Assembly (NCBI GenBank): GCA_052325485.1
Contig: JBKQUU010000042.1
Coordinates: 1,946 to 65,945 of the forward strand
Origin: Acidimicrobiales bacterium
GTDB taxonomy: Bacteria; Actinomycetota; Acidimicrobiia; Acidimicrobiales; Palsa-688
Direction of reading: 5' to 3'
Length of the DNA: 64,000 nt
The position numbers were made by a program, and so were the translations under genes. The notes below the pieces were generated by a model. It saw only the letters and a list, made by a program, of their open reading frames with translations. It was not told where the DNA came from and ran no database searches. Positions 1 to 64,000 of the stretch are shown here, in pieces (the first letter of the stretch is position 1; each line of letters begins with the position of its first letter).

Positions 1-161
1 GCGAAACCGTACGGCCCGTAAGTGAAGTCCATCTGCGGGCCCCATTGGAAATGGCGGGTGAAAGCCACCGCCAGGCCCGCCTGCCACGAAGGGTCCAGGC
101 CCGTCCTTATCTGCGCCCAGCCCGGCCAGTTGAGCACGGTGGCCGCGGCGGCCACGAGCAT
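1..161 (-). CDS. partial CDS (N-terminal part only, runs off the left edge); hypothetical protein
   Basis: Manual minus-strand translation from ATG at 161-159 gives MLVAAAATVLNWPGWAQIRTGLDPSWQAGLAVAFTRHFQWGPQMDFTYGPYGF. It stays open to position 1. The frame is also open upstream of the ATG, so the start is uncertain. No family recognised. Confidence 0.3.
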   Translation of the reverse strand, partial: MLVAAAATVLNWPGWAQIRTGLDPSWQAGLAVAFTRHFQWGPQMDFTYGPYGF

Positions 162-228
162 TGTGCCGCGCCAACCCGACGGCAGGTAAGCCGAGGCTCC
201 GGCCCAACGGGATCGCCCTGGAGTTCGC

Positions 229-288
229 ACCGGCGCCGCCAGCCTAATTGACCGGCGCCGCCAGCCCAGAGCGACGGCGCCGCCGGCC
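229..288. repeat. three-copy GC-rich tandem direct repeat (accggcgccgccagcc, period about 22 nt) in the intergenic region
   Basis: accggcgccgccagcc at 229-244 and 251-266. A degenerate third copy, acggcgccgccggcc, lies at 274-288. Confidence 0.6.
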
Positions 289-306
289 CCGGCTCGGCGC
301 CGTCAG

Positions 307-1329
307 CTACCCCAGGAGCTCTGACAGGCGAGAGGCTACAAGGTGCTCGCGGGTGGCGTCTGGGGCTTCGTCACCCGGGGCGGCCAGCTCACCGGGAGCG
401 GAGGCGCCGGCGTCTTGGTCCGTCACCGGCAAACCGGGCGGCGTGGCGCTCGCCCACACGACGTAGGGAGTTTGCGGCCACCCGGCCAGGGCCTCGATGG
501 CCCTCAGCGACTCGGCAAAAGCGCCGGCCGACTGAGGCCGCTTGTCCGGGTCCTTGGCCAGGGCGTTCTCCATGAGGTCGGCCAGGGCGATGGGCGCCGC
601 CGCCAACGGAGGGCGGGGGACGGGGTCCCGCAGGATGCGCAGGATGACCGAGGCGGGCGCCTCTCCTTCGTAGGCGGCGAAGGGCCCGTGGCCAAGAAGG
701 AGCTGGTACATGGACGAGGCCAGGCCATAGATGTCGGCCGCCGGGTGCAGGGGCTGGCCTTCGAGAGCCTCGGGGGGAGCGTGCAGGGTCGTGAAACCGA
801 ACACTCCCTCGGTGGACTGGGCCGCGGCTTGCAGCGCGGCCACCCCGAAATCGGCCAGGACAGGCTCACCGAACTGGGAGACAAGTATGTTCTGAGGCTT
901 CATGTCCCGGTGCAGGAACCCAGAACGGTGGGCGGTTTCCAAGGCGCCGGCGATCTTCACGCCCACCTGGATGACCTCGGCCGGGGCCAGGGGGCCCCGT
1001 TGGCGCACACGCTGGGCTAGGGACTCCCGGCACAGTTCGAGAACGAGCACGGGACGCCCTTCAGGGGTGCAGAACGACCCGTAGAGCGTCGTCACGTTGG
1101 GATGGTTGCTCAACAAGGCGAGCGCTCCCAGCTCCTTGTTGAAGACCTCGACCATGCGGGGCGAGGTGTCGGCCACCCTTATCACCTTCATGGCGACGGC
1201 CCGTTTGGTCCCCAGTTCCACGCCTCGGTAGACGGTGGCAAAGGTCCCGGTGGCGATCTCGACGATGTCGGCGTACCCGGGGAACGTGGTCGGGGCCGAG
1301 GTGGCGGGGACGCTGCGGCGGATCTTCAT
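307..1329 (-). CDS. Ser/Thr protein kinase (Hanks type), kinase domain only
   Basis: Motifs: AMKV (VAIK Lys), HRDMKPQNILV (catalytic loop), ADFGVA (DFG), HAPPE (APE). Start set at the internal ATG (MKIRRS...) at 1329, which overlaps the upstream stop as ATGA. The upstream part of ORF 307..1647 lies inside the preceding gene. Confidence 0.9.
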   Translation of the reverse strand: MKIRRSVPATSAPTTFPGYADIVEIATGTFATVYRGVELGTKRAVAMKVIRVADTSPRMVEVFNKELGALALLSNHPNVTTLYGSFCTPEGRPVLVLELCRESLAQRVRQRGPLAPAEVIQVGVKIAGALETAHRSGFLHRDMKPQNILVSQFGEPVLADFGVAALQAAAQSTEGVFGFTTLHAPPEALEGQPLHPAADIYGLASSMYQLLLGHGPFAAYEGEAPASVILRILRDPVPRPPLAAAPIALADLMENALAKDPDKRPQSAGAFAESLRAIEALAGWPQTPYVVWASATPPGLPVTDQDAGASAPGELAAPGDEAPDATREHLVASRLSELLG

Positions 1330-3659
1330 GGCCCGCCGCCGGGGCCGGGACGAGCCGGGGAAGGGCCCACCAGCAGGAGCGCCCGGGCCCTGTCGCGCTG
1401 GCCGAGAGAAGACCGCAGGGCGCCGTAGAGCTGGCGCTGGGTGTCCCAGGCCAGGCGGGCAGCCACGTCGTCGACCGGCCACTCGGTGCTGTACAGGGCC
1501 TGGTCGGCCAGATCGGCCAGGACGTTCGTCGGCGGCCCGAAAGCGTCCCCGAAACGGCTGGTCACCTCGGAAGTCACGTCCTTGCTGGTAGCCGACCCGT
1601 CCACTTGCACACCGAGACGGAACAGCCCGTCGATCAGCTCCAGCCACGCCCCCGCTGTCAGCAGGGCGGGGTCGTCGGTCTGGTGCCGGGCCCGGCGGCG
1701 CAGGCGGCGGCGCAGCGCGGGCAGGCCCAAACCACCGGCCAGCAGAGCCGCCATTATCGCCGCCGGCCCGCCCGCGCCGGCTACGAGCAGCCAGTCGATG
1801 TGCAACGGGGGCGTCAGCTTGACGTTGACCGGCTTGGCGATGGCGTGGGCGGCACCCCCGCCGGGCAGGGCCGTGACCTGCCTGGGTACGGTAGTCGGGC
1901 TCGCCGTCACCTGCTCGGGGGGAGCGGACACGTCGGCGGTGGTCCGCACCGGGGTGGGGTCGGCCACGACCCAGCCGTAGCCCAGCAAGGGCACCTCGTC
2001 CCAGGCCCAGGCGTCCCGGTTGGTCAGCTGGTAGTTGCCGGGCGACAGGGGCCCGGGCGTCGACACCGCCGCCGGGGCCCGGAAGCCGGTTTCCACCCTG
2101 ACCGGTACACCGAGGTACCGGGCCACCACGGCGAAGAAGGTGGCGAACTGCTCGGGCGTGGCCACCCGGTCGACGGTAACGGCGTTCATTACCTGGGCCA
2201 GCGACGTGCCGGCCAACGCCGCCGGTACCGACTGCGACCGGGAGGAAGGCCCGCCCCCCTCGGCAACCCGGCGTTCTTGCGCCCGCAGGGAGCTGGAGAG
2301 GCTCTGTAAGAACGCTAGCGAGGGCGTGGCCGGCCGGCCCGTGAGGCTAACGGCGAAGCGCACGGCGGCGGCCACGTCCGGCGCCGACCCGATGGGCAAG
2401 GCGGTGTAAGCCGACGCGCCCCCTCCGGGCACCTCGGCCCCGAAGGCCAAGCCGCTGGCGGAGGACAGTTGCCCGATCGTGCCCGGGGGTACCAGGGAGA
2501 CAACGCTGTAGGACGCCGGGATGGTGGGCAAGGCGGCCAGCATCCCTGTGCTGCTGTCGGCGTCGACAGCCAGGCCCTCCACTTGCTCGGGGCGGTCCAT
2601 GGCGGGCAGGAGGGGAAGCCCGATGGCCGCTTCGAGGGTGTAGTGCTGCACCAGCTGTTGGGCCTCCGGCTCACTGGCGACCAGGGTGCCAGGGGAGGGG
2701 ACGCGGCCGCCGGTCGGCCGGAACGTGGTCGAAAAAGTCCACGTGTCGCCGTCGTACTCGTCCAGGGCGGCCACCGGTACGTAACCGCTCCAGGCCTTTT
2801 GCACCTGGACGTCGAACAGGTCCCGGGCCGCCCCCTGGGAGCCAGATCTGCGCAGCGCGGCCAGGGTGTCCAGGGGGTCGACGACCAGGCCAGAAAGCAG
2901 CGGCGTCGGACGGCTGACGGTGGCCGGCCTGGAGGCCAGCGCCGGGACGCTCCCGATCCCGGCACCCAAGGCCACCACCAGGGCGGCCGCCATGACCGCT
3001 CCCGCCGTCGCTCGCCGTAAGGAACTACGGCGCCGCGCCGGCTCGGGCCCGGTGGCGCTGCGCCCCGTCCCGGCCTGGGCCGCCTCGGCCTCGATCAGGC
3101 CTTGACGGGCCAGAGCGCACACCACCAGCACCCCGAGCAGGGCGGCGCCCGCGGGAACGGTCGCCCCGGCGGGGCCCGAGGTGGTGGCGACGAAGGCGAA
3201 GGCAAAATAGGCAATGGGCACCGCCGAGCCCAGAGCCGACGGACGGGAAGGGCGCCCCAGGAGCTCGGCGGAAATGGCGCTGCACAGCCAGGTCAGCACC
3301 ATCGGGGCGGCCAGCAACGAGCTGGCCCCGCTCAGGGGCAGGGTCTCGGTGAGCAACTGCGCGGGCACATGGACCAGGCCGGCCCATATGGCGTCGAAAT
3401 CAAAACCGTTGCTGACCACCAGCAAGCTCACCAGACCGGTCACCGACACCGCATAAGAGACGAGCACCGAGGCGCGGGCCACACGCGAGGCGACGACGCT
3501 GATGACAACGGGGAGGACGGCGGCCAGGGCCAGCAGGAGGGGGGCGCGCACGACCTGGTACGCCCGCAACCAGGGCGTGGCGGCGAGGAAGGTGCCGGCG
3601 GCGGCGCTCAGCAGCACGAGGCCCACAAGGAACCTCCGCAAGCCCGGCTTCCAGCTCAC
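1326..3659 (-). CDS. DUF3488/transglutaminase-like membrane protein (TgpA-like), with catalytic Cys and His apparently substituted
   Basis: Multi-TM N-terminus. Transglutaminase-core-like segment ATPEQFATFFAVVARYLGVPVRV...DAWAWDEV...GWVVADPTP. A late TM helix plus a DUF4129-like C-terminal tail. GTG at 3659 overlaps the DUF58 stop (GTGA). Confidence 0.75.
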   Translation of the reverse strand: MSWKPGLRRFLVGLVLLSAAAGTFLAATPWLRAYQVVRAPLLLALAAVLPVVISVVASRVARASVLVSYAVSVTGLVSLLVVSNGFDFDAIWAGLVHVPAQLLTETLPLSGASSLLAAPMVLTWLCSAISAELLGRPSRPSALGSAVPIAYFAFAFVATTSGPAGATVPAGAALLGVLVVCALARQGLIEAEAAQAGTGRSATGPEPARRRSSLRRATAGAVMAAALVVALGAGIGSVPALASRPATVSRPTPLLSGLVVDPLDTLAALRRSGSQGAARDLFDVQVQKAWSGYVPVAALDEYDGDTWTFSTTFRPTGGRVPSPGTLVASEPEAQQLVQHYTLEAAIGLPLLPAMDRPEQVEGLAVDADSSTGMLAALPTIPASYSVVSLVPPGTIGQLSSASGLAFGAEVPGGGASAYTALPIGSAPDVAAAVRFAVSLTGRPATPSLAFLQSLSSSLRAQERRVAEGGGPSSRSQSVPAALAGTSLAQVMNAVTVDRVATPEQFATFFAVVARYLGVPVRVETGFRAPAAVSTPGPLSPGNYQLTNRDAWAWDEVPLLGYGWVVADPTPVRTTADVSAPPEQVTASPTTVPRQVTALPGGGAAHAIAKPVNVKLTPPLHIDWLLVAGAGGPAAIMAALLAGGLGLPALRRRLRRRARHQTDDPALLTAGAWLELIDGLFRLGVQVDGSATSKDVTSEVTSRFGDAFGPPTNVLADLADQALYSTEWPVDDVAARLAWDTQRQLYGALRSSLGQRDRARALLLVGPSPARPGPGGGP

Positions 3660-4786
3660 CGGACCACCCAACCGTCCCAGGCCTGGGCCAGCTCGTTGGC
3701 GGTGGTGGCCACGAACACCCTCACCCCAGGGTAGGCGGGCGCCGGCACCGGGCGGGGTACGAGCGAGGTCACTATGACATGGTCGAAGCGGCTCATCGAG
3801 GCGATGGCCGGCAAGCTCTCCACATCGAGCGCCCCCGTCACCACGACCAGGGCGCTACCCCGGTCGCGCCGCAGCGGCACCAGCTGAGCGGACAGGGAGC
3901 CGCCGGTCGTGGGGACCACGTCAGTCAGGTAATCGACCAGGGGCACAGGGTCCCGCTGGCCGGGGCCCCCGACGCGCGCGCCCGCCGTCGTCCTGATCTG
4001 GACGGGGGCCTTGCCCCAGGACATGGACGTGGCGACCGAGGCGGCCACGTCCATCGCCTCCTCGAACGTCTCGGGCGAGTAAACCTCGGGCCGCAGGTCG
4101 ACCAGCACGACGGTGTACGGCTGTGCGGTGTCGACGTAATGACGCACCACGAGCTTGCCCAGGCGGGCTGTCGAAGGCCAGTGCACCGTGCGCAGGTCGT
4201 CGCCGATCACGTACTCGCGCAGGCGGTGGAAGGTGACACTGCCCTGGGGCGACGTGTCGCTCGACGGGCCCTCCAGGTTCTGGGACGTGCCCGTGGGCAG
4301 CGGTCTCAAGGACAGCACCCGGGGGTGGACGGAGATCACCTGCGGATCGCCCAGGGCCGTGACCCGGCGGCACAGGCCGAAAGGGTCCGCCTTGGGTATC
4401 TCCACCGGGCCCACGCTGTAGGTGCCGCGCTGGGACGTGGGCAGGCGGTAAGTCCGCAGGCTCGTCGCCGCTCTGGCCAGGGTGGGGAGCTCGGCGCGAA
4501 ACACCGTCGTGCCCAGGCGCTGTTCTATCACCAGCCCGTTCAGCGCTCGCCAAGACCGGTTGGTCGCCTGGACCACGGCGATGGCGGGCTGCCCCTTTTC
4601 GACCCGGGGCGGCTCGACGGCCCGGACCAGTTGGAGCCTAGGCGAGCGCACGACGTACACGACCGCCCCCGCCACCAGGGCCAGGAGGCCCGCGCCCAAG
4701 ACGATCAGGGGAGCCCATCGGGCCGCCAGGCCCACGACGAGCAGCACCAGACCGGCCGTGCCCGCGCCCCAGCCCAATCTCGTCAC
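3656..4786 (-). CDS. DUF58 domain protein (MoxR partner), module 1
   Basis: Two N-terminal TM helices. DUF58 signature HRLREYVIGDDLRTVHW. Lies immediately downstream of a MoxR ATPase. GTG start at 4786. Confidence 0.85.
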   Translation of the reverse strand: MTRLGWGAGTAGLVLLVVGLAARWAPLIVLGAGLLALVAGAVVYVVRSPRLQLVRAVEPPRVEKGQPAIAVVQATNRSWRALNGLVIEQRLGTTVFRAELPTLARAATSLRTYRLPTSQRGTYSVGPVEIPKADPFGLCRRVTALGDPQVISVHPRVLSLRPLPTGTSQNLEGPSSDTSPQGSVTFHRLREYVIGDDLRTVHWPSTARLGKLVVRHYVDTAQPYTVVLVDLRPEVYSPETFEEAMDVAASVATSMSWGKAPVQIRTTAGARVGGPGQRDPVPLVDYLTDVVPTTGGSLSAQLVPLRRDRGSALVVVTGALDVESLPAIASMSRFDHVIVTSLVPRPVPAPAYPGVRVFVATTANELAQAWDGWVVR

Positions 4787-4793
4787 AGTGCGC

Positions 4794-5825
4794 CTATCGG
4801 ACGACGGCTCTAGGCACCGCGACGGCCTGGACAGCGCGAGCGACTACTTCGGCCGCCGTCCTGCCCTGCATTTCGGCGTCGGGACGCAGCACCAGACGGT
4901 GGGCCAGCGTGGGCGAGGCCATGGCCTGGACGTCGTCGGGGGTCACAAAGGGCCGGCCCACGGTGGCGGCCGCCACCCGGGCCGCCCTGAGCAGGGCTAG
5001 GCCGCCCCGAGGGGACACGCCGAGGCGGATTTCGGGCATCTCCCGGGTGCTGGCGCAAATGGCCACGATGTACTGCTCTATGGCCCGCGACACCTCGACC
5101 CCGCGCTTGACGAACTCGATCATGGCGAGGAGGGCGTCGCGTTCCATCACGGCGGGCAGGTGCTCGACGGTGGCAGAGTCTTTTTCCGTCCTCAGCACCT
5201 CTGCTTCGGCCTCGGCGGAGGGGTAGCCCACCGACAGGCGCATCAAGAAGCGGTCGAGCTGAGCCTCGGGCAGGACGTAGGTGCCTTCCAGGTCGATCGG
5301 GTTCTGGGTGGCGATGACGACGAACGGGCGGGGGACCGGGTAAACGGCGGCGTCGGTCGACACGGTCTGCTCCTGCATGACCTCGAGGAGGGCCGACTGG
5401 GTCTTCGGTGACGCCCGGTTTATCTCGTCACCGAGGACGATGTTGGCGAAGACCGGGCCCGGGCGGAAGTTGAAGCTGGACGTGGCCTGGTCGAAGACGG
5501 TCACCCCGGTGATGTCGCTGGGCAAGAGGTCGGGCGTGAACTGGACGCGGTTCCAGGTCAGGTTGACCGACTTGCAGATGGCTCGCGCCAGTGAGGTCTT
5601 GCCTACCCCGGGCACGTCTTCGATCAACAGGTGGCCCTCGGCCAGTACGCAGGTGAGGGCGGCGCGGACGACGTCCTCCTTGCCGTGCAGGACCGTGGTC
5701 ACGTTGTTCACCAGGCTGTCGAACATCTGGACGAACACGGCCATCTCCGGGCCCCCTGCACCAGCGGCGGAGCGGGCGGCAGCCGGGGCGGTCGAGGGAC
5801 CGGTCACTGGTGTTGTTATGGTCAC
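4794..5825 (-). CDS. MoxR-family AAA+ ATPase, module 1
   Basis: Walker A GHLLIEDVPGVGKT, Walker B-like VLGDEINRASPKTQSALLEVM, ATQNP and LPEAQLDRF motifs. GTG at 5825 is preceded by GGAGG and overlaps the upstream stop (GTGA). Confidence 0.9.
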   Translation of the reverse strand: MTITTPVTGPSTAPAAARSAAGAGGPEMAVFVQMFDSLVNNVTTVLHGKEDVVRAALTCVLAEGHLLIEDVPGVGKTSLARAICKSVNLTWNRVQFTPDLLPSDITGVTVFDQATSSFNFRPGPVFANIVLGDEINRASPKTQSALLEVMQEQTVSTDAAVYPVPRPFVVIATQNPIDLEGTYVLPEAQLDRFLMRLSVGYPSAEAEAEVLRTEKDSATVEHLPAVMERDALLAMIEFVKRGVEVSRAIEQYIVAICASTREMPEIRLGVSPRGGLALLRAARVAAATVGRPFVTPDDVQAMASPTLAHRLVLRPDAEMQGRTAAEVVARAVQAVAVPRAVVR

Positions 5826-8800
5826 GTTGTTGCCTCCGTTACTCGGTAGACGGGCCGGCGGGCCCTGGGCGCCAGGCCCCGGGACCACAACAGCGAGCCG
5901 GCGAAGATGCCGGCCAGTAAGGCCGCCAGCACGGCCCAAAGGGCTCCGGAGAGCACCGTGGCCGGCGCCCCGGGGCCAGGCCGCCGGCCGTTCTGGGAGC
6001 CCGGCCAGGCGACGACGGCGGGAAGGGCCGTGCCCCCTGGCGGGGTGGTCGTAGTGGGCGCGGTGGTCGTGGGCGGCGGGTTGGTGGTAGCGGCAGGTGG
6101 CGTGGTGGTGGCCGCCGGCGGGGTGGTCGTGGTGGTGGTGACGGCGGGTGCCGTGGTGGTGGCGGCCGGTGGGGTGGTGGTGGTGGTGGTGGCGGCCGGC
6201 GGGGTAGTGGTGGGCGGCGGCGTCGTCGTGGGCGGCGGGGCGGTCGTAGTGGTGGCGGCGGGCGTCGTCGTGGTAGTGACGGCGGGCGGCGCCGTCGTGG
6301 TGGTGGCCGCCGGCGGCGCTGTGGTGGTGGTGCTGGCGGGCGGGGCGGTCGTGCTGCTCATGGGCACCGTCGTGGCCGGCTGGGTGGTGGGCGGCACCGT
6401 CGTCACCGCCGGCGGGAGGGTGGTGGCGCTGTACGGCGTTGGCGGCGCCGTGGTAGGGGCCGCCGTGGTCACGGGTGCCGGCGCAGTGACTTTGGGACCG
6501 GTGGCCTTGGGCGCGGTGGTCGTGGGACTGGTGGTCGTGGGACTGGTGGTCGTGGCACTGGTGGTCGTGGGGGTGGTGGTCATCGAGGTGGTAGTGGGCG
6601 GCGTGGGCCGAGGACTAATGGACGTGGTGGACGGCACCGTCGACGGCGCCTGGCCCGGCGCGTTGCGCGGTGTCTTCTCCGGCCCCTTGGTCGGTGCCGT
6701 GGTCAGCGTGCTCATGGGTTCGGTCGTCGTTGAAGAAACAATCGACGGGACGATCGTCCTGGTTGAGGAAGTCGCTGTCGTGGTCGACGACGGCACCGAC
6801 GTGGAAGAGGTGGCGGGAAGCTTGGCGACGGCGCTACCGGCCACGCCGAGGTAAAGCCACGAGACGGTTATGGTCGGCCGCGGGCACGTGGCTGGCCACG
6901 GGACGACGACGGGAAAGTCCCCCGCGGCCGCCGTCTGGTCGGTGGCGCTACAACCTGCGGTGCTGGCCGCCGCCACCTGCCAGTCCGTGCCGGCCGGTTG
7001 GCCCGTCCCCTGGTAAGCGACCTCGATGCCCGGCGTCGTGCACTCCGGGCGGCACCCCTCGTCGGCTACGGCGTCGAAACGGTAAGCCGCGGGAGAGCCG
7101 ATGGAGAACGGGACCGTGAGCTCAGGCGACGGCACTCCGTAGGGGTCGGGCGTGAGCGTGCTGCTCAGCGTCAGGGCCAGGGAGCAGGCGCCGCCCATCT
7201 GGTCCAGGTCCATGGTGGGGGCGAACCGCCCGCCAGACAGCGCTCCGCTCACCGGCAACGTCTCCGAACCGCAGGTTATGGCGCCCAGGGCCTGGAACAC
7301 CCCGGTCGGGAGGTCCTCGAACCGGGCGATGACCGTCCCCGTATTGGGGTCGGCGCCGACCGTCCCGTGCACCTGCATCTGCAGCCCGCTCGGCCACGGG
7401 ATGGTCCGGCCGAACTCGTGGCTGGTCACAGTCACCGCGGCACTCGGGTGGTCCACCGGCGTGACGAGGACAGTTGCCTGGTACTGCTCGGCCGGGTCGA
7501 GACCGCTGATGTTGGCTTCCAGCGCGGTCGTCGGGCCGAAGCTCCGGCCGTCCACCGAGTAGGTGTAGGTCACCTGGTTGCCCCCATAAGCCAGGACAGG
7601 CGCCGTGCCGGAGGCCAGCACCAGCTTGAGGTCGGCGGTGATCGTCTGGCCCTGCGGCGTCCCCGCGGCCAGCAGCTTGAGGGCGGAGGCGTCCGGCGGT
7701 TGCCAGGCCGGGGCGCACTGGTCGCTGGACGTCGGCGCGCCGACCAGCCCGGCACCGCTCACCCCCTGAACGCTGAAGTTGAGCGAGTCACCGAGCAGGC
7801 CCAGGTCGTCGGCGGCGTTGACGGTGACGCTCGTCTGCGAGCCGCGTACGTCGAGCTTGGGCGCCTGGCCGATAAAACCCGTGCCGCACGACGATCCGAT
7901 CACGGTCCACGACGCCGCCGGTACCTCGCATTTGGGGCCGCGGCAGGGCGTCCAGGAGACGACCCAGCCGCCCTGACCGTTGGCAACGCTGCTGACCGAC
8001 GCCGGCGGACCAGGCCCCACCGCCGTGGTCGTGAAACTGACCGGCGCCGACGGCGTCGACTCCCGGCCTATGTAGGCCGTCACGACAGCCTGGTAAGCCG
8101 TCCCCGGTTGCAAACCGGTGAACAGGAGTTGTTCCTGGCCGTCGACCAGTTGAGTGCGGCGCGGCAGCTGGGCGCCCCCGCCAAGCGCCGTGACGGTGAC
8201 CGACCACGTGCTGGGCAGGCAGTCTTGTTCGGCCAGGAGGTGGTAGGTCCAAGCGACCAGGGCCGACTCGTCAGAGGGGGAGATGGAACTGATCTGCGGG
8301 GCGTACGGCTTCTCAGTGGTCGAAGCGCAGTCGACCTGCTGTGTCACCGGCTGGACCACCAGCGGTTGGACCACGGTAGTGGGCGTCGTGGTCGGGGCCG
8401 AACCCGGCCGTGGGGACTTGAGCTGGGGCTTGGGCTTCTCGTGCTTCACATTGATGTCGCCCGGCCCGGCCGCGCTCACCTCGACGGCGTCTGATTTGTT
8501 GACTACCACGGGGGCGTGGCTACCGTCGGTGAAGACCACCACCGCCAGCAGGCTCTCGGGGTTGTTGAAGATGACGCGGGGCCCGTCGACGAGGACCTGC
8601 GCCCCTTGAAAACCGGCTTTTTCGGTCACGCTCTCGGCCGGGTAGGCCGGGGCTCCAGGGACGGTCTTCATCACGCCGGTGGCCGGCTGTACGGTCCACA
8701 GCGACGGTTGCCCGGGCTGAGCCTGGTCGAGGGTGTACAGCAAACCCGCCGAATAGGCGGGCACCACGGGCTCGGCACCGGGGCCGAAGGCGCCGAGAGG

Positions 8801-9829
8801 ACGCGGGCCGCTCGGCCGCCCGGAGGCGCTCACCCCGAACACCGCCCAGCCCGTCGGCAAGCGGGCCAGGAACCAGAAACCTCCTGTCGTGCCTTGCACG
8901 GGGAGGAACTGTGAGGCATGGGCGGTCCCGGGCACGGCCACCGACGTCGCCGGGCCGGCGCCCGGGAAGAGCTGGACCACCCCCGGACGAGCTAGCCCCA
9001 TGGTGCCGGACGAACTTTCCAGAGCGCCTTGGGAGCAGGCCACCGGCAAGATGGACCGACGGGTGGCGGACAAGCCCTGACCGCCTTGCACCGACGGTGC
9101 CACCCGCACCACGGCACACTTTCCCTGCGAGCTGGTCAGCAGCCATAGAGCGCCCCCGGCCACGGCCGCCCCACCGGCCTGGTCGTAGGGCCGGTCGCCG
9201 AGGCGGACGAAGCCCACGGGCCGGGTGGCATGGCGGGCCGCCGCCGCTAGGGCCTGCGCCCCGAGCTCCACGGTCGAAGCGTCCACCAGCGAGACCGTGC
9301 TGCTGGGGGCATAGCGGACGATATAGGCGGCGGCGCCGGCGGCGAGGCCGGCCGCCGAGGACTCGCCGGCCAGGGGACCGAGGGAGATCCCGTTGGTCGG
9401 TGGCCCCAGGACGTAGTTGTCCTTCCCCAGCATGTTGAAGGCGCCCGTGGCCCGGTTGACGAGCATCGTGCCGGTGCTGGTCGTCACCGCCTCGACGTCG
9501 GCGTAGGTGGGCGCTCCGACCTGGGCGTAAACACCCTCTAGCTGCACCGTCACCGCTCCCGTGGCCAGGTCGATCACGGTCAGGGGGCGGTAATCGTCAA
9601 GGACGAGCGAACCGCCGAAGATCGTCGGGTGCCGCGACGTCGGTGCCGGGCCCGTGGCCGCCGACCACACCAGTCCCCCGACGACTACGGCGCTGAGAGC
9701 CACGCCGGTGACCGCACCGAGGGCGCCAAAGGTCGCTCCTCGGCGGCTCGAGGAGCTGGCGAGGCCGAACATGGACCGTCGGGCGGGGACCACAGAGGCG
9801 GGGGACGCGCGTACGCGTGGCGTCTTCAT
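5822..9829 (-). CDS. large (1335 aa) cell-surface protein: N-terminal signal/anchor, unknown globular region, FN3-like domains, Pro/Thr-rich stalk, C-terminal TM anchor
   Basis: ATG at 9829 (MKTPRV...) with an AGGAA RBS. Hydrophobic segment GALGAVTGVALSAVVVGGLVW. FN3-like segments such as LQPGTAYQAVVTAYIGRESTPSAPVSFTT. About 257 aa of P/T/S/A low complexity. C-terminal TM ALWAVLAALLAGIFAGSLLW followed by a basic tail. Confidence 0.75.
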   Translation of the reverse strand: MKTPRVRASPASVVPARRSMFGLASSSSRRGATFGALGAVTGVALSAVVVGGLVWSAATGPAPTSRHPTIFGGSLVLDDYRPLTVIDLATGAVTVQLEGVYAQVGAPTYADVEAVTTSTGTMLVNRATGAFNMLGKDNYVLGPPTNGISLGPLAGESSAAGLAAGAAAYIVRYAPSSTVSLVDASTVELGAQALAAAARHATRPVGFVRLGDRPYDQAGGAAVAGGALWLLTSSQGKCAVVRVAPSVQGGQGLSATRRSILPVACSQGALESSSGTMGLARPGVVQLFPGAGPATSVAVPGTAHASQFLPVQGTTGGFWFLARLPTGWAVFGVSASGRPSGPRPLGAFGPGAEPVVPAYSAGLLYTLDQAQPGQPSLWTVQPATGVMKTVPGAPAYPAESVTEKAGFQGAQVLVDGPRVIFNNPESLLAVVVFTDGSHAPVVVNKSDAVEVSAAGPGDINVKHEKPKPQLKSPRPGSAPTTTPTTVVQPLVVQPVTQQVDCASTTEKPYAPQISSISPSDESALVAWTYHLLAEQDCLPSTWSVTVTALGGGAQLPRRTQLVDGQEQLLFTGLQPGTAYQAVVTAYIGRESTPSAPVSFTTTAVGPGPPASVSSVANGQGGWVVSWTPCRGPKCEVPAASWTVIGSSCGTGFIGQAPKLDVRGSQTSVTVNAADDLGLLGDSLNFSVQGVSGAGLVGAPTSSDQCAPAWQPPDASALKLLAAGTPQGQTITADLKLVLASGTAPVLAYGGNQVTYTYSVDGRSFGPTTALEANISGLDPAEQYQATVLVTPVDHPSAAVTVTSHEFGRTIPWPSGLQMQVHGTVGADPNTGTVIARFEDLPTGVFQALGAITCGSETLPVSGALSGGRFAPTMDLDQMGGACSLALTLSSTLTPDPYGVPSPELTVPFSIGSPAAYRFDAVADEGCRPECTTPGIEVAYQGTGQPAGTDWQVAAASTAGCSATDQTAAAGDFPVVVPWPATCPRPTITVSWLYLGVAGSAVAKLPATSSTSVPSSTTTATSSTRTIVPSIVSSTTTEPMSTLTTAPTKGPEKTPRNAPGQAPSTVPSTTSISPRPTPPTTTSMTTTPTTTSATTTSPTTTSPTTTAPKATGPKVTAPAPVTTAAPTTAPPTPYSATTLPPAVTTVPPTTQPATTVPMSSTTAPPASTTTTAPPAATTTTAPPAVTTTTTPAATTTTAPPPTTTPPPTTTPPAATTTTTTPPAATTTAPAVTTTTTTPPAATTTPPAATTNPPPTTTAPTTTTPPGGTALPAVVAWPGSQNGRRPGPGAPATVLSGALWAVLAALLAGIFAGSLLWSRGLAPRARRPVYRVTEATT
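6041..6811. repeat. coding low-complexity, imperfectly repetitive DNA (ggtggtggt-rich on the + strand) encoding the Pro/Thr stalk
   Basis: Encoded units such as TTTTAPPAATTTT, TTTPPPTTTPPAATTTTTT and TTSPTTTSPTTT. The DNA shows runs of gtggtggtgg / ggcggcgg. Confidence 0.8.
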
Positions 9830-9902
9830 CGGTTTCCTGGGTGATCTATCGGCACTTCGCCCGGCACGGTTAATTGGGCCCGCTGGCGGCGCGCCGACTA
9901 GG

Positions 9903-10448
9903 TCAAACCGGCAAAGCCAGGCCCCCGGCGACCATCGCCGCCAGGGCGGCGAAGACCTCGAGCCACCCTGACAGAGCTCCGGCCCGCGCCGAGGGGACCA
10001 TGGCCACGGCGGTGACCACGGCCACGAGGACCAGGCTGGTCGCCAGCATCCGGCGCTGTCCCCGGACCACACCGCTCGGGACCGCCGACTCCGCCTGGTG
10101 CACGGCCAGCAGGTAGCACAACAACAAGGCGCCGAGAAGGCCGGTGTGCCATGGACTGCTCTTGTGCAGGGTCTCGAGCACCACCATGGCGACGGCGGCG
10201 CCCGTCTCCCATCCCAGCCCCTGGAGAAGGGCGTCCGCCGTGCCCGCCAGGTTTACCAGGGCCCCGGCGAACAACCCCTCGTGGTCTCGAACGGCGTCCT
10301 GGCGGACGATGCGCAACACCCCGGCCAGCACACAGCCGGCGGCGACCACGAGGAACAACCCCCCAGGCCAGCCGGTGCCGCCCAGGGGGACGGCGGACCA
10401 CAAGGTGCCGGCCGCGCCGAGCAAGGCCACAACGACGATCGACCTCAC
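9903..10448 (-). CDS. hypothetical polytopic membrane protein
   Basis: GTG at 10448 overlaps the upstream DUF58 stop (GTGA). About 5 hydrophobic helices (VVVALLGAAGTLW, GLFLVVAAGCVLAGVL, LLGALLLCYLLAV, ATSLVLVAVVTAVAMV, VFAALAAMVAGGLAL). No family recognised. Confidence 0.55.
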   Translation of the reverse strand: MRSIVVVALLGAAGTLWSAVPLGGTGWPGGLFLVVAAGCVLAGVLRIVRQDAVRDHEGLFAGALVNLAGTADALLQGLGWETGAAVAMVVLETLHKSSPWHTGLLGALLLCYLLAVHQAESAVPSGVVRGQRRMLATSLVLVAVVTAVAMVPSARAGALSGWLEVFAALAAMVAGGLALPV

Positions 10449-11743
10449 TGCCGGCCCCCCCGCGCCCGGCGGGCCCGCTGGTCCACGGGCAGGGCGAGGG
10501 CACCTACGCCGTCCCAGTTCACCACCGTGACGCCCAGTTCGCCCAGGGAGAACCGGATGGCCTGGCGTTCCATCCGCCATATCCGCTCCGCTAAGCGGTC
10601 CAGCCTCCGCCGCGCCCTGCGGGGCGCGGCGTCGAGGACGTCCACGACCAGCACCGGGAAGCTCCGCTGGCGCAGGTCACGCAGGGTCTCTACGAACTTG
10701 GCGTCCAGCAGAGGGCTGAAGGCGACCACCGCCGCCCCGGGCGGGAGGGCGGCGCGCGGGAGACGAGCGATGTCGTTTCCCGACGACCAGCCGGCGCGAC
10801 CTACGACAATGGCGTCCAACAAGCGGAAGAACTGCCGGTGGCCCAGGCCGGGGGCCAGCCAACGCATGCGAGCGCCGAAGAAGACCAAGCCCACCCGGTC
10901 CCTGGCGTCCAGGTAGGTACGGGCCACGCCCAACGCCCCCCGCAGGGCGTGGTCCACCGAGGTGGAACCCAGCTCGCCCACGTCGGAGGTGGCGTCCACC
11001 AGCAAGACGACGTCCTGGGAACGCTCGGCGGCGAACGTGTTCACCTGCAGGCGTCCCCGACGAGTGGTGGCCGCCCAATTGATACTGCGCTGGCGGTCCC
11101 CGGCTACGTACTGGCGTACCCCGGCGAACTCCACCCCGTCGCCCGCAGAACGGGCCGGGTGGTCCCCGACCCGGTTGGCCAGGCGTCCCCGGACTACCGC
11201 GCCGGCGTGGTGCGCCGGCAGCGGGTAGCAGTCGACTTCGGCCAGGAGGACGAAGCCGTGGCATTCGAACATCCGGGCCCGGTCCCACAGGACGACCTCC
11301 AAGCTCCCCAGACGGCGCCGGCCCCAACGGGACACTTCGAGGCACAACGTGGCGTTACTGGACGCCGCCCTGTCGGCACCTCTCACCGCCCGGGCGCCGT
11401 CGGCGGGATGGACGACCAGTTCAACGGCATGGTCCCCCTGACCGCTGACGGTCACGTCCAAGGCGATCTGCTCGCCCTCGTAGGCCCGCGACGCGCTCGT
11501 GCGGACGCTCACCTCCACGGCCCGAGGTTTGGGGCTACGCCAGACGAACAACAAGACCAGGGCGGGGGCGGCGACAGCGACCAGTGCGGGGCGCCTCGTC
11601 AAGACGGCCAGGACCAACCCGACCAGGGCCAGGTTGAACAGACGCCGCGCGTGCCGGGAGACGGCCCAGTCCAGCTCAAGCCGGACCGGGCCGGCGCTCC
11701 GTGCCGGTGGCGCCAGACCCTCGGTCCCCGGGCTAGCTATCAC
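10445..11743 (-). CDS. DUF58 domain protein (MoxR partner), module 2
   Basis: N-terminal TM pair. DUF58 signature VEFAGVRQYVAGDRQRSINW. vWA-like VVLLVDATSD. GTG start at 11743. Confidence 0.85.
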   Translation of the reverse strand: MIASPGTEGLAPPARSAGPVRLELDWAVSRHARRLFNLALVGLVLAVLTRRPALVAVAAPALVLLFVWRSPKPRAVEVSVRTSASRAYEGEQIALDVTVSGQGDHAVELVVHPADGARAVRGADRAASSNATLCLEVSRWGRRRLGSLEVVLWDRARMFECHGFVLLAEVDCYPLPAHHAGAVVRGRLANRVGDHPARSAGDGVEFAGVRQYVAGDRQRSINWAATTRRGRLQVNTFAAERSQDVVLLVDATSDVGELGSTSVDHALRGALGVARTYLDARDRVGLVFFGARMRWLAPGLGHRQFFRLLDAIVVGRAGWSSGNDIARLPRAALPPGAAVVAFSPLLDAKFVETLRDLRQRSFPVLVVDVLDAAPRRARRRLDRLAERIWRMERQAIRFSLGELGVTVVNWDGVGALALPVDQRARRARGGRQ

Positions 11744-12767
11744 CGGCGCCCCGCCCCGCCCGGGCCGTCCCCGCCGAGGGGCCCGCAGGCGCTCCCGCGG
11801 CGGGGTCGGTGCGCGGCGTGGGCACGGACGCCATCACCGCGGCGATGACGTCGTCGGAGCTGACCTGGCGCACCCAGAGCTCCGGGCGCAGCACGACCCG
11901 GTGGGCCAGAGTTGGCACGGCGACCTGCTTTATGTCGTCCGGGATGACAAAGTCGCGCCGGCGCATGAGCGCTTCGCCCCGCGCCAGCTGCACCAGGGCC
12001 AAGCTGCCCCGGGGGCTGGCCCCGACCTGGATTTGGGAATGGCCCCGGGTCGCGGTGACTATCGCCACGACATAGTCGAGCAGGTCAGGGGATACTTCTA
12101 TCTGCTCCAGGGAGCCGCGCATGGCCAGTAGTTCGGACGCGTCGATGACCTGGGCCAGCTCGACGTGGTCGTGGCCCCGGTCCAGCCGGCGTTGCACCAT
12201 GGCGACTTCCTCGCCCGGCTGCAGGTAGCCCAGGCGCAGCCTCATCAGGAAGCGGTCGAGCTGAGCCTCGGGCAGCTCGTAGGTGCCCTCGTACTCGATC
12301 GGGTTGTCGGTGGCCAGCACCACGAACGGCTGAGGCAGCCTCCTGGTCTCGCCGTCGACGCTCACCTGGCCCTCCCCCATGGCCTCGAGCAGCGCCGCCT
12401 GGGTCTTGGGCGGTGTGCGGTTGATCTCGTCGGCGAGCAACAAGTTGGTAAAGACCGGCCCGGGACGGAAGACCATCTCACTGGTCCGTTGGTCGTACAA
12501 AGGCGCGCCCACCACGTCAGAGGGCAGCATGTCCGGGGTGAACTGGATACGGGCGAAATCGAGCCCCAGGACCTTGGCAAAGGACCTGGCGATCAGGGTC
12601 TTCCCCAGCCCCGGGAGATCCTCGAGCAGGATGTGGCCGCCGGCCAGGATGCCGATCAGCACCAGCTCGAGCGTGCGCCTTCGCCCCACCACCACGCGCT
12701 CGATCTCGTCCAGGACGGCCCCGCACAGCTGAGCCGTCTCGGACGGCGTGCGCCCAGGCCCGGTCAC
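11733..12767 (-). CDS. MoxR-family AAA+ ATPase, module 2
   Basis: GHILLEDLPGLGKT, LLADEINRTPPKTQAALLEAM, ATDNP and LPEAQLDRF motifs. GTG at 12767 overlaps the upstream stop (GTGA). The remainder of ORF 11733..13322 is an out-of-frame extension over the upstream gene. Confidence 0.9.
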   Translation of the reverse strand: MTGPGRTPSETAQLCGAVLDEIERVVVGRRRTLELVLIGILAGGHILLEDLPGLGKTLIARSFAKVLGLDFARIQFTPDMLPSDVVGAPLYDQRTSEMVFRPGPVFTNLLLADEINRTPPKTQAALLEAMGEGQVSVDGETRRLPQPFVVLATDNPIEYEGTYELPEAQLDRFLMRLRLGYLQPGEEVAMVQRRLDRGHDHVELAQVIDASELLAMRGSLEQIEVSPDLLDYVVAIVTATRGHSQIQVGASPRGSLALVQLARGEALMRRRDFVIPDDIKQVAVPTLAHRVVLRPELWVRQVSSDDVIAAVMASVPTPRTDPAAGAPAGPSAGTARAGRGAGDS

Positions 12768-13312
12768 AGTTGTTCCAGTCTCTGGACGAGCCGGGCCAGC
12801 GTCGTGGGCGGGATGCCGGGACCTTCCAACCGGTCCGCCAGGGGACGCCCGGGGTCGACCCAGGCCCATAGGTCCAGATCCCGGGGGCGGGCGCAAAGGA
12901 GGCCGCGGGCTACTTCGGGCTCGTGGTAGAGGCTGACCCCGTGGCCCTCTGAGAGCCTGGCCGCCAACAGGTGCTCGAGCTCGGGGCCCAGGCTGGCGTG
13001 GTAGGAAGCCATCGAGCGCATGGCGTCCGTGAGATCCGTCCGCCAACGCCAGTAGTTGATGAACGACCCGGTGGGCGGGCGCCGGCCGGTGGGGATCTCG
13101 GGCTGGGGCGGCGGGGCCGGGACCGGGGCCAGCAGGCGGTTGACCACCACCAGGGACAGAGCCGAGAAGATGAGCACCACCAGTACGGTCGCCGCCCCGC
13201 CGGCGACGGCATAAGCGGCGATGGCACAGGCAGCCAGGACCACCCCGGCGATGGCCAGCTCGGGCCGGGCGCTCCCCCACGGGGAGCGGCCCTGGCGTTG
13301 CCGGCTGGTCAC
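12764..13312 (-). CDS. hypothetical membrane protein (2 TM plus soluble C-terminal domain)
   Basis: 182-aa ORF with two adjacent hydrophobic helices (ELAIAGVVLAACAIAAYAV, TVLVVLIFSALSLVVV). Its start at 13312 overlaps the upstream stop (ATGA) and its stop overlaps the MoxR start. Confidence 0.6.
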   Translation of the reverse strand: MTSRQRQGRSPWGSARPELAIAGVVLAACAIAAYAVAGGAATVLVVLIFSALSLVVVNRLLAPVPAPPPQPEIPTGRRPPTGSFINYWRWRTDLTDAMRSMASYHASLGPELEHLLAARLSEGHGVSLYHEPEVARGLLCARPRDLDLWAWVDPGRPLADRLEGPGIPPTTLARLVQRLEQL

Positions 13313-14235
13313 GACGTGGCACCTGTCGGGACAGCCCGAGGGTGGTCGAGCTCCAAGACCAGCTCAGCCAGCGCCCTCTCGGCCGCGTCCCGCTGAGCGG
13401 CGTAGAGAGGGTGGGTGGAGAACCGGGCCTCGTAAAACAACGAGGTGAGCCGCGACGCCGAGGCGGCGGTGATCAGGAGAGTACGGGCGGCCCGGGCCAA
13501 CAGCTCGTCCGGGGTCTCGGCGCTGGCCCGTGCCGCTCCCGCTCGGGCCAGGCTCTCCTCCATCGCCATGTAGCAGGCGATGATGGCCGCCCGGGCATCG
13601 TCTAGCTCGAGCAGGGCACGCTGTCCCCAGATGAGCGCTTCCTGCAGGGCACCGCCGTACTCCTGCGCCGGCGCCTCGGGCTCCGCCGCCGGTCGGTGGC
13701 GGCCGTGGCGCATGATCATCAGCGCCACCGCCACGGTGGCCAGCACCAGGACGGCGGCAGCGAGCGCGTAGAGGATCTCCGACAGAGGGAAGTGAGAGCT
13801 CGTCCCGCCGGTCCCCGGCAACGGCAGGCGTCCCGGGCGCACGACGGTTTGCGGTACCGGCCCGCGCCCCGCCCGGGCCTGGAACGGCCCGATCTTGACC
13901 ACCAGCAGGACAAACGTCACGACCAGTGCCGATATGCCGGCACTCAGGAGGTACAACAGCGCCGTGCGCAGCCTGGCCGCTAGGAGCTGGTCGGGCGGCG
14001 CCCTCCGGTTGCGCACGGCCAGGGCCAGCGCCAGGACGACGCACACCACCAACAGGGCGGCGACGACCTCGGCGTCGTGAGGCTTGGACCGGTTGCCCCA
14101 TGACGGCGATGAGACCTTGCCATGCAACCCGACGGCCACCAAGAGCGTCAGGAGGACCAAAAGGGCCAGGCGGGGAGCGGCCCCCGCTCGACCGGACAGG
14201 TCCGGCTCCCTCGCCCAGCGAGCTAGCCCCCTCAC
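13309..14235 (-). CDS. DUF4129-like domain membrane protein
   Basis: C-terminal region DDARAAIIACYMAMEESLARAGAARASAETPDELLARA...LTSLFYEARFSTHP resembles DUF4129, which accompanies MoxR/DUF58/transglutaminase loci. Several TM helices. Start placed at GTG 14235. The ORF is open to 14361, but that part is made of tandem repeats. Confidence 0.6.
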   Translation of the reverse strand: MRGLARWAREPDLSGRAGAAPRLALLVLLTLLVAVGLHGKVSSPSWGNRSKPHDAEVVAALLVVCVVLALALAVRNRRAPPDQLLAARLRTALLYLLSAGISALVVTFVLLVVKIGPFQARAGRGPVPQTVVRPGRLPLPGTGGTSSHFPLSEILYALAAAVLVLATVAVALMIMRHGRHRPAAEPEAPAQEYGGALQEALIWGQRALLELDDARAAIIACYMAMEESLARAGAARASAETPDELLARAARTLLITAASASRLTSLFYEARFSTHPLYAAQRDAAERALAELVLELDHPRAVPTGATS

Positions 14236-14320
14236 CAACGCCCCCGTTCTGTGCCTTCCCCGCCGACCATTGGCGCGGCTGGTCGGCGCCCGACTGCCGC
14301 CACAGTATTGCAACCGAGGT

Positions 14321-14378
14321 CCAAGTCCGGACCAGCGGGCAAGTCCGGACCAGGCGGGCAAGTCCGGACCAGGCGGGC
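14321..14378. repeat. three-copy 19-nt tandem direct repeat (aagtccggaccaggcgggc) in the divergent promoter region
   Basis: Copies at about 14322-14340 (one base shorter), 14341-14359 and 14360-14378. Followed by a duplicated cgaactag at about 14383 and 14400. Confidence 0.75.
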
Positions 14379-14420
14379 CGTTCGAACTAGGCGACGGCCC
14401 GAACTAGTGTGCCAGGGGCC

Positions 14421-15233
14421 ATGACCAACGGGCTGACGCTTATGGCCGTCCACGCCCACCCCGACGACGAAGTGATAGGCACCGGTGGCGTCCTGGCCCG
14501 TTACGCCGCGGAGGGCGTCAGTACCGTGCTCGTCACCTGCACCAACGGCGAACAGGGCGATGCCCCGGGGGGCGTGAAACCGGGGCGTCCGGGCCATGAC
14601 GCGGCGGAGGTGGCCCGGCTGCGCCTGGACGAGCTGCGCGCCTCGGTGGCATGGCTGGAGGTGAGCCACCTCGAGCTACTGGGCTACCCCGACTCCGGCA
14701 TGGCCGGCTGGGAAGCCAACCAAGGCCCGGACGCCTTCTGCAACGTCGCGCTGGCCGAGGTGGCCGGGCGCATCGGTGAGCTGATGGGACGCTACCGGCC
14801 CCAGGTCGTCGTCACTTACGACGAGAACGGCGGGTACGGGCACCCCGACCACATCCAGGCTCACCGCGCCACCGTGGCCGCGGCCGCGTCGAGCGGTATC
14901 CCCGCCAAGGTCTATTACGGCGCCGTCCCCAGATCTGCGTTCCTTCAGCTACGCCAACAGCTTGAGGCATCGGGCGTCGACCCGAAGGACCTCGGCGTCG
15001 CCCCCGATTTCGGCGTCCCCGACGAACTGGTCACCACTTCGGTGGACGTCTCGGCCTACCGCCACCGCAAGTTACAGGCCCTGCTCGCCCACGCCAGCCA
15101 GATAGAGAACTTTTTCTTCACCCATCTCCCCGAGGACGTGCAAAGCCTCGCTCTGTCCCGCGAGTGGTTCACGCTCCGCTCCGCGCCGGACGGCCTGGTG
15201 GGCGAAGACGACCTCTTGGCCGGCCTGAGATAG
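14421..15233 (+). CDS. PIG-L/LmbE family N-acetylglucosaminyl deacetylase (MshB/Mca-like)
   Basis: LMAVHAHPDDEVIGTGG and GGYGHPDHIQAH metal-site motifs. ATG at 14421, with an alternative GTG at 14409. Confidence 0.85.
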   Translation: MTNGLTLMAVHAHPDDEVIGTGGVLARYAAEGVSTVLVTCTNGEQGDAPGGVKPGRPGHDAAEVARLRLDELRASVAWLEVSHLELLGYPDSGMAGWEANQGPDAFCNVALAEVAGRIGELMGRYRPQVVVTYDENGGYGHPDHIQAHRATVAAAASSGIPAKVYYGAVPRSAFLQLRQQLEASGVDPKDLGVAPDFGVPDELVTTSVDVSAYRHRKLQALLAHASQIENFFFTHLPEDVQSLALSREWFTLRSAPDGLVGEDDLLAGLR

Positions 15234-15234
15234 C

Positions 15235-15300
15235 CGTGCCCGGCGCTGCCCGGCCAGACGGTGCCCGGCCTGGCACTGCCCGGCCAAATGGTGCCCGGCT
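15235..15300. repeat. imperfect tandem repeat built on tgcccggc (gtgcccggc x3, ctgcccggcca x2)
   Basis: gtgcccggc at 15236, 15261 and 15291. ctgcccggcca at 15246 and 15276. Begins 2 nt after the deacetylase stop. Confidence 0.7.
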
Positions 15301-16351
15301 GTCGGGGGCCTCCGCTGAACTTCTCGACCGTGGTGACCTCGACGAGCTCACGCGCCACGTCAACGCTCTGGTGGCGGAGCGCAACTGGGAGGAACTGGTC
15401 GCCCTGGCCGCCCGCTGCCGCCTGGCGTTCGAGCGCGGCAAGCAGCTTTGGGCCGTGGCCGCTCACATCGAGTACCGCCTCGCCCTGGAGGCTCCCGGTC
15501 GTTGGGCGGCAATAATGCTGGAGACGGCGCCCGGGCGTTTCGCCTTCGGGCCGTTGCCCGAGGTCGCCGCCTCCACGCACACCTGGGCAGAGCTGTCATC
15601 TCACCTCCACGCCAGCCCGCAGGCGGCTATGTCGGCACACGAACGCGTGATGCGGGGCGACGACCTCACCGCCGACCCCGTCGCCGCCACTCTGCCCGAA
15701 GTCCTCGACCTGCCCCTGCGGCTACAGCCCTGGGAACCTGGTTACGCCCTGGCCGAGTACCGCTCCGACAAAATGGCGGCCCCCTCGCCTCCGCTCCCAC
15801 CATTGGTGCCGCTCAGGCCGCGTACGGCGGCCACGGCGTCGTCGGGGCGGCCGAGCCCGCCCGTCCGATCGCCCGGGCCCGACGAACGAGGCTCGGGCGA
15901 ACATGACGAGGTCGCCGGCGCCCTGGAGGACTTGGTCAGCACGTGGACCGAGGAGTCCAACGGCCGGGCTCGGGCCGTCGGCACCAGCGGCAGTGCCCTC
16001 GATGCCATTGCCCTGCTGGAGGCGCCCGTCGAGGAGCTGGTAGAACTGGAGCCGGCCCGCGCCCTCGCCCTCATGGCCTGGGCGGCGGCGAGCGGGGGTG
16101 CTCACGGTCGTCGACGCGGGGCCGCTCCGGGGCGATTTGCGGCGTGGTGGGTGCTGGCCGCCTTAGGCGGCTGCACGTCACAGTGGCCCCTCGTCCCCCA
16201 CGAACTGGGCGAAGTGCTCGTCCGGGCCCGATGGTCCGCCTGGGCCGGGCGCGGCCCGGCCACAGGTTGGGTGCTGCGGCTCGCCATCGAGGCACCGAGC
16301 GGGCCGCAGCGCGGGCGGGCCTGGGCGCTGGCCGCCACTGATACCGCTTAG
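15236..16351 (+). CDS. hypothetical protein (start uncertain)
   Basis: Long ORF with protein-like composition (NWEELVALAARCRLAFERGKQLWAVAAHIEYRLALEAPGRW...). The earliest non-overlapping start is GTG 15236, which would make the tandem repeat encode VPGAARPDGARPGTARPNGAR. No family recognised. Confidence 0.5.
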   Translation: MPGAARPDGARPGTARPNGARLSGASAELLDRGDLDELTRHVNALVAERNWEELVALAARCRLAFERGKQLWAVAAHIEYRLALEAPGRWAAIMLETAPGRFAFGPLPEVAASTHTWAELSSHLHASPQAAMSAHERVMRGDDLTADPVAATLPEVLDLPLRLQPWEPGYALAEYRSDKMAAPSPPLPPLVPLRPRTAATASSGRPSPPVRSPGPDERGSGEHDEVAGALEDLVSTWTEESNGRARAVGTSGSALDAIALLEAPVEELVELEPARALALMAWAAASGGAHGRRRGAAPGRFAAWWVLAALGGCTSQWPLVPHELGEVLVRARWSAWAGRGPATGWVLRLAIEAPSGPQRGRAWALAATDTA

Positions 16352-16475
16352 CCGTCCACGAACAGTGCCGCCGGTGCCAGATCGTCCGGCACTCCAGCCG
16401 CCGGCGGGAGGTCCGGCCAGCTATGATGACGGCCGGTGATCGGGCCGGTGAAGGTCGAGGCAGAAGAGATCCGCC

Positions 16476-17471
16476 ATGAGTGTCGCCAACACCCAAAACC
16501 CACCAAATAGCCTGGCACCAACCGGCGAGGATCTGACTGCGCATTTCGACATTGTTTGCCGCGGCTTGCGCCGTGGGCGGTTGACTCCCGTGCTCGGCTC
16601 CGGGGCAAGCCTGTTCGGGAGGCCTGCGCCCGGCGGTGCTGAGTGGACAGGTGCACCCAGCGCCGAAGAGCTCGCGTCACGGCTGTCGAAGGAGTTCCAT
16701 CTGCCCACGGAGCTCGCCAGTTCCCGCGAGCTTTTGGCCGTGGCCCAATGGATCTCGGCCATGAAGGGCGGCTCGACACCGCTCTACGAGGAGCTGCACG
16801 ACATCTTCGACCGTGACCTCCCAACCACGCCGCTCCACCATTTCCTGGCTGAGGTACCCGGCCGCCTGCGGGAAAAGGGCCTACTGGGCGACCCCCCTTT
16901 ATTGGTCACGACGAATTACGACGACCTTTTGGAGCAGGCGCTCGACGAGCGCGCCGAACCGTACGACCTGGTCGTGTACATGGCCGATGGAGAGCACCAC
17001 GGCCACTTTTTCCACCAACCGCCGGGAGGGTCGCTGACGCTGATCGAAGAGCCCCGCGAATACCTCGACGCCAGTCCCGAGGAACGCACGGTCGTATTGA
17101 AGCTGCACGGCTTCGTCAACCGGAACGACCCCAACCACGATAGTTATGTCATCACCGAAGACCACTACATCGAGTACCTCACGCACGCCGACCTCGATGA
17201 GCTTCTGCCCGCTTCTGTGCTCACCCGGCTGCTCAACTGCCATCTGCTGTTCCTCGGTTACAGCCTGCGGGACTGGAACCTCCGCGCCATCCTGTACCAG
17301 CTGCGGGAGAAAGCCAAGCCGAACGACTGGTGGGCGGTCCGCCGCGACTTCGACCCCGTCGAGCAAAAGACGTGGGCGAAAAAGAACGTGGCCATGATCG
17401 GGATGACCCTGGAGGACTACCTCGTCCAGCTGAGGAACGCTTTCGAGACCTGGCTCGCCGACCGCTCTTGA
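16476..17471 (+). CDS. SIR2-like domain protein (SIR2_2-type, predicted NAD+-consuming effector)
   Basis: Motifs PVLGSGAS, LLVTTNYDDLLEQAL (Asn codon at 16914-16916), VVLKLHGF (His codon at 17106-17108), YVITEDHY, LLFLGYSLRDWNLR. This order and spacing is typical of defence-associated SIR2 domains. Confidence 0.8.
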   Translation: MSVANTQNPPNSLAPTGEDLTAHFDIVCRGLRRGRLTPVLGSGASLFGRPAPGGAEWTGAPSAEELASRLSKEFHLPTELASSRELLAVAQWISAMKGGSTPLYEELHDIFDRDLPTTPLHHFLAEVPGRLREKGLLGDPPLLVTTNYDDLLEQALDERAEPYDLVVYMADGEHHGHFFHQPPGGSLTLIEEPREYLDASPEERTVVLKLHGFVNRNDPNHDSYVITEDHYIEYLTHADLDELLPASVLTRLLNCHLLFLGYSLRDWNLRAILYQLREKAKPNDWWAVRRDFDPVEQKTWAKKNVAMIGMTLEDYLVQLRNAFETWLADRS

Positions 17472-20400
17472 TAGACCCGCCTCCCACCACCCGGGCCTCG
17501 GGGCCTTACCAAGGCCTCACGCACTTCACCGAGGCCGACGCCGCCTTCTTCTTCGGGCGGGAGAGCGAGCGGGACCTCATCGTCGCCAGCCTGAAAGCGG
17601 CCCGGCTCACTCTGGTCTACGGCCAGAGCGGCGCCGGGAAGAGCTCGCTGTTGCGGGCGGGCGTGGCCGCCAGCCTGCGGGAGGCGGCCCGGCGCGACGT
17701 CCACCGTTTCGGGACGGCCGAGTTTGTCCCGGTGGTCTTCAGCAGCTGGCGCGACGACCCCATAGCCGGCATCGCCGCCGCCATCGACGCGTCGGTGCAG
17801 GAGTTCGCCACCCCGGACGGCGGCACGGCCCCGGCGGGGGGGCCGGCCACACCTCCGGGGAACCTGGCCCAGCTCATCGAGACGGCGGCGTCCCGGGCAC
17901 AGGCGTCATTGTTGTTGATTTTCGACCAGTTCGAGGAGTACTTCCTCTACCACGGCTCAGAGCAGGGCCCGGCCTCGTTTTTCGAGCAGTTCTCGCAGGC
18001 GGTGGGCCGGGAAGGTCTGCCCGCCGGCTTCCTGGTCGCCATCAGGGAGGACGCCCTGGCCCAGCTGGACCGGTTCCGCGGCCGGATCCCTAACCTGTTC
18101 GGCTCGTACCGTCGCATAAGCCCGCTCAACAAGCAGGCGGCGAGGCAGGCCATCCGCCGCCCCATCGAGGAGTACAACCGCCAATTGCCCCCCGAGGAAC
18201 AGGTGACCGTCGAAGCCGAGCTGGTCGCCGCCGTGGTCGAGCAGGTTTCCACCGGCAAGGTGAGGCTCGAGACGGTGGGCGCGGGGACCTTGGACGGCAG
18301 GGCGGCCGATGCCGTGGAAGCTCCCTACCTGCAACTGGTCATGACCCGCATCTGGCAAGAGGAGGTGGCTTCAGGCTCTCACCAACTGCGGCTGTCCACC
18401 CTGGAAGAGCTGGGCGGCGCCCAGAAGATCGTCCGGAGCCATCTCGACGCCACCCTCGGCGCCCTGTCCGCTGAGGACCAGGACATAGCCGCCGACGTCT
18501 TCCACCACCTCGTTACGCCGTCGGGCACCAAGATCGCCCACGCCGTGGCGGATCTCGTGGACTACACCAACCACGCCGAGGACCGGGTGACCGGCGTCCT
18601 GGACCGCCTGGGCGAGGGGGACACCCGCATCGTGCGCTTCGTAGAACCTCCCATGGGAGCCCAAGGCCCGCCCCGCTACGAGGTATTCCACGATGTGCTG
18701 GCCCCCGCCGTGCTCGACTGGCGTGGGCGGCACGCCGCCCGCCGGCTCGAGGCGCAGAGGGAGGCGGCCGAGCAAAGAGCACGCGTCCAACGGGGCCGGG
18801 CGCTAGTGGCGTGGGGCACCGCGGGCCTGGCCGTCGCCCTCCTCGCCGCCTTCGTGATCAGCAACGCCGTGGCGCAAGGGGACGCCAACCGGTCACGCGT
18901 GCTGGCCGCCGATGCTGTCGCCAACGTGGGCGGGGACCCCGAGCTGAGCGCCCTGCTGGCCCTGTCCGCCATGGACAAGAGCCCCACGCCCCAGGCCGTG
19001 GCCGCCCTGCGCCAGTCCTTCCCCCAGATCGAAGAAGAAAAGACATTGGACTTCGGCACGGCCGTGTCCGCCACGGTCTTCAGCCCAGACGGTAAGCAGC
19101 TGGCCGCGGGCACGACCGACAGCGGGGGCATCAAGATATGGGACATGGGGCGACCCGGCCCGCCTCAGGTCCGCGCCACCGACTTTTCCTACGTAAACGG
19201 CCTGGCTTTCAGCCCGAACGGCCGCGACATAGCCGTCGTCGGCCAGGTCCGGTCCGACTGGCGTCCGCGCCAATGGCCGGGCGTGGAAATCCTGGCCGCC
19301 GCCGGCACAGGAAAAGCCTCGCCTTTGTACGTGCCGGCGGCCAGCGGGGACAGCCGGCCCGTAGGCGAGATGGTGGCCTGGGAGGGGCCCGTCAATGGTG
19401 CCGACCACCTCGTCACCGTCGACACCAACGGCTTCATCTGCGAGTACCACGCTGGCCGGCCCCTGGCCGGGCATTGCGCCGATACCCCTTTCAACAGCCT
19501 GAGCACGGTCAGCCTGGACCAAGCGGGGACAGAAGCGGCGGTAACCGGCGGCTCGGGGGCCACGGTATGGTCGGTCCCCGGTTTCAAGGAGATTTTCCCC
19601 ACCAACAACACCGTATGGGGCGTCGGCAACGTCAGTAGCGCCGCCCTCAGCCGCAACGGGCGCGAGCTGGCGACCACCAGCGTCGAGGGCATCACCCAAG
19701 TTACGGACTTGTACGGGGCCCACACCGTGACCGCCCAGCTCAGCGCCGGAGGTGACCTACAGACGGCCGCCTTCAGCAACGATGGCTCCCGGCTCGTCAC
19801 GACCACCGACCTGGGACAGACAACGGTGTGGCAGCTCGAACAGGCCTCACAACTGGGCGGGATAGAGGTGGCTCAGCTCAATTGCGACTGCGGCGTGGTC
19901 TACTCCGCAGAGTTCGACCCCGCCGATCCCGACATCCTGGTCACCGGCAGCGAGGACGGGATGGTCAGGGTGTGGGACGCACAGCCGCGCGAACTGTTGT
20001 TCTCTTCTCAGGTGAGCCAGTCTCTGCCCTGGTCCGGCGCCAGTGACGGTGTGGGTGACGCGTTGTTCGTGAAGGGCCTGGGCGACGTGGTCGCCCTCAC
20101 CTCCGGTGTGTCCGTGACGGGTGAGAGCGTCAACCCCGACAAGGCCGTCGTGGTGGACCTGAGCACCGGTCGGCAAACCACGGTGCTGGACGGCTCTCAA
20201 CCGGCTGACATCCAGTCCATTGCCGTTTCCCAGACGCCGGGCCCGGGCATGGCCGCCACCGCCGTCGGCGTGGTGGAAGTGGGGAGCCAGTTCGAGGTCA
20301 GAGGGTGGCGACTGACCAACAATGCCCAGGGGGAGGCCCGGCTGCAACCGGCCCGCATGGCCCTGCCCAGGCAATGGCCGGGGGCCCCGCAAAGCGTGGC

Positions 20401-21124
20401 CATCAGCCCCGATGGTTCCTGGCTGGCCGTCATTTTCTCGGACAACAACATCGTCGAGATCGTCGACCTGACCGATGGCCGGACCTTGGAGCTCCCGAGA
20501 ACAGCGAGCTATGCCTATTTCGTCAACAGCATGGCGTTCAATGCCGCCGGCAACCGGGTGCTCGTTTCCTACAACGACGGAGTGGCGTGGGAATGGAGCC
20601 TGGGCCAAGGGCACCGAGCCGATAGCAGTCAGTTCCTCGGTGCGTTCAGGAACCCGGCCCGGGACGCCGTTGTCTGGGACGCGCAGTTCAGCCCGGGAGG
20701 CCAGCGCGTGGTCCTGGCCGACAACGCCGGCGACGTGACTGTGTTCAATGCCGGCACCCGCAAGGTGGTAGCGGAGCTCAACACGGGTGGAGGACAGGTC
20801 AATACGGCGGTGTTCAGCCCGGACGGGTCGGAGGTACTGACGGCCGGGGACGACGGCACGGTCCGCATATGGAACCTCGCCGGCCGTAGCCAGTTGGCGG
20901 CCTTCGGTCCCTTCGACGAGCCCTTCCCGACAGCGGTCAACACGGCCGTGTTCGGGAGCTACCGCGGTAGCGCGGTGGTTATTTCGGGCAGCAACGACGG
21001 CTTTGTCCGGGTCCTGTCGGCCCAAGCGGCAACGGCCAACTTGGGTGACCTGGAGCAGGCGGCGCGGGCGCGTGTGAGCCGGGGCTACACCGCCGCCGAG
21101 CGAGCCGAGTACATCGACGGGTGA
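17468..21124 (+). CDS. STAND-class P-loop NTPase (nSTAND-like), with a hydrophobic helix and a C-terminal array of about 14 WD40 repeats
   Basis: N-terminal PYQGLTHFTEADAAFFFGRESE. Walker A GQSGAGKSSLLRAG (17621-17647). Walker B LLLIFDQFEEYF. Hydrophobic helix ALVAWGTAGLAVALLAAFVISNAV. WD40 blades such as FSPDGKQLAAGTTDSGGIKIWDM, VTGSEDGMVRVWDA, LTAGDDGTVRIWNL, SGSNDGFVRVLSA. Start inferred as TTG 17468, overlapping the SIR2 stop (TTGA). The frame is open from 17330. Confidence 0.85.
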   Translation: MIDPPPTTRASGPYQGLTHFTEADAAFFFGRESERDLIVASLKAARLTLVYGQSGAGKSSLLRAGVAASLREAARRDVHRFGTAEFVPVVFSSWRDDPIAGIAAAIDASVQEFATPDGGTAPAGGPATPPGNLAQLIETAASRAQASLLLIFDQFEEYFLYHGSEQGPASFFEQFSQAVGREGLPAGFLVAIREDALAQLDRFRGRIPNLFGSYRRISPLNKQAARQAIRRPIEEYNRQLPPEEQVTVEAELVAAVVEQVSTGKVRLETVGAGTLDGRAADAVEAPYLQLVMTRIWQEEVASGSHQLRLSTLEELGGAQKIVRSHLDATLGALSAEDQDIAADVFHHLVTPSGTKIAHAVADLVDYTNHAEDRVTGVLDRLGEGDTRIVRFVEPPMGAQGPPRYEVFHDVLAPAVLDWRGRHAARRLEAQREAAEQRARVQRGRALVAWGTAGLAVALLAAFVISNAVAQGDANRSRVLAADAVANVGGDPELSALLALSAMDKSPTPQAVAALRQSFPQIEEEKTLDFGTAVSATVFSPDGKQLAAGTTDSGGIKIWDMGRPGPPQVRATDFSYVNGLAFSPNGRDIAVVGQVRSDWRPRQWPGVEILAAAGTGKASPLYVPAASGDSRPVGEMVAWEGPVNGADHLVTVDTNGFICEYHAGRPLAGHCADTPFNSLSTVSLDQAGTEAAVTGGSGATVWSVPGFKEIFPTNNTVWGVGNVSSAALSRNGRELATTSVEGITQVTDLYGAHTVTAQLSAGGDLQTAAFSNDGSRLVTTTDLGQTTVWQLEQASQLGGIEVAQLNCDCGVVYSAEFDPADPDILVTGSEDGMVRVWDAQPRELLFSSQVSQSLPWSGASDGVGDALFVKGLGDVVALTSGVSVTGESVNPDKAVVVDLSTGRQTTVLDGSQPADIQSIAVSQTPGPGMAATAVGVVEVGSQFEVRGWRLTNNAQGEARLQPARMALPRQWPGAPQSVAISPDGSWLAVIFSDNNIVEIVDLTDGRTLELPRTASYAYFVNSMAFNAAGNRVLVSYNDGVAWEWSLGQGHRADSSQFLGAFRNPARDAVVWDAQFSPGGQRVVLADNAGDVTVFNAGTRKVVAELNTGGGQVNTAVFSPDGSEVLTAGDDGTVRIWNLAGRSQLAAFGPFDEPFPTAVNTAVFGSYRGSAVVISGSNDGFVRVLSAQAATANLGDLEQAARARVSRGYTAAERAEYIDG

Positions 21125-21131
21125 GGGCCAA

Positions 21132-22997
21132 GTGTACGTAGACCTCCTCAGCCACCAGCCGAGACGGCGGCGGCGGGCGGCCAAAACCCTTTGGGGCAAA
21201 CACATTGTGCGCCACTGGGACCGCCATAAACCCGCCGTGCTCGCCGTTCTCACCGGCGCCGTGGTCGTCCTGGCCATGACCGGTTTCTCCCAGACCAAGC
21301 CTTCCCGCCCGCTGCTGGACTCGCTCTACTCCTCCCTTCAACTGTTCACCCTCGACGGCAACTCCAGTCAAAACGCCAACGTTTATATCCAGATCGCCCG
21401 TTACCTGGGCCCGTTCGTGCTCGGCTACGCCGCCGTGGGCGCCATCCTGGCCATGTACGGGGAGCAGTTCAACCGCTTCGTGGTCCGGCGCCTGCACCGC
21501 CATGTGGTCATTGCCGGGTTGGGAGCGGCCGGTTACCGTCTAGCCAACGCTTTCGCCGCCGACGGTTGGCCGGTGGTGGCCATCGACAGCGACGCCGATA
21601 ACGTTTCCATCGCCGGCTGCCGCGAGCGCGGCATACGGGTGCTGGTCGGCGACGCCACCGACCCAAAGCTGTTGCGGCAAGCCGGCTTGGACAAAGCCGA
21701 GCTCCTGGTCGCACTGTGTGGCAAGGACCAGGTCAACATCGACGTGGCCGCCGCCGCCCGCACCATCTCGGCCGGCGAGAGGTCCCAGGTGCTGACCGCC
21801 TTGGCCGGCTTCGACGACTTCCACCTGTGGCAGGTCATGAAGGCGCCGGCCCTGGTGGACCGGGACGAGTCGGGCTTCCGGCTGGAACTGGTAAATCTCT
21901 GGGCGGTGGCGGCCGAGCTCCTGCTCGAGGAACACCCCCCCTTCCCCCTGCAACACCCCGGCTCTCCCCACGTAGTCGTCGTGAGCGACGAAGGGCTGGC
22001 CGACAGCCTGCTGATCGGGGTCCTGCGCCGATGGGTGACGGCGCCGCGGGGGCCGTCCGACTTCCTGCGCCTCAGCCTCGTGGGGGCACCGCCCAAGGTG
22101 CTCGACGACCTGGCGGCAAGGAACCCCGAACTGGGCGACATCTCTTCCTGCCGGCTCGAGCTGTGGGGCCGGGGCCGCGCCGGGGGCAACGGTGGCGGTG
22201 CCAATGTGGGCGCCCCAACGGGCACCGAGACCCTCCCGGGGACACCGGCCGATGCCAGCGCCGTCTACGTCGCTCTGGCCAGTGAAACCGCCGCCCTCAC
22301 CACGGCGCTCACCCTCCGGCACCAGATGGGGCACTGGGACGAGACACCCATCGTGGTCGTCGTCGAGGACGACGACGCCGGCGTGGCCCACGCCGTCAAG
22401 CGAGGTGGGCCCGCCATGAAGGGCATACACGCCTTCGGGTGGCTCAGCCGGGCCCTGCTCCCGGCGCCCCTCCTGGAGAGCACGGCGACCGAGGTCATAG
22501 CCCGCCTCGGCCATCTCGTGCACTGCCAGCACCAGAACGAGCTCGGCGTGACCGAGCGGGACGACCCCTCGCTCGTGGCGTGGGAGGCGCTTCCCGCCAG
22601 CCTGCGCGAGTCCAACCGGCTCTGGGCCGACGGCATTGCCGCCAAGTTGGGGGCCCTGCGCTGCGTGGTGGTGCCCGCCCCCCTGCTCGACCCCGAGAGG
22701 GCGAGCTTCGGTTTCAGCGAAGCAGAGGTGGCGAGACTGGCGCCGTTCGAACACGAACGGTGGTCAGCCGACATGAAGCGCATGGGCTACCAGGCCGGCC
22801 CGCGCGACTCGCGCCATCACCCCTTCATCGACCTGCCCTTCGAGCAGTTGCCGGAGGACAACAAGGAAAAGGACCGTGCCCACGTCCGGGCCATCCCCCA
22901 GGTCCTGGCCCGGGCCGGCTTCCGGGTCCAGCGCCTGGACGAGAGGACCGTTGGTACTGCCACCAGGGAGGAATCAAGCGGCGTCCACGGTTGTTGA
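21132..22997 (+). CDS. membrane protein: 2-TM channel-like N-terminus, TrkA-N (RCK, NAD-binding Rossmann), second degenerate Rossmann-like region, C-terminal RyR domain
   Basis: TM1 PAVLAVLTGAVVVLAMTGF. Pore-like LYSSLQLFTLDGN plus TM2 YLGPFVLGYAAVGAILAMY. HVVIAGLGAAGYRLANAF...VVAIDSD...VLVGDATD (GxGxxG at 21516-21533). RyR-like WEALPASLRESNRLWADGIAAKL...FEHERWSADMKRMGYQ...LPEDNKEKDRAHVRAIPQVLARAGFRV. GTG start lies 7 nt after the STAND stop. Confidence 0.7.
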   Translation: MYVDLLSHQPRRRRRAAKTLWGKHIVRHWDRHKPAVLAVLTGAVVVLAMTGFSQTKPSRPLLDSLYSSLQLFTLDGNSSQNANVYIQIARYLGPFVLGYAAVGAILAMYGEQFNRFVVRRLHRHVVIAGLGAAGYRLANAFAADGWPVVAIDSDADNVSIAGCRERGIRVLVGDATDPKLLRQAGLDKAELLVALCGKDQVNIDVAAAARTISAGERSQVLTALAGFDDFHLWQVMKAPALVDRDESGFRLELVNLWAVAAELLLEEHPPFPLQHPGSPHVVVVSDEGLADSLLIGVLRRWVTAPRGPSDFLRLSLVGAPPKVLDDLAARNPELGDISSCRLELWGRGRAGGNGGGANVGAPTGTETLPGTPADASAVYVALASETAALTTALTLRHQMGHWDETPIVVVVEDDDAGVAHAVKRGGPAMKGIHAFGWLSRALLPAPLLESTATEVIARLGHLVHCQHQNELGVTERDDPSLVAWEALPASLRESNRLWADGIAAKLGALRCVVVPAPLLDPERASFGFSEAEVARLAPFEHERWSADMKRMGYQAGPRDSRHHPFIDLPFEQLPEDNKEKDRAHVRAIPQVLARAGFRVQRLDERTVGTATREESSGVHGC

Positions 22998-23046
22998 AGC
23001 TATTCCAGGCCCGGTGACAGACCGGGAACGAGTTCCGGAGAAAATT

Positions 23047-25428
23047 GTGGACCAAGAACGTCAAACGTTGCCTATGTTGCCCCTGACCTCGGGCGTAGTA
23101 CTGCCCGGCATGGTCTTTACTCTTGCGCTGGAGACCGACGAGGCCAAGGCGGCGGCCGAGGCCGCCGGGCCCGTGGGCGGCGAGCTTGTCCTCGTCCCGC
23201 GCATCGACGGCCGCTACTCCTCGGTGGGCGTGGTGGCCAAGATCGTCGACGTGGGCGAACTGCCCGGCGGCGCCGCCGCCATCGCCGTCAGCGGTGAGCG
23301 TCGCGCCATGTTGGGCAGTGCCGTGCCCGGCACCGGCCAGGCCCTGTGGGTGCAGGTCGAAGACGTCGCCGAACCGGCTGAGACGCCCGCCGTGCTCGAA
23401 CTGGCCCGTGAGTACCGGGCCGTGCTGGAGAACATCCTGCTCAGCCGGGGGGCCCGGGCGGTGGCGGAAACATTGCGCCACGTGAGCGGGGCCTCGAGGA
23501 TCGCCGACGTGTCCGGGTACTCCCCCGACCTGAGCCCCGCCCAAAAACTGCAAGTCCTCGAGACCGTCGACGTCGAGGCCCGCTTGCGCCTGGTGCTCGG
23601 CTGGGCGCGCGAGACCCTGGCCGACATAGCCCTGCGCCAGCAGATCAAGTCCGACGTGGAAGAGGGCATGGAGAAGACGCAGCGGGAGTTCCTGCTACGC
23701 CGGCAGTTGGAGGCCATCCGCAAGGAGCTGGGCGAACTGGACGGGGAGACCGCCGACGGCTCGCCCCAGGGCTACCGCGAGCAGATCGAGGGCCGCGACT
23801 TGCCCGAGGCCGTGCGGGCGGCCCTGCTGCGTGAGGTGGCCAAGCTGGAGCGCACGAGCGAGCAGAGCCCCGAGCAGGGTTGGGCCCGGTCCTGGATCGA
23901 GACCGTCCTGGAAATCCCGTGGGGCAAGACCTCTGAGGACAACCTCGACGTCGCCGCCGCCGGGCAGGTCCTCGACGAGGACCACGACGGCCTGGTCGAC
24001 GTGAAGGAGCGCATCCTCGAGCACCTAGCCGTGCGCAAGCTGCGCCAGGAGCGCGGCCTGGCCCCCGTGGGGGACCGGGGCGCCGGCGCCGTGCTGGCCC
24101 TGGTCGGCCCGCCCGGGGTGGGCAAGACCTCACTTGGAGAGTCGGTGGCCCGCGCCCTGGGGCGCCGCTTCGTGCGGGTGGCCTTGGGCGGCGTGCACGA
24201 CGAGGCCGAGATCCGGGGGCACCGGCGGACCTATGTGGGCGCACAGCCCGGTCGCCTGGCCCGGGCCCTGCGCGAGGCGGGGACCATGAACCCCGTGCTC
24301 GTGCTCGACGAAGTCGACAAGCTGGGATCCGACTACCGGGGCGACCCGTCCTCGGCCTTGCTCGAGGTGCTCGACCCGGCCCAAAACCATACCTTCCGTG
24401 ACAACTACCTCGAGGTCGAGCTGGACCTGTCCCAGGTGTTGTTCATCGTTACCGCCAACGTGGCCGAGACCATCCCCGGACCGCTGCTCGACCGCCTGGA
24501 GGTCATCCGCCTCGACGGCTACACCGAGGACGAGAAACTGGCCATCGCCCGTCACCACCTGCTGCCCCGGCAGCTGGAGCGGGCCGCCCTCAGGGCCGAT
24601 GAGGTCGAAGTGGCCGACGATGCCCTGCGGGCCATCGCCGCCGACTACACCCGGGAGGCAGGAGTGCGCAGCCTCGAACGCGAGCTCGGCCGGCTGCTGC
24701 GCAAGGTGGCCACGAAACTGGCCTCGGGCAAAGTCGAGGCCCCGGTGGCGGTCAAGGGCGGCGACGTGCGGGCCTGGCTGGGCCGGCCCCGGTTCTTCTT
24801 CGAAGCCGCCGAGCGCACCGCCGTGCCCGGGGTGGCTACCGGCCTGGCCGTCACGGGTGCGGGCGGAGACGTGCTGTTCGTCGAGGCCACAGCCATGAGC
24901 GGCGGCGAAGGGCTCACCCTAACGGGCCAGCTCGGCGACGTCATGAAGGAATCGGCGGAGATCGCCCTTTCCTACGTTCGCTCTCACGCACAGGAGCTTG
25001 GGATCGAGGCCGGCGAGCTTTCGGGCCGGCGCTTCCACGTCCACGTGCCCGCGGGCGCCGTCCCCAAGGACGGGCCGTCGGCGGGCGTGACCATGACTTC
25101 GGCCCTGGTCAGCCTGCTCACGGGCCGGCCCGTGCGGCCAGTGGTGGGCATGACCGGGGAGGTGACCTTGCAGGGACGCGTGCTACCGATCGGTGGAGTG
25201 AAACAGAAGGTCCTCGCCGCCCACCGGGCCGGCCTGACCGAGGTTGTCCTCCCGGTGCGCAACGGGCCGGACCTCGAGGACGTCCCCGCGACGGTGCGCG
25301 ACGCCATGACCTTCCATCTGGCTGGGACAGTGGACGACGTGCTGGCGGCGGCCTTAGAGCGGCCAGGAGCGGCCAGTGAAAGCTCGCCGGACGCCTCCGA
25401 CGGCCCTCAGGGCTTGGTGGCGGCGTAA
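23047..25428 (+). CDS. lon: ATP-dependent Lon protease (endopeptidase La)
   Basis: N-terminal [16 protein letters not shown]. Walker [13 protein letters not shown]. Protease Ser motif [11 protein letters not shown]. Catalytic Lys region [17 protein letters not shown] at 23047 is preceded by GGAG. Confidence 0.95.
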
Positions 25429-25437
25429 GGCCCGACG

Positions 25438-25468
25438 TTGCTCGGCGTGCCCGCAACACGCCGAGCAA
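25438..25468 (+). terminator. candidate intrinsic terminator hairpin downstream of lon
   Basis: Perfect 12-bp stem ttgctcggcgtg / cacgccgagcaa with a 7-nt loop, starting 10 nt after the lon stop. Followed by gggctatttgtgg, which is only weakly T-rich. Confidence 0.5.
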
Positions 25469-25513
25469 GGGCTATTTGTGGTATATCGACGCGTCAATAA
25501 GGAGGGCCCTCCG

Positions 25514-26524
25514 ATGCCTGCTGTGACTGTCAGTGACCTGTCGGCCCTGCCGAAGGTACCCGTCCCTGACCCCTCCCCGGAAGGGGAAAGACCGGTGCGG
25601 TCGGTGACCACGGCTCCGAGCGACCTGGAGGGCGAGGGGTTCCCCGTCCGCCGGGCCTTCGCCGGGATGAACATGCGGGACCTCGACCCCTTCGTGCACA
25701 TGGACCAGATGGGTGAGGTCGAGTACGCGCCCGGTGAGCCGAAGGGCACTCCCTGGCACCCTCACCGCGGGTTCGAGACCGTTACCTACATGATCGACGG
25801 CACCTTTGCCCACCAGGACTCCAACGGGGGCGGTGGCCTCATCACCAATGGGGCCACGCAATGGATGACCGCCGGTGGCGGCATCCTGCACATCGAAACG
25901 CCGCCCGAAGAGCTGGTGATGTCGGGTGGGGTGTTCCACGGCATCCAACTGTGGGTGAACCTGCCGGCCAAGGACAAGATGATCTCCCCCGCCTACCAGC
26001 CCCTCGAGGCTGACGAGGTGGCGCTGTTGTCCTCGGCCGACGGCGGGGCCCTGGTGCGCATCATCGCCGGGAAGCTAGGCCCCCACCGCGGCCCGGGCTC
26101 GACGCATACCCCGATGGCGATGATGCACGCCACCTTGTCGCCCGGGGCCCGGCTCGAGCTCCCCTGGGACCGGGGGTTCAACGCTCTCGTCTACGTCCTG
26201 GGCGGCGCCGGCCGGGCCGGGCGCGAAGACCGGCCCGTGCATACTGGCCAGCTGGTGGCCTTCGGCCCCGGGGACTGGATGAGCGTTCGCGCCGACGACC
26301 GTAAGGGCTCCGGCACCGAGCAGCTCGACGTCCTGGTCCTGGGGGGCCAGCCCATAGGGGAGCCGGTCGTGCACTACGGGCCGTTCGTGATGAACACCCG
26401 GGACCAGATCGTGCAAGCGCTGGAGGACTTCGAGGCGGGCCGCCTCGGCCACATCCCGCCCAACGCGCTCATGCCTCATGTCCCCGACCCCGTCCCGGTG
26501 CGGGTGGAGCACACGGGGATCTGA
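25514..26524 (+). CDS. pirin family protein
   Basis: HPHRGFETVTYMIDG cupin metal motif and QWMTAGGGILHIE. ATG at 25514 is preceded by AAGGAGGG. Confidence 0.9.
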   Translation: MPAVTVSDLSALPKVPVPDPSPEGERPVRSVTTAPSDLEGEGFPVRRAFAGMNMRDLDPFVHMDQMGEVEYAPGEPKGTPWHPHRGFETVTYMIDGTFAHQDSNGGGGLITNGATQWMTAGGGILHIETPPEELVMSGGVFHGIQLWVNLPAKDKMISPAYQPLEADEVALLSSADGGALVRIIAGKLGPHRGPGSTHTPMAMMHATLSPGARLELPWDRGFNALVYVLGGAGRAGREDRPVHTGQLVAFGPGDWMSVRADDRKGSGTEQLDVLVLGGQPIGEPVVHYGPFVMNTRDQIVQALEDFEAGRLGHIPPNALMPHVPDPVPVRVEHTGI

Positions 26525-26549
26525 CGGTCGGGGGACGTCCGGCCGGCGC

Positions 26550-27530
26550 TCAGCCCTCGGGTGGGGCCGGCAGAGGGGGCGGATCTTCGAGGAAATCGGC
26601 CGTCGGTACGAAGAAAAGTGTCCCCGTGACGGCCCTCGAAAAGTCGAGGATCCGGTCGTAGTTGCCCGCAGGGTCGCCGAGGAACATGTTCTCCAGCATC
26701 TTCTCGGTGACGCTCGGGGTACGCGAATACCCGATGAAGTACGTACCGAACTCGCCGTTGCCCACCGCGCCGAAAGGCATGTTGTCACGTAGTATCTGGC
26801 GCTCGGTCCCATCGGGGCCGACAATGGTGTTGAGGGCGACGTGGGAACTGCTCGGCTTGACGTCGTCGGGCAACTCGACGTTGGACAACTTCGTACGGCC
26901 CACGACCCGCTCTTGCATTTCGACCGGGAGCGCGTTCCAAGCGGCCAGGTCGTGCAGGTACTTCTGCACGATGACGTAGCTCGCACCGGCGAAGTACGGG
27001 TCCTCCGCCCCGATCGTGACGGCCTGCGTGGCCGCTCGGCCAGTCGGGTTTTCCGTCCCATCGACGAAGCCGAGCAGGTCGCGCACCTCGAAGTACTTGA
27101 AGCCGTGCACCTCGTCGACGACGGTGACGGCGCCCCGGAGGCGGTCGATGACCTGGGACGCCAACTCGAAGCACAGGTCGAGGGCACCGGCCCGGATGTG
27201 GAACAAAAGGTCGCCAGGGGTGGCGATGGCCCGGTGCTTGGAGCCGTTCAGCTCGCGGAACGGGTGCAGTTCGAGCGGGCGGGGCGCACCGTAGAGGCGG
27301 TCCCAGGCCGACGACCCGACGCCGCCGACCACGGCCAGGCGCCCTTCGGGGGCCCGGGAGCCGACGGTCCGCTGTAACCCCGACAGATCGGCCAGCAGGT
27401 CGCGGACCGTGGGCTCCGCTCCCGGGGCCACCGTCATGACGAGGAAGATCGCCGTGGTCGTTAGGGGGGTCAGCACCGGCTGCGGCGTCGGTGGCGTAGG
27501 GGCCCCGACCCGTCCTTGAGGTACCGACAC
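26550..27530 (-). CDS. Dyp-type (dye-decolorizing) haem peroxidase
   Basis: LLGFVDGTENP signature (GxxDG), HVALN proximal-His region, FVP C-terminal motif. No obvious Tat or Sec signal. Confidence 0.85.
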   Translation of the reverse strand: MSVPQGRVGAPTPPTPQPVLTPLTTTAIFLVMTVAPGAEPTVRDLLADLSGLQRTVGSRAPEGRLAVVGGVGSSAWDRLYGAPRPLELHPFRELNGSKHRAIATPGDLLFHIRAGALDLCFELASQVIDRLRGAVTVVDEVHGFKYFEVRDLLGFVDGTENPTGRAATQAVTIGAEDPYFAGASYVIVQKYLHDLAAWNALPVEMQERVVGRTKLSNVELPDDVKPSSSHVALNTIVGPDGTERQILRDNMPFGAVGNGEFGTYFIGYSRTPSVTEKMLENMFLGDPAGNYDRILDFSRAVTGTLFFVPTADFLEDPPPLPAPPEG

Positions 27531-27723
27531 GGCCAGGAAGCCTAGCTCCGAGCGCCTCCGGCTATGGCACCGTCGACTTCATCATGGCTTTGGTGCCCCT
27601 TGACCGGGAGGCCGCAGATTAGCGCCCGCTTACTATCAGCCCGGCGAGCCTTCAGCCGATAAAGAGGTGACGCCACCGGGAAGGGCCCAGGCGTCACCCG
27701 GGTGGCATGGTTGGGAGGCACGG

Positions 27724-28929
27724 ATGAGCCAGTTCATGGTCGGGCGTCAGCCGATCTTCGACGCTAAATCACGGGTGCACGGCTATGAGCTGCTGTTCCG
27801 TGGTCCTGAGTCCCGCAGGCCGGACGGCGATGCCATGACCGCCGATGTGCTGGTGCACTCCATCCTCGACGTCGGCCTCGATGCCCTGGTGGGCGACAAG
27901 CTGGCCTTCGTCAACGCCACCAGGGCGTTCCTGGTCGGGGAGCAGGAACTGGTCCTGCCTCCCGCCCAGACCGTGGTCGAGATCCTCGCCGACGCTCCCC
28001 GCGACCCCGAAACGCTGGCCGGTTGCCAACGCCTGGCCCAGGAGGGCTATACCCTCGCCCTTGACAACTACCGCCCGAGGGAGGACCACGACCCCTTCCT
28101 CGAGTTGGCCTCGATCGTCAAGCTCGATGTCCTTGCCGTCCCGCCCACCCAACTGAGCGAGGCGTTCCGGCACTGCTCGTCGTTCGGCGTGCAACTGATC
28201 GCCGAGAAGGTCGAGACCCGACAGCAGCTCGAGGCGTGCCAGCACCTCGGCTTTGACCTCTACCAGGGCTACCTGCTCAGCCGGCCCGAAGTCGTCGAAG
28301 GCCACGAGCTCAGCTCCAGCCGGCTCACGTGCCTACGCATCATCGACAAGCTCTGCGACCCCCGCACCTCCGCGGCCGAAGTCGAAAGCATCGTCCGGAC
28401 CGATGCCGTCCTCAGCTACCAGTTCCTGCGGGCGGCGGGCGCCGGCGCCGCCTGGGGGTTCTTCCGGCGGCTGAGCTCGGTGCGCGAGGCCGTGGTGCTG
28501 CTCGGTGAGCGCCGTATACGCGCCCTGGTCATGCTCATCCTCCTCAACGGCGCCCACGATGGCTCCGACGAGCAGCTCAACATCGCCATGACCAGGGCCC
28601 GGATGGCCGAACTGCTGGCCATGGAGACCGAGCCCCGCCTGGCCGGCGCGGCGTTCACCGTCGGGCTGGTGTCGGCCCTCGACCTGTTGCTGCGGGCATC
28701 TCTGCCGACGATCGTCGAGAGCATGTCGCTCGGTACAGACCTCGAAGAAGCCCTGCTCTGGCACACGGGCAAGCTCGGGGACTTCCTGTCCGACGTGTTG
28801 GCCTGGGAGCTCGGCGCCGCCGGTTTCGATCTCCGTTCGGGCGCCCATCCCAGCGAGGTCGAACAGTGCTATCTCCAGGCCCTGGCCTGGGCCAGCAAGG
28901 TCTGTGGGGCGCTCGAGCCGGCCGCTTGA
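27724..28929 (+). CDS. EAL domain plus HDOD domain signalling protein (YuxH-like)
   Basis: MVGRQPIFDAKSRVHGYELLFR, FVNAT, VVEIL, LALDNY, VKLD, IAEKVET and YQGYLLSRP (EAL-type order). HDOD-like C-terminal half (VLLGERRIRALVMLILL). ATG at 27724 follows GGGAGG. Confidence 0.8.
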   Translation: MSQFMVGRQPIFDAKSRVHGYELLFRGPESRRPDGDAMTADVLVHSILDVGLDALVGDKLAFVNATRAFLVGEQELVLPPAQTVVEILADAPRDPETLAGCQRLAQEGYTLALDNYRPREDHDPFLELASIVKLDVLAVPPTQLSEAFRHCSSFGVQLIAEKVETRQQLEACQHLGFDLYQGYLLSRPEVVEGHELSSSRLTCLRIIDKLCDPRTSAAEVESIVRTDAVLSYQFLRAAGAGAAWGFFRRLSSVREAVVLLGERRIRALVMLILLNGAHDGSDEQLNIAMTRARMAELLAMETEPRLAGAAFTVGLVSALDLLLRASLPTIVESMSLGTDLEEALLWHTGKLGDFLSDVLAWELGAAGFDLRSGAHPSEVEQCYLQALAWASKVCGALEPAA

Positions 28930-28959
28930 GGCCACGGGGCCGAGGTGCCTGGCCCCCCG

Positions 28960-30144
28960 CTAGGGTCGTCCCCGGGCCACCAGCCGCCCGGCGCGCCAGA
29001 CCCCGACCACCATCGGCGTGCCCGGCCGGTAGGCCAGGTGCACGTGCGAAGGGGCGTCGAGCAGGACGAGATCGGCCCGCGCCCCGGGAGCAAGCCGGCC
29101 GACGTCGTCACGGCGCAGGGCCATGGCCCCGCCTCGGGTCGCCGACCAGACGGCCTCGTCCGGCGTCATCCGCATCTCTCGGACCGCCAGGGCAATGCAG
29201 AACGGGATATTGGTGGTGAAGCTCGATCCCGGGTTGCAGTCACTGGCCAGGGCCACGGTGGCGCCGGCGTCCAGCAGGCGCCGGGCGTCCGGGTACGGCG
29301 AACGGGTGGAGAACTCGGCCGCCGGCAGCAAGGTGGCCACCGTGGCACTGGCGGCGAGCAGCTCGACGTCCGCATCGGTGAGGTGCGTGCAGTGGTCAGC
29401 GGAGGCGGCACCGGCGGCCACCGCCACCTCGGCCCCGGGCCCGGGGCCGAGCTGGTTGGCGTGGACCCGGGCCTGGAGCCCCTGAGCGGCGCCGGCCCGC
29501 AGCACGGCCGCGGCCTGGTCGCCGTCGAAGGCTCCCTGGTCGCAGAACACGTCCACCCACTTGGCCAGGGGGGCACACCGCTCGAGCATCTCCGAACAGA
29601 CGAGCTGGACGTAGTCGTCGGGCCGGCCTGAGTACTCGGGAGGCACCACGTGGGCGCCCAGGTACGTCACCTCCGGGGTCCCCCGCCGGGCGACCAGCAA
29701 GCTCCTGGCCTCGTCCTCGATGGTCAAGCCGTACCCGGACTTGCACTCGATGGTCGTCGTGCCCGACTCGAGAGCCTCCCCCACCAGCCTGTCGAGGTTC
29801 GCCTCCAAGACGTCGGCACCGGCTTTTCGCGTGGCGGCCACGGTGGAGAAAATGCCTCCGGCGCGGTAGCGCTCACCCTTCATGCGGGCCACGAACTCGT
29901 CGGCGCGGTCGCCGGCAAAGACCAGGTGGGCATGGCTGTCGACAAAGCCCGGTACCACGGCGCGGCCCTGGGCGCCGACATGCTCGTCGGTCCCGCTCGG
30001 GGACCTGGAGGTCGGGCCCGTCCAGACCACAGTCCCGGCGTCGACGACCAGCGCCGCGTTGCGTATGACCCCGGTGGGGCCATTGCCGACGGCCTCGTCG
30101 TTGGTCACCAGCGTCCCGATGTTGTCGACCAACAGAGAGCTCAT
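28960..30144 (-). CDS. hutI: imidazolonepropionase
   Basis: [30 protein letters not shown], ...HANQL..., ASADHCTHL and [10 protein letters not shown] motifs, in a hut gene context. Confidence 0.9.
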
Positions 30145-30157
30145 GGCCGCAGGGCGC

Positions 30158-31570
30158 TCACGGCGCCACGACGGCGGTAATGGACGAGCGCAGTTCGGTC
30201 GCCACGTCTTCCACTAAGGCGTGGCGGCCCTCGGCCACGACGACTTTCCCCGAGCTCACCACGTGCGTCACATCGGCGGCGCAGGCGGAGAAGGTAGCCA
30301 GCTCGAGCAGGTGGTCGTCGGCCGCCCCGGCCAGGCGAGGCGACCCCAGGTTTATGGTGACCAGGTCGGCCAGTGCGCCCACGGATATGCGCCCCGCCTC
30401 CGGCCACCCGATGGCCAGGTGGCCCGAGGCGGTGGCGGCGGCCAAAAGTTCGTGGGCGGCCCAGTGGCCGCGGGCACCGGTGGCCAAGCGTTCGTCGTAC
30501 TCGAGGCTGCGCATTTCCAGGAACGGGTCGATCACGGCGTGGCTGTCAGAGCCCAGGCAGACCGGCACGCCTGCCTCGGCCAGCCGGCGCGCCGGCCCGA
30601 TGCCGTCGCCCAGATCCTGTTCGGTGGTCGGGCACATACAGGTACCGGTCCCCGAACCCGCCAGCAGGACCTCGTCGTGGGCGGACAGATGGGTGGCGTG
30701 GACGGCGGTCGAAGCCGGCGTCAGGGCCCCCGCGGTCCCGAGCAGCTCGGTGGGAGAAAGACCGTAGGCGTGCTGGGCGGCCTCGTTCTCCTCCACTTGT
30801 TCCGACAGGTGAAAGTGCAGCGGCCACCCGTGGGCCCTCGAGAACTGAGCTACAAGCTCCGCGCCCCGAGGCGGCACGGCCCGCAGGGAATGGACCGCCG
30901 CGCCCAGGCGGGCACCGGCGCCGGCCTCAAGACCGGCTAGTTGCTCCACCCGCTCGGCCCAGCTTTGCGCGCTGGCGTCGGCGAAGCGCACCTGCGCCCC
31001 GACGGGGGGACGTCCCGGGGCGCTTTCGAGATAGCAGGCGTCGAGGAGCGTGATCCGTAGGCCGGCGTCACGGGCGGCCGCCAGCAGGGCCCTGCCCATG
31101 GCGTTGGCGTCGGCGTAGGGAGCGCCTCCGGCGTCGTGGTGGACGTAATGGAACTCGCCGACGGCGGTGACCCCGGCCAGCGCCATCTCGGCGTAAGTAG
31201 CCCGGGCCAACCGGTAATAACTCTCCGGCGTGAGCGCCTGCGCCGTCCGGTACATCTCCTCCCGCCAGGTCCAGAACGTCCCCCGACCGGCCTGGGTACG
31301 ACCCCGCAGCGCCCGATGGAAAGCGTGCGAGTGGGCGTTGGCAAAGCCGGGGACGGTCAGCCCCCGCAGGTGCACCGCATCGGCCGGCCGGTCAGCGCCG
31401 GTGTCCACGGCGGCCACCCGTTCGCCCGCCGTCGAGACGAGCACGTTCGCGGCGGCGACGACGCCGCCCAGCCAGGCGTGGTCACAAAAGTACCGCTGCG
31501 GGCGGCGGGCGGGGGCGGCGGCGCTCACAAGCCGGCCTGAGCTGCTCACGAGCGGGCCTGAGCTGCTCAC
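30158..31570 (-). CDS. hutF: formimidoylglutamate deiminase
   Basis: [10 protein letters not shown]...[22 protein letters not shown]...FWTWREEMY amidohydrolase pattern typical of HutF. GTG at 31570 overlaps the upstream stop (GTGA). ORF 30158..32365 upstream of this is an out-of-frame extension. Confidence 0.8.
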
Positions 31571-32826
31571 GAGCCGACCAGCGCCCCGATCACCCGGGCC
31601 AGGGCGCTCACCCCGGCCAGGCAGTCGTCGACCGTGGCCGACTCCGCCGGGCTGTGGCTCACACCGGTGGCGTTGCGGACGAAGAGCATGGCCGTAGGCA
31701 CGTGGGCCGACAAGATGCCGGAGTCGTGGCCGGCGGCCGTGGGTACCTCGGGAGGCCGGCCCAGCACTTCGGCGATGACAGCCCGAAGAGCGCCGTCGAA
31801 CTCCACCGAGCTGGTAAAGGACTCCTGGGTGAGCTGGAAACCCACACCGTGGGCGGTGGCCGCCCGGCGGGCGGCCTGGTCCACCGCCGCCACCACTCGC
31901 CGCAGGACCTCTTCGTCCGGGGCTCGGGCGTCCAGCCAGCCGTCGGCGCGGGCGGCCACGGCGTTGGTGGCGTTGGGCTGGACGACCACCTTGGCCACGG
32001 TGGCCCGGGCCCCATGCTGCTCGGCCGCCCTCCGGGCCTCGATCACGGCCGTGGCCAAGGGGAGCATGGGGTCCCGGCGGTCCGACATCAAAGTTGTGCC
32101 GGCGTGGTCCGCCTCGCCCTGGAAGCGGCAGCGCCACCGGCCGTGAGGCCAGATGCGGGTGGCCAAGCCGACCGGCGCGCCCACATCGGCCAGCGCCCGC
32201 CCCTGCTCGATGTGCACCTCGACGAAGGCGCTCAGCATAGCCAGGCGCTCGGGGGCGGGCCCAAGCCGCCCCGGGTCGGCACCGGCTCGCTCCATGGCTT
32301 GCGCCAGCGTGGTGCCGTCGGCGTCGGCCAGCGCCCGGGCCGCGTCCGGCCGGAGGGCGCCGCAAGTAAGCCGGCTGCCGACGCAGGCCACGCCGAAACG
32401 GGCGCCCTCTTCGTCAGAAAAGAAGGCGACGGCCACCGGGCGCCGCGGGGAGCGGGAGCGTGCCCGCAGCTCGTCGACAGCCAGGAAACCTGAGACCACC
32501 CCTAAGGGACCGTCGAACGCCCCACCGTTGGGGACGCTGTCCAGGTGGCTGCCGGTGGCGACCGCGCCCGGGCCGGGACCGCCCCACCAGGCCCACATGT
32601 TGCCATTGCCGTCCTGTTCGACGACCATGCGGCGCGCCGCCGCCTCCCCCCGGAACCACTGGCGCAGCTGCGCGTCGGCGCCGCTCCAGGCCAACCGGGT
32701 AAACCCACCGTCGGGGTCCCGGCCGATCCCGTCGAGCGCGGCCCACATCGCCTCCCATCGGGCCCGCAACGCGGCGTCGCCGGCGCCGGTGACCTCCCCG
32801 GCCCGAAGACCGGGTGCGCCCGTCAT
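31567..32826 (-). CDS. M20-family amidohydrolase (allantoate amidohydrolase / N-carbamoyl-amino-acid hydrolase family; probable N-formylglutamate-type step of the hut pathway)
   Basis: GGFTRLAWSGADAQLRQWF, GSHLDSVPNGGAFDGPLGVV, FFSDEEGARFG and GHDSG motifs. ATG at 32826 overlaps the hutH stop (ATGA). Confidence 0.75.
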   Translation of the reverse strand: MTGAPGLRAGEVTGAGDAALRARWEAMWAALDGIGRDPDGGFTRLAWSGADAQLRQWFRGEAAARRMVVEQDGNGNMWAWWGGPGPGAVATGSHLDSVPNGGAFDGPLGVVSGFLAVDELRARSRSPRRPVAVAFFSDEEGARFGVACVGSRLTCGALRPDAARALADADGTTLAQAMERAGADPGRLGPAPERLAMLSAFVEVHIEQGRALADVGAPVGLATRIWPHGRWRCRFQGEADHAGTTLMSDRRDPMLPLATAVIEARRAAEQHGARATVAKVVVQPNATNAVAARADGWLDARAPDEEVLRRVVAAVDQAARRAATAHGVGFQLTQESFTSSVEFDGALRAVIAEVLGRPPEVPTAAGHDSGILSAHVPTAMLFVRNATGVSHSPAESATVDDCLAGVSALARVIGALVGS

Positions 32827-34367
32827 TGCAGGGCCACCACCCGGTTGGCGGCGGCGAGCACGCCCCCCGAAGCGATGAGCCGGTCCGCCGCCTCGAGCTC
32901 GGGTGCGAGCCAGCGGTCGGGGCCGGCGCCGGGCACGCTCCGCCGGAGCTCGGCGACGACCGCCCCCGTAGCGGGCGCCGGGCGCAGGGGGGCGCGAAGC
33001 TCGATGGCGCGAGCCGCCGCCACCAGCTCGACGGCCAGGATCCGACGGAGGTTGGCAATGGCGGAACGCAACTTCAGGCCCGCGCTCCAGCCCATGGACA
33101 CGTGGTCCTCCTGCATGGCCGAGCTGGGAATGGAGTCGACGCTGGCCGGGCTGGCCAGTCGCTTGTTTTCCGAGACCATCGCCGCTTGGGCGTACTGGGC
33201 GATCATCAGGCCCGAGTCCACGCCCGGGTCGGCGGCGAGGAACGGGGGCAGGCCGTGCGAACGCGCCGGGTCCAGCAGGCGGTCCGTCCGCCGCTCGGCG
33301 ATAGAGCCCAGGTCGGCGACGCAAATGGCCAGGAAGTCGAGGACGTACGCCAGAGGGGCGCCGTGGAAGTTGCCGTTGGACGCTATCGTCCCGTCGGCCA
33401 GCACGACCGGGTTGTCGATGGCCGAGCGGAGCTCACGCTCTGCCACTGTGCGGGCATGGGCCAGGGTGTCCCGGACGGCGCCCGCCACCTGGGGGGCGCA
33501 CCGTAGTGAGTAGGCGTCCTGCACCCGGGGGTCGTCGGTACGGTGGGAGGCGACTATCGCCGAGCCTTTCAGCAGCGCCACGAGGTTGGCCGCGCTGGCC
33601 GCCTGGCCGGGATGAGGCCGCAGGTCGTGCTGCAAGCCCGGGAGGAAGGCCTGGTCCGTGCCCAGCAGGGCCTCGACGCTCAGGGCGGCGGTGACGTCGG
33701 CCACCTGGCACAAGCGGTCCAGGTCCTCGCACGCCATCACGAGCATGGCCAGCATGCCGTCGGTCCCGTTGATGAGGGCCAGGCCTTCCTTGGCCTCGAG
33801 GTTGATGGGCGCGATGCCGGCGGCGGCGAGGACCGGGCCCGTGGCCGTCGGCTCCCCCCCGGCGCCCAGTACCTCGCCCTCACCGATCAGGGCCAGGGCG
33901 CAGTGGGCCAGGGGCGCCAAATCGCCGCTGCAGCCGAGGGAGCCGTGCTGGCGGACGACCGGGGTGATGCCCGCGTTCAGCAGCGCGGCCAGGGCCACGG
34001 CCACCACGGGGCGGGCGCCGGTGCGCCCCGTGGCCAAGGTCCTCAGCCGGAGGAACATGAGGCCGCGGGTGACCTCCGTGTCGACCATGTCCCCCATGCC
34101 CGCCGCGTGCGAGCGCAGCAGGCTCTGTTGGAGCCGGGCCCTGGAGCCCGGGTCGATGTGCCGGGTGGCCAGCGCCCCGAAACCCGTCGACACGCCGTAC
34201 ACGGGCACCGGGCCGGCGGCCATGGCCTCGACAATGCGACGTGACTCGTTCATGGCCGCTATGGCGGACCGGCCCAACCGCACCGGCGCCCGCCGGCGGG
34301 CCACGGCGATCACGTCCGCCGCCGTGGCACCGCCGGTGCCCAGTTCGACCGTGCCCCGCCCGCTCAC
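32823..34367 (-). CDS. hutH: histidine ammonia-lyase
   Basis: [26 protein letters not shown] (MIO-forming triad region, Cys-Ser-Gly here), [17 protein letters not shown] at 34367 overlaps the hutU stop (GTGA). Confidence 0.9.
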
Positions 34368-36019
34368 GCTTGGCCGTCCATGGGTATGCGCACGGCGCGC
34401 TCGGTGGCGATCTCCCGGGCTTTTTCGTAACCGGCGTCTACGTGGCGCAGGATGCCCATGGCCGGGTCGTTGGCCAGCACCCGCTGGATCTTTTGACCGG
34501 CCAGGGCGGTGCCGTCGGCCACGGTGACCTGGCCGGCATGGATGGAGCGGCCGATGCCCACGCCGCCGCCGTGGTGCACGGAAACCCACGAAGCGCCGCT
34601 GGCCGTGTTGACCAGGGCGTTGAGCAAAGGCCAGTCGGCGATGGCGTCAGAGCCGTCGAGCATGGCCTCGGTCTCCCGGTAAGGGGAGGCGACCGAACCG
34701 CAGTCCAGGTGGTCACGACCGATGACGATGGGCGCCTCCAGAGCGCCGGAGGCGACCATGTCGTTGAACCGTTGGCCAGCCCGCTCCCTTTCCCCGTAGC
34801 CGAGCCAGCAGATCCGGGCCGGCAAGCCCTGGGACCGGACACGGTCGCGGGCCATGGTCACCCAGCGGACCAGGCGGGCATCGTCGCTGAACATGTCCAA
34901 GACGGCATCGTCGGTGGCGGCGATGTCGGCCGGGTTGCCGGACAGCGCCGCCCAACGGAACGGGCCCTTCCCCTCGCAGAACAGAGGACGGATGTAGGCA
35001 GGGATGAACCCGGGGTAGTCAAAGGCTCGCTCGAACCCGCCCAGGGCCGCTTCGGCCCGCAGGCTGTTGCCGTAGTCGAAGACTTCGGCGCCTCTGTCCA
35101 TGAGCTCTACCATGGCTGCGCAGTGGGCCGCCATCGAGGCTCGCGAACGGGCAATGTAGCCGACCGGGTCCCGTTGGCGCAGCTCGGACGCCTCGCTCAG
35201 GGACATCCCCGCCGGCACGTAGCTGAGGGGGTCGTGCGCCGAGGTCTGGTCGGTCACGATGTCCACTCGTACATTGCGCCGCACGATCTCGGGGAGCAGC
35301 TCGGCCCCGTTGCCGATCAGCCCTACCGACAGGGGCCGGCCCTCGTAGCGCGCCGCTTCGGCCAGAGCCAGCGCTTCGTCCAGGTTGTGGGCCAAGGTGT
35401 CCAGGTAATTGCCCTGCAGCCGCCGCTCGACCCGGCTCGGGTCGACGTCGGCGCAGATCATCGCGCCCCCGTTCATGGTCACCGCCAGGGGCTGGGCCCC
35501 TCCCATCCCCCCAGCGCCGCAGGTGATGGTCAGCGTCCCGGCCAGTGAACCCCCGAACCGCTTGTCGGCCACGGCGGCGAAGGTCTCGTACGTGCCCTGC
35601 AGGATCCCCTGGGTCCCTATGTAGATCCACGACCCGGCCGTCATCTGGCCGTACATGGTGAGACCGAGCTGCTCCAGACGGTGGAACTCGTCCCAGTTGG
35701 CCCACTCCGGGACCAGGTGGGAATTCGCGATCAGCACCCGGGGCGCCCACTCGTGCGTGCGCAGGATGCCGACGGGGCGGCCTGATTGCACCAGGAGCGT
35801 CTCGTCGCCTTCGAGGTCCCGCAACGATTGCTCGATGGCATGGAAGGACGGCCAGTCGCGGGCCGCCTTCCCCGTCCCGCCGTAGACGACCAGGTCCTCT
35901 GGGTGCTCGGCCACGTCGGGGTCGAGGTTGTTATGCAGCATGCGCAAGGCCGCTTCCTGCGGCCAGCCTTTGCAGGACAAACGGGTCCCGTGCTCGGCCC
36001 GGACCGGGTGGTAGCTCAA
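34364..36019 (-). CDS. hutU: urocanate hydratase
   Basis: [77 protein letters not shown]. Full length, 551 aa. Confidence 0.95.
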
Positions 36020-36789
36020 ATGCTCGACCCCCCGTCAATGCTGACGATGCTGCCGGTCATGAAGGCGGCCTCCGGGCTGAGAAGGAAGTCCACCAGGGTG
36101 GCGACCTCGGCCAGGGCGCCGAAGCGGGCGGCAGGTATGCGGCTCAGGAGCTGGTCCCTGGTGCCCGGGTCCTCCAGGTACGGGGCGGTCATGGGCGTGG
36201 GGAAGTACCCCGGGCACAGGGCGGTCACTGAAGTCCCCGAGGCGCTCGTTTCCAGTGCCAGTGACTTGGCCATGCTCACCACCGCCGCCTTGCTGGCGTT
36301 GTAGTCGAGGAAGTTGAGCTCCGGTCTCAGGGCATTGACAGAGGCATTGAAGACGATGGCCCAGGGCCGGGGGGACCCTCGCAATGCCGCTCGAGCCACG
36401 AGGAACGCCCCGATGACGTTCACGTCGAGTACGCGGCGGAAGTGCCCCACGTCGAGGTCGGTGGCCGGCAACCCCTCTCCGTCGGTGCCGGCGTTCACGA
36501 AAACCCCGTCGAGGCCGCCCATGGCGGCGCGAGCTTCGGCCACCGCCGCCTCCACCTCGCTTTCCACTGACACGTCGCACACCGATGCGCCGGCCAGAGC
36601 GGTGCGGGCCCGGGCGGAGGCCACGCCGTCCGCCCGCGACCCCAGCACCCAGACCTGGTCGCCTTGGCCCACCAGGTGTTCGGCGCAGGCGTACCCGATC
36701 CCGCTGGTGCCCCCGGATATGAGGGCCCGACGGGGGGAACGCCCGGCCTGAGGGCGGGCAGGAGGCTTCGGGCGGGGCTCCGTCGTCAT
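36016..36789 (-). CDS. SDR-family oxidoreductase
   Basis: [10 protein letters not shown] cofactor motif, [11 protein letters not shown] catalytic motif. ATG at 36789 overlaps the upstream stop and the gene's own stop overlaps the hutU start. Confidence 0.85.
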
Positions 36790-38057
36790 AGCCGCTCCCG
36801 AGAAGGCCATGACCGCTCCTCCACCCTTCGGTCGGCGCCGGCGCCGACGTGGGGCGGGCTGACGACGAGGGTGTCGGCGTGCTGGCGCAGCTCGGGCACC
36901 GAGGTCACCCCCAACAGTTGCAAGGTACGGCGGAACTGTTCGACCAGTATGTCGATGGCGCGTCCGGCCCCGGCGCTACCGGCGGCGGCCAGGCCGTAAA
37001 GGTAAGGGCGCCCGACCATGCACATGTCTGCGCCCCGGGCCAGAGCGACGGCGACGTCGGCCCCATGGCGCACGCCCGAGTCGACCACGATCACCGCTTT
37101 GTCCGCCACCGCCTCCCGCACCGGCCGGACCAGGTCGATCGTGGCCACCGTACGGTCCAGTTGGCGGCCCCCGTGGTTGGACAGGTGGACGCCGTCAACC
37201 CCGGCGCCGACGGCACGGACGGCGTCTTCGGGGCTGATCGGCCCCTTGATCAGCATCGGGCCCGGCCACCAGCCCCGCAAGCGGTCCAGGTCGTCCCAAC
37301 CGACCGACGGGTCGAACCTGGCGGTCATGTCCTCCACCGTGCGGTACCTCGAGCCCCCAGGCCCGAGGTTGGCGAAGCTGAGCATCGGGCTAGCCAGCAT
37401 GCCGGCCCAGTACCCCGGGTGCAGGCCGATGTCGAGAATGGTCCGGGCGCGCAACCGGGGGGGGATGGTCAGCCCGTTGCGTACGTCCCGGGCCCGGTGG
37501 CCCGGTACGGCGGTGTCCACCGAGACCTCGAGCGCCTCATAACCGGAGGCGGCGGCCCGCTCCACCAAGGACCTCGTATGGCCCCGGTCCTTCAGCACGT
37601 AAAGCTGGAACCACAGGCGGGGGTGGCCAGTGGCCGCCAGGTCCTCGATCGAGGTGGTGCCGACGGTGGAGAGGCAGTAGGGCAAGGCCCGGACGGCCTT
37701 GGCCTGCGCCACCGCCGTCTCTCCGGAGGGGTGCATCATGCGCGTGTACCCGGTGGGGGCCAGGCCGAGCGGGGCGGCCAGACGTCGCCCGAACAGTTCG
37801 ACCGACAGGTCGGCGGCGGAGACGTCACGCAGGGCCCGGGGCTGGAAGGCCCAGCGGAGGAAACCGGCGCGGTTGGCCGAAAGGGTGTGCTCGCCGTCGG
37901 CGCCGCCTTCGACGTAGTCGAACACCGCCCTCGGCAGCTTGCGGCGGGCCGCCTGGCGCAAGTCCTCTACCGAGTGGCAACGGGCCAACACCCGCTGCAC
38001 GGGGCTCAGCACGGGCGGGCGCAGTTGGACGAGCTCCCGGACCTCGGCCAGCTTCAT
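36786..38057 (-). CDS. FMN-dependent alpha-hydroxy-acid oxidase/dehydrogenase (LldD / glycolate oxidase family)
   Basis: VFDYVEGGADGEHTLSANRAGF, WFQLYV, LEVSVDT, HLSNHGGRQLD, VVDSGVRHGADV. Confidence 0.85.
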   Translation of the reverse strand: MKLAEVRELVQLRPPVLSPVQRVLARCHSVEDLRQAARRKLPRAVFDYVEGGADGEHTLSANRAGFLRWAFQPRALRDVSAADLSVELFGRRLAAPLGLAPTGYTRMMHPSGETAVAQAKAVRALPYCLSTVGTTSIEDLAATGHPRLWFQLYVLKDRGHTRSLVERAAASGYEALEVSVDTAVPGHRARDVRNGLTIPPRLRARTILDIGLHPGYWAGMLASPMLSFANLGPGGSRYRTVEDMTARFDPSVGWDDLDRLRGWWPGPMLIKGPISPEDAVRAVGAGVDGVHLSNHGGRQLDRTVATIDLVRPVREAVADKAVIVVDSGVRHGADVAVALARGADMCMVGRPYLYGLAAAGSAGAGRAIDILVEQFRRTLQLLGVTSVPELRQHADTLVVSPPHVGAGADRRVEERSWPSRERL

Positions 38058-39304
38058 GGTGCGACCCGGTCGAGGAAAGACGAGACGGCGTCGGCACCGT
38101 CCACGGGTTCACTTCCGGCCGCCACGGCCCGGGCCAGCCCGAGGGAACGGACCGGTTCGGGCCGGCTCTCGGCCACCAGATTGGTGACCAGCATCGGGCA
38201 GCAAAATAGCGCCGAGCGGATTATCGCCCGCCAGTTGCCCGGCAGCAGGGACCGTCGCGACATCTCGGCCAGTAGGGGCGCCCAGATGAGCTCGGCGGCG
38301 CTGTCGAGCACCTGCCGGCGCAGCGGGGAGAGCTGGGCGTCGTCGGACACCTCGACCATGTCGGGGGTGACGGAGATCTTGGTACTGAAGCGCGCCGCGG
38401 CCTCGTCCGGGTGGTACAGCCAGAAAGGGTGGGCCAGCGCGTTATGGAAGCTGGCCTTCACCGGGGCCAGCAGGGCGGGGAGGTCCGTGCCGGCAAAGGC
38501 CGGGTCGAAGAGGCGCAGCACAGGGCCGTCGGCGCCTTCGAGGGCCCAGATGTTGCCGTGGTGATCATCGCCATGAGCGGTGACCACGGGCAACGCCGCC
38601 AGCGAAGCAGGCACCAGCAGCCGGGCCGCCTGCTCGGCCAGGTCGGAGAGCGAGGACTCGTACTCGATGCCGTTCACCCTCCAGCGTTTGTCGGCCACCC
38701 AGGCGTACATCGGGTCGGACAGGTAGTACCGCAGGAAGCGGGCACCGGGGAACCGTCCCGGCCCGTCCGCCAACCGGTGGTAGAAGAGCTGATGGATGGA
38801 GGCGGACGCCGAAGAGGGCACCGGCGCCGTCATCGTCTCCAGGAGCACCCTGGCCGTGTTGGCGTCCAGTTCCCGTCGGGCCGCCAGCAGCGGCGCACCG
38901 AGCGTTGCCGCCGCCCCCTGGGCGCGCTCGATCCGAGCACATACATCGGCCATGCGGGGCTCGTGGCGCAACTGGTACAGGGCCATCTGGGCACCCGGGC
39001 GGCTCGAGGTGGCCACAGGTACCTCGACCGGCAGGCCGGCGTTGCTCAGCAGCTGGGCGCGGTAGTACTCGGTGACGTTGTCCTGTTCACCCTCCTCCTG
39101 GTGGAACTTGAAGAAATAGGTCGAGCCGTCCCCCATATGGGCACGGCCGCTCACCGAGTTGAGGCTGTACTCGTCCTGGGTGAACCGGACGGTCGTAACC
39201 TCGAGGCCGAACATGTCCCGCAGGGCGCCGCTCACCTCCCGGGCCGCCGCCTCGGCATCGCCCCTCCTGAGCAGCGCCGGGACCAGGGCCGAGCCCGCGT
39301 TCAA
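38054..39304 (-). CDS. phosphotransferase-family (APH/choline-kinase-like) protein
   Basis: VVTAHGDDHHGNIW...LRLFDPAFAG resembles the HGDxHxGN...D(F/P) kinase-fold catalytic and metal motifs. TTG at 39304 overlaps the upstream stop (TTGA). Confidence 0.5.
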   Translation of the reverse strand: MNAGSALVPALLRRGDAEAAAREVSGALRDMFGLEVTTVRFTQDEYSLNSVSGRAHMGDGSTYFFKFHQEEGEQDNVTEYYRAQLLSNAGLPVEVPVATSSRPGAQMALYQLRHEPRMADVCARIERAQGAAATLGAPLLAARRELDANTARVLLETMTAPVPSSASASIHQLFYHRLADGPGRFPGARFLRYYLSDPMYAWVADKRWRVNGIEYESSLSDLAEQAARLLVPASLAALPVVTAHGDDHHGNIWALEGADGPVLRLFDPAFAGTDLPALLAPVKASFHNALAHPFWLYHPDEAAARFSTKISVTPDMVEVSDDAQLSPLRRQVLDSAAELIWAPLLAEMSRRSLLPGNWRAIIRSALFCCPMLVTNLVAESRPEPVRSLGLARAVAAGSEPVDGADAVSSFLDRVAP

Positions 39305-40635
39305 GAGAACCTGACGCGCACGGCCGCCTCGTGGGCCGGGAAGCCCTCGTGCTGAGTGAACGCGGTTATGGAGCCTCGCATGCGGGCCAGGGAGCGCTCG
39401 TCGGCGCGCGCTACCGCCGTCCGTTTGCGGAAGGCGTCCGCCGTGATGCCTCCGCTCACCTTGGCGAACCCGCTTGTCGGGAGGGACGCGGGGCAGCCGA
39501 TGATGAAGTTGGCGGCCGACACGGGCGTCCACTGGCCGACCAGGATCTCACCGGCGTCGGTCAGGCGCGCCAGCACCGCCGCTTCGTCGCGCACGGCGAC
39601 CTGCATGTGCTCGGGGGCGTAGGCGTTGGCTACCTCCGTGGCCTGGTCCATGTCGTTGACCAGGATGGCGCCGCCGTTGGTGCCCAGGGCCAGGGCGGCG
39701 TAGCTGCGCCGCGGCTCGGGCAGCTCGGCCAGTTGGCGGGCCACCTCGACCTGGGCCTTGGAGATCAGGTCCTCGCTGTCGGTCACGAGCCAGCTGGAGG
39801 AGTCCGGGCCGTGCTCCGCCTCGTTCAACAGGTCGGCGGCCAAGAGCCGGGGGTCGGCACTGTCGTCGGCAATGACCAGGCTCTCGCTGGGGCCGAGGAG
39901 CATCGTCGTCACGGTCCCGTAACGCTGCACCTCGACCTGGGCACAAGTCACGGCCGGGCTGCCGGGGCCGACAATTTTGCGCACCTTGGGCACCGTCTCG
40001 GTGCCGAACGCGAGAGCAGCGATACCGGCCGGGCCATTGGCCCGGAAGACGTCGCGGATGCCGAGCTCGGCGGCCACCACGAGCACAGCCGGGTCGGCGG
40101 CGCCACTGGGCCCGGGTACGGGCGGGACCACCACGGCGATGGTGGGCACACCGGCGACCACGGCGGGCGTGCCCAACTGGACGAGGACGGACGGGTAAGA
40201 AGCCTTGCCGCTGGGCACGAAAAGGCCGGCGCTGGCAATAGGAGTGACCTTTTCGCCCACTGTGAGCCCGGGTTCGCTTTCGAAGCTCCAGTCCCCTCGG
40301 GCGACAACCTGCTCATTGAAGCGACGCACGTGGTCGATGGCGTCGCGGATGGCCGCCAGCAGTTCCGGCGGCACCGTCGCCCTGGCCTGGGCAAACTCCT
40401 CATCGCTGACCCGCAGGCGACCTGGGTCGACGTCGCAGCCGTCGTATTTCTTCAGCGCCCGGGCCACTGCCGAGTCGCCGTTGAGCCTTACGTCCTCCAG
40501 GAGGGCGCCGATCTCCTGGCGTAGCTGGGGGTCGAAGATTTTGTCGAGCCCTCTTGTCAAAGCGGCCTGACGCGCGCCGGGGCCGAGCCTGTCCCAGTGC
40601 CCGATAAACCGTACGGGGCCGTCGAAAGTCGGCAT
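39301..40635 (-). CDS. histidinol dehydrogenase family (HisD-like) NAD-dependent dehydrogenase, probably a non-biosynthetic paralog
   Basis: LEDVRLNGDSAVARALKKYDG, GKASYPSVL, KIVGPGSPAV, LNEAEHGPDSSSWLVT, YAPEHMQV. ATG at 40635 (TAATG junction) is preceded by GAAGGAAGGA. Confidence 0.75.
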   Translation of the reverse strand: MPTFDGPVRFIGHWDRLGPGARQAALTRGLDKIFDPQLRQEIGALLEDVRLNGDSAVARALKKYDGCDVDPGRLRVSDEEFAQARATVPPELLAAIRDAIDHVRRFNEQVVARGDWSFESEPGLTVGEKVTPIASAGLFVPSGKASYPSVLVQLGTPAVVAGVPTIAVVVPPVPGPSGAADPAVLVVAAELGIRDVFRANGPAGIAALAFGTETVPKVRKIVGPGSPAVTCAQVEVQRYGTVTTMLLGPSESLVIADDSADPRLLAADLLNEAEHGPDSSSWLVTDSEDLISKAQVEVARQLAELPEPRRSYAALALGTNGGAILVNDMDQATEVANAYAPEHMQVAVRDEAAVLARLTDAGEILVGQWTPVSAANFIIGCPASLPTSGFAKVSGGITADAFRKRTAVARADERSLARMRGSITAFTQHEGFPAHEAAVRVRFS

Positions 40636-41735
40636 TATCCTTCCTTCCTCGTCATTGCGGAGGTGGCGGCGCTTTTGAACGCCGAGTACAGCGTGGCCCG
40701 CAGCACGGCCATTTGCGGAGGCCACCCGATCGAGATGCGCGCCCAACCGGGCATCCCCAGGTCAGCCCCGGAGCGGACGACCGTCCCGGACGCGGCCAGG
40801 GCGGGCCCGAGCCGCTCGAGGTCAAGCCGGCCCGTGACGAAATTGGCCTGGCTGGGGAAGTACTCGACCCCCAACGAGCCGAGAACGAGTTCCAACCGGG
40901 CTCGCTCCCGGCGCACCAGGGCCACCGACATCGCCCGCCAGTCTTCGCTGGCGGTGCCCGCCTTGATGGCCGCCAGGGCTAAAGAGTTCACACTGAACGG
41001 CGGCCGGGCGCGGGAAAGAGCGTCGACCAGGGGGGCCGAGGCCAGCCCGTACCCGACCCGCAGACCGGCCAGCGCCCAGTCCTTGGACAGGGTGCGCTGC
41101 ACCAGCAAGTTGGGATGAGAGGCGAGCAGGCCCACGACGTCGGGACGCACCTGGTCGTCACTGAAAGCCCGGTAGGCCTCGTCCAGCACGACCAGGCAGT
41201 CCTCGGGCGCCTGAGCCAAGAAGTGGCCCAGCTCGGCCGGGTCGCAGGCGGCGCCGGTGGGGTTGTGCGGCGACGGCAGCCAGACCACTGAGGCGCCGGC
41301 AGATGCTCTGGCCATGGCCTCCAGGTCGTGCCCACCGTCGGGGCGCAGCGGGACCCGGCGCAACGAGGCACCGGAAAGAAGAGAAGCGGTGGCATCGATC
41401 TGGTAGCAGGGCTCGCCCACCACCGCCACCCGGCCCGGCCCCAGGAGCACGGACGCCACCAGGTAACACAGTTCGTCGCTGCCATTGGTAAGTATGAGCC
41501 GGTCGGCGGCCAGCCCCACGTACCTGGCCAGGGCATCGGTGGCAAGGCCCTGCTCGGGGTAGCGGTTGACTGTGGACAGCGACGCGGCGATGGCGGCCCG
41601 GACGGCAGGCGACGGGCCCAGGGGTGCTTCGTTGGAGGAGAGCTTCCCGGCCGCCGGCCCCGGGCTCGGGCGGCCCGCCCGGTAAGCGGCCACCTCCCTG
41701 ACCCGTTCGGCGGCGCGCTCGGCTACTCCTGCCAC
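40635..41735 (-). CDS. class-II PLP aminotransferase (histidinol-phosphate aminotransferase-like)
   Basis: KLSSNEAPLGPSP, YPE, NPHNPTG-like SPHNPTGAA, VVLDEAY, TLSKDWALAGLRVGY (PLP Lys). Confidence 0.8.
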   Translation of the reverse strand: MAGVAERAAERVREVAAYRAGRPSPGPAAGKLSSNEAPLGPSPAVRAAIAASLSTVNRYPEQGLATDALARYVGLAADRLILTNGSDELCYLVASVLLGPGRVAVVGEPCYQIDATASLLSGASLRRVPLRPDGGHDLEAMARASAGASVVWLPSPHNPTGAACDPAELGHFLAQAPEDCLVVLDEAYRAFSDDQVRPDVVGLLASHPNLLVQRTLSKDWALAGLRVGYGLASAPLVDALSRARPPFSVNSLALAAIKAGTASEDWRAMSVALVRRERARLELVLGSLGVEYFPSQANFVTGRLDLERLGPALAASGTVVRSGADLGMPGWARISIGWPPQMAVLRATLYSAFKSAATSAMTRKEG

Positions 41736-42727
41736 GGCCTCACCACCACCTTGCCCGCGGACGGTGAACGGCCGAGGGAGGCAAGGCGTTCGGCGGCTTC
41801 TTCGAGCAACACCGCCTCGCTCACCAACGGCCGGTACCGATCGGCGTCTGCGGCCAGGACCACGAGCGCCTCTTCCAGTTCGCCGTCGAAACCGACAGAC
41901 CCGGCGATGGTCAGGGTCCGTTCCGCCAGTTGGGCAGGCACGAGCGTGACCGCCTCAGCGGAAAGGGCGACGACCAGGACGGTACCCCCGTTGGCGGCGC
42001 GGGCGCAGGCGTCGGTCAAAGACCCCGGGTACCCGGCGGCGTCGACCACCAGGCCGAAGCCGGGAACGGCACGGTCGGCGCCTCCGGGCCCCGCCGGCCC
42101 GGGGGCCGGTGAAGCGCCCAGAGCGAGGCCCAGGCGGCGGCGCTCGTCGGCCGGCTCGGAGACGAAGACGGCCAAGTCGGGCCAGCGGCGTACCAGCTCC
42201 AGATGGACCAGGGCACCGATGGGGCCGTAGCCGAGGACGAGAGCATCGTGGGGGCGGTGGGACAACCGGGAAACGGCGTGCATGGCCACGGCCAGGGGCT
42301 CGGCGAGCACGGCGATAGCCGGCTCGAGGTCCGGCGGGCAACTCACCAGGCTGCCCACGGGCACGACCAGGTGGCGGGCGAACCCACCGGGGCGCGCCTC
42401 GCCCATCCACGTCATCTGGTGGCAGAGCGAAGGGGCTACGGCGCAACCGGGGCAGGCCCCGCAGGGCAGGCGCGAGTCGAGCACGACCGTGGTCCCCGGG
42501 GCCATTTCGCCGCCCGGGCAGTCCTGGACCACTCCCACCACCTCATGGCCGAGCGTCGCCGGCCAGTAGGCCACCCAGGCCCCCGTCTTGAGCACATGAA
42601 GGTCCGACCCGCACACCCCGGCCCAGGCCACCCTCACCAAAGCCTCGCCGGGCGCCGGGACCGGCAGCTCACGCGTGCCCAGAGCCACCCTCAGTTGCCG
42701 GTCCAGCAAGAGCGCGTCCGTCTTCAC
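41723..42727 (-). CDS. zinc-dependent medium-chain alcohol dehydrogenase family protein
   Basis: GEALVRVAWAGVCGSDLHV, GHEVVGVV, CGACPGC structural-Zn motif, a Rossmann region. GTG at 42727 overlaps the IclR stop (GTGA). Confidence 0.8.
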   Translation of the reverse strand: MKTDALLLDRQLRVALGTRELPVPAPGEALVRVAWAGVCGSDLHVLKTGAWVAYWPATLGHEVVGVVQDCPGGEMAPGTTVVLDSRLPCGACPGCAVAPSLCHQMTWMGEARPGGFARHLVVPVGSLVSCPPDLEPAIAVLAEPLAVAMHAVSRLSHRPHDALVLGYGPIGALVHLELVRRWPDLAVFVSEPADERRRLGLALGASPAPGPAGPGGADRAVPGFGLVVDAAGYPGSLTDACARAANGGTVLVVALSAEAVTLVPAQLAERTLTIAGSVGFDGELEEALVVLAADADRYRPLVSEAVLLEEAAERLASLGRSPSAGKVVVRPWQE

Positions 42728-43536
42728 AGCTCTGACGCCCCTCGGGCACCCAGCCGCGCCGAAGCTCGGCCCGCCGCCTCCACAACCGCACCGACCACCG
42801 CTGGCGCCGCCGGCACACCGCCCAGGAGGTAGCTCACCCCGATGGCACCGCAGCAGCCACGGTCGTTGAACACAGGAGCAGCCACGCACCGGATGCCCAC
42901 GGCCGTTTGCCCGTCGTCGACGGCGTAGCCGAGCCGGTGCACCTTCTCCAGCTCGAGCCCGAGCTCGGACGCCGTCGCGTGGCCGGCGCCGCCCTCACCG
43001 GGCACACCGGGCACACCGGGCACACCGGGCACACCAGAGGCACGGTAGGCGAGTTGGGCCTTGCCTACGGCCGTTACCGCCGCGGGCAGGCGGGCACCGA
43101 GCGAGCTGGCCAGCTTCAGGCCCAACCCGGGGGGGTCGTGCTTGGCCAGGTACACGACCTCCTCGTTTTCGAGCACGGCAAAATGCGACGTTACGCCCAG
43201 CGACTCCGTAAGCCACTGCAGTTCCGGCGTGACGCTGCGCGCCGGCGTCATCGTCCGCAGGTACGCCGCTCCCACCTCGAAGCTGCGCAGGCCGAGCGTG
43301 TAGGAGCCTTTTTCGTCAGCCACACAGAACTCCGAAACCACCAGTGCCCTGAGCAAGGTCAGGGCACTGCTCTTGGGCAACTTCAGCTGGGTCGCCACCT
43401 CCCCCAGGGTCAGCGGCTCGTCGCTCCGGCTCAACAGCTCCAGGATCGAAAGAGCTCGTAGCGCCGCCCGGTTGGCCACCGGCGCCCAGGCGTGCTTCTC
43501 GTTGCCGGGCAATGCCCCGGCGCGCCCCGAGGTCAT
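42724..43536 (-). CDS. IclR-family transcriptional regulator carrying an in-frame (GVP)4 insertion
   Basis: N-terminal wHTH ALRALSILELLSRSDEPLTLGEVATQLKLPKSSALTLLRAL. IclR effector-domain pattern (GLKLASSLGARLPA, YAVDDGQTAVGIRCVAAPV). Confidence 0.85.
   Translation of the reverse strand: MTSGRAGALPGNEKHAWAPVANRAALRALSILELLSRSDEPLTLGEVATQLKLPKSSALTLLRALVVSEFCVADEKGSYTLGLRSFEVGAAYLRTMTPARSVTPELQWLTESLGVTSHFAVLENEEVVYLAKHDPPGLGLKLASSLGARLPAAVTAVGKAQLAYRASGVPGVPGVPGVPGEGGAGHATASELGLELEKVHRLGYAVDDGQTAVGIRCVAAPVFNDRGCCGAIGVSYLLGGVPAAPAVVGAVVEAAGRASARLGARGASEL
42996..43035. repeat. 9-nt tandem repeat (caccgggca) x4 plus a partial copy, inside the IclR coding sequence
   Basis: The + strand reads caccgggcacaccgggcacaccgggcacaccgggcacacca. 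On the minus strand this encodes GVPGVPGVPGVPG. Confidence 0.85.
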
Positions 43537-44321
43537 CGCAGGATGCGGGCAAAGCCTGTGTTGCGGGCGGCCTCGTCGTGGATGAGCCCGCGCACGTGCT
43601 GTTTCAGGGACAAGAACTCGCTTTCCATCTGCTGCGAGAAGTCACGCGGCCGGGGCAAGTGCACGTCGATGAGCTCCCGGACCTGGCCGGGCTTGGTCGA
43701 CAGGACACAAATTCGGTCGGCCAGGAAGATCGCCTCGTCGATGTCGTGGGTCACGAAGAGCACCGACAGCCGGTCACGCTCCCAGATCGAGAGCAAGAGC
43801 TCTTGCATGAGGCTGCGGGTCTGGGCGTCGAGGGCACCGAAGGGCTCGTCCATGAGCAGGATGCTGGGCCTTAGCGCCAACGCCCTGGCTATGGCCACGC
43901 GTTGTTGCATGCCACCGGAAAGCTGGAACGGGTAGCTGCCGGCGAAGTCGAGCAACCCCACGACATCGAGGAAGCGCCGAGCCTCCTCGGCCCGCGGCTT
44001 TTTCGGGAGGTGGCGCAAGCCGAACTCGACGTTGTCCTGCGCCGACAGCCAGGGGTAGAGCGTGTACTGCTGGAAGACCATGCCCCGGTCCTTGCCCGCC
44101 GCCAGCAGAGGAGCGCCGTCCAAGGTGAGCTCCCCGGCACTGGCCGGCTCGAGGCCGGCGACGATACGCAGGAGAGTCGACTTGCCACATCCCGAGGCAC
44201 CCACAACGGAAACGAACTCCCCATCGTCGAGGGTCAGGTTTATGTCGTGAAGGGCGTGGACCGTCCCTTTGCGGCCGCGGAAAGTCTTCTCCACCCCCTT
44301 CAGCACGAGTGTGGCGGCCAT
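43533..44321 (-). CDS. ABC transporter ATP-binding protein (NitT/TauT nitrate/sulfonate/taurine type)
   Basis: GASGCGKSTLLRI Walker A, LSGGMQQRVAIARAL signature, LLMDEPFGALD Walker B. ATG at 44321. Confidence 0.9.
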   Translation of the reverse strand: MAATLVLKGVEKTFRGRKGTVHALHDINLTLDDGEFVSVVGASGCGKSTLLRIVAGLEPASAGELTLDGAPLLAAGKDRGMVFQQYTLYPWLSAQDNVEFGLRHLPKKPRAEEARRFLDVVGLLDFAGSYPFQLSGGMQQRVAIARALALRPSILLMDEPFGALDAQTRSLMQELLLSIWERDRLSVLFVTHDIDEAIFLADRICVLSTKPGQVRELIDVHLPRPRDFSQQMESEFLSLKQHVRGLIHDEAARNTGFARILR

Positions 44322-44323
44322 GG

Positions 44324-45190
44324 CTAACGGGCCGCCCGGGACATGTAGGGGAACGCCCGGGCATAGATCGCCTTGAACGAGAAGTCGAACATGAGCCCCA
44401 GGATGCCGATGATGATTATCCCGAGGATGATCTCTGGTGTGTTGAGGTAGCGCTCGGCCTGCTGGATCTGGAACCCGAGCCCGTTGGTGGCACCCACCAG
44501 CTCCACCACGACGAGATAGGTCCACCCCCAGCCCATGGATATGCGCAAGGTGTCCACGATCCCGGGCAACGCCGCCCGGAAGATGACCCGGCGGACGACT
44601 TTCGCCGGTGACAGGCCGAGAGTGTAGGCCATGTCCACGTACTGGGCGGGGACATTTTTCACATTGTCCATAACCAGCAGGACTTCCTGGAAGAAAATGG
44701 CGATGAACAAGATGACGAGTTTTTGCGTGGTCGAGGTGCCGAACCAGATGAGCGTTAGGGGGATGAAAGCTACCGCCGGCGTGTACCGCATGAAGTCGAT
44801 AGGAGGTTCGAGAGACGCTTCGAAGACCTTGTAGCTACCCATGAGCATCCCCACCGGTATGGCCACGGCCGAGCTGATGATAAAGCCGAGCACGATCCGC
44901 AGCACGCTGGCCCCGATGTCGGGCCAGAGGATGCCTGTGCTGGACTCGGTGACGGCCGCCTGCCACACCTGGGTCGGAGTGGGGAGGAACAGGTTCTGGA
45001 CGGCTCCGGCATAGCTGAGCCCGGCCCAGAGGGCGAAAACGAGGCATAGAGAAATGACGGCCAACGACCAGTAGGTCCGCCTCTGAATGGGCTCGTAAAG
45101 CCGGAGCCGGCGACGCACCAGGAGCGGCGCCTTGGGAGCGCTCACCGTAGCAGTGAGCGCTCCCGTGCCTCGGCGTGTCCCCAGGCTCAC
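44324..45190 (-). CDS. ABC transporter permease (NitT/TauT type)
   Basis: Six hydrophobic helices and a binding-protein-dependent transport motif region (AYTLGLSPAKVVRRVIFRAALPGI). Confidence 0.85.
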   Translation of the reverse strand: MSLGTRRGTGALTATVSAPKAPLLVRRRLRLYEPIQRRTYWSLAVISLCLVFALWAGLSYAGAVQNLFLPTPTQVWQAAVTESSTGILWPDIGASVLRIVLGFIISSAVAIPVGMLMGSYKVFEASLEPPIDFMRYTPAVAFIPLTLIWFGTSTTQKLVILFIAIFFQEVLLVMDNVKNVPAQYVDMAYTLGLSPAKVVRRVIFRAALPGIVDTLRISMGWGWTYLVVVELVGATNGLGFQIQQAERYLNTPEIILGIIIIGILGLMFDFSFKAIYARAFPYMSRAAR

Positions 45191-46188
45191 TTCAGGAAGT
45201 CGAAGTCCGCTACCGAAGCCAGGGTGACGGGGTGCTTGACCTGGCCCATGGCCTCGAGCGTTTTGCCGATGGCCAGGTACTCAGAGGCGAGCTTGCCCGA
45301 GGAGACGAGCGATTCATTATTGGCCACGGAGTACAGGACCACCCCAGAAAGCGTCGAAGCCAGAGATGCGGGGGTGGCACCGATGCCTTTGGCCATGATG
45401 GCCACCGCCTGCGACCGGTGGGTGCCAAAAAAGGTGATGGCGTCGCTCCACGCCTCGACGAGCTCGCGGGCCTGGGTGGCGTGGCCGGCGAGCCAGCCCT
45501 TGTTGGCCACCAGGAAGTCACTAATGAGGCCGGGAGCCTGCGCGCTGGAGAAAAAGACGTGCACGTCAGTGGCGCTCGGGCTGCTCGTGGCCTCGGCGAT
45601 GTACGGCTGGTAGGTCACCACGACCTTGTCCTTGCCGGCGATGAGCAGCGTCCCGGCGTCAGCGGCGGGCACGTTGACCGATTTGACCGAGTTGAACGGC
45701 ATGTGGTTCTGGAGGAGGTAGTAGTGGAGCAACAGGTCGCTGGTCGTGCCGTACTCGTAAGCCACCGTCTGGCCCTTTAGCTGGGCGGCGGTGGAGATCG
45801 ACTTGACGGACATGATGGCGTCGGCCCCGTTGGAGTCGTCCTCGAGCATCAAGGGGACGGCGGGGAGCCCCAGGTTGGCGAACTGGATGGTCCGGCCGGT
45901 GTCGATGTTGGAGACATCCGTCTTGCCCGCCACGAGAGCGGCGTTGCGGTCGGCGTCTTCTTCGAAGTTGACTATGTTGACCTTGAGGCCGTACTTGGTG
46001 AAGTAGCCCTCTTGCTGAGCGATGTACCAGGGCGCATAGCCGATCCAGGGCTCGGTGCCCATGGAAACGGAGGTAAGGGACGAAGCGCTGGCTCCAGGCG
46101 TGGCCAGGAGCCCAACAGTGGCTGTTGCCGTGAGTGCTGTTGCCAGCGTCGAGGCCGCCAGTCTGCGCAGCCTGTTCCTCGGGGTCAT
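45187..46188 (-). CDS. ABC transporter substrate-binding protein (NMT1/TauA/SsuA-like) with signal peptide
   Basis: Signal-like RLRRLAASTLATALTATATVGLLATPGASA. WIGYAPWYIAQQEGYFTKYGLKVNIVNF is typical of sulfonate/nitrate/taurine-type binding proteins. Confidence 0.8.
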   Translation of the reverse strand: MTPRNRLRRLAASTLATALTATATVGLLATPGASASSLTSVSMGTEPWIGYAPWYIAQQEGYFTKYGLKVNIVNFEEDADRNAALVAGKTDVSNIDTGRTIQFANLGLPAVPLMLEDDSNGADAIMSVKSISTAAQLKGQTVAYEYGTTSDLLLHYYLLQNHMPFNSVKSVNVPAADAGTLLIAGKDKVVVTYQPYIAEATSSPSATDVHVFFSSAQAPGLISDFLVANKGWLAGHATQARELVEAWSDAITFFGTHRSQAVAIMAKGIGATPASLASTLSGVVLYSVANNESLVSSGKLASEYLAIGKTLEAMGQVKHPVTLASVADFDFLK

Positions 46189-46216
46189 TGACGCTCCTAT
46201 CTACCAGGTTGGTTCC

Positions 46217-46232
46217 GTGCACATATGTGTAC
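46217..46232. promoter_or_regulatory. AT-rich near-palindrome (candidate operator) upstream of the ABC/IclR/hut array
   Basis: gtgcacatatgtgtac, with a perfect 10-bp palindromic core cacatatgtg at 46220-46229. It lies about 30 nt upstream of the SBP start in an otherwise GC-rich sequence. Confidence 0.3.
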
Positions 46233-46326
46233 AGCATGCCTAGTTCTGCAAGGATGCATCTTCTACCGGCCCCGGACCGATGTCAAGGCGGCCGCCCAGT
46301 ACTTAATACGCCCGTAACCGACGTGG

Positions 46327-47322
46327 CTACAGTACGGCGATCGGGTTGACGGGCGAACCGGTCCCACCGGGCACGATCAGAGGCGCCACCACCAGGAGGA
46401 ACTCGAACGAGCCGACTTCGGCGCAGGCCTCGCTCAAGCCCTCGAGGTCGAGGTTGTCGAGCAGGCACATGCCCATGGCGTTGATGGCCAACGCGTGGAC
46501 CGGTCCGCCCACGCCCTCGACGGGGCTCGGCCGGGCGTCGCTGTCGCCGTCCCCGCCGAGGATGGCGATCTGGCGTTGGGCCAGCCACTCCATGGACGTG
46601 ACAGCCAGGCCGGCCCCGGCCAGGTCAGGGTCCCAGGGGCCCAGGGCGCGGCGACGACGCATCTGCCCGCTGCGCAACAGCACGGCATCACCTCGACGCA
46701 CCTCCACGCCCAGAGATGCGGCAATGTCCTCCAGGTCGCTCGGGCCTAGCGCCGCGGGTGGTTCCACCCAGCCCACCCCTCGGGCGCGCGCCGCGTCGAG
46801 AAGGACGCCCCGGGCCACCACGCCCTGCGCCAGACGGGACACGGGGGCAAACGACGAGCCCGTGGAAACCACCACGTCGCCAGCGGGCTTGCCGTTGTAA
46901 AGCATCCCCTTGTAGGCGATGTGGGGCAGGGCATCGAGGTGGCTGGCCGACTTGCCGTGGAAGTCGACCCCGATGAAGTCGGCGTAGTACGTCGGCTCGT
47001 CTGCTCTCCGGTCGCCCATATGCGTCATGTAGTGCAGAGCAGGCCGGCCGTTGTCGGGGCCGGCGACGGTGTCCAGCGGCCGGCCAAGCGCCACCCGCCG
47101 GCCCGTCTTTACCAGTTTGGCTGCTTGCACCACCTCGGCCTGGCCCAGGAAGTTCAGGGTCCCGAGCTCGTCGTCGTCTCCCCAGCGGCCCCAGTTTTTC
47201 AGCCTCTCGAAGAGGCGGTCGAACTCCTCGTAGCTCACGCGGTCGCTCTCCATGGTCCCAATTATGGGCCACGCGACGCCACGTGGCGAGGTCCGTGGGC
47301 GACCGAGGGCGGTTACCATCAC
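46327..47322 (-). CDS. cyclase-family protein (kynurenine formamidase-like fold)
   Basis: NWGRWGDDDELGTLN and GVDFHGKSASHLDALPHI (HxGTHxDxPxH-like). Start at 47322 (ATGA overlap) or at the internal ATG 47253. Confidence 0.75.
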   Translation of the reverse strand: MMVTALGRPRTSPRGVAWPIIGTMESDRVSYEEFDRLFERLKNWGRWGDDDELGTLNFLGQAEVVQAAKLVKTGRRVALGRPLDTVAGPDNGRPALHYMTHMGDRRADEPTYYADFIGVDFHGKSASHLDALPHIAYKGMLYNGKPAGDVVVSTGSSFAPVSRLAQGVVARGVLLDAARARGVGWVEPPAALGPSDLEDIAASLGVEVRRGDAVLLRSGQMRRRRALGPWDPDLAGAGLAVTSMEWLAQRQIAILGGDGDSDARPSPVEGVGGPVHALAINAMGMCLLDNLDLEGLSEACAEVGSFEFLLVVAPLIVPGGTGSPVNPIAVL

Positions 47323-48494
47323 CAGTCCGAGACCGAACCGTCCTCTCGGTGCAGGACTTTAAACCCGCCGGGGCGGAACGGGAGCTCCTGAACCGCTTCC
47401 TCGTCCAGCTCGACCCCCAGGCCCGGCGAACCGCCCGAGTACAGGTTGCCCCCTTCGAGGCGCATGTCGGTACGGACCACATCGGCGAGGACGCCCGGTC
47501 GCCAAGTGAGCTCTTGGACGGCGAAGAGGGGCGTCGAAAGGTCGAAATGCAGGCACGCGGCGGTCGCCACCGGCCCCAGCGGGTTGTGTGGCACCTGCTC
47601 GATGTAGTGAGTTTCGCACCAACCGGCCAGCTTCCGGCTCTCGGTCAGTCCCCCGCATATGCATAGGTCGACCCGGCAGTAGTCGATCAGGTCCCGCTCG
47701 ATCAGCTCGCGCCAGTCCCATTTGCTCGCCAGCTGCTCCCCCGTAGCCAGCGGGACCGGTACCTGGGCGCGAAGGTAGGCGAACTCAGCGGCGTTCTCCG
47801 CCCGGACCGGGTCCTCGATGAAGAACGGCCTCATGGGGGCCAGCTGACGGGCCAGTTGGACGGCGTAGGCAGGCGTGGTCCGTTGATGGAAGTCCACGCA
47901 GATCTCGATGTCGAGCCCGAGGGCGTCGCGTAGCGAGCCGAAGGCCTCGACCGTCCAAGCGAGCGCGTCGGCCTGCTCCAGTACGCCCGCGCTCATCAGT
48001 CCGCGGGTCTCGCCCGCCCCGAACCGGACGAAGCGCCACCCGTGGGCCACCTGCTGCTTTGCGTACTCGACCATTTGGGCTATCCCCGCATAGGTAGCGC
48101 CCTCGGTGCTGCCCTGAACATGGCAGTAGCAGCGGGCGTAGTCTCGCACCCGCCCACCGAGCAGGTCGTACACAGGGGCCCCGAGGACCTTGCCCCGCAG
48201 GTCCCACAGCGCCAGGTCGATGGCGGCGACGGCCGCCGAGTGGATGTGGCCGCCCCGAAAGAACTGACCGCGCCAAAGCGTCTGCCAGATGTGCTCGATC
48301 CGCGACGGGTCCATCCCTACGAGGATGGGGCGGTAGGTGTCGACCAAGGCCTGGACAGCCAGCTCTTTCCAGGTGACACCCGCCTCCCCGAGCCCGGTCA
48401 GGCCCTCGTCGGTGTAGATTTTGACGAAGGTATAGTTGCGCTCGGGACGTTTCTCGTCATGGACGAGGAACGTCTTGACGTCGGTGATCTTCAT
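47319..48494 (-). CDS. enolase-superfamily enzyme (mandelate racemase/muconate lactonizing, sugar-acid dehydratase-like)
   Basis: MKITDVKTFLV...YTDEGLTGLGEAG, ICVDFHQR, FIEDP, LATGEQL. ATG at 48494. Confidence 0.85.
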   Translation of the reverse strand: MKITDVKTFLVHDEKRPERNYTFVKIYTDEGLTGLGEAGVTWKELAVQALVDTYRPILVGMDPSRIEHIWQTLWRGQFFRGGHIHSAAVAAIDLALWDLRGKVLGAPVYDLLGGRVRDYARCYCHVQGSTEGATYAGIAQMVEYAKQQVAHGWRFVRFGAGETRGLMSAGVLEQADALAWTVEAFGSLRDALGLDIEICVDFHQRTTPAYAVQLARQLAPMRPFFIEDPVRAENAAEFAYLRAQVPVPLATGEQLASKWDWRELIERDLIDYCRVDLCICGGLTESRKLAGWCETHYIEQVPHNPLGPVATAACLHFDLSTPLFAVQELTWRPGVLADVVRTDMRLEGGNLYSGGSPGLGVELDEEAVQELPFRPGGFKVLHREDGSVSDW

Positions 48495-48608
48495 CGTGGG
48501 GCGCCGTCCCTTCCCTATTGCGACCGGTGCTGATGCTACCCAAGGTGACCCGATGAGCACGCTGACCCCAACGAGGCCAAATGAGCCGACCGCCCGGCTA
48601 GGCGAACG

Positions 48609-49409
48609 ATGAGCGCTGGACGTAGCCCTGTCGCCGTAGTGACCGGAGCGGCCCGAGGGCTGGGGCGGGTCATTGCCATGACGCTGGCCAAGGAAGGGTA
48701 CGACGTCGCATTGGTGGACGTGGCTGACCTCGGGGCCGTCGCCGCCGAGGTCGCACAGGGCGGGGGCGCGGCTTGGCCGTGGAGGGCCGACGTGGCCGTC
48801 GAAACAGACGTGCTCGAGTTGGCGGTGGCGTTCCGGGAGCGCTTTGGCCAGGTTGACGTCCTGGTCAACAACGCCGGGATTTCGCTGATCGCCCCGGCCG
48901 AGAACACGTCGACAGACGCCTGGCGGAGGGTGCTCGACGTCAACCTCACCGGGCCTTTCTTGCTCTGCCGGGAGTTCGGTGCCCTCATGCTGTCGGCAGG
49001 CTCAGGCTCGATCGTCAACGTGGCGTCGGTTGCCGGACTTCGGGCTGTGTCGCACCGCGTGGCCTACAACGCTTCCAAGCACGGCCTCATCGGTCTCACC
49101 TCCACCCTGGCCGCTGAGTGGGGGGGCCGCGGAGTGCGGGTGAACGCCGTGTGCCCCGGCTGGGTAAAGACCGAGATGGACGCCGAAGACCAGGGCGGAG
49201 GTGCCTACACCGACAGCGACATCACCGGCCAGGTGCCCATGGCCCGTTTCGCCACTCCCGCCGACGTGGCCATGGCCGTGGCCTTCTTGGCCGATGCCTC
49301 AAAGAGCGGGTTTATAAACGGGGTGGCCCTGCCCGTCGACGGCGGCTGGTCCGCCGACGCCAGCTGGACCTCCTTGCGCCTAAAGGCCCGCCGACCGCTC
49401 GATCGGTAG
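48609..49409 (+). CDS. SDR-family oxidoreductase
   Basis: VTGAARGLGR, NNAGI, YNASKHGLIGLT, PGWVKT. Confidence 0.9.
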   Translation: MSAGRSPVAVVTGAARGLGRVIAMTLAKEGYDVALVDVADLGAVAAEVAQGGGAAWPWRADVAVETDVLELAVAFRERFGQVDVLVNNAGISLIAPAENTSTDAWRRVLDVNLTGPFLLCREFGALMLSAGSGSIVNVASVAGLRAVSHRVAYNASKHGLIGLTSTLAAEWGGRGVRVNAVCPGWVKTEMDAEDQGGGAYTDSDITGQVPMARFATPADVAMAVAFLADASKSGFINGVALPVDGGWSADASWTSLRLKARRPLDR

Positions 49410-49570
49410 GGGCGCGGCGCGGTGACCAAGGGGCCCCGGCCTAGCACAAAACCTTAAGGAATCGGCAGGATTTGACGATCCTTGAGTCACGGAGGGACGG
49501 AAGGACCCGCCCCGGGCACTTCCATGCCCGTGCATGGAGAGCCCACGCCGATCATGGAAGAGAGGACACC

Positions 49571-50002
49571 TTGAGGTTCAACAAGAAAGGCCTAGCGGCA
49601 GTGATCGCCCTGACCGGGCTCGCCATAGCGGGAGGAGCGGCCTTCACTGCCGGCAACGACCCTACTGCCCTGCAGAACAACGGCTACGAGGTCGCCGGCT
49701 ATGGCAAATTAACCGTGACGGGGGCGACGCTCGTCTCCCTCAACTACACCCTGGACGGCAACGACCCGACAAGCGTGACAGCGGTGACCTTCGTTACGGC
49801 CGGTGACACTTCGGAGGCCCAGGGTTATGTCGGTTTCAACGGCACCGGGACGGTCGGCGCAGCCTGCACCGGCCACTATGACAGCGACACTACGTACACG
49901 ACGTACCTCAGCTGCGCTCTTCCGACCCCAGGGACCGAGCTCGTCCAAGACATCAGCAGCACCGACTTGACGGTGGCCCCCAGCCAATCGGTCCCCAGCT
50001 AA
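49571..50002 (+). CDS. small secreted protein with a SipW-cognate (TasA/camelysin-like) signal peptide
   Basis: TTG at 49571 follows GAGAGGA. N-terminus is KKGLAAVIALTGLAIAGGAAFTAGND (compare the TasA-type ...GGTWAAFND). The mature part is Thr/Gly-rich and beta-like with two Cys. It sits directly upstream of a SipW-type peptidase. Confidence 0.55.
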   Translation: MRFNKKGLAAVIALTGLAIAGGAAFTAGNDPTALQNNGYEVAGYGKLTVTGATLVSLNYTLDGNDPTSVTAVTFVTAGDTSEAQGYVGFNGTGTVGAACTGHYDSDTTYTTYLSCALPTPGTELVQDISSTDLTVAPSQSVPS

Positions 50003-50115
50003 TCGACCCTGAGCTAACCGAGTGGTCTGAGCCACGAGATTTTCGTTAGTTATTGGCAAGGTGAAGGCGTTGGCGTCAGCCTGGACGCGGTCGCCTCCGC
50101 CCCGGAAAGGCGAAC

Positions 50116-51930
50116 ATGCCCCGACGACGACGGCTTGGCGCGATGGGAACAGTCGCCGCGGGGGCCGTGGTCGGTTTGGTCCTCGCCCTTCTCAGCGGCG
50201 TCGTGTCAGTCGTGGCCACGCACGGTACGAGCATGCTGCCAATGTTCCAGGCCGGTGATCTGGCCGTGCTGTGGGCGTCGGGCAGCTACCACGTCGGCCA
50301 GGTCGTCGCCTACCAAAGCCCGCTCCTGCACACGACCGTCCTGCACCGCATAGTTGCCCATCGCGGAGGCCTTTACACCTTCAAGGGGGACAACAACGCC
50401 TTCGTCGACCCGCTGCGGCTCCCGGCCAACGCCATAAAGGGGGCGCTGTTGTGGCGTATCCCCCGGGCCGGTGCGTGGTTGATCTGGCTGAAAGACCCCC
50501 TCCACCTGGGCTTGGTGCTCGGGGGACTGCTGGTCCTACTCGGGACCGAGGCTCCGGCGGTGAGGTGGCGAGCCGGCGCACGCGCCCGCCGGACGACCAT
50601 GCTCACGGGGCCGACGACCGAGCCGTCAACGCTCAAAGCCTCCGATGTCGCCTTGCCGCTAGCCGTAGCGGTGGCTTTCGCCGCCATCGGCGGGGTCGCC
50701 TGGTCCCGACCGCAGGCCCGCCGGACCTCGGCCCCGGTCTCCTATAGCGAGCGGGTGAGCTTCAGCTACGCCGCTCGTGTGGCCCGGAGCATGGTCTACC
50801 CGGACGGGACCGTGCGTACCGGCCAGCCCATCTTCTTGACCCTGGTCAGTTCCATCGACATCAGCGCCCACTTCGGGTTCTCCACCACCGCCCGGCACAC
50901 TCGCCTGACGGGGAGCATGGGCGAGACGGTGAGCCTGGTCTATGGGACGGGCTGGAGCAGCGTGCTCGAGCAGCTCCCCCCAGTGGCCCTGCGCTCGTCG
51001 CAGGCCACAACCAGCGTGACCGTCAACCTGGCCGGCGTGGCTCAGACACTCGCGGCGGCGGACAAGACAACAGGCGTCGAGGCGGCCATGCCCACCCTGG
51101 TCGTCGCTCCCGTTGTCACCTTCCGGGGAAGTGTCATCGGCCAACCCATCTCCGCTCGCTACGCCCCCTCGTTGTCGTTTGACGTGAGCAACCTCGAGCT
51201 CAGCTTGGTGAACCAATCGAGCGCCGGGTACTCGGTCACTTCCTCCGAACTTCGGCAGTCCCAGACCGGCTCGGTCCCCAGGCATGTGCTCCGGCCGGCG
51301 ACCATGACCATCATGGGCCGACCAGTCCGGGTCGGCGCCGTGCGCGACGTGGCGGGAGCGGGCGTGGCCGCCTCGTTGGTCGTGGTCCTGGCCATGGTCG
51401 GCTGGGCACGGCGGCGCAGCCGCCAGGGCGAGAGCGCCCGGATCGAGGCCCGCTATGGGCCCGACCTCATCGGTGTGCGCACCAACCCCGAGGACGACAA
51501 GCACAGTGTCGTCGACGTCGTGGGGATCTCGGCCCTGGCCAAGGTGGCCAAGGCCTACGGGTCGTTGATCCTGGACCACCACGAGGACGGCGGCCACAGC
51601 TACTACGTCGACGCCGGGACGGTGATCTACAGGTACCGGCCCGGCTCGGCCGTAACGCGCCAGGAACAGTACGGGGCGGGGCACCATCGAGACAGCGCCA
51701 GCCCGCTGACCAGCCGGCTAGGGCAACGCGCCTCGAGGCCGCCGTACCGCCGTTTGGCGCCCTCGCCGTGGGATTTCGAGGTCGCCCCCCTCGCCGCTAG
51801 ACGGGACGGTAACCCCGTCGGCGCTGAGAAGCCATCGACGAGGGGCCGGTGGCCGGCACGCCCAGGGCGTCATGTGCCTTCCGCCAGGCGCCGGTCGGGT
51901 ACGAACCACAGCAGCGAGACGCTGACATAG
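50116..51930 (+). CDS. signal peptidase I (S26, archaeal/ER SipW type) fused to a long membrane-anchored C-terminal extension
   Basis: THGTSMLPMFQAGD (Ser), VLHRIV (His), FKGDNNAFVDP. At least three further hydrophobic helices and about 250 aa of extracytoplasmic-looking sequence. The last 100 aa or so are Arg/Pro-rich, and the last 61 nt (51870-51930) overlap the convergent gene, so the 3' end is uncertain. Confidence 0.7.
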   Translation: MPRRRRLGAMGTVAAGAVVGLVLALLSGVVSVVATHGTSMLPMFQAGDLAVLWASGSYHVGQVVAYQSPLLHTTVLHRIVAHRGGLYTFKGDNNAFVDPLRLPANAIKGALLWRIPRAGAWLIWLKDPLHLGLVLGGLLVLLGTEAPAVRWRAGARARRTTMLTGPTTEPSTLKASDVALPLAVAVAFAAIGGVAWSRPQARRTSAPVSYSERVSFSYAARVARSMVYPDGTVRTGQPIFLTLVSSIDISAHFGFSTTARHTRLTGSMGETVSLVYGTGWSSVLEQLPPVALRSSQATTSVTVNLAGVAQTLAAADKTTGVEAAMPTLVVAPVVTFRGSVIGQPISARYAPSLSFDVSNLELSLVNQSSAGYSVTSSELRQSQTGSVPRHVLRPATMTIMGRPVRVGAVRDVAGAGVAASLVVVLAMVGWARRRSRQGESARIEARYGPDLIGVRTNPEDDKHSVVDVVGISALAKVAKAYGSLILDHHEDGGHSYYVDAGTVIYRYRPGSAVTRQEQYGAGHHRDSASPLTSRLGQRASRPPYRRLAPSPWDFEVAPLAARRDGNPVGAEKPSTRGRWPARPGRHVPSARRRSGTNHSSETLT

Positions 51931-52511
51931 CAAGCGTAGGCCAGGTACGGGCTGACGAACGCCAGCCCGAGACCGACCACGTACATCACCGGCGAAATGA
52001 TCCCCTTGATGTCCTTGCCGACTGCGGCGCCGATGCCGGCGTCGTCGGAGTTCGCTCGCAGGATGGCTCGTACGAGGGCAAAGTACGCTAGAGCAGCACC
52101 GAGGGCGACAACGCCGTAGGTGGCCGCCGGGAGGGTGCGAGCGTGGGCAGTCCCGACCCACTCGGTGGCAAAGGGGATAATCGACAGCCAAAACAGCAGG
52201 TGCATGTTCGTCCACATCACCGCGGCATTGATGCGCCCGGTCGCACGCAGCAGGTGGTGATGGTTGTTCCAGTAGATGCCGATGACCGTGAAGCTCAGGA
52301 TGTAGACCAGCAAAGAGGGCAGTCGACCGGCGAGCCCGTGGAGCGTGGCCGTGACCGGGGTCTTCAGGTCGAAGGCCATGATCGTGATGATCACAGCCAT
52401 CACGCCGTCGCTGAACGCCTCGAGGCGATGGGTGTCGATGCCCTTGCCTCCGTCCGGCGAGGGGGCCCCCGCTCCGGTCGCGCCGTCGCTCATCGGCACC
52501 GTCCGGGCCAC
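51870..52511 (-). CDS. TMEM175-family (DUF1211) potassium channel-like membrane protein
   Basis: RLEAFSDGVMAVIITIMAFDL signature (RxxxFSD), plus six hydrophobic helices. Start at GTG 52511 or ATG 52493. Confidence 0.85.
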   Translation of the reverse strand: MARTVPMSDGATGAGAPSPDGGKGIDTHRLEAFSDGVMAVIITIMAFDLKTPVTATLHGLAGRLPSLLVYILSFTVIGIYWNNHHHLLRATGRINAAVMWTNMHLLFWLSIIPFATEWVGTAHARTLPAATYGVVALGAALAYFALVRAILRANSDDAGIGAAVGKDIKGIISPVMYVVGLGLAFVSPYLAYACYVSVSLLWFVPDRRLAEGT

Positions 52512-52713
52512 CGCCCGGCCCGTGCTGGATAGGTCCGTCCGGCCTCATGCCCCATCGGACCATGATGGCGTACCAGGGCTGGTGGCGGGCCTGCCCTTGG
52601 TCGTCTTTAGCGGCTTTGCTCGTTGGGCTCGTCAGTGGCCGGTCGGGATCCTCGGTGGCGCCGGCACCATCTTGTACGGTCTTAGTTGAGGGTCACCGAC
52701 CGGAGAAGGGACC

Positions 52714-53196
52714 ATGACGACTACGACTGACCACCACGTTGAAGTGCTCACCTGGGAAGTTTTCGGGGTTGCTAGCCGGCAGCTCGCCGTCAATGTGGCG
52801 GAGACCGGGTACCGGCCTGACCTCATCTTGGCCATCGCCCGGGGTGGGCTCCCCGTCGGTGGCGCGCTCGGCTACGCCCTCGGCGTGAAGAACTGCGCCG
52901 CGATCAACGTGGAGTTTTACACGGGCGTCGGTGAAAGGATGGAGGTCCCGGTGGTGCTGCCGCCGACGCCGCCGCTGGTGGACCTGGCCGGCCTCAAAGT
53001 TCTCGTGGCCGACGACGTGGCGGACTCGGGTATTACCCTGGCCTTGATCGGCGACCTCGTCCGTCCCCATGTCAAAGAACTGCGTAGTGCGGTGCTGTAC
53101 AAGAAGCCGTGGTCGGCAGTGGCCCCTGACTACTGCTGGGCCAGCACCGATGGCTGGATCGATTTCCCCTGGTCATCACAACCCCCGGTCATTTGA
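52714..53196 (+). CDS. phosphoribosyltransferase (purine PRT-like)
   Basis: LILAIARGGLPVG and PRPP-binding VLVADDVADSGITL. ATG follows GGAGAAGGG. Confidence 0.8.
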   Translation: MTTTTDHHVEVLTWEVFGVASRQLAVNVAETGYRPDLILAIARGGLPVGGALGYALGVKNCAAINVEFYTGVGERMEVPVVLPPTPPLVDLAGLKVLVADDVADSGITLALIGDLVRPHVKELRSAVLYKKPWSAVAPDYCWASTDGWIDFPWSSQPPVI

Positions 53197-53270
53197 CCGG
53201 GCCTGGGTGCCGGTGAGTAGGTGACCACCTGGCGGGCGGGAACTCTGGTATCGGCGCGGCTGGTGAGGAC

Positions 53271-53862
53271 GTGGCCGATGCTCCGGCCCCGACGCCGGCG
53301 ACGGTCTTGGACGCCATAGCCAACACCCCGCTCGTGCGTGTCGACGGGGTATGGGCGGAGCTCGAATGCCTCAACCCTTCAGGTTCGATCAAGGCACGGA
53401 CCGCGAAATATATGATCGAACGGGCAGAGCACGAGGGGCTGTTGCGACCCGGCGGCACCATCGTCGAAGCCAGCCGCGGCAATACAGGCAACGCCATGAG
53501 CATGGTCGCCGCTGCCAAGGGTTGCCGGATGATCGTTATAATGCCCAAGGGGGTGCGCGTTGAGAGGACGGCCATATCGCGAGCCTTCGGCGCCGAAGTA
53601 ATTGGGCGCCGAGATCCTGGCCCAACTTCCGGCCGGCGTGCTCCCGGACGCCGTCGTCGGGGGGGTCGGGACCGGCGGGACGATCGTAAGCGTGGGCCAG
53701 TGCTTCCGGGAGCGTAACCTCGATCGCCGTATTGTGGCCGTTGAGCCGAACGAGTCGTGCGCTCTTATGTGCGGGGAAATTGGCCGCCATTTGACCGAGG
53801 GGATTCGCCGACGGGTTCGTCCCCGGAATTTTCGCCCGCCAACTCTAGGTTTGCAGCTCTAG
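53271..53862 (+). pseudogene. disrupted cysteine synthase / CBS-family (PLP fold type II) gene remnant
   Basis: Frame 1 (53271..53717): PLVRV...LNPSGSIKARTA (PLP Lys), SRGNTGNAMSMVAAAKGCRMIVIMP, then non-homologous Arg/Gly-rich sequence. Frame 2 (53602..53862): VVGGVGTGGTIVSVGQ...IVAVEPNES...H.TEGI. A frame switch, a missing internal segment and a missing C-terminus are implied. Confidence 0.65.
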
Positions 53863-53872
53863 AGAGGCTGAC

Positions 53873-54148
53873 GTGACCGATCTCGACGCTGGTGGCCCCA
53901 TGGTCGGCCCGGCGCGTCGGCGCGTGTTGGCGGACGAGGTGGCAGACACAATTCGGGACGTCATTTTTGCCGGCCGGACAGATCTCGGGCAACGGCTCGT
54001 CGAGGAAGAGCTGGCATCCATGTTGAACGTCAGCCGCGGCCCCGTGCGCGAAGCGCTCGTGCTGCTTTCCCAGGAAGGCCTCGTCCACACGGAGCGTCAC
54101 CGGGGGGCGGCGGTCGAGGCGCAGCGGCGAACTTTGGTGAGAGGATAG
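53873..54148 (+). CDS. GntR-family winged-HTH domain only (91 aa, lacks an effector domain; possibly truncated)
   Basis: VADTIRDVIFAGRTDLGQRLVEEELASMLNVSRGPVREALVLLSQEGLV is a GntR N-terminal signature. The ORF stops about 20 aa after the HTH. Confidence 0.6.
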   Translation: MTDLDAGGPMVGPARRRVLADEVADTIRDVIFAGRTDLGQRLVEEELASMLNVSRGPVREALVLLSQEGLVHTERHRGAAVEAQRRTLVRG

Positions 54149-54226
54149 TAACCTCAGGGCTTCCTGGCCGTCTTTCGATCGGCAATAATGGGGGAACACT
54201 TTGACTGCCAAGAAAGGGGGAGTGGC

Positions 54227-55708
54227 GTGAGCCGGGTCCAGACGGAGATCGAGAAGTTCCTTGGAAGTTCGGCGGTGCCGCTTTACGTGGGGGGTACCTG
54301 GGCACCGGCGCGAGACGGAGCGGCCATCGAAGTCAGGCAACCGGCCGACGGCAGCTTGCTGGCCACGGTGGCCTCGGGAGACGGCGCCGACATCGATGAC
54401 GCTGTCGCCGCCGCCACTCAGGCGTTCCCCGAGTGGGCCGGCCGGTCGGCCAATGATAGGGCCACTCTCCTTCATCGCTACGCGGACGCCATCGAGGACA
54501 GCACCGAAGTGTTGGCCAACCTGGAATCGCTCGACGTCGGCAAGCCGGTGAAGGACGCCACCGGTTTCGACGTCCCTTTCGCCGCCAAGGCCTTCCGCTA
54601 CTTTGCCGACCTGTCCGTGCACGTCCGCCGGTCACAGCCGCTCCCCGTGGAGCATATCGAAGCCCGCCAGGTCCAGATCCCCTATGGCCCCTGCGGCTTC
54701 ATCTTCCCCTGGAACTTCCCTTTCCTTCTTTACGCCTGGGGGGTGGCGCCGGCCCTGGCTGCCGGGAACACAGTGGTGGTCAAGCCCGCGGAACTGACCC
54801 CCCTCAGCACGCTGTACGCGTGCCACCTGGCCGACCAAGTCGGGATCCCCGCAGGAGTGATCAATGTAGTACCGGGTCTGGGCCACACCGCGGGAGCGGC
54901 GCTCAGCCGACATACAGGCATCCGCCGTATGTCTTTCACCGGGTCGCCTGAAGTGGGAAGAGCCGTTGCCCAAGGGGCGGCTCGGAACCTCGTGCCCTGC
55001 AAGCTCGAGCTCGGCGGCAAAGGTGCCGCGGTGATCTTCGACGACGTCGATGTGGGTGCGACCGCTCGCAAGTTGGCCAGCGCCATCACCTTGAACACGG
55101 GGCAGGTTTGCTGCACGGCGACACGCTGGTTCGTCCACCAGGACGTGCTCGATGAGCTCGTGACAGAAGCCACAAAGGCCCTGTCCGAGGTCTCCATCGG
55201 TCCAGGCGACGACCCGGCCACCAGCATGGGGCCGCTCGTGAGCGAGACACAGCGCCAGCGCGTGCTCGGCTATGTCGACAAAGGGATCTCGACAGGCGCC
55301 ACTGCGTTGCTAGAGGGAGGTGCCGTCCGGCCTGAGGGCCATGAGGGCGGCTACTACGTAAAGCCGACCCTCCTCGCCGGGGGACCGGACAACGTTTGTG
55401 CGAAGGAGGAGATCTTCGGCCCGGTAGCTTACGTCATCCCCTTCCGGGATGAGCAAGGGGTGATCGGCAGCGTCAATAGCTCCCGCTACGGACTGGCAAA
55501 TAGCGTCTGGAGCGCCGACCTAGACCGGGCCAACAGGGTGGCAGAGCGGCTCGAGGCCGGCAATAGCTGGATCAACGCTCACAACGTCTTCGCCTATGGT
55601 CTCCCCTACGGGGGAGTCAACCTGAGCGGTTACGGCGGGGGGGTCAACAGCCCGGAGACGTTGTTCGACTACCTGCGGAACCAGACAATTGCCAGGCCGC
55701 TCGCCTGA
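54227..55708 (+). CDS. NAD(P)-dependent aldehyde dehydrogenase
   Basis: FPWNFP, VVKPAELTP, FTGSPEVG, KLELGGKGA, NTGQVCCTATR (catalytic Cys), EEIFGPV. GTG at 54227 follows AAGGGGGAG. Confidence 0.9.
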   Translation: MSRVQTEIEKFLGSSAVPLYVGGTWAPARDGAAIEVRQPADGSLLATVASGDGADIDDAVAAATQAFPEWAGRSANDRATLLHRYADAIEDSTEVLANLESLDVGKPVKDATGFDVPFAAKAFRYFADLSVHVRRSQPLPVEHIEARQVQIPYGPCGFIFPWNFPFLLYAWGVAPALAAGNTVVVKPAELTPLSTLYACHLADQVGIPAGVINVVPGLGHTAGAALSRHTGIRRMSFTGSPEVGRAVAQGAARNLVPCKLELGGKGAAVIFDDVDVGATARKLASAITLNTGQVCCTATRWFVHQDVLDELVTEATKALSEVSIGPGDDPATSMGPLVSETQRQRVLGYVDKGISTGATALLEGGAVRPEGHEGGYYVKPTLLAGGPDNVCAKEEIFGPVAYVIPFRDEQGVIGSVNSSRYGLANSVWSADLDRANRVAERLEAGNSWINAHNVFAYGLPYGGVNLSGYGGGVNSPETLFDYLRNQTIARPLA

Positions 55709-55804
55709 GCCGCTGACCTGTTCGACCAGGCAAGTACACCCGTGGGTGGCCCAAGCCAGCAACGGGCCCGGAGCCGGACCAACCGTTCGTAAAGGAGAAG
55801 TCGC

Positions 55805-56620
55805 TTGACAATCATGCGGGAAAGGATCGAACGGGGAGAGGCACCACTGTGGGGAGCGTTCCTGGGTGCCGGCAGCCCGATCATGGCCGAGATGATGAGC
55901 CGCTCCGGGTTCGACTGGCTGGTCATCGACATGCAGCACTCGCCGCTCAACTCGTCTTCGGAGCTGCTGGGCATGGTCCAGGCGATCTCCTTGGGCCAGA
56001 GCGCTCCTTTCCTCCGGGCGCCGTGGAAGACCCAGTTCGGAGCGATCATGGCCGCCCTCGACGCCGGCGTGGAAGGGGTGATAATCCCCATGTTGGAGAC
56101 GGCCGACGAAGCACAAAAGATCGCCCGGTGCTTTCGTTACCCTCCCAGAGGGGACCGGAGCTGGGGGCCTTGGCGGGTGGCGATGGCAAATCCCGACTAC
56201 TCACCGGAGGTGGGGGACCGCAGGGCGCTTTGCCTGGTTCAGATCGAGACCCGCCAGGCCATGGAAAACCTCGACGCTATTTTAGAGGTGAAAGACGTTG
56301 ACGGTGCCTACGTCGGTCCCCAGGACCTGTCCCTCTCCCACGGAGGTGGTCTGAGTTGGCGGGTAACCAACCCGCTGCTCCACGACCTTTGCCAACGGGT
56401 GCTGGATGCCTGCCACCGGCACGGGAAGATCCCGGTGGCACATACGGCCGACCCCGACGACGCTCTTCAGTGGGCGGGCGAGGGCTTCCAGTTGGTCAAC
56501 GTCACCTCGGACAACCACCTGGCCCAGCAGGGCGCGGTCGCCACCCTGAAGATCCTGAAGGAGGGGGGCCAGCCGACGACAAGGCCGGCGACCACCTCGA
56601 CCGGCGGACAGCCGGCATAA
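55805..56620 (+). CDS. HpcH/HpaI-family aldolase (2-keto-3-deoxy-acid aldolase type)
   Basis: GFDWLVIDMQHSP, ...FLRAPW..., VIIPMLET, RYPPRGDRSWGP, VQIET, VGPQDLS. TTG at 55805 lies 6 nt after AAGGAGAA. Confidence 0.8.
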   Translation: MTIMRERIERGEAPLWGAFLGAGSPIMAEMMSRSGFDWLVIDMQHSPLNSSSELLGMVQAISLGQSAPFLRAPWKTQFGAIMAALDAGVEGVIIPMLETADEAQKIARCFRYPPRGDRSWGPWRVAMANPDYSPEVGDRRALCLVQIETRQAMENLDAILEVKDVDGAYVGPQDLSLSHGGGLSWRVTNPLLHDLCQRVLDACHRHGKIPVAHTADPDDALQWAGEGFQLVNVTSDNHLAQQGAVATLKILKEGGQPTTRPATTSTGGQPA

Positions 56621-56661
56621 GCGCGCCATAGGGAGCCCAAGAGGAGCCGACCGGAGAAGCC

Positions 56662-57531
56662 GTGGACCTCTACCCTTTGCGTAAGAACCGCCTGCGTGAG
56701 CTCCTGGACCAGGGGCGGCCTAGCCTCGGTACGCACCTCCTGTCGACGTGGCCGACCATTACCGAGCTCGTCGGACAGACCGGGCACTTCGACTACGTCG
56801 AGTTCGTGGCCGAGTACGCACCGTGGACGATGCACGACCTCGACAACCTGGGCCGGGCCATCGAGCTGTTCCCCGACTTCAGCGGGATGATCAAGATCGA
56901 GCAGGACACCCGTGGCCACCTAGCCATGCGGGCCATCGGGTCCGGGTTGCAAAACGTGCTCTTCGCGGACGTACGCACCGTCGAAGATGCGCGCCAGTGC
57001 GTCCGCTCGGTGCGCCCTGAGCACCCCGACCATGGGGGCCTTCACGGTGTCGGGCTGCGACGGGACGCGCGGACGGTGCTGCATGCCGGTTCCCCGGGCT
57101 GGGTGGGCACCCTCGCCGCTTCGGTGGTGGCCCTCATGGTCGAGAAACGGCAGGCGGTCGAAGACCTGGACGCCATCCTTGATGTCCCCGGCGTCGACAT
57201 GGTCCAGTTCGGGCCGGCCGACTACGCCATGAGCATGGGCCTGTCGCGTCACGAGGACGCCGAACAGATCCGCGAAGTCGAACGGGACGTGATCGCCACC
57301 GCCCAACGACATGGCGTCGCCGCCAGGGCAGAGATAGCCGACGCCCGCAGCGCCGAGTATTACCTGGACCTCGGCGTGCGTCATTTTTGCGTCGGTCACG
57401 ACGTCGGGATCCTCCACAGCTGGTTCAGCGACCAGGGCGCCGCCATGAGATCGATGTTGGGCGAGCTCCCAGCAGGGCCGGTGCCCCATGGCCGGTACCC
57501 GGCCGGCGGCGCCTCCGAGGGGCCGTACTGA
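56662..57531 (+). CDS. HpcH/HpaI aldolase / citrate-lyase beta-like family protein (second paralog)
   Basis: GHFDYVEFVAEYAPW, MIKIEQ, VEKRQAVEDLDAILDVPGVDMVQFGPADYAMS. Confidence 0.7.
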   Translation: MDLYPLRKNRLRELLDQGRPSLGTHLLSTWPTITELVGQTGHFDYVEFVAEYAPWTMHDLDNLGRAIELFPDFSGMIKIEQDTRGHLAMRAIGSGLQNVLFADVRTVEDARQCVRSVRPEHPDHGGLHGVGLRRDARTVLHAGSPGWVGTLAASVVALMVEKRQAVEDLDAILDVPGVDMVQFGPADYAMSMGLSRHEDAEQIREVERDVIATAQRHGVAARAEIADARSAEYYLDLGVRHFCVGHDVGILHSWFSDQGAAMRSMLGELPAGPVPHGRYPAGGASEGPY

Positions 57532-57559
57532 CCTTCACTTAAAGAGGGGGAAAAGGACC

Positions 57560-57733
57560 ATGGCGGCAACGACCGACCTGTGGGACGAGGTGCTGGCGAA
57601 GGGGGTAACGGCGGGGACATTGTCCCTGTGGTGGTTGTACCAAGCGGGGATCGTGGTCAAATCCCCGGGCCGTACTTTCGTGCTCAACGCGGGCGAGGAG
57701 GTCGTCATCGGTGCCCACGGCCTCGCGTCATGA
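57560..57733 (+). pseudogene. N-terminal fragment (57 aa) of an MBL-fold hydrolase (UlaG-like)
   Basis: GTLSLWWLYQAGIVVKSPGRTFVL matches the first beta-strands of UlaG-type metallo-beta-lactamase-fold proteins. The ORF stops before the HxHxDH motif. A good RBS (GGGGGAAAAGGA) is retained. Confidence 0.45.
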
Positions 57734-57740
57734 CCCGGGA

Positions 57741-58802
57741 ATGAGCGCCCGGGCGAGCGGGCCTCGGGCCGAACTTCGGCTGGGCGTAGTGGGAGTTGGC
57801 CGGATCTCCCAAGTGGCGCACCTACCGGCCGCCATCAAGGCCAGCCGGGTCCGCCTGGCCGCCGTGTGCGATTCGAGCCTGCTGGTCGTCGGGCAGGTGG
57901 CGGAGCGCTACGGCGTCGCCGGCTTTACCGACTTTAGGAAGTTCCTGGAGGAAGACATCGACGCCGTCCTGGTGGCCACACCGGACCGGTCCCACGTGCC
58001 CATGGCGGCTGAGGCGATGAGCGCCGGCAAGCACGTCCTGGTGGAAAAACCTCTGTCGGACACCGTCGAAGGGGCGGAGGAGCTCAACCGGCGGGCGGCC
58101 GAGAGCGGGCTGAAGCTGCAGGTCGGGGCCATGAAACGGCACGACCCGGCGATCGAGTACGCCAGGTTGTCGCTCTCGCGGATAGGGCCCGTCCTCACCG
58201 CGCAGGCGTGGTACCGCGTAATGGCAGCATTACGCCCACCCACCGAGGCCACCCTCTTCCCCCAGACGGTCGTCGACGAAGCCGTGCGGGAAGCGGGGAA
58301 CGCTTACAAAGCGGACCGTCAGCACTACCTGCTGACCACGCACGGAGCCCACGTTTTTGACGGGATCCGCTACCTGATCGGCGAGCTTGTCAGCCTGCGG
58401 GCCGAAGTGGCGCAGTCCGGCCCGGACTTCAGCTGGCACGGGACGGGCCGGCTGGCGGCCTCGGGCGGTTTGGCGTCCTTCGAAATTTCGGCCAGCGTCC
58501 ACGGCCTGTGGGCCGAGGGCTTCGACGTCTATGGCGAGAAGGGGCACCTGCGCGTGCGGTCGTTCTTCCCCTTTTTCCGCCGTGCCAGCGAGGTGAAGGT
58601 CTTCACCGAGCACGACTCGATGGCGCAGAGCCCGTTCTTCGGGGACACCGATCCGTACGAGCGCCAGCTCGAGGCGTTCGCTCGCGCCGTCCTAGACGAC
58701 GAGCCGGCCAATCCCGATGGTGCTGACGGTGTCGCCGCCGTCCGGATGACAGAGGCGGTAAGGGTTAGCGCCAGCCGCTCAGGAGCGGAGGTCAGGTTGT
58801 GA
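57741..58802 (+). CDS. Gfo/Idh/MocA-family oxidoreductase
   Basis: LRLGVVGVGRISQVAHLPA Rossmann motif and VLVEKPL. Start at ATG 57741, with an alternative GTG at 57711. Confidence 0.85.
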   Translation: MSARASGPRAELRLGVVGVGRISQVAHLPAAIKASRVRLAAVCDSSLLVVGQVAERYGVAGFTDFRKFLEEDIDAVLVATPDRSHVPMAAEAMSAGKHVLVEKPLSDTVEGAEELNRRAAESGLKLQVGAMKRHDPAIEYARLSLSRIGPVLTAQAWYRVMAALRPPTEATLFPQTVVDEAVREAGNAYKADRQHYLLTTHGAHVFDGIRYLIGELVSLRAEVAQSGPDFSWHGTGRLAASGGLASFEISASVHGLWAEGFDVYGEKGHLRVRSFFPFFRRASEVKVFTEHDSMAQSPFFGDTDPYERQLEAFARAVLDDEPANPDGADGVAAVRMTEAVRVSASRSGAEVRL

Positions 58803-59656
58803 GCGTCGAGCTCGGCATCTTCGCTCGCATCTTCAGCCGTCGTCGGGCCGAAGACGTCGCCGCCGCCGTAGCCGGGGCCGGGTTCGGGCTTGCCCAGCTC
58901 AACCTCTCTTGTATTGGGCTGCCCACCCTCCCCCCGGTTGACCGGGACGTGGGACTGGAGACTATCGCCTCGGCCTTTGCCGCCGAGAGGGTAAGGATTT
59001 GGGGGCTTTCCGCTACCTATAACCTCGTCCACCCCGACCTCTCGGTCCGAAAGGAAGGCACGGAAAGGGCGAAGGCCCTCATTGGCCGGTCGGGACAGGT
59101 CGCCGTCGACTTCGTCACCTTGTGCACGGGCAGCCGGGACCCGCAGGACATGTGGAGGCATCATCCGGCCAACGGCCTCGAGGATGCGTGGCGGGACATG
59201 CGAGCCGGCCTCGACCAGCTCCTGCCCGCCGCCGAGCGGGCCGGGGTGCGCCTTGGGATCGAGCCCGAGCCGGGGAACGTCGTCGCCGACGCCGCCCGGG
59301 GCCGCCGCCTCCTCGAAGAGCTCGGCCCGGACGCCAGGCTCGTCGGCATCATCCTCGACCCCGCCAACCTCGTCGCACCCGGGCCCGCCGATCAGGACCG
59401 GGCCCTGCGCGCCGCCTTCGCCGACCTCGGAGAGCACACTGTCGCTCTTCATGCCAAGGACGTCGTCCCTGGCGGCTACGCGGCTGCGGGTCTGGGCCAA
59501 CTTGACTACGATCTGGTCTTCGCCCTCCACGCCGGCCTGCCAACCTCCGTCCCGGTGATCATCCAGGACGCCCTCGAGGCGGACGTCCCCCGCACTAGGG
59601 AGTTCCTCTTGGGCTGCTCGGCGACGGGACCAGGGCGTCTGCCCGGGCGAGAATGA
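58799..59656 (+). CDS. sugar phosphate isomerase/epimerase (xylose isomerase-like TIM barrel)
   Basis: Pattern LGIEPEPGNVV, ILDPANL, HAKD. GTGA overlap with the upstream gene. Confidence 0.7.
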   Translation: MSVELGIFARIFSRRRAEDVAAAVAGAGFGLAQLNLSCIGLPTLPPVDRDVGLETIASAFAAERVRIWGLSATYNLVHPDLSVRKEGTERAKALIGRSGQVAVDFVTLCTGSRDPQDMWRHHPANGLEDAWRDMRAGLDQLLPAAERAGVRLGIEPEPGNVVADAARGRRLLEELGPDARLVGIILDPANLVAPGPADQDRALRAAFADLGEHTVALHAKDVVPGGYAAAGLGQLDYDLVFALHAGLPTSVPVIIQDALEADVPRTREFLLGCSATGPGRLPGRE

Positions 59657-60501
59657 GCGGGGCGGGCTCGTATGCCGAGGCCGCAAGTTACCGGCTCCGG
59701 GCCCACGAGGGCGGCGGGGGCGCCATCGTGCTGCTGCACGGCCTCGGCGGCGACCTGGACCAGTTATGGGGAGCCACTGACGGGGAGGTCGGTGGGCGCC
59801 CGGTCCCCGTCCTCGCCGCCGACGCTCGGGCTCACGGGCAGACGCAAATGGCCGAGCTCGGCCGGCTCAACTTCGAGGTGCTCGCACAAGACGTGACGAG
59901 CCTGGTCGACCGCCTTCAGCTCGGCCCCAAACTGGTCCTGGTCGGCGTGTCTATGGGCGCGGCCACGGCTCTGGCCCTGGCCCTCAGCGAGCCGCAGCGG
60001 GTGCACGGCTTGGTGCTGGTGCGCCCCGCCTGGCTTAACGAACGGTGGCCGAAAAACCTCGCCGCCTTCGGCGAGATCGCTCGGTTACTGCGGCAAAACG
60101 GCCCCGTCGACGGCCGGGCCCGGTTCCAGGCGTCCTCTCTCTACCAGGATGTCAATGCCATTTCGCCCAGCACGGCAGCGAGCCTCCTGGACCAGTTTGA
60201 CAAGCCGTTTGCCCTCTCGCGGGTACGCCGACTGGAGGACCTCCCCGGGTCGGTCCCGTACGACCGCCCGGGCACCGTGCGGGCCGTCCGGGTACCGACG
60301 CTCGTCGTGGGGGCACCGGGCGACCCCGTCCATCCCGTCCAGTTCGCTGAGGAGCTGGCGACGCTGGTGCCCGGGGGACGGCTGGCCCTGATCACCCCCC
60401 GGGACTTGTCGTTGGAGCGAAATCTCGCCGACCTAAGGCAAGCAGTGAACGGGTCCCTGGCCCGCCTGCAGCCGTTCGAAGAGGGCAAGGCCCGACAATG
60501 A
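59653..60501 (+). CDS. alpha/beta-fold hydrolase
   Basis: IVLLHGLGGD, nucleophile elbow LVGVSMGA (GxSxG), GDPVHP. ATGA overlap with the upstream gene. Confidence 0.8.
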   Translation: MSGAGSYAEAASYRLRAHEGGGGAIVLLHGLGGDLDQLWGATDGEVGGRPVPVLAADARAHGQTQMAELGRLNFEVLAQDVTSLVDRLQLGPKLVLVGVSMGAATALALALSEPQRVHGLVLVRPAWLNERWPKNLAAFGEIARLLRQNGPVDGRARFQASSLYQDVNAISPSTAASLLDQFDKPFALSRVRRLEDLPGSVPYDRPGTVRAVRVPTLVVGAPGDPVHPVQFAEELATLVPGGRLALITPRDLSLERNLADLRQAVNGSLARLQPFEEGKARQ

Positions 60502-60530
60502 GCCCGGACGAGCCCAAAAGCAGGCCGCTC

Positions 60531-61406
60531 CTAGTCCAGCGAAGTCGCCTCGAAGGTGCGGACCTTGTCGTCGAGCGGCACGACCATGGCGATCTGGGGG
60601 TGCGTGTGTTCTCTGGCCAACATTTTGATCGCGGTGCCGTAAGTGAGGAACTCGACTACGTGAGTGGCGAAACGTACCGGGCGGTCGACGATCTTGGCAT
60701 CTACGAGCCCGGTGCCGCCAGCCTGAGTGATCCGGCTTTGCAGCTCTTCCATGGCCGCTTCTCGAGCTTGGTACAACGTCTCGGTGTAATTGGTCAGCTC
60801 CACGTTCTGGGTTGACTGCCCGATCGCCGTACCCAGGGTACGCCGGGGCGCGTGGACGTAGGACACCCCCGCCACCAGGTCGAGCGGGTACCAACCCGCG
60901 GTGGTGAGCACGGCGAAGTCCCGGGCCGACAGGTCGCACAGGAACGGGTGCCGGTAGCCCACCTTGAAGCGGTCCTGACCCGCCTCGTCGGTGACCGAAC
61001 GCACCGCCGTGCCCGTCACGACGACCACAGCACGGTGATGAGAGGACTGGACTTCGATATCGACGCCCAGCACACCGACCGCTTTGGCGGCATGAGCCTG
61101 TTGGCGTATCGATTCTTTAGCTTCGTCTAGCGCCCGATGGAAGGCGTCATGAGCGTCGGTGACTGGCCCGGTGCTCCACACCCACACGCCCGAGAGGATC
61201 GAGACGCAACCGACGCCGAAGACCACTTCGACCGGCTCGAGCCCTACTGAGTGCAGCAACAGTATTTCGTCCAGCGAGAGGTCGGAAGTTGTGCGGCCGG
61301 GCCCGGTGGCGCGACTGTTCTGGCCTTCCCCGAGCATCCGGCCTAGCTGACGCAGGTCGGTCTCTTTGCTTTCCGTGCCGCCCAGCGACGTCGTGCCCGT
61401 GCTCAT
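60531..61406 (-). CDS. tandem two-domain YbjQ/UPF0145-family protein, paralog 3
   Basis: TSDLSLDEILLLHSVGLEPV...ALDEAKESIRQQAHAAKAVGVLGVDIEV...VTGTAVR, then CDLSARDFAVLTTAGWYPL...AREAAMEELQSRITQAGGTGLVDAKI...TYGTAIK. ATG at 61406 overlaps the upstream stop (ATGA). Confidence 0.75.
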   Translation of the reverse strand: MSTGTTSLGGTESKETDLRQLGRMLGEGQNSRATGPGRTTSDLSLDEILLLHSVGLEPVEVVFGVGCVSILSGVWVWSTGPVTDAHDAFHRALDEAKESIRQQAHAAKAVGVLGVDIEVQSSHHRAVVVVTGTAVRSVTDEAGQDRFKVGYRHPFLCDLSARDFAVLTTAGWYPLDLVAGVSYVHAPRRTLGTAIGQSTQNVELTNYTETLYQAREAAMEELQSRITQAGGTGLVDAKIVDRPVRFATHVVEFLTYGTAIKMLAREHTHPQIAMVVPLDDKVRTFEATSLD

Positions 61407-62206
61407 GATGCGAGGCTCACAGTCGACACCGGGGAGGCGATAGGCAGGGTGCCGCGCACCCGCCTCACCAGCGAGCCGAGCAGGGAACAGGTGATGTATG
61501 TGCAGCCGCTGCCTTCCGACTCGTGGACCTGCAGCCGCACGTCGTACAAAGACGCGTTCCCCGACGCCCTTCTCACCGCATCGATGGCACCCGAACGAGC
61601 CAGCTCGTGGGCTTCCTTGAGAGGGATGATCACATAGCCCGTACCGCACCGTCCCGAGCCGTAGTACTCCATGTTGCAGCCTTCGACCAGGACGGCGGTG
61701 CAGCGGGTGTAAGCGACGGCGCTGGGCACAAAACCGATCTCGATCAGCTTGGCCAGTTTGTGGCCGGCAAGCTGCGTGGTCCACGGCTGCTGAGGGGCAG
61801 TAGCCCCGTCGACCACCACGGCCGTCCCGTACAGATGGACTTCGCAGCTCCTGTCGTTGGTGGGGTGGTTCATCTCCGTAGTGACCCCAACCACTCCGTG
61901 TGCCCCCAGGTCAGCTGCCTCTTTCAGCATCCGCTCCAGAGCCACCTGGTGAGCGGTTGTCCAGGCGCTGTCCAGGGCGTCGACCCGTCCGAGCCAGCCA
62001 GGATTATGGATCGTCTGTTCGTAGCAGGCACATGGGTAATTGGTGACCGCATAAGTGGAATAGCTGGACCACCCTGAGATCTGCCCGCAATAAAAACCCT
62101 GGACCAAGCCGAGAGGCCGCAGCCCCATCGACAGGCAGGCGACGAAGTCGGGGATGGTCAGGCCCGAGTCGAAAGCGGTCGGCTGGCTAGCCGTGCCCGG
62201 GGTCAA
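61403..62206 (-). CDS. tandem two-domain YbjQ/UPF0145-family protein, paralog 2 (Cys-rich)
   Basis: LTIPDFVACLSMGLRPLGLV...VALERMLKEAADLGAHGVVGVTTEM...LYGTAVV, plus a second, more divergent copy. Ten Cys in 267 aa. TTG at 62206 overlaps the upstream stop (TTGA). Confidence 0.65.
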   Translation of the reverse strand: MTPGTASQPTAFDSGLTIPDFVACLSMGLRPLGLVQGFYCGQISGWSSYSTYAVTNYPCACYEQTIHNPGWLGRVDALDSAWTTAHQVALERMLKEAADLGAHGVVGVTTEMNHPTNDRSCEVHLYGTAVVVDGATAPQQPWTTQLAGHKLAKLIEIGFVPSAVAYTRCTAVLVEGCNMEYYGSGRCGTGYVIIPLKEAHELARSGAIDAVRRASGNASLYDVRLQVHESEGSGCTYITCSLLGSLVRRVRGTLPIASPVSTVSLAS

Positions 62207-63006
62207 TTGTCGAAGGTAATTATCGTGGTCGGCCGGGGCGGGGCCACCCCGTCGGAGCCGGCCCGGCGGGCCACGGCGGTGCCCAGGGACAAGAACTCGA
62301 TCGTGTGCTCGCCCCACTGGTGGCTTTTCTCCTCTAGCCTCATACCGACCACACCCGTGGCGCCCACGTTGTTCGCCTCGTCCTGCATCCGTTTCATCGC
62401 CAGCTCGCGGGCGTCGTACATAGCCTGAGTGAAGTTCTCAAGCTCTGCGTTCTGGCCGATCTGGCCCAGGGCCTGGCCGATGCCTCGGTGGGCAATGTGG
62501 TAAACGCAGGTGCCCATGACAAGCGCCTGGGGCATATAGCCCGTCTGGGCCAGCGTCCAGAAGTCTTGGCCGCTCAGGTCGCTCGTGAACGGTTTACCGA
62601 GCTTGTTCCGGTAGGAATTACCGTCCTCGGCCTTAACCGCGGTCCCCACGGCGATGAACTCGGCCGAGTCGTGGCCCCATTCGTAGAAATTGACGTCAAG
62701 GCGCACCCCGACGACCCCGTCCGCGCCCAGCTGGTCCGCTTCCTCTTCCATCCGGTTCATCGCCAGCTCCCGGGCGTTGTACATCGCCGCCGTGAGCTTG
62801 GTCAGCTCCTGCGAAGAGCCCCAATTGCCTTTTTGCAACCCGATATGGTAAATCGAACTGCCCATCACCAGCCCCAACGGGTGGAAACCGACTTGCTTGA
62901 CCAGTAGGAACTCGTTGACCGACAGGTCGCTGGTGAACAGCCCGTGCTCCAGCTCCTGGAGCCGGGCGCCAGCGTCTTTAGGTAGGTCCGAGGGGATATT
63001 GCTCAT
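62203..63006 (-). CDS. tandem two-domain YbjQ/UPF0145-family protein, paralog 1
   Basis: TSDLSVNEFLLVKQVGFHPLGLV...ARELAMNRMEEEADQLGADGVVGVRLDV...AVGTAVK, then TSDLSGQDFWTLAQTGYMPQALV...ARELAMKRMQDEANNVGATGVVGMRLEE...SLGTAVA. ATG at 63006 overlaps the upstream stop (ATGA). Confidence 0.8.
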   Translation of the reverse strand: MSNIPSDLPKDAGARLQELEHGLFTSDLSVNEFLLVKQVGFHPLGLVMGSSIYHIGLQKGNWGSSQELTKLTAAMYNARELAMNRMEEEADQLGADGVVGVRLDVNFYEWGHDSAEFIAVGTAVKAEDGNSYRNKLGKPFTSDLSGQDFWTLAQTGYMPQALVMGTCVYHIAHRGIGQALGQIGQNAELENFTQAMYDARELAMKRMQDEANNVGATGVVGMRLEEKSHQWGEHTIEFLSLGTAVARRAGSDGVAPPRPTTIITFDN

Positions 63007-63425
63007 ATGGGTCCTCCGATAATCACTCTCTGGAGAGCCGCCCGCGCGCTCTGATTGTTGACAGCTTCCTTTTGCAGAGCGTCCAGGAGCCGGCCCAGCC
63101 ATTGTTCGACCGCCAGCTCCTCGTTCCGGATCCGGATACCCCCGGAAGTGCGCCCGACGACGCAGCGCACAGAACGGCCCTGGATCTCGGCCTGGTACTC
63201 GTCGGGCCCGAGGTGGACCGTGATGCTCTTGATCTCTTCCGACTGGTGGCGCAGCAGCCCTCCTGAGGAGTGCGCCACCTCCACCCGGTCCCCAAAGGCG
63301 TCTTGCAGGGTCTTGCCCAGGACCCGCAGCATCATCTTGACGTCCTTGTTGTCTGCTAGCAAAGCGGCGGCGGCCATCTGCATGTCCACCTGGCCGCCGG
63401 CGTCAGCTAGTCCCATATCGCTCAT
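63003..63425 (-). CDS. hypothetical 140-aa protein between pspA and the YbjQ paralogs
   Basis: ATGA overlaps at both ends. Protein-like composition (MLRVLGKTLQDAFGDRVEVAHSSGGLLRHQSEEIKSITVHLGPDEYQAEIQGRSVRCVV...). No family recognised. Confidence 0.6.
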   Translation of the reverse strand: MSDMGLADAGGQVDMQMAAAALLADNKDVKMMLRVLGKTLQDAFGDRVEVAHSSGGLLRHQSEEIKSITVHLGPDEYQAEIQGRSVRCVVGRTSGGIRIRNEELAVEQWLGRLLDALQKEAVNNQSARAALQRVIIGGPI

Positions 63426-64000
63426 CTCGACGGCTCACCGCCGGCCGCCCCCCCGCCTGCAGGCGTCGTGCCCGGGCCGAGAGCAGCGGGCGCCGGTACG
63501 GCAGAGATCGCGGCTTGGCTCTTGAGCGCGGCCAGCTCGTTCTCAACCTGGGAGGTGGAGCCCAACTCGTTCAGCTGCTTGGCGATGTCGTCGCCGTGGT
63601 CAGCCCCGACGTCCTCGAGGACCCCGGACTGGAGCAGTTCGTCCAAGGCCCCAGCATGGGCTTGAGCGGCGGCAATTTTGTCTTGTGCGCGCTGCAGGGC
63701 ATCGCTGGAATCATGAAAAGTCCCCGAGATCCCGGCGATCTGGTCGTTGACCATGGAGGTAGCCTGTGCCGCGCTGTACTGCGCCTTCAGGCTCTCCTTC
63801 TGCGTCCGGAACTGGTTGACGCGGGTCTGCAGCGCTTGCAGGGTCTGAGTCATCTTCTCTTGCTGCTCCGACAGCTGCTGGTGCTGCGGCTCCAAGGCGT
63901 CGACCTGTTGCTGGGCGGCCGCTTTGCGGCTCAACGCCTCCCGGGCGAGGTCGTCCCGGCCCAGTTGCACTGCTTGAGCCGCCTGTTGGTTGAGGTGGTC
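63422..64000 (-). CDS. pspA: PspA/IM30 (phage-shock protein A / Vipp1) family protein, C-terminal part; start lies beyond the right edge
   Basis: GRDDLAREALSRKAAAQQQV...LQTRVNQFRTQKESLKAQYSAAQA...ALQRAQDKI coiled-coil pattern typical of PspA. The frame stays open to position 64000 (DHLNQQAAQAVQLGR...). Confidence 0.8.
   Translation of the reverse strand, partial: DHLNQQAAQAVQLGRDDLAREALSRKAAAQQQVDALEPQHQQLSEQQEKMTQTLQALQTRVNQFRTQKESLKAQYSAAQATSMVNDQIAGISGTFHDSSDALQRAQDKIAAAQAHAGALDELLQSGVLEDVGADHGDDIAKQLNELGSTSQVENELAALKSQAAISAVPAPAALGPGTTPAGGGAAGGEPSR

Follow-up and report, generated by a model that had tools for sequence, protein, structure and literature searches.

Three adjacent genes in a 64,000-nucleotide stretch of an Acidimicrobiales genome (hereinafter, the window) encode a SIR2 protein, a STAND NTPase with WD40 repeats and a membrane protein that combines TrkA-N and RyR domains. 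The locus raises the question of whether these genes form a single, previously undescribed NAD-linked conflict system, as the initial annotation proposed from the sequence, or are neighbors with separate functions.

Organization of the locus

The initial annotation is reproduced in full with respect to gene order: the three genes are packed in the same direction, the SIR2 stop and the STAND start overlap as TTGA at 17468-17471, and the third gene starts with GTG 7 nt past the TGA of the second one. The Asn and His of SIR2, the leader and Walker motifs of the STAND protein and the GxGxxG of gene 3 are likewise all found where they had been placed (Table 1). A 4-nt overlap of the SIR2 and STAND genes is also common to the loci L041, L042, L043 and L045. 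The GC3 of the trio (0.80-0.87) matches that of the adjoining genes. Upstream of the trio lie PIG-L and DUF6183, followed downstream by Lon, pirin, DyP and EAL-HDOD. These flanking genes again appear to be of the housekeeping kind, and no mobile-element genes are seen around the trio in the window.

Table 1. Features of the three-gene locus (positions in the window)
Feature	Position	Strand	Basis or remark
Gene 1, SIR2_2	16476..17471	+	331 aa; stand-alone NADase-type protein
GSGAS NAD loop, gene 1	16596-16610	+	sequence motif
Asn147 in TTNYD, gene 1	16914-16916	+	coordinates verified
His211 in KLHG, gene 1	17106-17108	+	coordinates verified
Gene 2, nSTAND1 NTPase-TM helix-WD40 receptor	17468..21124	+	1218 aa; TTG start within the TTGA overlap with the SIR2 stop
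nSTAND1 NTPase module, aa 13-439	17504..18784	+	PF20703, E 4e-48, 165 bits; cut-off 27.1
PYQGLTHFTEADAAFFFGRESE, leader motif	17504-17569	+	coordinates verified
Walker A GQSGAGKS	17621-17644	+	coordinates verified
Walker B IFDQFEE	17918-17938	+	coordinates verified
Predicted single TM helix, aa 446-464, LVAWGTAGLAVALLAAFVI	18803..18859	+	between NTPase and sensor
WD40 beta-propeller sensor region, aa ~520-1190	19025..21037	+	Pfam WD40 and beta-propeller matches
Gene 3, GsuK-like tandem-RCK channel-like membrane protein with C-terminal RyR Repeat12-like module	21132..22997	+	621 aa
Membrane part, gene 3	21234..21455	+	secondary structure of AF2 model
RCK1/TrkA-N Rossmann domain, aa 124-260	21501..21911	+	Pfam, alignments
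GLGAAG (GxGxxG), RCK1	21516-21533	+	coordinates verified
VVAIDSD, acidic beta2 end, RCK1	21573-21593	+	motif
RCK2, second Rossmann-like domain, aa 280-440	21969..22451	+	AF2 model; GsuK/TrkA tandem-RCK match spans both domains
RyR repeat 1, aa 452-515, divergent	22485..22676	+	alignments, model helix pattern
RyR repeat 2, aa 530-601	22719..22934	+	phmmer to 3nrt/6uag, 6uhi
H541, W544 in EHERW, RyR repeat 2	22749-22763	+	ligand-residue motif
H563 in RHHP, RyR repeat 2	22812-22823	+	ligand-residue motif
D581 in EKDR, RyR repeat 2	22866-22877	+	ligand-residue motif

The SIR2 protein

Profile searches support the previous assignments of SIR2_2, nSTAND1 with WD40, and TrkA_N. The gene 1 product matches Pfam SIR2_2 (PF13289) with an E-value of 1e-27 (97.5 bits; gathering cut-off 24.5). 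The TTNYD and KLHG motifs align with ITTNYD and LLKVHG of DSR2 in phmmer, and N147 and H211 are invariant across 52 homologs. The corresponding catalytic Asn and His are N133 and H171 in DSR2 and N112 and H152 in ThsA; the PDB names the His mutants DSR2 H171A and KomC H146N. The best Foldseek matches of the AF2 model (pLDDT 90) are KomC, ThsA, DSR2, SIR2-HerA and Avs5, which have the same SIR2_2-type domain with a catalytic Asn and His, and the nearest structures detected by phmmer in the PDB and by Foldseek are all antiphage NADases. The gene 1 product is a predicted NADase of the DSR2/ThsA/KomC type that retains both catalytic residues.

The nSTAND1 receptor

The NTPase encoded by gene 2 belongs to nSTAND1, defined in PMC8195603 as a clade of STAND proteins from conflict systems; the effectors that target NAD in related systems, as listed there, include SIR2. 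The initial annotation regarded this protein as a pattern-recognition switch; the nSTAND1 and WD40 domains (Pfam WD40, E 1e-25) are confirmed, but the protein does not appear to be a plain cytoplasmic one because a conserved TM helix lies between the NTPase and the sensor, so that the WD40 propellers are probably located outside the cell, in contrast to Avs-type sensors, which are cytoplasmic. At this position, the Kyte-Doolittle value is 2.3-3.1 over 19 aa in every SIR2-linked nSTAND1 examined, and the hydrophobic helix is retained at the equivalent position despite the absence of sequence conservation. The N-side flank contains 4-7 K/R residues and the C-side flank 2-4, a positive-inside bias that suggests an N-in/C-out topology. 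The extracytoplasmic location of the sensor is thus a probable one, predicted from hydropathy and charge bias only.

The approximately 700 aa of WD40 matches plausibly comprise about two propellers. Within the trio, divergence is greatest in this region: whole-protein identity is 34-52%, compared to 48-63% for the NTPase part, and the sensor itself varies between relatives, being WD40, a Cys-rich domain (L041) or a coiled coil (L043).

The RCK/RyR membrane protein

The TrkA_N domain of the gene 3 product is readily detected by Pfam (E 4e-21). The RyR assignment (PF02026) scores 26.6 bits, 0.8 below the gathering cut-off of 27.4, but is sustained by phmmer matches to RyR repeats in the PDB (E 4e-12) and by the fold match to RyR3 Repeat12; homologs pass the Pfam cut-off. 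In the AF2 model (pLDDT 86, pTM 0.82), the proposed 2-TM pore-like N-terminus is recovered, in agreement with the GsuK and MthK matches, and the TrkA-N/RCK and RyR parts of the annotated architecture stand, but a second RCK domain and a degenerate first RyR repeat had been overlooked. Foldseek retrieves GsuK (4gx0/4gx5/4gx2, E 4e-10), a multi-ligand-gated K+ channel of Geobacter, along with TrkA, MthK and human RyR3 848-1055 (Repeat12; ~195 columns). The pore, RCK1 and RCK2 together find their closest structural counterpart in the group of GsuK, MthK and the TrkA/KtrA RCK rings. Compared to GsuK, MthK and TrkA, identity is about 12%, the filter is lost in the window clade and a RyR Repeat12-like module is added.

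The membrane part is modeled as M1 (aa 35-55), a pore-helix-like helix (61-73) and M2 (84-108). The loop at the filter position (aa 74-83) is degenerate, reading TLDGNSSQNAN in place of the selectivity filter of GsuK/MthK-type K+ channels. Alignment of the window clade reveals no TVGYG-type selectivity filter; only the relatives P0047-49 keep TTVGYGD at this position, together with a Pfam Ion_trans_2 match. Overall, the model resembles a tandem-RCK channel of the GsuK kind in which the selectivity filter has degenerated. In RCK1, G129 is invariant and G131 and G134 are nearly so; GLGAAG, VVAID and the tandem-RCK fold conform to the RCK nucleotide-binding signature (GxGxxG...D/E). Like the NAD/ADP-binding GsuK, gene 3 has the features that binding of ADP/NAD requires, namely the GxGxxG and an acidic end of beta2. 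The RCK2 region has no Pfam match and includes a low-confidence loop (348-366) in the model.

The C-terminal tandem repeat would form an R12-like domain similar to that of ATP-bound RyR3 848-1055, according to the model. Repeat 2 matches the Bacteroides thetaiotaomicron RyR protein (3nrt/6uag) and a RyR1 chimera (6uhi), and shares with phage RyDEP and RyR3 the PF02026-type repeat with HxxW...HP...DR residues. By motif and spacing, via the B. thetaiotaomicron alignment, H541, W544, H563 and D581 correspond to H75, W78, H100 and D117 of RyDEP, and all four are invariant or nearly so across the gene 3 alignments. These ligand residues are missing from repeat 1, where H461..H464 replaces HxxW and an invariant RESN495R replaces ExDR. 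According to a 2026 preprint, phage RyR-domain proteins bind or cleave cADPR/ADPR, with four residues responsible (PMC13232231); conservation of their predicted equivalents lends weight to the earlier idea of gene 3 as the reader of an NAD-derived change. Unlike RyDEP, the gene 3 module is encoded by the host and joined to an RCK protein of the membrane; its pairing is intramolecular rather than homodimeric, and its repeat 1 is degenerate.

Gene neighborhoods and linkage of the trio

At least 10 diverged lineages, distributed over Acidimicrobiales and Solirubrobacterales, contain the trio, which is co-conserved well beyond close relatives. SIR2, nSTAND1 and TrkA-N/RyR genes lie side by side in the window clade as well as in L002/L032, L003/L026, L025, L029/L031, L005, L008, L010, L040/L041 and L045, with gene 3 identity down to 47%. 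Three arrangements are found, namely SIR2-STAND-Trk, Trk-SIR2-STAND (L005) and a divergent one (L010), and the flanking genes are unrelated between loci. Recurrence in diverged lineages, unrelated flanks and multiple arrangements together suggest that the trio is a functional unit. The linkage also shows in a co-variation of pairwise identities across the three proteins (rho ~0.78) and in nine further pairs of SIR2 and gene 3 clusters whose longest contigs are of equal length. Several loci from metagenome-assembled genomes (L007, L008, L010, L040/L041) contain frameshifts in the STAND gene or gene 3, which are either sequencing errors or signs of decay.

The three-gene composition proposed originally is therefore confirmed as a co-conserved trio but gene 3 is not obligatory, each part being found without the other. 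Pairs of SIR2 and nSTAND1 greatly outnumber the trio, and gene 3 is missing, for instance, from those in L042 and L043; the SIR2 family search yielded 2985 matches, compared to about 50 gene 3 relatives found at first. Conversely, gene 3 occurs alone, among transporters, in L004, L024, L027 and L046 (52-63% identity), and a 3.7-kb SIR2+STAND segment is present or absent between syntenic genomes, a clean insertion or deletion beside a resident gene 3 that is indicative of accessory behavior. Furthermore, a search with the RyR tandem retrieved 3,853 cluster representatives at E <= 0.001, and 94 of the 113 best matches scanned with Pfam carry TrkA_N. The combination of TrkA-N with tandem RyR thus defines a large, uncharacterized family that repeatedly neighbors SIR2, TIR and STAND genes. 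The separate occurrence of the two parts, the clean insertion or deletion and the size of the TrkA-N/RyR family would also fit a self-sufficient SIR2+nSTAND1 cassette and an independent nucleotide-regulated channel or regulator of normal physiology, brought together by inherited synteny or a preferred insertion site. Such a separation is unlikely, however, given that the adjacency outlasts complete turnover of the flanks and three internal arrangements in two orders, that the three proteins co-diverge, and that distant gene 3 relatives have partners unexpected for a housekeeping channel: TIR-TM-WD40 in L019, a TIR pairing reminiscent of Thoeris, and WD40 with DUF4062-NACHT in L014. Other relatives adjoin a P-loop NTPase-RyR protein (L017), TPR-S and NACHT-TPR proteins (L037) or, in L016 and L018, a TIR-kinase and a partner with sub-threshold, tentative SLOG and SLATT-like matches.

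Comparison with known systems

In agreement with the initial annotation, no described three-part system was recognized: PADLOC-DB v2 yields partial SIR2 matches only, none for gene 3 and no full-length component match, NCBIfam 20 has no family for any of the three proteins, and no catalogue entry or paper on the trio was found. The PADLOC Avs models do not match, the only P-loop matches being marginal ones to mad3/mad8 (E ~4e-3). As in Avs5, SIR2 would be controlled by a STAND NTPase whose C-terminus consists of a repeat sensor. The two are fused in Avs5, whereas here SIR2 is encoded separately, in translational coupling with an NTPase of the nSTAND1 clade; in addition, a TM helix parts this NTPase from the sensor and a third, membrane protein is conserved. 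The effector in trans, WD40 sensor and TM helix separate the trio from Avs types 1-5, in which effector, STAND and TPR form a single polypeptide. The nSTAND1 conflict systems (Kaur, Burroughs, Iyer and Aravind; eLife 2020/2021) share the NTPase family and the coupling of a variable effector to a variable repeat sensor, and the text searched mentions neither a TrkA-N/RyR partner nor the trio. The trio differs from these systems in the effector acting in trans without a recognized adaptor domain and in the predicted extracytoplasmic sensor. Thoeris can be discounted as well, since the match to ThsA is confined to its SIR2 part (residues 200-284); the NAD-processing enzyme is SIR2 rather than TIR, no SLOG or Macro sensor is present, and Pfam detects no TIR or SLOG gene at the window locus. 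The resemblance to Thoeris, including its type II TM-Macro effector, and to ADPR-gated TRPM2 might be one of functional analogy: a NAD-derived nucleotide made upon alarm is read by a binding domain and the readout triggers a membrane or NADase effector, as gene 3 might do.

A predicted NAD-centered conflict module

The reading favored here, albeit tentatively, is that the trio is a single membrane-associated, NAD-centered conflict module for programmed growth arrest or defense, the defense role being inferred from domain content. This interpretation draws on the linkage of the genes, the SIR2 residues and structures, the nSTAND1 clade and TM helix, the fold of gene 3 and its RyDEP-type residues, as well as the distant gene 3 relatives next to NAD-processing and STAND genes and the accessory presence-absence pattern. 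Judging by its topology, the nSTAND1 protein would be a single-pass, PknB-like receptor, with a cytoplasmic NTPase and with WD40 propellers that face outward and sense a cue from beyond the cytoplasm, for example, an attacking phage, a damaged envelope or a molecule of a competitor. Avs5, DSR2, ThsA and KomC suggest, by analogy, that binding of the ligand would drive the STAND protein to oligomerize in an NTP-dependent manner and so to recruit and activate the coupled SIR2, which would hydrolyze NAD+ to ADPR and nicotinamide. The gene 3 protein, conceivably a tetrameric GsuK-like tandem-RCK membrane protein devoid of a K+ selectivity filter, would sense NAD+ loss through the RCK1 Rossmann site and/or bind ADPR or a derivative in the RyR pocket, as domain content and neighborhoods suggest. 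It would then respond to this readout at the membrane, through ion leak and depolarization or through closure, and act as a second, membrane-directed effector or a checkpoint. Several considerations count against this reading: none of the loci lies in a defense island or shows another mobile or phage context, many SIR2+nSTAND1 pairs do without gene 3 and gene 3 persists without them, an extracellular location is unusual for canonical WD40 propellers, the pore without a filter may be non-conducting, frameshifts occur as noted above, and we know of no SIR2 enzyme that makes a dedicated signal.

Gene 3 could instead be a brake, an immunity- or antitoxin-like partner that guards the cell against accidental firing, either because its RyR module eliminates or sequesters what SIR2 (or TIR) produces or because its NAD-sensing RCK ring shuts the system down. 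The equivalents (H541/D581) of the catalytic dyad H75/D117, which makes phage RyDEP a glycosidase or sponge for signals of the ADPR type, are conserved in the SIR2-linked clade, the RyR-domain proteins characterized to date inactivate signals rather than transduce them (PMC13232231), and gene 3 persists where SIR2+STAND is missing, as an orphan antidote can. This role is nonetheless improbable, considering that a soluble enzyme or sponge would have no use for a tandem-RCK ring or for the channel-like membrane domain that is conserved here and that many SIR2+nSTAND1 pairs have no gene 3 partner. Moreover, the usual SIR2 product, linear ADPR, has no ribose-ribose bond to cleave. Non-defense transmembrane signaling, in which the WD40 ectodomain reads an environmental or developmental cue and SIR2, as a deacylase or ADP-ribosyltransferase, modifies specific targets, possibly the channel, to tune ion flux or metabolism instead of killing the cell, would agree with the PknB-like topology and with the chromosomal, non-mobile context (metabolic and housekeeping neighbors in all loci, with no defense-island, prophage, plasmid or mobile-element context in any of them), but is quite unlikely because the closest SIR2 structures and sequences are NAD-depleting defense enzymes rather than deacetylating sirtuins, nSTAND1 is documented in conflict systems, and a hypervariable, replaceable sensor and patchy presence between close genomes are typical of conflict genes.

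Within the conflict-module reading, a more specific and rather doubtful proposal is that TrkA-N/RyR proteins are channels or channel-derived effectors gated, via the RyR Repeat12-type pocket, by ADPR-class nucleotides that NADases (SIR2 in the trio, TIR in relatives) release once an outside-sensing STAND receptor has raised the alarm.

Implications

To our knowledge, immunity based on SIR2 and STAND always involves cytoplasmic sensing followed by NAD+ depletion. Two features of the trio for which no description was found are a STAND protein with a sensor predicted to lie outside the membrane and a conserved channel-like partner with a RyR-type nucleotide pocket. Pockets of this type are used by phages to destroy Thoeris signals and are carried by animal ryanodine receptors. 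If gene 3 is ligand-gated, it would tie NAD-derived immune signaling to ion flux in bacteria and provide a small, tractable model for the long-debated connection between (c)ADPR and RyR. Should the proposal of an ADPR-gated channel prove correct, the TrkA-N/RyR proteins would represent a new class of nucleotide-signal effectors in bacterial immunity and a prokaryotic forerunner of the (c)ADPR control of RyR and TRPM2, and a signaling role would be established for a product of SIR2 for the first time.

Domain composition and predicted activities

All motifs and coordinates of the initial annotation, which described a SIR2/STAND-WD40/TrkA-N-RyR operon as a candidate NAD-linked conflict system, were reproduced, and Pfam searches agree with its domain assignments, yielding SIR2_2 for gene 1 (E = 1e-27), nSTAND1 together with numerous WD40 and beta-propeller matches for gene 2 (E = 4e-48 for nSTAND1), and TrkA_N for gene 3 (E = 4e-21). 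In the SIR2 protein, the TTNYD and KLHG motifs align with the catalytic motifs of DSR2 (phmmer), and N147 and H211 are invariant across an alignment of 52 SIR2 sequences. The structures closest to the AF2 model of this protein (pLDDT 90) are those of KomC, ThsA, DSR2, SIR2-HerA and Avs5, all of which are antiphage, NAD-depleting enzymes.

An equivalent of the hydrophobic segment in the STAND protein is present in all SIR2-linked nSTAND1 proteins examined; its sequence is not conserved, and it is flanked by 4-7 Lys/Arg residues on the N-side and 2-4 on the C-side. In the simplest predicted topology, the NTPase is cytoplasmic and the sensor lies outside the cell, the same layout as in PknB-type receptors. 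The WD40 part is the fastest-evolving portion of the trio, and in relatives the C-terminal sensor is replaced by a Cys-rich domain (locus L041) or by a coiled coil with an unknown domain (L043).

The AF2 model of gene 3 (pLDDT 86, pTM 0.82) consists of M1, a pore-helix-like helix, M2, two Rossmann (RCK) domains and a C-terminal four-helix tandem repeat, and its top Foldseek matches are GsuK (including the NAD-bound form), TrkA and MthK; against viral structures, the whole model matches mostly Rossmann folds, which makes that comparison uninformative. The RyR domain previously claimed for this protein scores 26.6 bits in Pfam, 0.8 under the cut-off, but is secured by phmmer matches to solved RyR repeats (Bacteroides 3nrt/6uag and the RyR1 chimera 6uhi; E = 4e-12) and by the top Foldseek match of the C-terminus, residues 848-1055 of human RyR3 (Repeat12 domain) with ATP. 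Distant gene-3 relatives (proteins P0047-49) contain TTVGYGD and Pfam Ion_trans_2; in the window clade, this filter is replaced by TLDGNSSQNAN, so that K+ selectivity appears to be lost and perhaps conduction as well. RCK1 retains GLGAAG and the acidic end of beta2. RyR repeat 1 is degenerate yet highly conserved (RESNR), and repeat 2 retains H541, W544, H563 and D581 which correspond, by motif and spacing, to H75, W78, H100 and D117 of RyDEP, a phage RyR-domain protein acting on cADPR/ADPR. In RyDEP, these four residues contact ADPR, and H75 and D117 form the catalytic dyad (PMC13232231).

We infer the activities of all three proteins from these sequence-level facts and tentatively favor the possibility that the trio is an outside-in alarm module. 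The extracytoplasmic sensor would trigger NTP-dependent assembly of STAND, which would activate the SIR2 NADase encoded in trans; the membrane protein with the RCK and RyR domains might then read the fall of NAD+ through RCK1 and/or the rise of an ADPR-type nucleotide through the RyR pocket, and would alter membrane permeability in response. Alternatively, gene 3 could be a brake, that is, a hydrolase, sponge or shut-off; retention of both residues matching the RyDEP dyad would suit this reading, retention of the M1-M2 and RCK domains of a GsuK-like protein would not, and we consider it improbable.

Features of the window and of the compared loci of relatives (L numbers); percentages are gene-3 identities to the window protein
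Locus	Feature	Coordinates	Remarks
Window	Gene 1, SIR2 ORF	16476-17471	Co-directional with genes 2 and 3
Window	Gene 2, STAND	17468-21124	TTG start within TTGA, which also holds the SIR2 stop
Window	Gene 3, TrkA-N/RyR	21132-22997	GTG start 7 nt past the STAND stop
Window	STAND NTPase module	aa 13-439	
Window	STAND strongly hydrophobic segment, 19-23 residues	aa 446-464	Separates NTPase module from WD40 region
Window	Upstream flank of trio		DUF58, DUF4129, PIG-L, DUF6183
Window	Downstream flank of trio		Lon, pirin, DyP, EAL-HDOD
Window	DUF58 (vWA-like) and DUF4129 genes	10445-14361, minus strand	Upstream of PIG-L
Window	Low-GC stretches	43000-47000, 52000-57000, 61000-64000	GC 0.63-0.66 vs ~0.70-0.72 elsewhere
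L002/L032	Trio lineage		57%
L003/L026	Trio lineage		54%
L025	Trio lineage		52%
L005	Trio lineage		49%; Solirubrobacterales; order Trk-SIR2-STAND
L010	Trio lineage		48%; gene 3 divergent from SIR2-STAND transcription
L008	Trio lineage		47%
L029/L031	Trio lineage		47%
L040/L041	Trio lineage		
L045	Trio lineage		
L040/L041	SIR2+nSTAND1 segment, 3.7 kb	8788-12490	Directly upstream of gene 3
L004	Site compared with the 3.7-kb segment	9534-9994	Likewise L046
L042	Two unknown proteins (327, 350 aa)	13558-15621	After SIR2+nSTAND1-WD40 pair
L002	S8/S53 pro-kumamolisin-like peptidase gene	11812-13497	Overlaps gene-3 stop
L031	S8/S53 pro-kumamolisin-like peptidase gene	11809-13560	Overlaps gene-3 stop
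L019	TIR_2-TM helix-WD40 protein	3407-5209	Single polypeptide, no NTPase; order alpha/beta-hydrolase, gene 3 (38%), TIR-TM-WD40 overlapping gene-3 stop
L014	Gene 3, WD40 protein, DUF4062-NACHT		
L016	Partner of K+-filter-bearing TrkA-N/RyR channel	9722-11626	Follows channel gene, 4-nt overlap
L018	Partner of K+-filter-bearing TrkA-N/RyR channel	6165-7991	Follows channel gene, 4-nt overlap
L017	866-aa protein, central P-loop NTPase, C-terminal RyR	2018-4618	Right after TrkA-N/RyR gene
L037	Hydrolase-TPR-S, GIDE, NACHT-TPR		

Conservation of the trio and separability of its parts

A search with the gene-3 profile over species-representative genomes and metagenomes, complemented by individual contig look-ups, identified the trio in the window clade (L001, L006, L007, L020-23) and in 9 further lineages. 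The flanks are wholly different among lineages and include glycosidases, gamma-glutamyltranspeptidase, zinc-ribbon proteins and ABC transporters among others. Gene linkage that outlasts synteny loss and internal rearrangement is a standard sign of functional coupling, and its persistence here indicates that the trio is functionally coupled; the adjacency in diverged genomes on which the initial annotation depended is thus borne out. Pairwise identities of the three proteins co-vary (rho ~0.78), a value that is descriptive only given that the pairs are non-independent. In 9 more pairs of a SIR2 cluster and a gene-3 cluster, the longest contigs of the two are identical in size.

The linkage is not obligatory. 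The SIR2 family has many more members (2985 matches at E < 1e-10), SIR2+nSTAND1 pairs lacking gene 3 are found in L042 and L043, and gene 3 is solitary amid transporter and metabolic genes in L004, L024, L027 and L046. Two of the latter loci, L004 and L046, share synteny with L040/L041 (Acidimicrobiaceae; 80-87% nucleotide identity) apart from the 3.7-kb segment; its insertion or loss took place precisely at the junction of an SBP gene with the TrkA-N/RyR gene, and where the segment is missing, gene 3 and the FtsX neighbor are still present. SIR2+STAND thus behaves as an accessory cassette that gene 3 can outlive. The solitary genes would suit an adjacency without mechanistic meaning, with gene 3 being an ordinary nucleotide-regulated channel, and the linkage that survives rearrangement would not; this explanation seems about as improbable as the brake.

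Several side observations concern these loci. The secreted-type S8/S53 peptidase next to gene 3 in two separate trio lineages may be a fourth module member in some lineages; in L043, an S8 peptidase of 1631 aa is convergent on SIR2+nSTAND1. The two unknown proteins in L042 begin with hydrophobic segments that resemble signal peptides and have no Pfam match. Frameshifts split STAND or gene 3 in several MAG contigs (L007, L008, L010, L040, L041); L040 and L041 are 99.9% identical but have different genes broken, so the breaks are probably errors of assembly or long reads and less probably real decay into pseudogenes.

Distant relatives of gene 3

An exhaustive representative search, carried out after an earlier word-indexed search had given fragments only, showed that the RyR-tandem module is a large family (3853 representative clusters at E < 1e-3). 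Among the 113 best matches scanned by Pfam, 94 contain TrkA_N and 16 contain DUF7701; many members of 700-1300 aa carry two or three R12 modules, and fusions to RelA/SpoT, SARP-type regulators (BTAD/Trans_reg_C/TPR) or a protein kinase are rare, single members.

In the small sample of neighborhoods, the recurring partners of gene 3 are NAD-cleaving domains (SIR2, TIR, TIR-like DUF4062) with STAND or WD40 sensors. In L019, the TIR-TM-WD40 protein mirrors SIR2 plus nSTAND1-TM-WD40, with a cytoplasmic NAD enzyme, a TM segment and a propeller predicted to be outside. The partner of the L016 and L018 channels (~610-630 aa) has an N-terminal VIGVTGHR region, four TM helices, no PADLOC match and sub-threshold similarity to SLATT-like DUF4231 (E = 3e-4) and SLOG YAcAr (E = 0.017), so the SLOG and SLATT labels are tentative; in these channels, Asn replaces the His and Asp ligand residues of RyR repeat 2, and L016 additionally carries a TIR-kinase resembling PD-T4-6. 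The 866-aa protein of L017 shows weak AAA/nSTAND5 matches and is followed by an ABC exporter and a HigB-like toxin; the L011 gene-3 neighborhood contained nothing suggestive. A broader and rather doubtful extension of these observations would be a bacterial channel with an RyR domain that is gated, downstream of SIR2 or TIR, by nucleotides of the ADPR class.

Genomic context and relation to known systems

MAGs of Acidimicrobiales recovered from peat and bog metagenomes are the closest relatives of the window (GC ~70%), and third-position GC of the trio (0.80-0.87) is similar to that of nearby genes. A search for a sigma-70-like promoter found none, terminator-like sites are not more frequent than expected by chance, and the 64-kb window contains no tRNA or Rfam elements. 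The three low-GC stretches could be acquired DNA, and the DUF58 and DUF4129 genes resemble MoxR/vWA-type clusters. In L007, SIR2 is separated from DUF6183 by 3.6 kb of additional sequence; this was considered as a defence hotspot and rejected, as it encodes sugar-acid kinase-like, dehydrogenase and glycoside hydrolase proteins.

Neither a scan of viral contigs (no relative) nor tblastn against plasmids (weak Sinorhizobium RCK matches only) indicated that the genes reside on a phage or plasmid. The defence-island surroundings that the initial annotation had asked about did not emerge, and the lack of a defence island or mobile context at any locus examined argues against a defence role; the SIR2 class, the conflict role of nSTAND1, documented for this clade in PMC8195603, the hypervariable sensor and the polymorphism in presence or absence argue for it. 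A non-lethal signalling pathway with SIR2 modifying proteins, to which the housekeeping-like surroundings would be congenial and the NAD-depleting structural neighbors of SIR2 would not, is the least probable reading.

The composition of the trio is uncatalogued in the sources searched, as initially proposed: PADLOC-DB yields partial SIR2 matches only (the SIR2 part of ThsA; PDC-S25) and nothing for STAND or gene 3, no NCBIfam family covers any trio protein, and a full-text literature search turned up no publication in which RyR occurs together with TrkA, or together with SIR2 and STAND. The searched text of nSTAND1 papers does not mention a TrkA-N/RyR partner, and in a 2026 STAND survey, a term search retrieved none of SIR2, RyR or TrkA, and the WD40 sensors it retrieved were all of the cytoplasmic type. 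The RyDEP preprint covers phage proteins only, with cellular R12 domains a matter of speculation (PMC13232231). The trio is therefore best viewed as a variant within the already known kind of SIR2/STAND conflict systems, to which it adds two new elements, the predicted transmembrane topology of STAND and the conserved RCK-RyR partner.
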